From the NCBI RefSeq assembly GCF_963668085.2, contig NZ_OY764057.2:1335980-1359979 (forward strand): a DNA stretch of 24,000 nucleotides, written 5' to 3'. A program made the translations under genes and the position numbers. The stretch comes from an uncultured Ilyobacter sp. GTDB taxonomy: Bacteria; Fusobacteriota; Fusobacteriia; Fusobacteriales; Fusobacteriaceae. This document shows positions 1 to 24,000 of this stretch, piece by piece; within the stretch, counting starts at the first letter, position 1, and each line of letters begins with the position of its first letter. Below the pieces are notes generated by a model that was not told the DNA's origin, ran no database searches, and saw nothing but the letters and a program-made list of their open reading frames with translations.

Positions 1-1426
1 CTTCTGAGGTCAGATAATTGATAAACTCCTCTAAATCATCTTTTTTATAATGTCTAAGGAGTCCGAAGGTAGAGAGCTTGTGTAGGTCCTTCCGCTCTAT
101 TTTTTTGTCCTTCTCCCCCATCAGTATCTTTGTAATGGTAAAGCCCCCGAGACTTCCCTTTACCCTTCCTATACAGGAAAGTATCTTTTGGGCATCTACA
201 GTGAGATCTACAACATCTGTTGCAACATGGCAGTTTTGACAGCTTCCGCAGTAATTTTTTATCCTTTTGTCTCCAAAATATTTCAGTATATATTCTCTCA
301 GACAGGTGTTTATAGATGCATAGTTTACCATGGCATCTAGTTTTTTCATTCTCTCTTTTTTCATCATGGTGCCCAGTTCTTCATTCATATCTATGAAATA
401 TTCCTGAGTTCCTACATCTTCCTCGTTATAGAGAAGAATACACTCTCCAGGAGCTCCGTCACGGCCTGCACGGCCTGCCTCCTGATAATAACTCTCTAGA
501 TCCCTGGGAATATTCCTGTGAATAACAAACCTTACATTAGACTTGTCTATTCCCATACCAAAAGCATTTGTAGCTATCATTACCCTAACTTCATCTTTCA
601 GAAATTTTTCCTGAAAATCCTTCCTTTCACTCTCTGAAAGGCCTGCATGGTATTTCCCAACGCTGAAAGATTTTATTCTGAGATAGCTATAGAGATGGTC
701 TACCTCTTTTCTTGTAGAGGCGTATATTATTCCCGGTTTTCTTCTGTTTCTTTCTAGATATTCTATTATATATTTTTCAGGATCTTCTCCCTTTTCCACA
801 TAAAAAGATAGATTACCCCTGTCGAAACCATCTACATAGGTCAAGGGATTTTTTAAACTTAACTTGTCTATTATATCCTCTCTGACTTTTGGCGTGGCTG
901 TAGCTGTAAAAGCCGCCACCTGAATATTTCTCTCTAAAGCCTCTATAAATTTCGGTATCTCAAGATAACTTTTCCTAAAGTCGTGTCCCCATTGCGAGAT
1001 GCAGTGGGCTTCATCTACAGCGATAAATGACACATCTACACTTTTCATCAGATTGATAAACTTTGGACTTAAAAGTCTTTCAGGAGCAAGATAGAGAATC
1101 TTAGTCTTTCCCATCCTTATCTCCCTCATAGTCTTTACAAACTCCTCTTTAGAAAGAGAAGAATTTACAAATGCTGCTGATATTCCAAGATTATTCAGTG
1201 TATCCACCTGATCTTTCATAAGAGATATAAGAGGAGACACCACGAGAGTTATCCCTTGAAACATAAGTGCAGGTATCTGATAGCATATAGATTTCCCTCC
1301 CCCAGTTGGCATTACAGCAAGGATATCTCTTTTCATAAGAATGCTTTTTACCACTTTTTCCTGACCGTATCTAAAGGAGTCGTACCCATATATATTTTTT
1401 AAAATTCTCCTTGCTTTTCCCAACAT
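1..1426 (-). CDS. recQ: ATP-dependent DNA helicase RecQ (partial; C-terminal end runs off the left edge of the window)
   Basis: Not in the ORF track because it is open at the window edge. Manual translation from ATG (1426..1424) gives MLGKARRILKNIYGYDSFRYGQEKVVKSILMKRDILAVMPTGGGKSICYQIPAL... (Walker A), then ...AVDEAHCISQWGHDFRKSYL (DEAH box with the RecQ signature). The frame stays open to position 1 (...LRHYKKDDLEEFINYLTSE). RBS AGAGGT lies upstream. Confidence 0.88.
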   Translation of the reverse strand, partial: MLGKARRILKNIYGYDSFRYGQEKVVKSILMKRDILAVMPTGGGKSICYQIPALMFQGITLVVSPLISLMKDQVDTLNNLGISAAFVNSSLSKEEFVKTMREIRMGKTKILYLAPERLLSPKFINLMKSVDVSFIAVDEAHCISQWGHDFRKSYLEIPKFIEALERNIQVAAFTATATPKVREDIIDKLSLKNPLTYVDGFDRGNLSFYVEKGEDPEKYIIEYLERNRRKPGIIYASTRKEVDHLYSYLRIKSFSVGKYHAGLSESERKDFQEKFLKDEVRVMIATNAFGMGIDKSNVRFVIHRNIPRDLESYYQEAGRAGRDGAPGECILLYNEEDVGTQEYFIDMNEELGTMMKKERMKKLDAMVNYASINTCLREYILKYFGDKRIKNYCGSCQNCHVATDVVDLTVDAQKILSCIGRVKGSLGGFTITKILMGEKDKKIERKDLHKLSTFGLLRHYKKDDLEEFINYLTSE

Positions 1427-1743
1427 TTTTTACCTCTTTTTATTTTCTTTATAATGAAATTATAACAAATATGCTGATAATTTCAACAATTAAAAATTCT
1501 ATCCTAGCTATATAAGTAATTTTATGGTTTCTAGGTCTTTTAAACAAAGAGCTTCTATTGATCTAAGTTGTCCACTTTGACAAAACATTATATCTATTGC
1601 CAAAACATAATTTTTTAGTCACAGATGACAAAAACAAATAAAAGGCTAAATTTATTTTAATTTTATTTTCTTTGAAAAAATAGTATAATCTATCTTTAGG
1701 AAAATTCAAATAAACCGATTAAAGGACAGGGTGCTTTCATAAG

Positions 1744-2607
1744 ATGAAAAAATTTAAAAAAGTATATGTGGAAATAACAAATATATGTAACTTAAGCTGT
1801 CATTTCTGCTCAAAGAGTAAAAGAAAACAGGAATATATGAAATTAGATTCTTTTGAAAGAATTCTAAATGAAATAAAGCCTTTTACAGATTATATCTATC
1901 TCCATGTAAAGGGGGAACCACTTTTACACCCTCAATTAGAAGAGTTTCTAGATTTGGCCCACAGCAGAGGATTCAGGGTTAACATCACAACTAACGGGTC
2001 ATTTATAGGGGGTATAGGGGAGAGTTTACTAACTAAACCAGCCCTGCGACAGATAAATTTTTCCTTACATAGTTTTGGTGAGAATCCAGAAAATATTCAT
2101 AAAAATAATTATCTCCGAGACATTTTGTTTTTTTCCAAAAAGGCTCTGAAAAACACTGATATCATAGTATCTCTGAGACTTTGGAACTACGATAAAAAAG
2201 TCAAAGATGAAACTCAGAAGGGAAATAATGAGATTCTTCAAATATTAGAAAAAGAATTCAAACTGGATTATAAGATCTCCCATATCCTAAATCCCGGAAA
2301 AGGTCTTAAAATAACCGACAGACTCTATTTGAATTCCGACTATCAATTCAAATGGCCAGATACAGATGATACCTATGAAGATGCAGCTGGATTCTGTTAT
2401 GGTATGAGGACCCATACTGCTATATTAGTTGACGGAACTGTAGTTCCCTGCTGCCTTGACGGTGAGGGGACTATAAATCTAGGAAATATTTTTAACGAGA
2501 GTTTTAGAAACATAATTAATAGCGAAAAGGCCAAGGCTATTTACAACGGTTTTTCCGAGAAAACCGCTGTAGAAAAACTTTGTAAAAAATGTCAGTTTAA
2601 AATCTGA
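1744..2607 (+). CDS. Radical SAM protein with a Cys-rich SPASM/twitch-like C-terminal domain; substrate unknown
   Basis: 287-aa ORF. N-terminal CNLSCHFC is the CxxxCxxC radical-SAM cluster motif. The C-terminus carries extra cysteines (FCYG...PCCLDGEG...CKKCQF). Confidence 0.8.
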   Translation: MKKFKKVYVEITNICNLSCHFCSKSKRKQEYMKLDSFERILNEIKPFTDYIYLHVKGEPLLHPQLEEFLDLAHSRGFRVNITTNGSFIGGIGESLLTKPALRQINFSLHSFGENPENIHKNNYLRDILFFSKKALKNTDIIVSLRLWNYDKKVKDETQKGNNEILQILEKEFKLDYKISHILNPGKGLKITDRLYLNSDYQFKWPDTDDTYEDAAGFCYGMRTHTAILVDGTVVPCCLDGEGTINLGNIFNESFRNIINSEKAKAIYNGFSEKTAVEKLCKKCQFKI

Positions 2608-2627
2608 GCCTCATAAAAAAAGGATAA

Positions 2628-2670
2628 AAGATCAGGCAGTGTATCTATTGTACACTGCCTGATCTTTTCC
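2628..2670. terminator. Bidirectional rho-independent terminator between convergent genes
   Basis: Perfect 16-bp inverted repeat AAGATCAGGCAGTGTA (2628-2643) / TACACTGCCTGATCTT (2651-2666) with a 7-nt loop. An A-run lies upstream and a T-run downstream, so a U-tract is available on both strands. Confidence 0.8.
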
Positions 2671-2680
2671 TCATAAGCCT

Positions 2681-5600
2681 CTATACCGCATCTTCCTCGG
2701 CTTTTTCAGATTTTTTAAATCTTTTCTTAAGTTTTTCACTAGCTCCCATAATTATTATATAAAATACCGGAACAAAGAATATTAATAGTAGTGTTGCAGA
2801 AAGCATCCCTCCTGCAGTGGCAGTACCTAGCGACCGACGACTTTCCGCTCCTGCTCCTGTTGCATAGGTCAGAGGTAAAACTCCCAATATAAATGTAAAT
2901 GCTGTCATCAATATAGGTCTGAATCTCAGACGAGAAGCCTCAAGTGCTGATTCAACAAGAGACATCCCTGAGTTGCTCTCCTCTTTGGCAAATTCAGATA
3001 TCAAAATAGCAGTCTTACAGGTCATGGCTATGAGAAGCACGATACCTAGCTGAGTATAGACGTTGACATCCATCTGTCTTATTGACAAAGCTGTAACTGT
3101 CCCCAAAACAGCTAGGGGAACAGTTAAAACAATTGTAAGTGGAAGAGTCCAGCTTTCATACTGGGCACATAATACAAGATATACAAACAACACTGCCAGT
3201 CCAAATATAAATATTATATTCCCTTCAGCGGCCTTTTCCTGATAGGACATCCCTGTCCATTCAAACCCCATGGAAGAAGGAAGATTTTCATTAGCAAGCT
3301 CCTCCATTATCAGCATTGCTTCTCCGGAACTTGTAAAACCAGCACCTTGTCCGCTTATACTTGCTGAAGGATACATATTATACCTCGTGATAATCTGAGG
3401 ACCTACAGCCTCTTCTACAGAGAGAACTGTACCCATGGGTACCATTTCGCCTTTCTCATTACGCACTTCTAGTTTTTTTATATCTTCAGCTGTTGCTCTG
3501 TAGTCAGCACTGGCTTGGGCTCTTACCTGATAATTACGTCCAAACTGATTAAAGTCATTGACATATGTAGAACCTAAATTTCCCTGAAGAGTGTTAAATA
3601 TATTAGACAGAGGTATTTTCAATGTTTTAGCCTGTGTTCTGTCTAAAACCGTTAATAGCTGGGGTACATTAGCTCTGTAAGTACTGTATACCCTTGTGAG
3701 CTTAGACTGTGAATTTGCATTCATAACTATATTCTGTACTGCCTTTTCCAAGTTTGCAGATCCAGCACTGGCTCTGTCCTGTACTTGCATCTGAAAACCT
3801 CCGGCATTTCCAAGACCTCTTATTGGTGGAGGAGTAAATACCAGAATTCTGGCTTCTTGAATATCACTTATACTTTTAGATACTTCACCCATAATTTTAT
3901 CCATACTAAGCCCGGATTTTTTACGCTCTTCCCAAGGTTTAAAGACTAACCAAAAGGCGGCATTGTTTGAAGCTGCAGCTCCATCCATAATAGAATATCC
4001 TGAGATAGCTATTCTATTTTCAAGGCCTTCTACTTTTTCTAGACGTTTGGTAATCTTATCTACAACTTCCTTGGTTCTAGTAAGAGAGGCGGCATCAGGA
4101 AGTTGTACATTTATCATGGCATAACCCAAATCTTCCTTTGGAACGAATCCCTTTGGAAGAGAATCATATTTCCAGAATACTCCTAAAGTCATGATTATAA
4201 AAGCCAGTATCATAACTGCCCCACGCCTTACAACAGAGGTGAGAATTCTTGCATACCCCTTCTGAGTTCTACCAAAAGCTGAATTAAATGCCCTTGTAAA
4301 TATATTGTGTTTTTTATTCGGGTTCTTTGGTCTCAAGAAGATCGCACATAAGGCTGGACTCAAAGTAAGTGCATTTATAGAACTAAATATAGTTGCTGTT
4401 GCTATGGTAAGTGCAAACTGTCGGTAAAGCTGCCCTGTAATACCGCCTAGAAATGCCGTAGGAATAAAAACAGACAGCAAAACCAAAGTTGTAGCTATTA
4501 CCGGTCCGGTTATCTCTTCCATCGCCTTTATAGCAGCATCACGAGGTGCAAGATTATTCTCATCTATATTTCTTACAGCGTTCTCAACCACTATTATGGC
4601 ATCATCTACGACTATACCTATAGCCAATACCAGACCGAATAGTGATAGTGTATTTATACTTACCCCCAAGACAGCCATTACTGCAAAGGTACCGATTAGC
4701 GATACTGGAATTGCCACTGTTGGTATCAGAGTAGCCCTCCAGTCTTCAAGAAATAAAAGAATAGTCAAAAAAACTAATATAACAGATATAAAAAGTGTTT
4801 CGATTACTTCATCTATTGAAGACTTTACAAAAGTCGTTGTATCAAAGGGAATGCTAGCCTTCATCCCATCAGGAAATTTTTGGCTTAATTCATCAATTTT
4901 TCCTTTTACCCCCTCTGCTACCTTTAGGGCATTAGCTTCTGGCTGAAGGAATACAGCTATGGCAGCTGAAGGCTGACCATTGAGTTGGTTAGATATGTTG
5001 TAACTCTGAGACCCAAGCTCCACCTTTGCTATGTCTCTGACTCTTATCATTCCCCCGTCATTTGTTGTTTTAACTATGATATTTTCAAATTCTTCTGTAC
5101 TGTTTAATTTACCCCTCATATTTACAGTAAACTGGAAGTTTTGATCCACAGGCGATGGTTCCTGTCCAACCTGACCTGCTGCCACCTGGATATTTTGTTC
5201 TCTGACAGCATTTACTACATCTGTACTTGTGAGGCCTCTTGCCTTAAGCTTATCAGGATATAACCATATCCTCATACTATAGTCACCGGCACCAAAGACT
5301 GTTATACCACCTACACCCTTTATTCTAGAAAGTTCATCTTTTATATTAAGTGTCGCATAGTTACTCAGAAAAAGGTTGTCATGCATTGGATTTTCTGAGG
5401 TAAGACTGGCAAATAGTAGTATATTTGAAGACCTTTTTTCTGTGGTTACTCCCTGACGCTGAACCTCTTCAGGTAAGGAAGATAAGGCTTGAGATACACG
5501 GTTTTGGACTAGGTTTTGTGCCACGTCCATATCTGTCCCAACCTCAAAGGTAACACTCAGTGAATACTCTCCACTATTAGAACTGTTACTAGACATGTAA

Positions 5601-5830
5601 ATCATATTCTCTACTCCGTTGACCTCTCCCTCTATAGGCTGGGCCACAGTGAGTGATATAGTCTCTGCATTTGCTCCTGGATAGACTGCCGATACTTGTA
5701 CTGTTGGGGGAGCTATTTCTGGATACTGGGCTACTGGAAGAGATTTCATAGTCACCAGTCCTGCAATGACTATTACAATTGATATAACTCCGGCAAAAAT
5801 GGGACGTTTTATAAAAAATTTACTAAACAT
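2681..5830 (-). CDS. RND multidrug efflux permease, AcrB/MexB (HAE1) family
   Basis: 1049-aa ORF with the typical N-terminus MFSKFFIKRPIFA. It has two large periplasmic loops and about 12 TM segments. It lies last in an operon behind OMF and MFP genes. Confidence 0.92.
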   Translation of the reverse strand: MFSKFFIKRPIFAGVISIVIVIAGLVTMKSLPVAQYPEIAPPTVQVSAVYPGANAETISLTVAQPIEGEVNGVENMIYMSSNSSNSGEYSLSVTFEVGTDMDVAQNLVQNRVSQALSSLPEEVQRQGVTTEKRSSNILLFASLTSENPMHDNLFLSNYATLNIKDELSRIKGVGGITVFGAGDYSMRIWLYPDKLKARGLTSTDVVNAVREQNIQVAAGQVGQEPSPVDQNFQFTVNMRGKLNSTEEFENIIVKTTNDGGMIRVRDIAKVELGSQSYNISNQLNGQPSAAIAVFLQPEANALKVAEGVKGKIDELSQKFPDGMKASIPFDTTTFVKSSIDEVIETLFISVILVFLTILLFLEDWRATLIPTVAIPVSLIGTFAVMAVLGVSINTLSLFGLVLAIGIVVDDAIIVVENAVRNIDENNLAPRDAAIKAMEEITGPVIATTLVLLSVFIPTAFLGGITGQLYRQFALTIATATIFSSINALTLSPALCAIFLRPKNPNKKHNIFTRAFNSAFGRTQKGYARILTSVVRRGAVMILAFIIMTLGVFWKYDSLPKGFVPKEDLGYAMINVQLPDAASLTRTKEVVDKITKRLEKVEGLENRIAISGYSIMDGAAASNNAAFWLVFKPWEERKKSGLSMDKIMGEVSKSISDIQEARILVFTPPPIRGLGNAGGFQMQVQDRASAGSANLEKAVQNIVMNANSQSKLTRVYSTYRANVPQLLTVLDRTQAKTLKIPLSNIFNTLQGNLGSTYVNDFNQFGRNYQVRAQASADYRATAEDIKKLEVRNEKGEMVPMGTVLSVEEAVGPQIITRYNMYPSASISGQGAGFTSSGEAMLIMEELANENLPSSMGFEWTGMSYQEKAAEGNIIFIFGLAVLFVYLVLCAQYESWTLPLTIVLTVPLAVLGTVTALSIRQMDVNVYTQLGIVLLIAMTCKTAILISEFAKEESNSGMSLVESALEASRLRFRPILMTAFTFILGVLPLTYATGAGAESRRSLGTATAGGMLSATLLLIFFVPVFYIIIMGASEKLKKRFKKSEKAEEDAV

Positions 5831-5851
5831 TATTTATTCCTCCTAAATAGA

Positions 5852-6997
5852 TTAATTTTCCGTTTTAGGACTTTTATTTTCTGAGTTTTCTTCATCTATA
5901 GGAGAAACTTCACGTCCTGGATAAGCCATCTGGATACCTTTTACAATTATGTTATCACTTGGCTCTATTCCTGATTTTATAACCCTCATTCCATTTATGA
6001 GATCTCCGATCTCAACATGTTTATACTCGACAATATTTTCATTATTTACAGCTAATAAATAATACCCCTGTTGATCCCTTCCAACTATTTGATCTGGTAC
6101 AAGAAGGGCATTTTCTATGGTTTTTTCAGATATTTTAATGTTGGCAAACATTCCAGGTAGAATATCTTTTTTACTGTTTTCAAAGACAGCCCTTACCTGT
6201 ATATTTCCAGTTCCTGGATTTACCCTGTTATTTATATAGTCTATTTTTCCCTTATGAGAAAAATCCTTATTTAAAAGTCCTAAATATATTTCAGTGGAAT
6301 CGGCCCGACTGTTTAATAAGTCAGATTCAATAATATCTCTTTCATTTACGTTAAAATATACATAGATAGAGTCATCTTTTATAATAGTTGCAAGGAGGGT
6401 ATTTTCTCCGGCTCCTATTAGGTTTCCTGCGTCTACAAGATTTCTATCTATACGTCCGCTTATAGGTGCATGTATTGTTGTATAAGACAAATTAAGCTCT
6501 GCTGTTTCTACTGCAGCTTTTGCAGATTCTATTGCAGCTTTTGCCACCTCTACGTCAGCTCTTGCCTGAATAACACTTACTTCACTTACAGCACGCTCTT
6601 TATAAGCCATTTCCATTCTCTGAAAAGTTGCTTCGGCAGCCTTGAGTTTTGATATTTCTATTGCAAGTTGTGCCTTGGCTTCACCAAGTTTTGCATTATA
6701 AGGACGCTGATCTATAACAAATAGCAGGTCACCTTTTTTTACAAAAGAACCTGGCTTAAACATTACCTTTTCTAAATACCCCTCTACTCGGGGTCTTATC
6801 TCTACAGAATCCATAGCCTCAGTAAGTCCCGTAAATTCCAAATAATTTGTAACATTTTTCTGTACAGGCTTGCTCACTGTCACCTTAGATGGAGGTGGCG
6901 GAGAGTAGGTATTTTCCTTCTCGCATCCTGTAAAAAGTGTTCCCATAATGAGAATTGTAAAAATCAGGGTGTAAATTTTTCTATTTTTAGACTCCAT
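5852..6997 (-). CDS. Efflux RND periplasmic adaptor (membrane fusion protein, AcrA/HlyD family), lipoprotein
   Basis: 381-aa ORF with lipobox LFTGC, a coiled-coil hairpin region (AKAQLAIEISKLKAAEA...VEVAKAAIESAKAAVETAELNLSYT) and beta-barrel motifs (TIHAPISGRI). Confidence 0.88.
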   Translation of the reverse strand: MESKNRKIYTLIFTILIMGTLFTGCEKENTYSPPPPSKVTVSKPVQKNVTNYLEFTGLTEAMDSVEIRPRVEGYLEKVMFKPGSFVKKGDLLFVIDQRPYNAKLGEAKAQLAIEISKLKAAEATFQRMEMAYKERAVSEVSVIQARADVEVAKAAIESAKAAVETAELNLSYTTIHAPISGRIDRNLVDAGNLIGAGENTLLATIIKDDSIYVYFNVNERDIIESDLLNSRADSTEIYLGLLNKDFSHKGKIDYINNRVNPGTGNIQVRAVFENSKKDILPGMFANIKISEKTIENALLVPDQIVGRDQQGYYLLAVNNENIVEYKHVEIGDLINGMRVIKSGIEPSDNIIVKGIQMAYPGREVSPIDEENSENKSPKTEN

Positions 6998-7037
6998 ATA
7001 AATGCTCCTTTTAAATTATATTTTTAATTTTTAGAAT

Positions 7038-8495
7038 TTATTTCTGAGTTTTTACGATAGAATCAGGGTCCCATCCTCCACCTAGAGCTGCATAAAGACG
7101 TACAAAGTTTTCTGCACTGTCTCCTCTAGCTTGGGCTAATCTGTCTTCAGAAGTAAACTGACTTAGTTGAGAATTTAAAACATTTTCAAAATCTACAAGC
7201 CCCTGTTTATAGAGGTTAAGAGAAAGCTCCACTGTTTTTTTAGATGCTTTCACTGTCTTTTCCAAATGTTTTAGACGCATACTGTCTTCTGTATATGCTG
7301 TCATTGTATTCTCCGCTTCATTTAATGCATTAAGTACTGTGCTCTCATACTGAATAGCCTTTTGACGTACAATTGCATCCTGCACATCGATTTGATTTAA
7401 TATACTTCCCCCGGAAAATATATTCCATCTCAAAGAAGGCCCTATTGAAAAATAATTTCCTCCTGAACTAAATAAATTTCCACTTGATACTGATTGATAT
7501 CCAAATGATCCAGAAAGAGAAAACTGCGGATAAAGGTCTGCCTTGGCAATACCTACACGAGCTGTTTCTACTGCTAATTGACGCTCTGCACTTCTGATGT
7601 CAGGACGTTGTCTCAAAATGTCTGCAGGAACCCCTATAGCCGCATCTGCAGGAGGCACAGGTATAGCTTTTTTTTCAGACATCAACTGATTCAGTTCTCC
7701 AGGATTTCGTCCTAGTAAAACAGCCATGGTGTTTATAGCTTCTGACAATTGTATTCTAAGAGGTGGCACAGTAGCTTCTGAACTGGCAAGAGCCTGTTCT
7801 GCCTGGGCTACTTCTAAGGCTGTAGCCAACCCATACTTAAATCTTGCTTCTGTTATCCTCAAAACTTCTCTCTGAAGTTCAATATTTGAATTTGAAGCCT
7901 CTAGCCTAGCCTGATAAGTTCTTATTTTTATATAGTTAAGGGCTATTCTGGAATTAATTGATATTATTACGTCATTTTTATCTTCCTGGGCCACTTCATA
8001 ATTGGCTTTGGCAGCCTCTATACTCCGCCTCACACGACCAAAAAGGTCTATCTCCCAGCCAGCTTCAAGCCCAAGTCCTTTATAAGTATTTGTGGCACCA
8101 GTATAACCTGCATTTTCACTGGTCTTTTGTCTCAGAAGATCCCCTTCTACAGACAAGCTTGGGACTCTGTTACCAGTTACTACACCTAGTCTAGAACGGT
8201 ATTCATCTACACGTGCCAAGGCCTCTTTTAAGTCTAGGTTACTACCTGAGGCTTCTTTTATGAGTTCATCTAACATGGGATCATCAAATAACTTCCACCA
8301 CTGTTCAGACAACCTATTTTCATTATTAAAATTTACTTTCTTTTCTCCGTTCCATTTTTCCGGTACTTTTACCTTTGGCGAGACATAGTCAGGTCCCACA
8401 GCAGTACATCCAGTGAAAACCAGTACAGCTGACAAGGTCAGGGCTGCAGGTATTTTTTTTAATCTCAGCTTTTCTTTTCCCCTCATTCTTTTCAA
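7038..8495 (-). CDS. Efflux outer-membrane factor lipoprotein, NodT/OprM/TolC family
   Basis: 485-aa ORF with lipobox VFTGC followed by TAVGPDYVSP, typical of the NodT family. C-terminus is LYAALGGGW. The track start is TTG at 8495. ATG at 8486 (MRGKEKL...), preceded by GGAG, is the more likely start. Confidence 0.88.
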   Translation of the reverse strand: MKRMRGKEKLRLKKIPAALTLSAVLVFTGCTAVGPDYVSPKVKVPEKWNGEKKVNFNNENRLSEQWWKLFDDPMLDELIKEASGSNLDLKEALARVDEYRSRLGVVTGNRVPSLSVEGDLLRQKTSENAGYTGATNTYKGLGLEAGWEIDLFGRVRRSIEAAKANYEVAQEDKNDVIISINSRIALNYIKIRTYQARLEASNSNIELQREVLRITEARFKYGLATALEVAQAEQALASSEATVPPLRIQLSEAINTMAVLLGRNPGELNQLMSEKKAIPVPPADAAIGVPADILRQRPDIRSAERQLAVETARVGIAKADLYPQFSLSGSFGYQSVSSGNLFSSGGNYFSIGPSLRWNIFSGGSILNQIDVQDAIVRQKAIQYESTVLNALNEAENTMTAYTEDSMRLKHLEKTVKASKKTVELSLNLYKQGLVDFENVLNSQLSQFTSEDRLAQARGDSAENFVRLYAALGGGWDPDSIVKTQK

Positions 8496-8543
8496 CTCCG
8501 ATATTTTAATTTTTTATCTATTCAAATTTTTTGCAAGCTAAAT

Positions 8544-8562
8544 TTAGTTAATTTTTAACTAA
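8544..8562. promoter_or_regulatory. Palindrome TTAGTTAA-ttt-TTAACTAA between the marR stop and the OMF start; candidate MarR operator
   Basis: Perfect 8-bp arms read directly from the sequence. It shares the half-site TTAGTT/AACTAA with the palindrome at 9027..9041. Confidence 0.35.
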
Positions 8563-8582
8563 CTATTTTTATGAAAATATCT

Positions 8583-9002
8583 TTAACTAAACAGTTTTCT
8601 AAATATTTTTATAAAATTACTTATTTCCTCATCTGTAAGTGAATCTAATCTTTCTTTTGCAAACTTTTCTGCAGATAGCTCCTTTAACCTCACTATATTT
8701 TTACCTTTTTCAGTAAGTTTTATGTAAAAAACCCTTTTATCTAGTTCACTTTGCTCTCTGTAAACACATTCAAACTTCGTAAGTTTATTGATTATTTCAG
8801 TTACAGAAGGCTTGGTTATGTTGAGAATCTCTGAAAGTTCACTTGATGTCATTTCAGGGTTTTTATCTATCAAACTTAGATAATGAAATTGTTTTATCTG
8901 CATATCATAAGATCCTAGTTCCTTAGAAGTTTCAATACTAAACTTAGAAAGTTCATTATAAAATTTTATTATCAGACTTGTTAACTCTTCTTTTTTATAC
9001 AT
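8583..9002 (-). CDS. MarR-family transcriptional regulator (first gene of the efflux operon)
   Basis: 139-aa ORF with a winged-HTH core (LSLIDKNPEMTSSELSEILNITKPSVTEIINKLTKFECVYREQSELDKRVFYIKLTEKG). It sits directly upstream of the OMF-MFP-RND genes. Confidence 0.75.
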   Translation of the reverse strand: MYKKEELTSLIIKFYNELSKFSIETSKELGSYDMQIKQFHYLSLIDKNPEMTSSELSEILNITKPSVTEIINKLTKFECVYREQSELDKRVFYIKLTEKGKNIVRLKELSAEKFAKERLDSLTDEEISNFIKIFRKLFS

Positions 9003-9026
9003 AAAAAACCTCTTTTGAAAATTTTG

Positions 9027-9041
9027 TTAGTTTCAAACTAA
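9027..9041. promoter_or_regulatory. Palindrome TTAGTTTcAAACTAA in the marR 5' UTR; candidate autoregulatory operator
   Basis: Perfect 7-bp arms around a single central base. It lies between the predicted -10 (9051-9056) and the marR RBS. Confidence 0.35.
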
Positions 9042-9050
9042 ATAAATTAA

Positions 9051-9079
9051 AGATTATCACTTTTAAATAGGCATGTCAA
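9051..9079 (-). promoter_or_regulatory. Sigma-70-type promoter of the marR-efflux operon
   Basis: The minus strand reads TTGACA (9079-9074), a 17-nt spacer, then TAATCT (9056-9051). It lies about 50 nt upstream of the marR ATG. Confidence 0.5.
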
Positions 9080-9089
9080 ACTGTTTTGC

Positions 9090-9133
9090 AAAAAAAAGGT
9101 CCGGAACCTGCCAAACACAGGAAACGAACCTTT
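9090..9133 (-). terminator. Rho-independent terminator of the PTS operon
   Basis: The minus strand reads AAAGGTTCG-TTTCCTGTGTTTGGCAGG-TTCCGGACCTTTTTTTT. This is a long interrupted hairpin followed by a T8 run, 20 nt after the EIICB stop. Confidence 0.75.
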
Positions 9134-9153
9134 AAAATTTTTCCTATTAAAAT

Positions 9154-10611
9154 TTACTCAACCATTTTCTTTATATCATTTGCGATAAACTGGGCTTTTG
9201 CTCCAAATATCGCCTGAACTCCGTTTTTACCAACCTTTAATACTCCAGCTGCCCCTAACTTCTTGAGCTCTTCTTCATTTACTGTACCGGTATCTTTCAC
9301 TTCCACTCTGAGTCTTGTGATACAAGCGTCAGTAGAAATTATATTTTCCTTTCCACCTAAAGCTGATATTACAAGAACTGCCACTTCATTTTCAGAAAGT
9401 TTTATCTCGCTGCCTACCTCTTCTTCCTCTTCTCTTCCTGGTGTCTTCAAGTTAAACTTCTTAATGAAGAATGTAAATAATATATAATAAACTACAAAGT
9501 ATATTGCCCCTACTACTATAACTAAATACCAAGGTGTTTTATTTGGTAGAACTCCAAAGGATATAAAGTCGATTAATCCTCCTGAGAATGTCATTCCTAT
9601 TCTTACATTTAATATGTTCATAAGCATGAAGGAAGTCGCTGCTAACACACAGTGTACTCCGTATAATACCGGTGCAACGAATAAAAATAAGAACTCAATA
9701 GGTTCTGTGATTCCTGTAAGGAATGATGTAAGTGCCGCAGAAAGCAGTATTCCTCCTGCTATCTTTTTCTTAGTTGGTTTTGCCTGTTTGTACATTGCAA
9801 GAGCCGCTCCAGGAAGTCCAAACATCATAAATGCAAACTTTCCTGTCATATATGCCCCTGTGCTTCCAAAATTAGCAACGTTGTCTTGAAGTTTCGCAAA
9901 GAATATAGCCTGGTCTCCTCTGAATACCTGACCCAAAGAGTTGGTCCACTCTCCGAATTCAAACCAAAACGGAGCATAGAATATGTGATGAAGACCAAAG
10001 GGTATAAGTGCTCTTTCAATTAATCCAAATACAAATGTTGAGAAAGCAGTTGGATTTTCTCCGATTACTGCAAGTGAGGCCAGTCCAACCTGAATTGGTT
10101 TCCATACATATGGAAATACAAGTCCTACAAAGAAAGATAAAAATGCAGTAGCTATAGGCACAAATCTTTTTCCAGAGAAAAACCCTAGGTAAGCTGGAAG
10201 TTCTATTTTATTAAATCTTTTATAGATCATAGCTCCGATTACCCCTGCAAGGATACCACCAAAGACTCCAGTTTGAAGTGTCGGTATACCCATAACCTGT
10301 GCGAATGCTTTATTTCCTAGCTCTATTTCTGCTGCTGCACCAGTGGTTACACCCATAACTGTATTCATAATAAGTAGGGACACTATAGCTGCAAGTCCTG
10401 CTACACCATCTCCACCAGCAAGTCCGATTGCTGATCCAACTGCAAACAATAATGGCAGGTTAGCAAATATGACTCCTCCTGCAGCTGCCATCAAGGTAGA
10501 ATCCAATACATTTGGTTGTCCAAAGGCAAGCAATAATCCTGCTGCAGGCAGTATGGCAACCGGTGTCATCAAAGCCTTACCTATCTTTTGTAATTGTGCA
10601 AATCCTTTCAT
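9154..10611 (-). CDS. PTS glucose-family transporter, fused EIIC-EIIB (sugar specificity not determinable)
   Basis: 485-aa ORF with the EIIC motif GITEPIEF and a C-terminal EIIB domain carrying the phospho-cysteine motif [11 protein letters not shown]. Confidence 0.9.
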
Positions 10612-10620
10612 CTTTACCTC

Positions 10621-11121
10621 CTATTTATTTTTCATTTTAACTTTCATTAACAATTCTCCGACTTTTACATCTCCAGAAGCTACAACTTTTAACTCCTCTA
10701 CTTCGTCCATTGAATTTATTACTACAGGTGTAATTACAGACTTAGCATTCGCCTTTATAAATTCTAAGTCATATTTTACAAGCTCATCTCCTGGTTTTAC
10801 TTTGGTACCTGGTTTTCCAATTCTTTTGAAACCCTCCCCGCCAAGTTTTACAGTGTCTATACCAAAATGCACTATGAGTTCTAGACCTTTTTCTGTCTCA
10901 AAACTAACAGCATGATTAGTGTCAAAGATATCCACTTCACCAGCAACTGGGGAATAAACCGATCCTTCAACAGGATCTATGGCACATCCGTCACCTATCA
11001 TCTTTTGTGCAAAGGCTTCATCAGGAACCATTGAAATGTCTAAGACCTTTCCCTCTAAAGGAGAGTAGATCTCTAGCCACTCTTCCTCTTTTTTCTTTTT
11101 TAAAAAATCAAATAAGCCCAT
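10621..11121 (-). CDS. crr: PTS glucose-family EIIA component (Crr-like)
   Basis: 166-aa ORF that aligns by eye along its whole length to E. coli Crr. Active-site histidine motifs are present (FDTNHAV... and VHFGIDTVKLGGEGF). A 9-nt gap with GGAGGT separates it from the EIICB gene. Confidence 0.9.
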   Translation of the reverse strand: MGLFDFLKKKKEEEWLEIYSPLEGKVLDISMVPDEAFAQKMIGDGCAIDPVEGSVYSPVAGEVDIFDTNHAVSFETEKGLELIVHFGIDTVKLGGEGFKRIGKPGTKVKPGDELVKYDLEFIKANAKSVITPVVINSMDEVEELKVVASGDVKVGELLMKVKMKNK

Positions 11122-11367
11122 ATTAGTTCTCCTTTCTTTATTTTAAAATTTTTATTAAAAATTGTTGCCTACAAACTATATTCTGTACAATATAGAGTAT
11201 TCATTCAAACAAAATAAAAATAATTTTCTCAAAATTTGATCTAGTTTTTTGAGCCATATTTTTTTGTTCCTGTTTTAAAGTTTGTTTTATATTTGCTTTA
11301 TATGTTTCATTTCAATCTTTATTATCCTTCTTTCGTTATATTAACATAATATCTCCCAAAAGATTTT

Positions 11368-12651
11368 TTGTCAATATTTTTTTCAAAAAAAATGAGCCTT
11401 TTTTCAAGTTATAATTTATTTAAAAATAATAATACTATGTTTCGGAGTTTGACTTTTTTTAATAAAAATAGTAGTATCATATTAAGTTTTATAAAGGAAA
11501 GGGGTATAAATTTGGGATCTAAAAAGGGACTTTCTAAAGAAAGATATGAGATCATAGAGCCTTTTTTAAAAAAGGAAAAAAAGCTCAAAGATATAGAAAA
11601 TGAAAAAAATATATCCTATGCTACTCTGAAAAGATGGGTAAAAGCATACAAGGAGAACGGTATAGAAGGGCTCATAAAAAAAGAAAGAAAAGATAAAAAC
11701 CAGTATAGAAGCCTAGATGAAAAAACCTATGAATTTATAAAAGAATCTTACAAAGAAAATCCAGATATAAAAATAAGCAGTCTTTATGAAAAATGCTGTA
11801 AATTTATAAAAACTTTTAGCGATAAAAGCATAAGTTATCACACTGTTTATAGAGCTGTAAATAATCTAGACGATTTTGTAAAAGATCACGCCTCTATAAA
11901 CATAGAAAAAATTAAAAAGAAACACCAGGCCTATAGAATTGTCCAAACGGCCTTAGATATAAAAATAAGAGATTTTCGGCAAAACTCCATGAAGAAACCC
12001 TATCTGTATCTGGTATACGATGTCTCAACTAATGATATTTTAAATTATTACCTAAGTTTCTCCAAACTAGACCTTAAAAAATCAACTGCTCTTTTAAGGG
12101 ACACAATTATAAAAAATTATAAGTCTGTTGAAAATTTCTTTATAAAACCTCAAAATCTTCTAATAGACTCCTTTGATATAAAAAACAAGAGAAAGGTAGA
12201 GCAGATAAAAGAAACCTTGGATATAAAAATAGAAAATTATTATGAACCGAATAAGGAGATGGAAAGATTTATCAATTTTCTAAAGTCAGATTTGACAAAC
12301 CTATTGAAAGAAACACATTTCAGCAACTCTTTGCTAGAGCTAGACAGGATTCTCTACTCCTATATTTTTATGAATAATATTAAAAATTTAAATGATGAGA
12401 ACCCATTTTCTTCTTCGGGGATTTTAAAAGACATAGATAAGTTGGATATTTTGTTAGGAAGTGCCAAGAGAAAAGTTCAAGAATATGGAATACGATTCAG
12501 AAATGGCATCTATCGAAGTCCAGATTTAAAAAAACATACGGGAAACATTTTAGAGATAAAATATAATGTTAACGACCCGAAAGAAATAAAAGTTTATTTT
12601 AAGGGAAATTTTTTATGTATGGCATATCTTTCTGCAAACGAAAGTTTTTAG
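11368..12651 (+). CDS. Degenerate MuA/TnsB/TniA-like transposase homologue (HTH + rve-like core + Mu-transposase C-terminal-like domain); likely catalytically dead or domesticated
   Basis: N-terminal HTH pattern typical of this family: SKERYEIIEPFL...ISYATLKRWVKAYKENGIEGL. Core-like segments are KPYLYLVYDVSTNDILNYYLS and PQNLLIDSFD...EPNKEMERFINFL. The C-terminal segment RKVQEYGIRFRNGIYRSPDL...LEIKYNVNDPKEIKVYF resembles the Mu transposase C-terminal domain. The true start is probably TTG 11512, because the first 48 codons of the track ORF are low-complexity and lie upstream of the predicted promoter. Confidence 0.6.
   Translation: MSIFFSKKMSLFSSYNLFKNNNTMFRSLTFFNKNSSIILSFIKERGINLGSKKGLSKERYEIIEPFLKKEKKLKDIENEKNISYATLKRWVKAYKENGIEGLIKKERKDKNQYRSLDEKTYEFIKESYKENPDIKISSLYEKCCKFIKTFSDKSISYHTVYRAVNNLDDFVKDHASINIEKIKKKHQAYRIVQTALDIKIRDFRQNSMKKPYLYLVYDVSTNDILNYYLSFSKLDLKKSTALLRDTIIKNYKSVENFFIKPQNLLIDSFDIKNKRKVEQIKETLDIKIENYYEPNKEMERFINFLKSDLTNLLKETHFSNSLLELDRILYSYIFMNNIKNLNDENPFSSSGILKDIDKLDILLGSAKRKVQEYGIRFRNGIYRSPDLKKHTGNILEIKYNVNDPKEIKVYFKGNFLCMAYLSANESF
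11449..11477 (+). promoter_or_regulatory. Candidate promoter for the transposase-like gene
   Basis: TTGACT (11449-11454), a 17-nt spacer, then TAGTAT (11472-11477). It is followed by AAAGGAAAGGGG and an in-frame TTG at 11512. Confidence 0.35.
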
Positions 12652-12658
12652 TTACAGC

Positions 12659-12687
12659 AAAAAAGGGTCGCATAAGCGACCCTTTTT
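12659..12687. terminator. Bidirectional rho-independent terminator
   Basis: AAAAAA-GGGTCGC-ATAA-GCGACCC-TTTTT, a perfect stem flanked by A and T runs, sits between the convergent transposase-like gene and the EIIA paralogue. Confidence 0.85.
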
Positions 12688-12699
12688 CTATTTACTCTC

Positions 12700-13209
12700 T
12701 CAAGCATTATTTTTTTTCATTTTTATCTTCATTAGAAGGTCTCCAGCCTTTATCTCTCCTCTAGCTAAAACCTCTATACTCTCCACATCATCCATAGACG
12801 TTATTATTATAGGGCTTATGGCTGACTTGGCATTCTCCCTTATAAAATCTAGGTCATACTTTACAAGCTCATCTCCTATGTGAACAAGACTCCCAGGTTC
12901 TCCCAACCTTTCAAATCCAGCACCACCCAGGTCCACCGTATCTATCCCTAGATGCACTATGATTTCTAAGCCGTTTTCCATCTCAAAGGTCACTGCATGA
13001 TTGGTATCAAAAATATCAACCTCTCCCTCTACAGGAGCAAAGACAGAACCTTCTGAAGGATCTATGGCACATCCATCCCCTATCATCTTTTTTGAGAAAG
13101 CCTCGTCAGGAACAGCCTCTAGACCCATCACTTTTCCACTTATAGGAGAGTATACCTTTACATACTCACAATTTTTCCTGTTTTTTTTTAATAATTCAAA
13201 TATTCCCAT
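12700..13209 (-). CDS. PTS glucose-family EIIA component, second (orphan) paralogue
   Basis: 169-aa ORF, colinear with the EIIA at 10621..11121 and sharing most residues by eye. It has the same His motifs (FDTNHAV, VHLGIDTVDLGGAGF). No EIIB or EIIC gene is adjacent. Confidence 0.88.
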   Translation of the reverse strand: MGIFELLKKNRKNCEYVKVYSPISGKVMGLEAVPDEAFSKKMIGDGCAIDPSEGSVFAPVEGEVDIFDTNHAVTFEMENGLEIIVHLGIDTVDLGGAGFERLGEPGSLVHIGDELVKYDLDFIRENAKSAISPIIITSMDDVESIEVLARGEIKAGDLLMKIKMKKNNA

Positions 13210-13291
13210 AAATTCACCTCATCTATAAGCTACTCCTATTATATTATCCCAAGCTTCAAATAAAAACAAGCATGCAGATACTTTTTATTTT

Positions 13292-13328
13292 CCCATTAAA
13301 ATACCGGGATGCAGTTGCGTCCCGGTAT
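13292..13328 (-). terminator. Probable terminator after nrdJ
   Basis: The minus strand reads ATACCGGGA-CGCAACTGCA-TCCCGGTAT-TTTAAT, a 9-bp stem with a short U-tract. Confidence 0.5.
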
Positions 13329-13335
13329 AGATTAT

Positions 13336-15588
13336 TTATTCACACTTGGAGTAGCCACAACTTCTGCAAGAATAGCATCCTCCTGATATCTCAAGTTCTT
13401 CCCCGCATTCTGGGCATTTCACCTTGTTCATATCTGTATAACCCTTTTCTCTCTCTAGCTCTTGTTTTTCCCTTTTGGCCTTTCTTGCCTGGGCTTTTTC
13501 ATAATCGTTTAAGCCCATCTCTTTTTCAAATTCCTTTAAAAGATAAAGTATCGCAAGCGGGCATGTATTCCCCTTTGTTAACTCCTCTCCCTTTCCTTTT
13601 GCAAGGGCAAAGGACGGACATCCACTTATACCCTCTATAGATCTTTCCATCATAAAGAGGTTTCCACCTAATCTCAGCATGGCAGACATATATATTGCCA
13701 CCGCCTGGATATTCTTCTCGCATCCACCCTGACCACTTCTTATAACGTATATATCCTGGATAGACTTTGCACTAGGAGAATAACCTATCATTACTTTTAG
13801 TTTCCCACAACCTATTTTTAGAGCTTTAGGATAGTATATCGTATCCTCCTCTATAGGTTTCATCTCTCCTCTTGGAAGTTCAAGAGTCTTAGGCTCACTT
13901 TTTACAGATAAAATACCTTCTCTTGCACATCCAGCCCTGTAAATTGTCATTCCCTTTAAGCCTTGTTTCCAGGCTTCCATATAGAGATCTTCCACCTCTT
14001 CTATAGAGGTCTTATGAACTAGATTTATGGTAGAAGATATGCTGGCATCTATCCTTCTCTGCCAGATTCCCTGCATCTTTATCCTGTCAAAGGGATTTAG
14101 ATTTTGAGCAGTGACAAAATAATCAGGAAGGTAGTTTTCATCCTCTATACCATTTTCATCCATATAATCCTTGGCTATAGGGGTGAACACCTTGTAAAAT
14201 ACATCCTCTCCGTGAAGACTCTCGGTTTTTCTGGTATAAAAAAATGCAAAATTCGGCTCTATTCCCGTACTTGTTCTGAGCATCGTCCCTATTGACCCAG
14301 TAGGTGCTATAGTTAGAAGCTGTGAATTCCTCAAACCATATTTTTCTATAAGTTCTATTGTTTCATCACTGGCATTATCCTTTAGAAAAGGTGAGGCAAG
14401 AACCTTGTCCTTTTTGTATTTCGGAAAACTTCCCTGTTCTTTTGCCAATAGTGCACTGGCTCTCAATGCATTGTCCACGATTGTTTTAGAAACTTTGTCA
14501 CAAAACTCAAGGGATTCAGGGGAACCATATTTTAACTTCATATTTATAAGAAGATCCCCTAGTCCTAGTATCCCCAGACCTATCTGTCTCCAGTCTCTTA
14601 CAGAGTCTCTCTGCTCCTCTAGCGGATGTAGAGGAAGTCCTTCATCAAGTACATCATTTAAAGCCTTTACTCCGTCTCTCACCCTCTCGGCAAGTCTTTC
14701 AAAATTAAAAACTTCTCCCTCTATAAAACTTGGCAGAACGATGGATCCTAGTAGACAGCTTCCACCTGGAGGAAGTGGTTCTTCTGCACATGGGTTGGTT
14801 CCTGCATATTCAAACTCCTCATCCTCACTTAAAAGGTTCCAGTTTGATATTGTATCCCAAAACAGCACTCCCGGTTCTGCGAAATTCCAGTTTTGCCTGG
14901 CAAGTTCTTTAAATAAAAGCCTTGCGTTGACTTTTTTGGTTATTGTCTCTCCTGTATCCCCTACAATAAATTCAGTCTTAAACATATCGCCTTTTTCCAC
15001 AGCCTTCATAAACTCATCATTTATTCTCACTGATATATTGGCTTTTTGAATTTTATTTAGGTCCGACTTTACTTTTATAAAATCTTCCACGTCAGGATGA
15101 TTTACATCTATAGAAAGCATAAGGGCTCCTCTTCTTCCTTTCTGCCCTATTATATCTGTGGTAAGGTTGTAGAGGTCCATAAAAGAAACGGCTCCTGTAG
15201 TATGTTTAGCTGAGTTGTTTACCTCAGATCCCTTTGGCCTTAGATTTGAGATATCCACTCCACAGCCTCCACCATAGGAAAAGGTCCTTGCAAGTTTTTT
15301 TGCAGTTTCAAATATAGACTCGATGTTGTCATCAGGAGGTGTTATCACATAACAATTAGAATAAGTTATCTTTTTACCCACCTTATGAAGGCCCCTGTTA
15401 GAAAGAATCCTTCCAGCAAATATAAACTCTTTCTTCCATATCATCTCTTTGACTTTAGGGTCTCCTCCAGCCACTCTGTCTAACCACTGGACAAAAGTTT
15501 CTCCGTCAAATTTATATTTTTTCTCCCATATATCTATCCCCAGAGTATTGTCCTCTCCTAACCACTCTTTTATATTTAAAACATCCAT
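13336..15588 (-). CDS. nrdJ: Adenosylcobalamin-dependent (class II) ribonucleotide reductase
   Basis: 750-aa ORF with the active-site region GTNPCAEEPLPPGGSCLLGS and an RNR barrel throughout. A C-terminal CPECG...CYSCRSCG zinc-ribbon tail is present. Confidence 0.9.
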   Translation of the reverse strand: MDVLNIKEWLGEDNTLGIDIWEKKYKFDGETFVQWLDRVAGGDPKVKEMIWKKEFIFAGRILSNRGLHKVGKKITYSNCYVITPPDDNIESIFETAKKLARTFSYGGGCGVDISNLRPKGSEVNNSAKHTTGAVSFMDLYNLTTDIIGQKGRRGALMLSIDVNHPDVEDFIKVKSDLNKIQKANISVRINDEFMKAVEKGDMFKTEFIVGDTGETITKKVNARLLFKELARQNWNFAEPGVLFWDTISNWNLLSEDEEFEYAGTNPCAEEPLPPGGSCLLGSIVLPSFIEGEVFNFERLAERVRDGVKALNDVLDEGLPLHPLEEQRDSVRDWRQIGLGILGLGDLLINMKLKYGSPESLEFCDKVSKTIVDNALRASALLAKEQGSFPKYKKDKVLASPFLKDNASDETIELIEKYGLRNSQLLTIAPTGSIGTMLRTSTGIEPNFAFFYTRKTESLHGEDVFYKVFTPIAKDYMDENGIEDENYLPDYFVTAQNLNPFDRIKMQGIWQRRIDASISSTINLVHKTSIEEVEDLYMEAWKQGLKGMTIYRAGCAREGILSVKSEPKTLELPRGEMKPIEEDTIYYPKALKIGCGKLKVMIGYSPSAKSIQDIYVIRSGQGGCEKNIQAVAIYMSAMLRLGGNLFMMERSIEGISGCPSFALAKGKGEELTKGNTCPLAILYLLKEFEKEMGLNDYEKAQARKAKREKQELEREKGYTDMNKVKCPECGEELEISGGCYSCRSCGYSKCE

Positions 15589-15598
15589 AATTTCTTCA

Positions 15599-15614
15599 TC
15601 ACCCCATATTGTAT
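15599..15614. promoter_or_regulatory. NrdR-box-like site 1 (half-palindrome good)
   Basis: TCACCCCATATTGTAT compared with the published NrdR box consensus acaCwAtATaTwGtgt. The right half matches well and the left half is poor. The site overlaps the nrdJ RBS (GGGGTGA on the minus strand). Confidence 0.4.
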
Positions 15615-15629
15615 TTTTTTAATTTGATC

Positions 15630-15645
15630 ACACTATATATTGTAC
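15630..15645. promoter_or_regulatory. NrdR-box-like site 2
   Basis: ACACTATATATTGTAC matches about 14 of 16 positions of the NrdR box consensus. It is 31 bp centre-to-centre from site 1, which is the spacing typical of tandem NrdR boxes. Confidence 0.55.
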
Positions 15646-15655
15646 CTCACAAGTA

Positions 15656-15683
15656 ATTTTACCCTACTTTTTATTTTTTTCAA
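15656..15683 (-). promoter_or_regulatory. Candidate nrdJ promoter
   Basis: The minus strand reads TTGAAA (15683-15678), a 16-nt spacer, then TAAAAT (15661-15656). NrdR-like box 2 begins about 10 nt downstream of the -10. Confidence 0.4.
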
Positions 15684-15849
15684 GTTAATTTTTTTCATTC
15701 ACTTTTCAACAAGCCATTTTACTCTGTTTATTTAAAAAAATTTTTAGATGGCTTGCGTGTTATCTTTCAAGAATTTATTTTTTCTCTTTACTCATTGACT
15801 GTTTTAGGTGTAATATATATGCAACTATTTATATTTTTTGGAGGTATCA

Positions 15850-16878
15850 ATGCGTCAGGTTAGCTACAAAGAAATACTCAATGAAAAAAATTATATTCTT
15901 ATTGATGTCCGTACTCCAAAAGAGTATGCTGCAGAAACAATTCCAGGATCGATTAATATCCCTGTCTTACTTGACAATGAAAGAGTAGAAGTAGGGACAG
16001 CGTATAAACAAATTTCAAAAGAAAAGGCAAAAGAACTAGGGGTAGAATTTATATCCAAACGTCTACCTGAGGTTTTTCAAGAGATAAATAACCTTAATAA
16101 AAAATACAAGAAGCTGGTATTTTTATGTGCCAGAGGAGGTATGAGAAGTGGCAGCATGACCTCCTTATTCTCTTCACTAGGATATAAATGCTCAAAGCTC
16201 ACAGACGGATACAAGGGATACAGAAAATTCATATCTGAAGATCTCATTCGTGTGAACTCAGGTATAAAATATATTGTCCTTCACGGCAGAACCGGAGTAG
16301 GAAAAACCAAAGTACTACAGCAGTTGGAAGCTAAAGGTTACAGCGTTCTCGATCTTGAAAAATACGCCGACCATAAGGGGTCTATTTTTGGAGCCATTGG
16401 TGAAAAAAGAAAACAGAGTCAAAAGAGGTTTGAATCACTTATCTATGAGCATCTTCGAGAAAACCAGCATAACTATGTCTTGGTCGAAAGTGAAAGCAAA
16501 AGAATTGGTGATGTCTATCTTCCTGATACTATCTCAGATTCAATGAAAGATGGTCTTCATCTTTTTTTAGATACCTCACTTGATCACAGAGTAAAAATCC
16601 TCATGGAAGATTATGCCGACGCTTCAGAAGAATCTATCCTAAATTGCATAAATTTTCTTAAAAAATATTTAGGAAAAGAAAAAACAGAAAATTACTCTGA
16701 GCTTACCAAAAGCAAAAACTACGCCCAGTTGGCCGGTGAACTTGTAGTAGATTATTATGACCCATTATATGAAAAAAGCATAAAAAAATGGGAGTATGAG
16801 AATACAATCAACTACGAAAGTGTCGATGAAGGAGTTCAAGGTGTAATTGATTTCTTAGATACTACGGATTTTTCATAG
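15850..16878 (+). CDS. selU: tRNA 2-selenouridine synthase (rhodanese + P-loop)
   Basis: N-terminal rhodanese domain with the active-site motif CARGGMRS, followed by P-loop HGRTGVGKT. The track ORF starts at TTG 15838. ATG 15850 (MRQVSYKE...), 5 nt after GGAGG (15840-15844), is the more likely start. Confidence 0.85.
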   Translation: MRQVSYKEILNEKNYILIDVRTPKEYAAETIPGSINIPVLLDNERVEVGTAYKQISKEKAKELGVEFISKRLPEVFQEINNLNKKYKKLVFLCARGGMRSGSMTSLFSSLGYKCSKLTDGYKGYRKFISEDLIRVNSGIKYIVLHGRTGVGKTKVLQQLEAKGYSVLDLEKYADHKGSIFGAIGEKRKQSQKRFESLIYEHLRENQHNYVLVESESKRIGDVYLPDTISDSMKDGLHLFLDTSLDHRVKILMEDYADASEESILNCINFLKKYLGKEKTENYSELTKSKNYAQLAGELVVDYYDPLYEKSIKKWEYENTINYESVDEGVQGVIDFLDTTDFS

Positions 16879-16920
16879 CCCTTCCATTTCCTATTTCATC
16901 AAAGAAATTTAATCAGTTCG

Positions 16921-16963
16921 AAAAGAGACCTGTTCAAAAAACTTTTGAAAGGCTCTTTTTTTT
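16921..16963 (+). terminator. Rho-independent terminator after selU
   Basis: AAAAGAG(A)CCT-G-TTCAAAA-aac-TTTTGAA-AGGCTCTTTT followed by TTTT, a long hairpin with a T-run. Confidence 0.7.
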
Positions 16964-16994
16964 ATAAGCTTTGAATTAAATTATTGAATTTATC

Positions 16995-17345
16995 GAATTC
17001 GTTACTTTTCTCTTGAAAGAAAAGTAACCAAAAGTTCAAGCCTGTGAAAAATCAGCTAAATAACCTTCGGAAATCCAAGTAAAAACTCAAAACTCGCTAC
17101 GCTCAGACAGTCGATTTTTTCTAAGAGATTTCACTGCAGTTATTCTTAACGCTGATTTTGTCAATAGCCAGAAGAATTTCAAAAGATTTAAAGAAAACCT
17201 CATCGCAAGATTTTAAATTCCCGTATCTAAAAGTTTTCGTCTTAACTCTGTGAAACTCTCACTTTTTCTCTGTGCCCTCTGTGGTCAATAAAGGTTAGTT
17301 CATTCGTGTTAATTTTTTTGTCTTTTATCGGTCTTCATTCGTGAC
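16995..17345. repeat. Non-coding structured or repeat-like element (nested inverted repeats plus short direct repeats)
   Basis: Perfect hairpin GTTACTTTTCT-cttgaa-AGAAAAGTAAC (17001-17028). Imperfect long inverted repeat with arms about 17045-17075 and 17127-17162 (AAAAATCAGC...GGAAATC // GATTTC...GCTGATTTT). CTCTGTG occurs three times (17246, 17268, 17277). TTCATTCGTG occurs twice (17299, 17334). No ORF is present. Confidence 0.45.
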
Positions 17346-17393
17346 AAAATCTTTTGACTCTAATATTCTTGTAAATTCAGTAATTTATTCAGA

Positions 17394-17427
17394 CGTAAAA
17401 AAAGAAAGACCCCCTAAAGAATCTTTC
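17394..17427 (-). terminator. Rho-independent terminator after the EamA gene
   Basis: The minus strand reads AGAAAGA-ttctttaggggg-TCTTTCT followed by TTTTTT. Confidence 0.6.
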
Positions 17428-17475
17428 TAAAATTTAAATATTTTTATTCAGACTTTATATTTTAATCTAAATTTT

Positions 17476-18384
17476 TTAATTTTCACATGGTTTAGGAGAA
17501 CTACTCTTTTCATTAACACAAACTATCAAAACACTTGTCAGAATCAGAGATCCTCCTAGGAAAAAATTAATTGTAATTTCTTCATTTAGCAAAGCCCATC
17601 CCAAAAGCGAACCTACAACAGGTTGAAAAAAGAAAAACAGAGAACCTATCCCAGCATCCATCAGTTCCATTCCTTTATTCCAAAGGAAAAAGGCTCCTGC
17701 CGTAGAAATAACTCCTAGGTATAGAATTCCTAAAATAATCAAGATACTCTTATAATAAAAATCATTAAATTGCATTTCCCATAGCATTAACGGTGTAGTA
17801 AATATAAAGGCAACTAAAATTGCATAAGTGGTAATTGTCAAAGAGGAGAGTCGTCTAGATGCGATCTTTACCAAAATAGACAACAAGGCCCAGGTAATTG
17901 CAGCCAACACCAGTATCATACTACCTAAAAAATAACTTCCAAAATTACTTTCCCAGCCTACAATAATAATTACACCTACTACGGCTAGAAAAAGAGAAAT
18001 TATTTTTCTCAAAGTTAATGCTTCTTTTAATATCAATCTTGCAAAAACAACTATGAATACAGGTGTAGCAGAAGTAATAAGAGCTCCTGTATGGGCATCT
18101 GACAGTTTTGTGCCTATAAACTGACATGAGATTGATATAAAATAACCTACAAAACCTATACATCCGATCAGTATCCAATCTTTTTTTACTATATTTTCTT
18201 TTTTCTTTTTTGAAGTTTTCAACACTGCAAACAAAACAACAAATGCAATTGCATAACGAAGCCACACAAGTGTAAATGGCGGTATATAGTTTAAAACATA
18301 CTTACTTGCCACATACATTCCGCCCCAAATAGATGCTGCCGTGGATAGACATATTGCTCCTAAAAAATTCTTCTTAATAATCAT
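17476..18384 (-). CDS. EamA/DMT-superfamily transporter (10 TM, two EamA repeats); substrate unknown
   Basis: 302-aa hydrophobic ORF with a duplicated five-TM architecture and typical EamA sequence character. Strong RBS GGAGG lies 6 nt upstream of the ATG. Confidence 0.8.
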   Translation of the reverse strand: MIIKKNFLGAICLSTAASIWGGMYVASKYVLNYIPPFTLVWLRYAIAFVVLFAVLKTSKKKKENIVKKDWILIGCIGFVGYFISISCQFIGTKLSDAHTGALITSATPVFIVVFARLILKEALTLRKIISLFLAVVGVIIIVGWESNFGSYFLGSMILVLAAITWALLSILVKIASRRLSSLTITTYAILVAFIFTTPLMLWEMQFNDFYYKSILIILGILYLGVISTAGAFFLWNKGMELMDAGIGSLFFFFQPVVGSLLGWALLNEEITINFFLGGSLILTSVLIVCVNEKSSSPKPCEN

Positions 18385-18434
18385 AAACTACCTCCATCTT
18401 TTATAATAAATAGTTAAATAAAACTTATTTTTTA

Positions 18435-18469
18435 AGATGGGGTATAACCTGGCTATTTATACCTCATCT
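18435..18469 (-). promoter_or_regulatory. Hairpin in the EamA 5' leader, with an alternative pairing partner at the EamA Shine-Dalgarno
   Basis: Minus-strand RNA forms AGATGAGGTATAA (18469-18457) / TTATACCCCATCT (18447-18435), 13 bp with one A-C mismatch. The 3' arm CCCCATCT is also complementary to AGATGG(A)GG (18399-18391), which contains the EamA SD. Confidence 0.35.
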
Positions 18470-18523
18470 TTAGGCATAGACAGCAGGCTGATCATTCTCA
18501 AATATGTCAAAATATAATCTCAT
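18470..18523 (-). CDS. Candidate 17-codon leader peptide MRLYFDIFENDQPAVYA
   Basis: ATG at 18523-18521 lies 7 nt after a near-perfect SD AAGGAGG (18537-18531). The stop TAA (18472-18470) directly abuts the 5' arm of the hairpin. Confidence 0.3.
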   Translation of the reverse strand: MRLYFDIFENDQPAVYA

Positions 18524-18542
18524 ATTTATTCCTCCTTGTAAT

Positions 18543-18556
18543 GAACTAGTTAGATT
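18543..18556. promoter_or_regulatory. Degenerate copy of the ACTA-NN-TAGT operator motif upstream of the leader ORF and EamA
   Basis: GAACTAGTTAGATT has a core ACTAGTTAG identical to 9 nt of the reverse complement of pan site B, with one core mismatch (TAGA instead of TAGT). A half-site ATACTAAC lies at 18568-18575. Confidence 0.3.
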
Positions 18557-18599
18557 GATTATAGTTTATACTAACAAATATAATTATACAATTCAAGAT

Positions 18600-20051
18600 T
18601 TAAAAAAATATTTCCAGTACTTCTTCTTCTGGTTTTTTACCTATAAGTGAACCTATGGTAAAGGCCATAAGAGAAATAAATATAACAGGTACTATCTGGT
18701 GCATACCCATAGGCTTTATCTTACTGATGGTGAAGTAAAAATAAGATCCCACTCCTGTGAGCATAGAAGCTATGGCTCCTGTTGCATTTGCTTTTTTCCA
18801 ATAGAGTCCCAGTACTATAGGGCATAAAAAAGCTGCTTCAAGTCCTCCAAAGGCAAAAAGGTTTATCCATACCAAAAGTTTCGGTGGATTCATAGAAAGC
18901 ATGAAAACTATTATACCTACTGTAAGAGATGTGAAAAGTGTAAGTTTTTTTATTTTTTTATCGTCTGCATCTTTGTTTATATAATGTATGTAAAGATCCT
19001 TTACAATTGCTGCTGAGGATAGTATTAGCATAGAATCCACTGTGGACATTGTCGCTGCCAAAGGACCTCCTATAAATACTCCTGCAAGTATAGGGGGCAT
19101 ATTTCTCAGGGCAAGTGTAGGTATTATTTTGTCTCCCACATCTATTCCAGGAGCTACTGCTGCTCCCATGACTCCTATAAGGTGCATTCCTATCATCAAA
19201 AACCCTACCACAAAGGTACCAACTATCATAGCTCGATGCATAGATTTTGAATCTCTGAATCCCATACATCTAATTGTCGTCTGTGGTAATCCAAGTACCG
19301 CCACACCTACTAGCATCCAAAATGATAAAATAAATGGTTTTGCTATGGCTCCCCCAGAAGTAGGGGTCAGGAGATCTGGATTTGTTTTCATCAGTCCCTG
19401 CATTATATTTTCCATGCCTCCGCCATTTTTCAATATTGCAAAGAACAAAAAGGTAGTGGCCACCATCATCATTATTCCCTGAATTGCGTCAGTTAGAGCT
19501 ACAGCCCTAAAACCTCCCAAAGTAGTATATATTATAACCACTACACCAAAAAGCAAAAGGCCGGTGTGGTATGAAAGGCCGGTTACAGTTTCAAAAAGTC
19601 TGGCACCTCCGATAAACTGAGCTATTATAGAGGCTGCGAAAAATACAAGTACGGCTATAGAGGATAGTATAACCACTGTATCACTCTTGTACCTAGCCCT
19701 GAGATAATCTGTTATAGTTACTGCCCCTATTTTCCTAGATATTATTGCAAATTTCTTACCTAGTATTCCAAGTGTTAGAAAGGCTGTGGGAGTCTGTATA
19801 CAAGCTAACAATACCCATCCCAAACCGAGTTTATACGCTACTCCAGGTCCGCCTACAAAAGAACTGGCACTGGCATAAGTTGCAATAAGGGTCATAGCGA
19901 GGACAAAGCCTCCCATATTTCTGCTTCCAATAAAATACTCTTCTATAAAATTGACTTCTCCCGAGTGTTTTATTTCGTTTGTTTTATATGCTATAAACAG
20001 CATTACTGCAAGATAAATTACTAAAGGTATCAGTATCATTATGTTATTCAT
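18600..20051 (-). CDS. panF: Sodium/pantothenate symporter (SSS family)
   Basis: 483-aa ORF, the same length as E. coli PanF and colinear with it by eye (EEYFIGSRNMGGFVLAMTLIATYASASSFVGGPGVAYKLGLGWVLLA...GILGKKFAI...). It is preceded by a yhdT-like gene, as in E. coli. Confidence 0.88.
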   Translation of the reverse strand: MNNIMILIPLVIYLAVMLFIAYKTNEIKHSGEVNFIEEYFIGSRNMGGFVLAMTLIATYASASSFVGGPGVAYKLGLGWVLLACIQTPTAFLTLGILGKKFAIISRKIGAVTITDYLRARYKSDTVVILSSIAVLVFFAASIIAQFIGGARLFETVTGLSYHTGLLLFGVVVIIYTTLGGFRAVALTDAIQGIMMMVATTFLFFAILKNGGGMENIMQGLMKTNPDLLTPTSGGAIAKPFILSFWMLVGVAVLGLPQTTIRCMGFRDSKSMHRAMIVGTFVVGFLMIGMHLIGVMGAAVAPGIDVGDKIIPTLALRNMPPILAGVFIGGPLAATMSTVDSMLILSSAAIVKDLYIHYINKDADDKKIKKLTLFTSLTVGIIVFMLSMNPPKLLVWINLFAFGGLEAAFLCPIVLGLYWKKANATGAIASMLTGVGSYFYFTISKIKPMGMHQIVPVIFISLMAFTIGSLIGKKPEEEVLEIFF

Positions 20052-20059
20052 TATTCCTC

Positions 20060-20302
20060 CTAGTCAAAGTCAACTTCTTTAAAAAATATCTTAATTGCAA
20101 AGTATACAAGGGTGCATATTACAAAAAATCCTACTATACACGAATAAAAAAACCATTCTGGAAGTCCCATTATAAACCTGTATTCCATAGGGTTTTTATC
20201 CCCCATACCATAGGCAAAAAGGTACCACCACGCAAAATAAACAAAATAAAGAATTACTGTTACCGTAGCTTCTTTTCTTATCTGTTTGTTCCTCTCTCTC
20301 AT
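20060..20302 (-). CDS. yhdT: YhdT-family small membrane protein (DUF997), PanF-associated
   Basis: It resembles E. coli YhdT (RKEA...YF..W...AY...GLPEWFFYSCI compared with HKEA...YL..W...AY...GFPRWFEMACI). An 8-nt gap separates it from panF. The likely start is ATG 20302, 4 nt after GGGAGG. The track start at 20317 is TTG. Confidence 0.78.
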   Translation of the reverse strand: MRERNKQIRKEATVTVILYFVYFAWWYLFAYGMGDKNPMEYRFIMGLPEWFFYSCIVGFFVICTLVYFAIKIFFKEVDFD

Positions 20303-20378
20303 CTGTCCTCCCTGCAAATATTATCTGGCTTTACGAATAAAAATATCGATAAATTAATTTTGGCGAATAAAAATTGAG

Positions 20379-20819
20379 CTATCCTTTTCCGAGTTTTTTA
20401 AGAAGCTCTATCATTATCATCTGTTCCGCTTCTGTGAGCACACCAAAAGCTTTTTTTAAGTTTTCCAAATGCTTATCAAAAACTTCCTCCATAAGTGCAG
20501 TACCTTTTGGGCTTATTTTAATAATAAAAACTCTTCTGTCTTTATCGTCTCTTTTTTTTATTATAAGGCCCTCTTTTTCTAGATTATTTATTATCACGGT
20601 CATAGTACCACCGCTAGAAAAAGTCTTTTCTATGACCTCTTTTATTGTAAACTCCCCTCTATGATATAAAAGCTCTAGTACTGAAAACTGTGCCTCTGTT
20701 ACTCCCTGTTTTTTCATATCAGGGTATATCCTTCTGTTTACCGAGGCATAACACCTTGAAAAAGTCACTAAAAGTTTAAGATTTCTCCATTCGTCTCTAT
20801 CATATTCTTTATTCATCAT
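20379..20819 (-). CDS. MarR-family transcriptional regulator heading the yhdT-panF operon
   Basis: Winged-HTH core QFSVLELLYHRGEFTIKEVIEKTFSSGGTMTVIINNLEKEGLIIKKRDDKDRRVFIIKISPKG. The track start (TTG 20855) coincides with a -35 hexamer. ATG 20819 (MMNKEYD...) is the likely start. Confidence 0.75.
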   Translation of the reverse strand: MMNKEYDRDEWRNLKLLVTFSRCYASVNRRIYPDMKKQGVTEAQFSVLELLYHRGEFTIKEVIEKTFSSGGTMTVIINNLEKEGLIIKKRDDKDRRVFIIKISPKGTALMEEVFDKHLENLKKAFGVLTEAEQMIMIELLKKLGKG

Positions 20820-20826
20820 AGAAAAA

Positions 20827-20855
20827 ATTATACTACTAATTAGTTTATTTTTCAA
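20827..20855 (-). promoter_or_regulatory. Near-consensus promoter with an embedded ACTAATTAGT palindrome; the predicted TSS falls on the marR ATG (leaderless)
   Basis: The minus strand reads TTGAAA (20855-20850), a 17-nt spacer, TATAAT (20832-20827), then 7 nt (tttttct), then ATG (20819). The spacer is aat+AAACTAATTAGTAG, with its palindrome core at 20835-20844. No SD lies upstream of the ATG. Confidence 0.55.
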
Positions 20856-20975
20856 TAATAAAATAGCTTATTTTTACATATAATTTGCTATATAGTCGTT
20901 ATAAATTATTTTGACGATAAAAATTAAAAAAACCTTGTATTTTATCCTAGTCTAACACTTTATTTTGTCCAATAT

Positions 20976-21000
20976 AAAAAGAGGCCTAGGCCTCTTTCTA
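20976..21000 (-). terminator. Rho-independent terminator after panD
   Basis: The minus strand reads AGAGGCC-TA-GGCCTCT followed by TTTTTATATT. It starts 14 nt after the panD stop. Confidence 0.7.
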
Positions 21001-21013
21001 ATTTTCTATAAAC

Positions 21014-21397
21014 TTATACTAATTTACCGTGCTTTTCATAACTAGATATTTTTTCGACTTCATTGTGTTCTCCCATAAGAACTACTTTAGGCTGATGAGT
21101 ATGTGCCTCCTTCTCATCTACCATACAGTAGGCCATTATGATTATTTTATCATTTTTTTGAACCATTCTCGCCGCTGCACCATTTAAGCATACGATTCCT
21201 TTCTCATCTTCTGCAGCTATTACGTAAGTTTCAAACCTAGCTCCGTTGTTAATATTCACAATATGAACAAGCTCATATTCTCTTATACCTGCTGCTTCCA
21301 TTATTGTCTTGTCAAGTGTGATACTACCTACATAATCAAGTTCTGCCTGAGTTACTGTAGCTCTGTGAATTTTCCCTTTTAAAAGTTGGATTTGCAT
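21014..21397 (-). CDS. panD: Aspartate 1-decarboxylase (pyruvoyl-dependent)
   Basis: [25 protein letters not shown] contains the Gly-Ser self-cleavage site. The likely start is ATG 21397, 7 nt after AGGAG. The track start is GTG 21403, which overlaps the panC stop. Confidence 0.92.
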
Positions 21398-21399
21398 TT

Positions 21400-22245
21400 T
21401 CACTCTCCTATTATCATATTATCTATAAGTCTTGTCTTCCCTATAAAAACCGCCGTTGCCGCAAGTGCCCTTTCTTTTACTACATCTATTTTTTCTAAGG
21501 TGTCAGGATCTACTATTTCAAAATAGTCAATTTTTGCAATATCCATTGTAGATATTTTTCTAGCAGCCTCTTTCTTGAGTTCCTCTACATCACTAGTTCC
21601 CTGATACACCATCTCTTTAATTATATTTAGAGCCTCTATAATAATAAGCGCCTTTCTTCTTTCCTCTTCAGAAAGTTTTGCGTTACGGGAACTCATTGCA
21701 AGCCCGTCTTCCTCTCTAACAATTGAACACCCTATGATTTCTACGGGAATATTTAGGTCCTTGGTAAATCTTTTTATTATAGCTAACTGCTGAAAATCCT
21801 TTTCTCCGAAGTAAGCTCTGTCTGGTGTAACTATTAAAAATAGCTTTGTAACTACAGTACATACACCTCTAAAATGACCTGGCCTTGTGGCCCCACATAG
21901 TTCTTTATCAAGACCCTCTATATCCACTAGAGTAGCAAATCCATCAGGATACATCTCTGCCGCAGTAGGAGCAAATATAATATCCCCTCCTGCATCTGCA
22001 ACCAGTGCTTTGTCCCCTTGAAGATTGCTCGGATATGTTTCCAAGTCATTTTCGTTGTCAAACTGCTTGGGGTTGACGAAGACACTCACAACAACCCTGT
22101 CATTTTCTGACGACGCCTTTTCTATGAGACTCTTATGTCCAGCGTGAAGATAACCCATGGTAGGTACAAATCCCACAGAAAGTCCGTTACTTTTCCATTC
22201 ATTAACTTTTTCCTTGATTTCACTGATGCTTCTTAGAACTTCCAT
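21400..22245 (-). CDS. panC: Pantoate--beta-alanine ligase (pantothenate synthetase)
   Basis: 281-aa ORF with the [13 protein letters not shown] (HxGH) motif and a length typical of PanC. Confidence 0.92.
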
Positions 22246-22254
22246 TCTGTCCTC

Positions 22255-23082
22255 CTAGTAAAGCTTTTCAAGAACTTCATCTTTTATTCCGAAAGTGTGT
22301 TCCTTTGCAGGAAAGGTTCCATCTCTCACTTCTTTAACATAAGCTTCTAGACCTTCCCTCATTACTTTCCCTACATCTGCAAAGGTCTTTACAAATTTTG
22401 GTTTAAAATCCCCATACATGTTTAGCATATCCTGGATTACAAGAACCTGTCCGTCACAGACATTTCCGGAGCCTATTCCTATAGTAGGAACAGAGACACT
22501 TTCACTTACAATCTTGGCTAGTTTTTCCGGCACACATTCTAAGACTATTGCAAAGACACCTGCTTCTTCAAGTGCTTTTGCATCTTTTATCATCTGTTTG
22601 GCTTCTTCTTCACTCTTGCCTTGTACCTTGAATCCTCCAAACACATTTACTGACTGAGGAGTAAGCCCTAGGTGACCCATAACAGGAATCTGTGCTTTTA
22701 CTATAGCCTTTATTTTCTCCACCATATCAATTCCACCCTCTAGCTTCACAGCATGGGCCCCTGTTTCCTTTATCAATCTACCTGCATTTGCCACTGCTTC
22801 TGGTGTGGTATTGTGGTACGACATAAAGGGCATATCCAAAATAACTAGGGTGTTTTCCACTCCTCTCATCACTGCCTTCCCGTGATGAATGATATCTTCT
22901 AAGGTAACAGAAAGAGTCGAATCATATCCTAGACACACCATTCCTAGGGAATCTCCCACAAGAATGGCTTCCACTTCTGTTTCATCTATGATCCTTGCTG
23001 TCGTGTAATCATATCCGGTAACTACCGAAAGCTTCTTCCCCTTTTCCTTTGAATTTCTGAAGCTTACTACTGTGTTTTTCAT
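22255..23082 (-). CDS. panB: 3-methyl-2-oxobutanoate hydroxymethyltransferase (ketopantoate hydroxymethyltransferase)
   Basis: 275-aa ORF with [50 protein letters not shown], typical of PanB. Its ATG overlaps the upstream gene's stop (ATGA), and RBS GAGGAGG is present. Confidence 0.92.
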
Positions 23083-23906
23083 TCTTCCTCCTCTAAGAGT
23101 TTTTTTATTTCGCTGTAATCTCTGTCGCTGTCTTTCAATATTTCTAAAAGCTCCAGGGATGCTGCCTTATAAAGTTTTTTTTCAACTCCACGCTGCACTT
23201 CAAGGTGCTTCAAAATTGTGTCAATGTCTCCTCTTTCAAGAGGTCCTGTTATAGACCTAGAGGTGCCTTTTTCTTTTATATTTTCTATGGTCTTTTCAAT
23301 TATAGGAAATATTATCTCTTTTCCAGTTTCAAGACCTGATTTCTCTATATTTGCTATGGCTCTGTGAATTACAGATATTAAAAGATTTGATGCAAAGACC
23401 CCTGCAAGATGATAGTTCACCTTTTTATCCGGTGAAATACTGAACTTATTATTGGGAACTTTATCTAAAAAATCTTCGAACTCCTCTAAATCCCCCTCTA
23501 TAGTTAGGGGCATTTTATCCATTTTTTCTATCTCTGTGTCTCCTCCTGCAAAAGTCATCATAGGATGAATTGACATGACTTTGCAATTCCTATCTCTAGC
23601 ACCTGAAAAAACTTGGCTAGAAAGTGCTCCACTGGTATGAACAACCAGCTTATCTTTTATTTTATGGGTTAAAAGGTTTTCCCAGACAGAATTTATGACT
23701 CCGTCAGGTACAGTTACAAATATAATGTCACTTTGGTCAATTATTTCTCTATAATTTTGAAAAACAACACTTTCAGTTTCAGTGGCTGCCCTTTCAGCTA
23801 GAGATTTTACGGTGTCAAAATAGCCGGCAACTTTTAGATTTTTATTTACAAAATATCTCCCAAGAGATAAACCTATTTTTCCAGCCCCTATAAAAGAGAT
23901 TTTCAC
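23079..23906 (-). CDS. panG: Rossmann-fold oxidoreductase, probable PanG-type (DUF2520-like) ketopantoate reductase
   Basis: N-terminal dinucleotide-binding motif [16 protein letters not shown]. It is the first gene of the pan operon and is translationally coupled to it. No panE or ilvC-like gene is in the cluster. GTG start at 23906 lies 6 nt after GGGAGG. Confidence 0.55.
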
Positions 23907-23938
23907 TCTATTCCTCCCAACATTTTTACTGATATATA

Positions 23939-23952
23939 ATACTAGCTAGTAT
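23939..23952. promoter_or_regulatory. Operator-like perfect palindrome ATACTAGCTAGTAT (pan site A) in the pan operon 5' UTR
   Basis: A 14-bp perfect palindrome. It sits within an 18/19-identical direct repeat ATAATACTA-N-CTAGTATA shared with site B, 35 bp away. Confidence 0.5.
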
Positions 23953-23967
23953 AATATCCATATACAA

Positions 23968-23997
23968 ATGATAATACTAACTAGTATATTGTGTCAA
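23968..23997 (-). promoter_or_regulatory. Candidate pan operon promoter with operator palindrome ATACTAACTAGTAT (pan site B, 23974-23987) filling the spacer
   Basis: The minus strand reads TTGACA (23997-23992), the spacer caat+ATACTAGTTAGTAT (18 nt), then TATCAT (23973-23968). The palindrome abuts the -10 exactly as in the marR promoter at 20827-20855. Confidence 0.5.
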
Positions 23998-24000
23998 CAA

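Follow-up and report, generated by a model that had tools for sequence, protein, structure and literature searches.

A candidate MarR-family repressor of pantothenate synthesis and uptake genes in Ilyobacter

Described systems closest to the locus

For most B vitamins a transcriptional control has been described, exerted by the TPP, FMN, B12 and THF riboswitches and by the proteins BirA, BioQ, NiaR, NrtR and PdxR. These proteins share a common logic, in which one local repressor has operators before the biosynthesis and transporter genes of a single vitamin (PMC6593275; PMC2330245). Their effectors are known, but they belong to protein families unrelated to the MarR regulator described here, and none of them covers pantothenate (vitamin B5). 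In reviews, the control of CoA is placed at the enzyme level only, at PanK (PMC10393543), and for pantothenate/CoA the pantothenate kinase enzyme is again the only level of control cited (PMC6593275; PMC10393543). The pan RNA motif, a stem that carries two bulged A residues and is known from other phyla, B. subtilis included, precedes operons of panB, panC and panD, mostly as tandem copies, and is still unexplained; its authors considered it possible that it is the binding site of a dimeric protein (Weinberg et al. 2010, PMC2864571). The literature searched yielded no dedicated pantothenate transcription factor, as the first-pass annotation of this DNA had supposed, and nothing relevant for the operator words reported below.

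Among characterized proteins, the closest is MhqR (YkvE), a quinone-sensing MarR repressor of S. aureus and B. subtilis (PDB 9QDR/9SMZ; bioRxiv 10.1101/2025.10.30.685541). MhqR is autoregulated, its own promoter carrying a palindromic operator, an arrangement also predicted for the regulator studied here. The operators differ, being TACTAnnTAGTA at this locus and TATCTCGAAnTCGAGATA in Bacilli MhqR, whose box is the inverted repeat TATCTCGAA / TCGAGATA. The targets differ as well, with dioxygenase/azoreductase-type genes for MhqR and pantothenate synthesis and uptake genes here.

Predicted operators and their association with the pan genes

The stretch analysed (the window) comprises 24,000 nucleotides of an AT-rich Ilyobacter genome (36% G+C), and its relevant features are listed in Table 1. 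PanB, PanC, PanD, DUF997/YhdT, MarR and EamA passed their Pfam cut-offs and PanF its NCBIfam equivalog cut-off, so that the earlier gene calls for the pan, yhdT, marR and EamA units are borne out. The PanG assignment is that of a candidate, suggested by the Rossmann-like and DUF2520 domains, the latter presumably associated with PanG, and by operon position; an orthologue is present in two marR-panG-panBCD loci (L003 and L005).

Table 1. Genes, promoters, predicted operators and RNA features of the locus
Feature	Coordinates	Strand	Evidence or score
EamA/DMT transporter	17476..18384	-	PF00892
Leader ORF and alternative hairpins before EamA	18385..18523	-	sequence; RNA fold z = -3.4
Proposed 'degenerate' EamA site	18543..18556		3.5 bits, not supported as operator
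panF, sodium/pantothenate symporter	18600..20051	-	TIGR02119 equivalog, 699 bits (cut-off 328)
yhdT (DUF997), small membrane protein, usual partner of panF	20060..20302	-	PF06196
MarR-family regulator, MhqR lineage	20379..20819	-	Pfam MarR match; identical to WP_013387588.1
marR promoter (TTGAAA, 17 nt, TATAAT)	20827..20855	-	11/12 consensus positions
O3, predicted marR operator (TACTACTAATTAGTTTAT)	20831..20848		17.4 bits
Palindromic GC-rich hairpin after panD (AAAGAGGCCTAGGCCTCTTT)	20978..20997		terminator-like match
panD, aspartate 1-decarboxylase	21014..21403	-	PF02261, 173 bits
panC, pantoate-beta-alanine ligase	21400..22245	-	PF02569, 358 bits
panB, ketopantoate hydroxymethyltransferase	22255..23082	-	PF02548, 389 bits
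panG-like ketopantoate reductase candidate	23079..23906	-	PF10728 + PF10727 (Rossmann-like domain + DUF2520)
O1, predicted pan operon operator (TAATACTAGCTAGTATAA)	23937..23954		18.8 bits, highest in window
Putative sigma-70-type promoter of panG-panB-panC-panD (TTGACA, 18 nt, TATCAT)	23968..23997	-	11/12 consensus positions
O2, predicted pan operon operator (TAATACTAACTAGTATAT)	23972..23989		17.5 bits, orthologue-trained matrix

Four copies of one palindromic motif had been proposed in the region, and the 14-nt sites are found exactly at 23939-23952 (ATACTAGCTAGTAT), 23974-23987 (ATACTAACTAGTAT), 20833-20846 (CTACTAATTAGTTT) and 18543-18556 (GAACTAGTTAGATT). A position weight matrix was built for an 18-bp palindrome (consensus TAnTACTAnnTAGTAnTA) from sites of orthologous loci only, leaving the window out. 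With this matrix the two panG-promoter sites and the marR-promoter site (17.4 to 18.8 bits) lay far above the null, which predicts about 0.05 scores of 15 bits or more per 24 kb, and the next-best score in the window was 8.3 bits. The fourth site, before EamA, did not stand, since its 3.5 bits fall inside the background, where 24 kb should yield about six matches scoring 5 bits or more. The exact core ACTANNTAGT has three copies in the 24 kb, two at the panG promoter and one at the marR promoter; shuffled sequences contained 0.56 copies on average, and 2 of 100 shuffles reached three.

The predicted operators overlap the two best promoter matches of the region, that of panG being a joint best match within 17300-24000. 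O2 falls within the -35/-10 spacer of this promoter. O1 follows the -10 element at a distance of about 14-31 nt and covers the probable start of transcription. O3 occupies the -35/-10 spacer at marR and overlaps the -10 element there. From the end of this -10 element to the ATG there are 7 nt, and no Shine-Dalgarno sequence is present, which suggests that the marR mRNA is leaderless; the gap of 6-9 nt between -10 element and ATG is conserved across loci. A predicted 18-bp palindrome overlapping its own and an adjacent promoter agrees with the operators of the MarR family, which are 16-20 bp long, and predicted sites before both biosynthesis (panG) and uptake (marR-yhdT-panF) genes agree with the layout of vitamin repressors. 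The hairpin after panD is likely a terminator and would set the marR unit apart from the pan operon. Control of the pan genes by a riboswitch or another RNA element was rejected: nothing in the whole window reached the Rfam gathering score, the pan RNA motif was not found in 20300-24000 with the limit relaxed to E <= 10, and relaxed scans of 18300-18700 and 20300-24000 returned only sRNA/snoRNA matches at chance level.

Regulators at least 55% identical to that of the window lie directly upstream of pan genes in 19 of 20 related loci, from Psychrilyobacter, Ilyobacter, Propionigenium-like and other Fusobacteriaceae, although these loci are non-independent samples and several are near-identical. 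The arrangements are marR-yhdT-panF (order kept in L001, L002, L081, L083-L086, L161 and L162), marR-panBCD and marR-panG-panBCD. The pan-linked regulators form a single clade, and for about 140 homologues at 52% identity or less no pan genes were found within 6-8 kb. In the relatives carrying the orthologous MarR, the marR promoter has kept the operator, and extra copies of 17-25 bits stand before panB, panG or yhdT. Three loci (L003, L005 and L089) have a decayed operator at the marR promoter and retain the copy before the pan genes. Where the sites lie, that they are significant, and that regulator, operator and pan genes are inherited together, in three arrangements in Fusobacteriota, was thereby established in silico; comparative genomics thus lends strong support to the earlier proposal of an autoregulated MarR repressor tying panG-panB-panC-panD to marR-yhdT-panF.

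In about 55 homologous loci of two phyla, whatever genes follow, a constant 10 nt separates the operator from the marR ATG, and MarR is therefore taken as the protein that binds it. In the Bacilli homologues (L018, L020, L023 and L127), and only there, an MhqR-type box occupies the same position before marR, so that the operator type switches exactly where the protein lineage does. It is accordingly very unlikely, to a point close to negligible, that the palindromes are AT-rich promoter sequence, chance matches or sites of another factor, with MarR merely a neighbour of the pan genes. The base composition of the genome, the shuffles that reached three exact cores and the chance-level EamA site would fit such an explanation, but the matrix scores, the constant spacing and the switch of box with lineage do not; moreover, extra copies of the motif always lie in front of adjacent target genes.

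Lineage of the regulator and its possible signal

The regulator (146 aa) matches WP_013387588.1 of Ilyobacter polytropus exactly, a protein whose only public names are the generic 'MarR family' and the automatic 'SarZ'. It matched the MarR models PF01047 (47.1 bits, cut-off 24.6) and PF12802 (46.6 bits, cut-off 27), while no NCBIfam equivalog reached its cut-off; HpaR, OhrR, MprA, FabT and AdcR were ruled out as names, all scoring far below theirs. The AF2 monomer model (pLDDT 86.9) has the six-helix MarR fold (helices 8-29, 42-54, 59-66, 70-82, 104-125 and 130-143) with a two-strand beta-wing (86-90 and 98-102). The top 50 Foldseek matches are all MarR proteins, S. aureus MhqR ranking first, and the same protein is the best PDB match by profile (E = 1e-33) and by BLASTP (32% identity, 1e-27). 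Sequence and modelled fold together place the regulator in the MhqR (quinone-sensor) lineage. The first-pass annotation had overlooked this lineage, and also the operator held in common with a Clostridial sister clade.

The sister clade (L006-L017 and L094-L129; 42-52% identity), of which, as of its operator, no description was found in the literature searched, has the same 18-bp operator, a leaderless promoter and the operator 10 nt from the ATG. A second operator lies just after its marR gene. Unlike the window, its downstream genes encode pirin, nitroreductase, FMN-reductase/flavodoxin-like and BFD proteins, and no pan genes are present. The quinone-sensor lineage, together with a sister clade beside detoxification genes, implies that the signal is not necessarily pantothenate.

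The quinone pocket of S. aureus MhqR consists of F11, F39, E43 and H111, at which positions the window protein has L17, F45, E49 and H117. The equivalents of F39 and H111 are invariant in the pan clade. At the E43 position the 15 pan-clade proteins have E or N (8/7), the window protein keeping E, at the F108 position F or L (8/7), and none has P109; the Clostridial clade, in contrast, keeps the MhqR-type E43 (39/39), F108 (39/39) and P109 (35/39). Residues N28, E42, K60, T66 and F67 are invariant specifically in the pan clade and T72 nearly so (14/15). Relative to MhqR and its quinone-sensing relatives, the pan clade appears to have diverged in the pocket, including the FPxH motif and E43, and in the alpha3-alpha4 loop, while the DNA-recognition helix has not. 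A conserved Cys23 was considered as an OhrR-like thiol sensor and dismissed as not discriminating, since a Cys occurs in 26 of 39 Clostridial proteins and is absent from S. aureus MhqR.

Taken together, these features make it likely, in our judgement, that the regulator is an autoregulated repressor of both pantothenate synthesis and uptake, perhaps responding to a pantothenate/CoA-pathway metabolite, and that EamA stands outside its control. From the sequence data we infer that this MarR binds the sites and represses from them. WP_013387588.1 would most likely bind the 18-bp palindrome as a dimer. From the copy in the -35/-10 spacer of the leaderless marR promoter it would repress marR-yhdT-panF, hence regulator and pantothenate symporter, and at the two copies of the panG-panB-panC-panD promoter, in the spacer and at the transcription start, it would repress de novo pantothenate synthesis. 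A signal that weakens DNA binding would then switch on uptake and synthesis together.

A pantothenate/CoA-pathway metabolite in the usual MarR pocket is our preferred guess for the effector, because pocket and alpha3-alpha4 loop appear to have diverged while the DNA-recognition helix has not. The retention of F39 and H111, in the window protein also of E43, and the clear quinone/electrophile link of the sister clade speak against it. In the MarR family, ligands mostly cause the protein to leave its DNA site; pantothenate or CoA, as an end product, would have to act as a co-repressor, a rare mode in these proteins. Precedents exist for both properties: CouR and FerR bind CoA thioesters, showing that the MarR fold can recognise the CoA/phosphopantetheine moiety, and AdcR (zinc) and FabT (acyl-ACP) use co-repressors, showing ligand-promoted DNA binding. 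None of these proteins has particular sequence kinship to the window regulator.

The same protein and sites could also have kept the inherited signal. Quinones or thiol-reactive electrophiles would then release the repressor, and the pan genes would be induced to rebuild the pool of CoA, in its role as a low-molecular-weight thiol, and would not be answering to B5 supply. We regard this as rather unlikely. It agrees with the quinone sensing of S. aureus MhqR, the closest characterized relative, with the identical operator and promoter layout of the Clostridial clade beside its detoxification genes, with the F39, H111 and E43 equivalents of the window protein, and with ligand-induced release as the normal mode of the family. 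However, the window operator is not an MhqR box, and the operator-bearing and adjacent genes are panGBCD and yhdT-panF, with no quinone/electrophile-detoxification regulon at the locus. No pan-clade regulator has detoxification genes beside it, and a nitroreductase/ABM/HxlR cluster 8 kb away in L161 has no operator. The relaxed FPxH motif and E43, the new invariant polar residues N28, E42 and K60 and the changes at F67 and T72 of the allosteric loop also argue against it, and nothing in the literature searched connected quinone stress with pan genes.

Extending the preferred reading of a pantothenate/CoA signal, the regulator may be the first dedicated vitamin B5 transcription factor, a Fusobacterial offshoot of the MhqR lineage that kept operator and leaderless promoter, changed its pocket to a pantothenate/CoA metabolite and had its operator moved before pan genes; we put this forward as a tentative possibility. 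If true, a repressor specific for the pan genes, its operator being well defined, would close the gap in B5 control for one phylum, and regulon membership could serve to assign transporters of B5, as well as missing genes of the pathway, in Fusobacteria. With a clade this small (Ilyobacter, Propionigenium, Psychrilyobacter, Hypnocyclicus and other Fusobacteriaceae), the practical reach would be limited. The pan clade and its Clostridial sister form a tractable pair in which a MarR protein would have changed signal and targets and kept its DNA site, and a switch of effector would make them a clean natural example of regulon rewiring with DNA specificity unchanged.

The EamA gene downstream of panF

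The leader ORF and EamA had been proposed as a third unit of the regulon; in such a unit EamA would export or import a compound related to B5. The EamA gene follows panF directly on the same strand, the intervening DNA showed no terminator, and read-through from the MarR-controlled promoter is thus conceivable; a core with one mismatch (ACTAGTTAGA) also occurs 160 nt upstream of EamA. Nevertheless, membership in the regulon is clearly improbable and was rejected. Apart from the background-level score of this site, no EamA homologue was found in any of the 162 related loci, and in the syntenic relatives L161 and L162 a Peptidase_S58 gene occupies the place of EamA between panF and the SelU gene. 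EamA moreover has a leader of its own, which gave no Rfam match. It contains an ORF of 17 codons (18470-18523), and one of its predicted hairpins hides the EamA Shine-Dalgarno sequence by pairing CCCCAUCUU with AAGAUGGAGG. On the predicted fold, leader peptide and anti-Shine-Dalgarno structure constitute a separate control of EamA, outside the MarR system.

Organization of the pantothenate genes and the predicted operators

The first-pass annotation proposed that a MarR-family regulator controls pantothenate (vitamin B5) synthesis and uptake, together with an EamA transporter, through four copies of one palindrome. The genes concerned and the other features of this region are listed in the table below. 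The name PanG is a candidate assignment based on domain content and operon position. Because a palindromic GC hairpin follows panD, panG-panB-panC-panD and marR-yhdT-panF are separate transcription units.

All four palindromic sequences were found at the positions originally reported, and three of them withstood a quantitative scan. The 24 kb contain three exact copies of the core ACTANNTAGT, each at the marR or panG promoter, compared with a mean of 0.56 in the shuffled window. In order to avoid circularity, an 18-bp matrix (consensus TACTACTAATTAGTAGTA) was built from 15 distinct sites lying beside orthologous regulators in other genomes. The expected number of matches scoring 15 bits or more is about 0.05 per 24 kb; the two panG sites and the marR site scored 17.4 to 18.8 bits, the best remaining match reached 8.3 bits, and the site upstream of EamA fell well inside the background. 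These scores indicate that the first three sites are real signals and that the fourth is not.

The two top sigma-70-like matches between 17300 and 24000 are the promoters of panG and marR, and the spacer of each is occupied by one operator. A short distance past the -10 element, the second panG site covers the likely transcription start. Such placements would be classic for a repressor. In the marR promoter, 7 nt separate the -10 element from the ATG, and the start region has no Shine-Dalgarno sequence, so the mRNA is probably leaderless.

Features of the window that bear on the predicted regulon, with neighbouring genes
Feature	Position	Strand	Basis or remark
panG-like gene (DUF2520 + Rossmann-like)	23079-23906	minus	Pfam
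panB	22255-23082	minus	Pfam
panC	21400-22245	minus	Pfam
panD	21014-21403	minus	Pfam
MarR-family gene	20379-20819	minus	Pfam
yhdT / DUF997	20060-20302	minus	Pfam
panF	18600-20051	minus	TIGR02119 equivalog, 699 bits (cut-off 328)
EamA transporter	17476-18384	minus	Pfam
Leader ORF, 17 codons, MRLYFDIFENDQPAVYA	18470-18523	minus	Strong Shine-Dalgarno; upstream of EamA
Leader region	18385-18523	minus	Mutually exclusive hairpins, one sequestering the EamA Shine-Dalgarno
GC hairpin	20978-20997		3' of panD
panG promoter	23997-23968		TTGACA-18-TATCAT
marR promoter	20855-20827		TTGAAA-17-TATAAT
Operator, panG	23937-23954		18.8 bits
Operator, panG	23972-23989		17.5 bits
Operator, marR	20831-20848		17.4 bits
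Proposed site upstream of EamA	18541-18558		3.5 bits
marR-yhdT spacer	20318-20378		Two copies of direct repeat TTTTTATTCG
Second MarR gene	8583-9002	minus	Heads RND efflux operon
RND efflux operon	2681-9002	minus	Outer-membrane-factor / HlyD / AcrB
Operator-like match	8554-8571		8.3 bits
Mu-type transposase gene	11368-12651	plus
PTS EIIA genes	10621-11121, 12700-13209		Paralogous

Conservation of the pantothenate link

ADO82921.1 / WP_013387588.1 of Ilyobacter polytropus has exactly the sequence of the window MarR protein, and its public records carry a generic MarR-family name only. A protein search returned about 50 close homologues (54-97% identity), and related loci were collected from a species-representative genome collection and a metagenome collection (160 loci), with two more from exact-protein look-ups. 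Twenty related loci encode a regulator sharing 55% identity or more with the window protein; in 19 of them it lies immediately upstream of pantothenate genes, the sole exception being a 1.5-kb contig (L082); locus L087 is also pan-linked, though the 55% threshold had labelled it otherwise. Among about 140 homologues with 52% identity or less, none lies within 6-8 kb of a pan gene. In a neighbour-joining tree, the pan-linked regulators form one clade. Three arrangements were observed: marR-yhdT-panF (Psychrilyobacter and Propionigenium-like), marR-panB-panC-panD (unnamed Fusobacteriaceae) and marR-panG-panB-panC-panD (uncultured Ilyobacter). Because many of these loci are closely related to each other, the counts exceed the number of independent cases; the independent support consists of the three arrangements, found in at least four genera.

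The palindrome proved to be conserved upstream of the orthologous genes: it lies within the marR promoter of pan-linked loci, and additional copies of 17-25 bits stand directly 5' of panB, panG or yhdT. In L003, L005 and L089, the marR-promoter copy has decayed while the one preceding the pan genes is retained, the pattern expected from selection on pan control. Taken together, the window MarR quite likely represses both pan units, panG-panB-panC-panD and marR-yhdT-panF, through the predicted operators.

Some further features of these loci were recorded. The marR-yhdT spacer of the window contains a direct repeat and no operator; in its closest relatives (L081, L161 and L162) this spacer bears one or two strong operators. 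Five closely related loci of the Psychrilyobacter group also carry an operator-like sequence, scoring 15-17 bits, inside the marR coding sequence, at the codons for ILISIT and about 310 bp 3' of the operator in the promoter (L001 1194-1211, L083 3691, L085 1021, L086 4432 and L002 8281). Codon choice could have produced it, or it could serve as a second binding site. Divergent genes upstream of marR in L161 and L162 encode a D-2-hydroxyacid dehydrogenase and a conserved MORN-like repeat protein of 124-125 aa without a recorded Pfam match (L161 8962-9339; L162 4864-5238); no further operator was found in that region. Ketopantoate could conceivably be a substrate of this dehydrogenase.

Lineage of the regulator and its candidate signal

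Among characterized proteins, the window MarR is closest to S. aureus MhqR, a quinone-sensing repressor (PDB 9QDR/9SMZ; profile E = 1e-33, 32% identity by BLASTP), which is also the top Foldseek match to the AF2 model of the window protein (pLDDT 86.9). A sister clade in Clostridia and other Bacillota (L006-L017, L019 and L094-L129), with 42-52% identity to the window protein, has the same operator, typically TATTACTAATTAGTAATA at 19-25 bits, and the same leaderless promoter, the operator ending 10 nt 5' of the ATG in nearly every locus, with a second copy about 35 nt past the marR stop. The downstream genes encode pirin/quercetinase, nitroreductase, FMN-reductase/flavodoxin-like quinone reductases and BFD-type ferredoxins, a set typical of quinone/electrophile detoxification. 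This clade, of which no description was found in the literature searched, probably governs a quinone/electrophile regulon distinct from that of the Bacilli MhqR box. In Bacilli homologues, which are more distant, the equivalent position is taken by the known MhqR-type box (TATCTCGAATTCGAGATA-like), whereas the window and the Clostridial clade carry the TACTACTAATTAGTAGTA/TATTACTAATTAGTAATA type. The operator thus tracks the protein lineage and not the target genes, and for this reason its binding protein is almost certainly MarR. As judged from these comparisons, the fusobacterial branch has retained the DNA specificity and gained pantothenate genes as targets. The rewiring of a regulator descended from quinone sensors is of evolutionary interest.

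The ligand methylbenzoquinone sits between alpha2, alpha5 and alpha1' of S. aureus MhqR, at F11, F39, E43 and H111, and frees the repressor by disturbing the alpha3-alpha4 loop (bioRxiv 10.1101/2025.10.30.685541). An alignment of 15 pan-clade and 39 Clostridial sequences showed a common recognition helix (GG[T/N]MTV.I.NL) and invariant F39 and H111 in both clades. The Clostridial clade retains E43 (39/39), F108 (39/39) and P109 (35/39); in the pan clade these positions are E/N (8/7), F/L (8/7) and never proline. N28, E42, K60, T66 and F67 (window numbering) are invariant specifically in the pan clade and T72 nearly so (14/15); E42 opens alpha2, one turn ahead of F45, and F67 and T72 lie within or beside the allosteric loop. 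Such a pattern is consistent with a change of effector but does not single one out. If MarR represses the pan units, we prefer an effector from the B5 pathway; a signal inherited from the quinone/electrophile-sensing lineage is possible but less probable. The family's default, in which a ligand releases the repressor, would suit a precursor or stress signal as inducer; for an end product (pantothenate or CoA), the role would need to be that of co-repressor. Co-repressor ligands exist in the MarR family but are uncommon (AdcR, FabT).

The annotation had known of no dedicated pantothenate transcription factor, and none was found in the literature searched, although absence there is no proof; this operator, too, went unmentioned in the full texts searched. 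The entries in a review of vitamin regulons are BirA, BioQ, NrtR, NiaR and PdxR along with the TPP, FMN, THF and B12 riboswitches (PMC6593275), and control of CoA is given as competitive enzyme inhibition only (PMC10393543). The pan RNA motif, known from other phyla, where it precedes panB, panC and panD (PMC2864571), has no match in this region. The proposed mechanism is that of a standard MarR local repressor; it is the target pathway that is new.

The EamA transporter and neighbouring genes

The inclusion of EamA in the regulon was not borne out. In addition to its background-level site, the gene has no homologue in any related locus and has its own leader. Of the three segments that follow the leader ORF (AAGAUGAGGUAUAA, UUAUACCCCAUCUU and AAGAUGGAGG), the middle one, UUAUACCCCAUCUU, can pair with either AAGAUGAGGUAUAA or the EamA Shine-Dalgarno (fold z = -3.4). 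This arrangement, which matches no Rfam family, resembles translational attenuation of a DMT exporter by a leader peptide, a control separate from MarR. Since no terminator was detected between panF and the leader, EamA may also be transcribed by read-through from the MarR-controlled promoter.

In the syntenic loci L161 and L162, whose regulators are 70-75% identical to that of the window, the gene between panF and a convergent rhodanese/SelU gene encodes a Peptidase_S58 (DmpA/BapA-like) protein, in the position held by EamA in the window. It lies 3' of panF in the same operon (11755-12768 and 7605-8621, respectively). Such an aminopeptidase could free beta-alanine, a pantothenate precursor, from beta-alanyl peptides.

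Elsewhere in the window, a second, unrelated-looking MarR gene heads an RND efflux operon, and the 8.3-bit match between it and the efflux genes is probably due to chance. A Mu-type transposase gene lies between two paralogous PTS EIIA genes, which suggests an insertion or duplication event.
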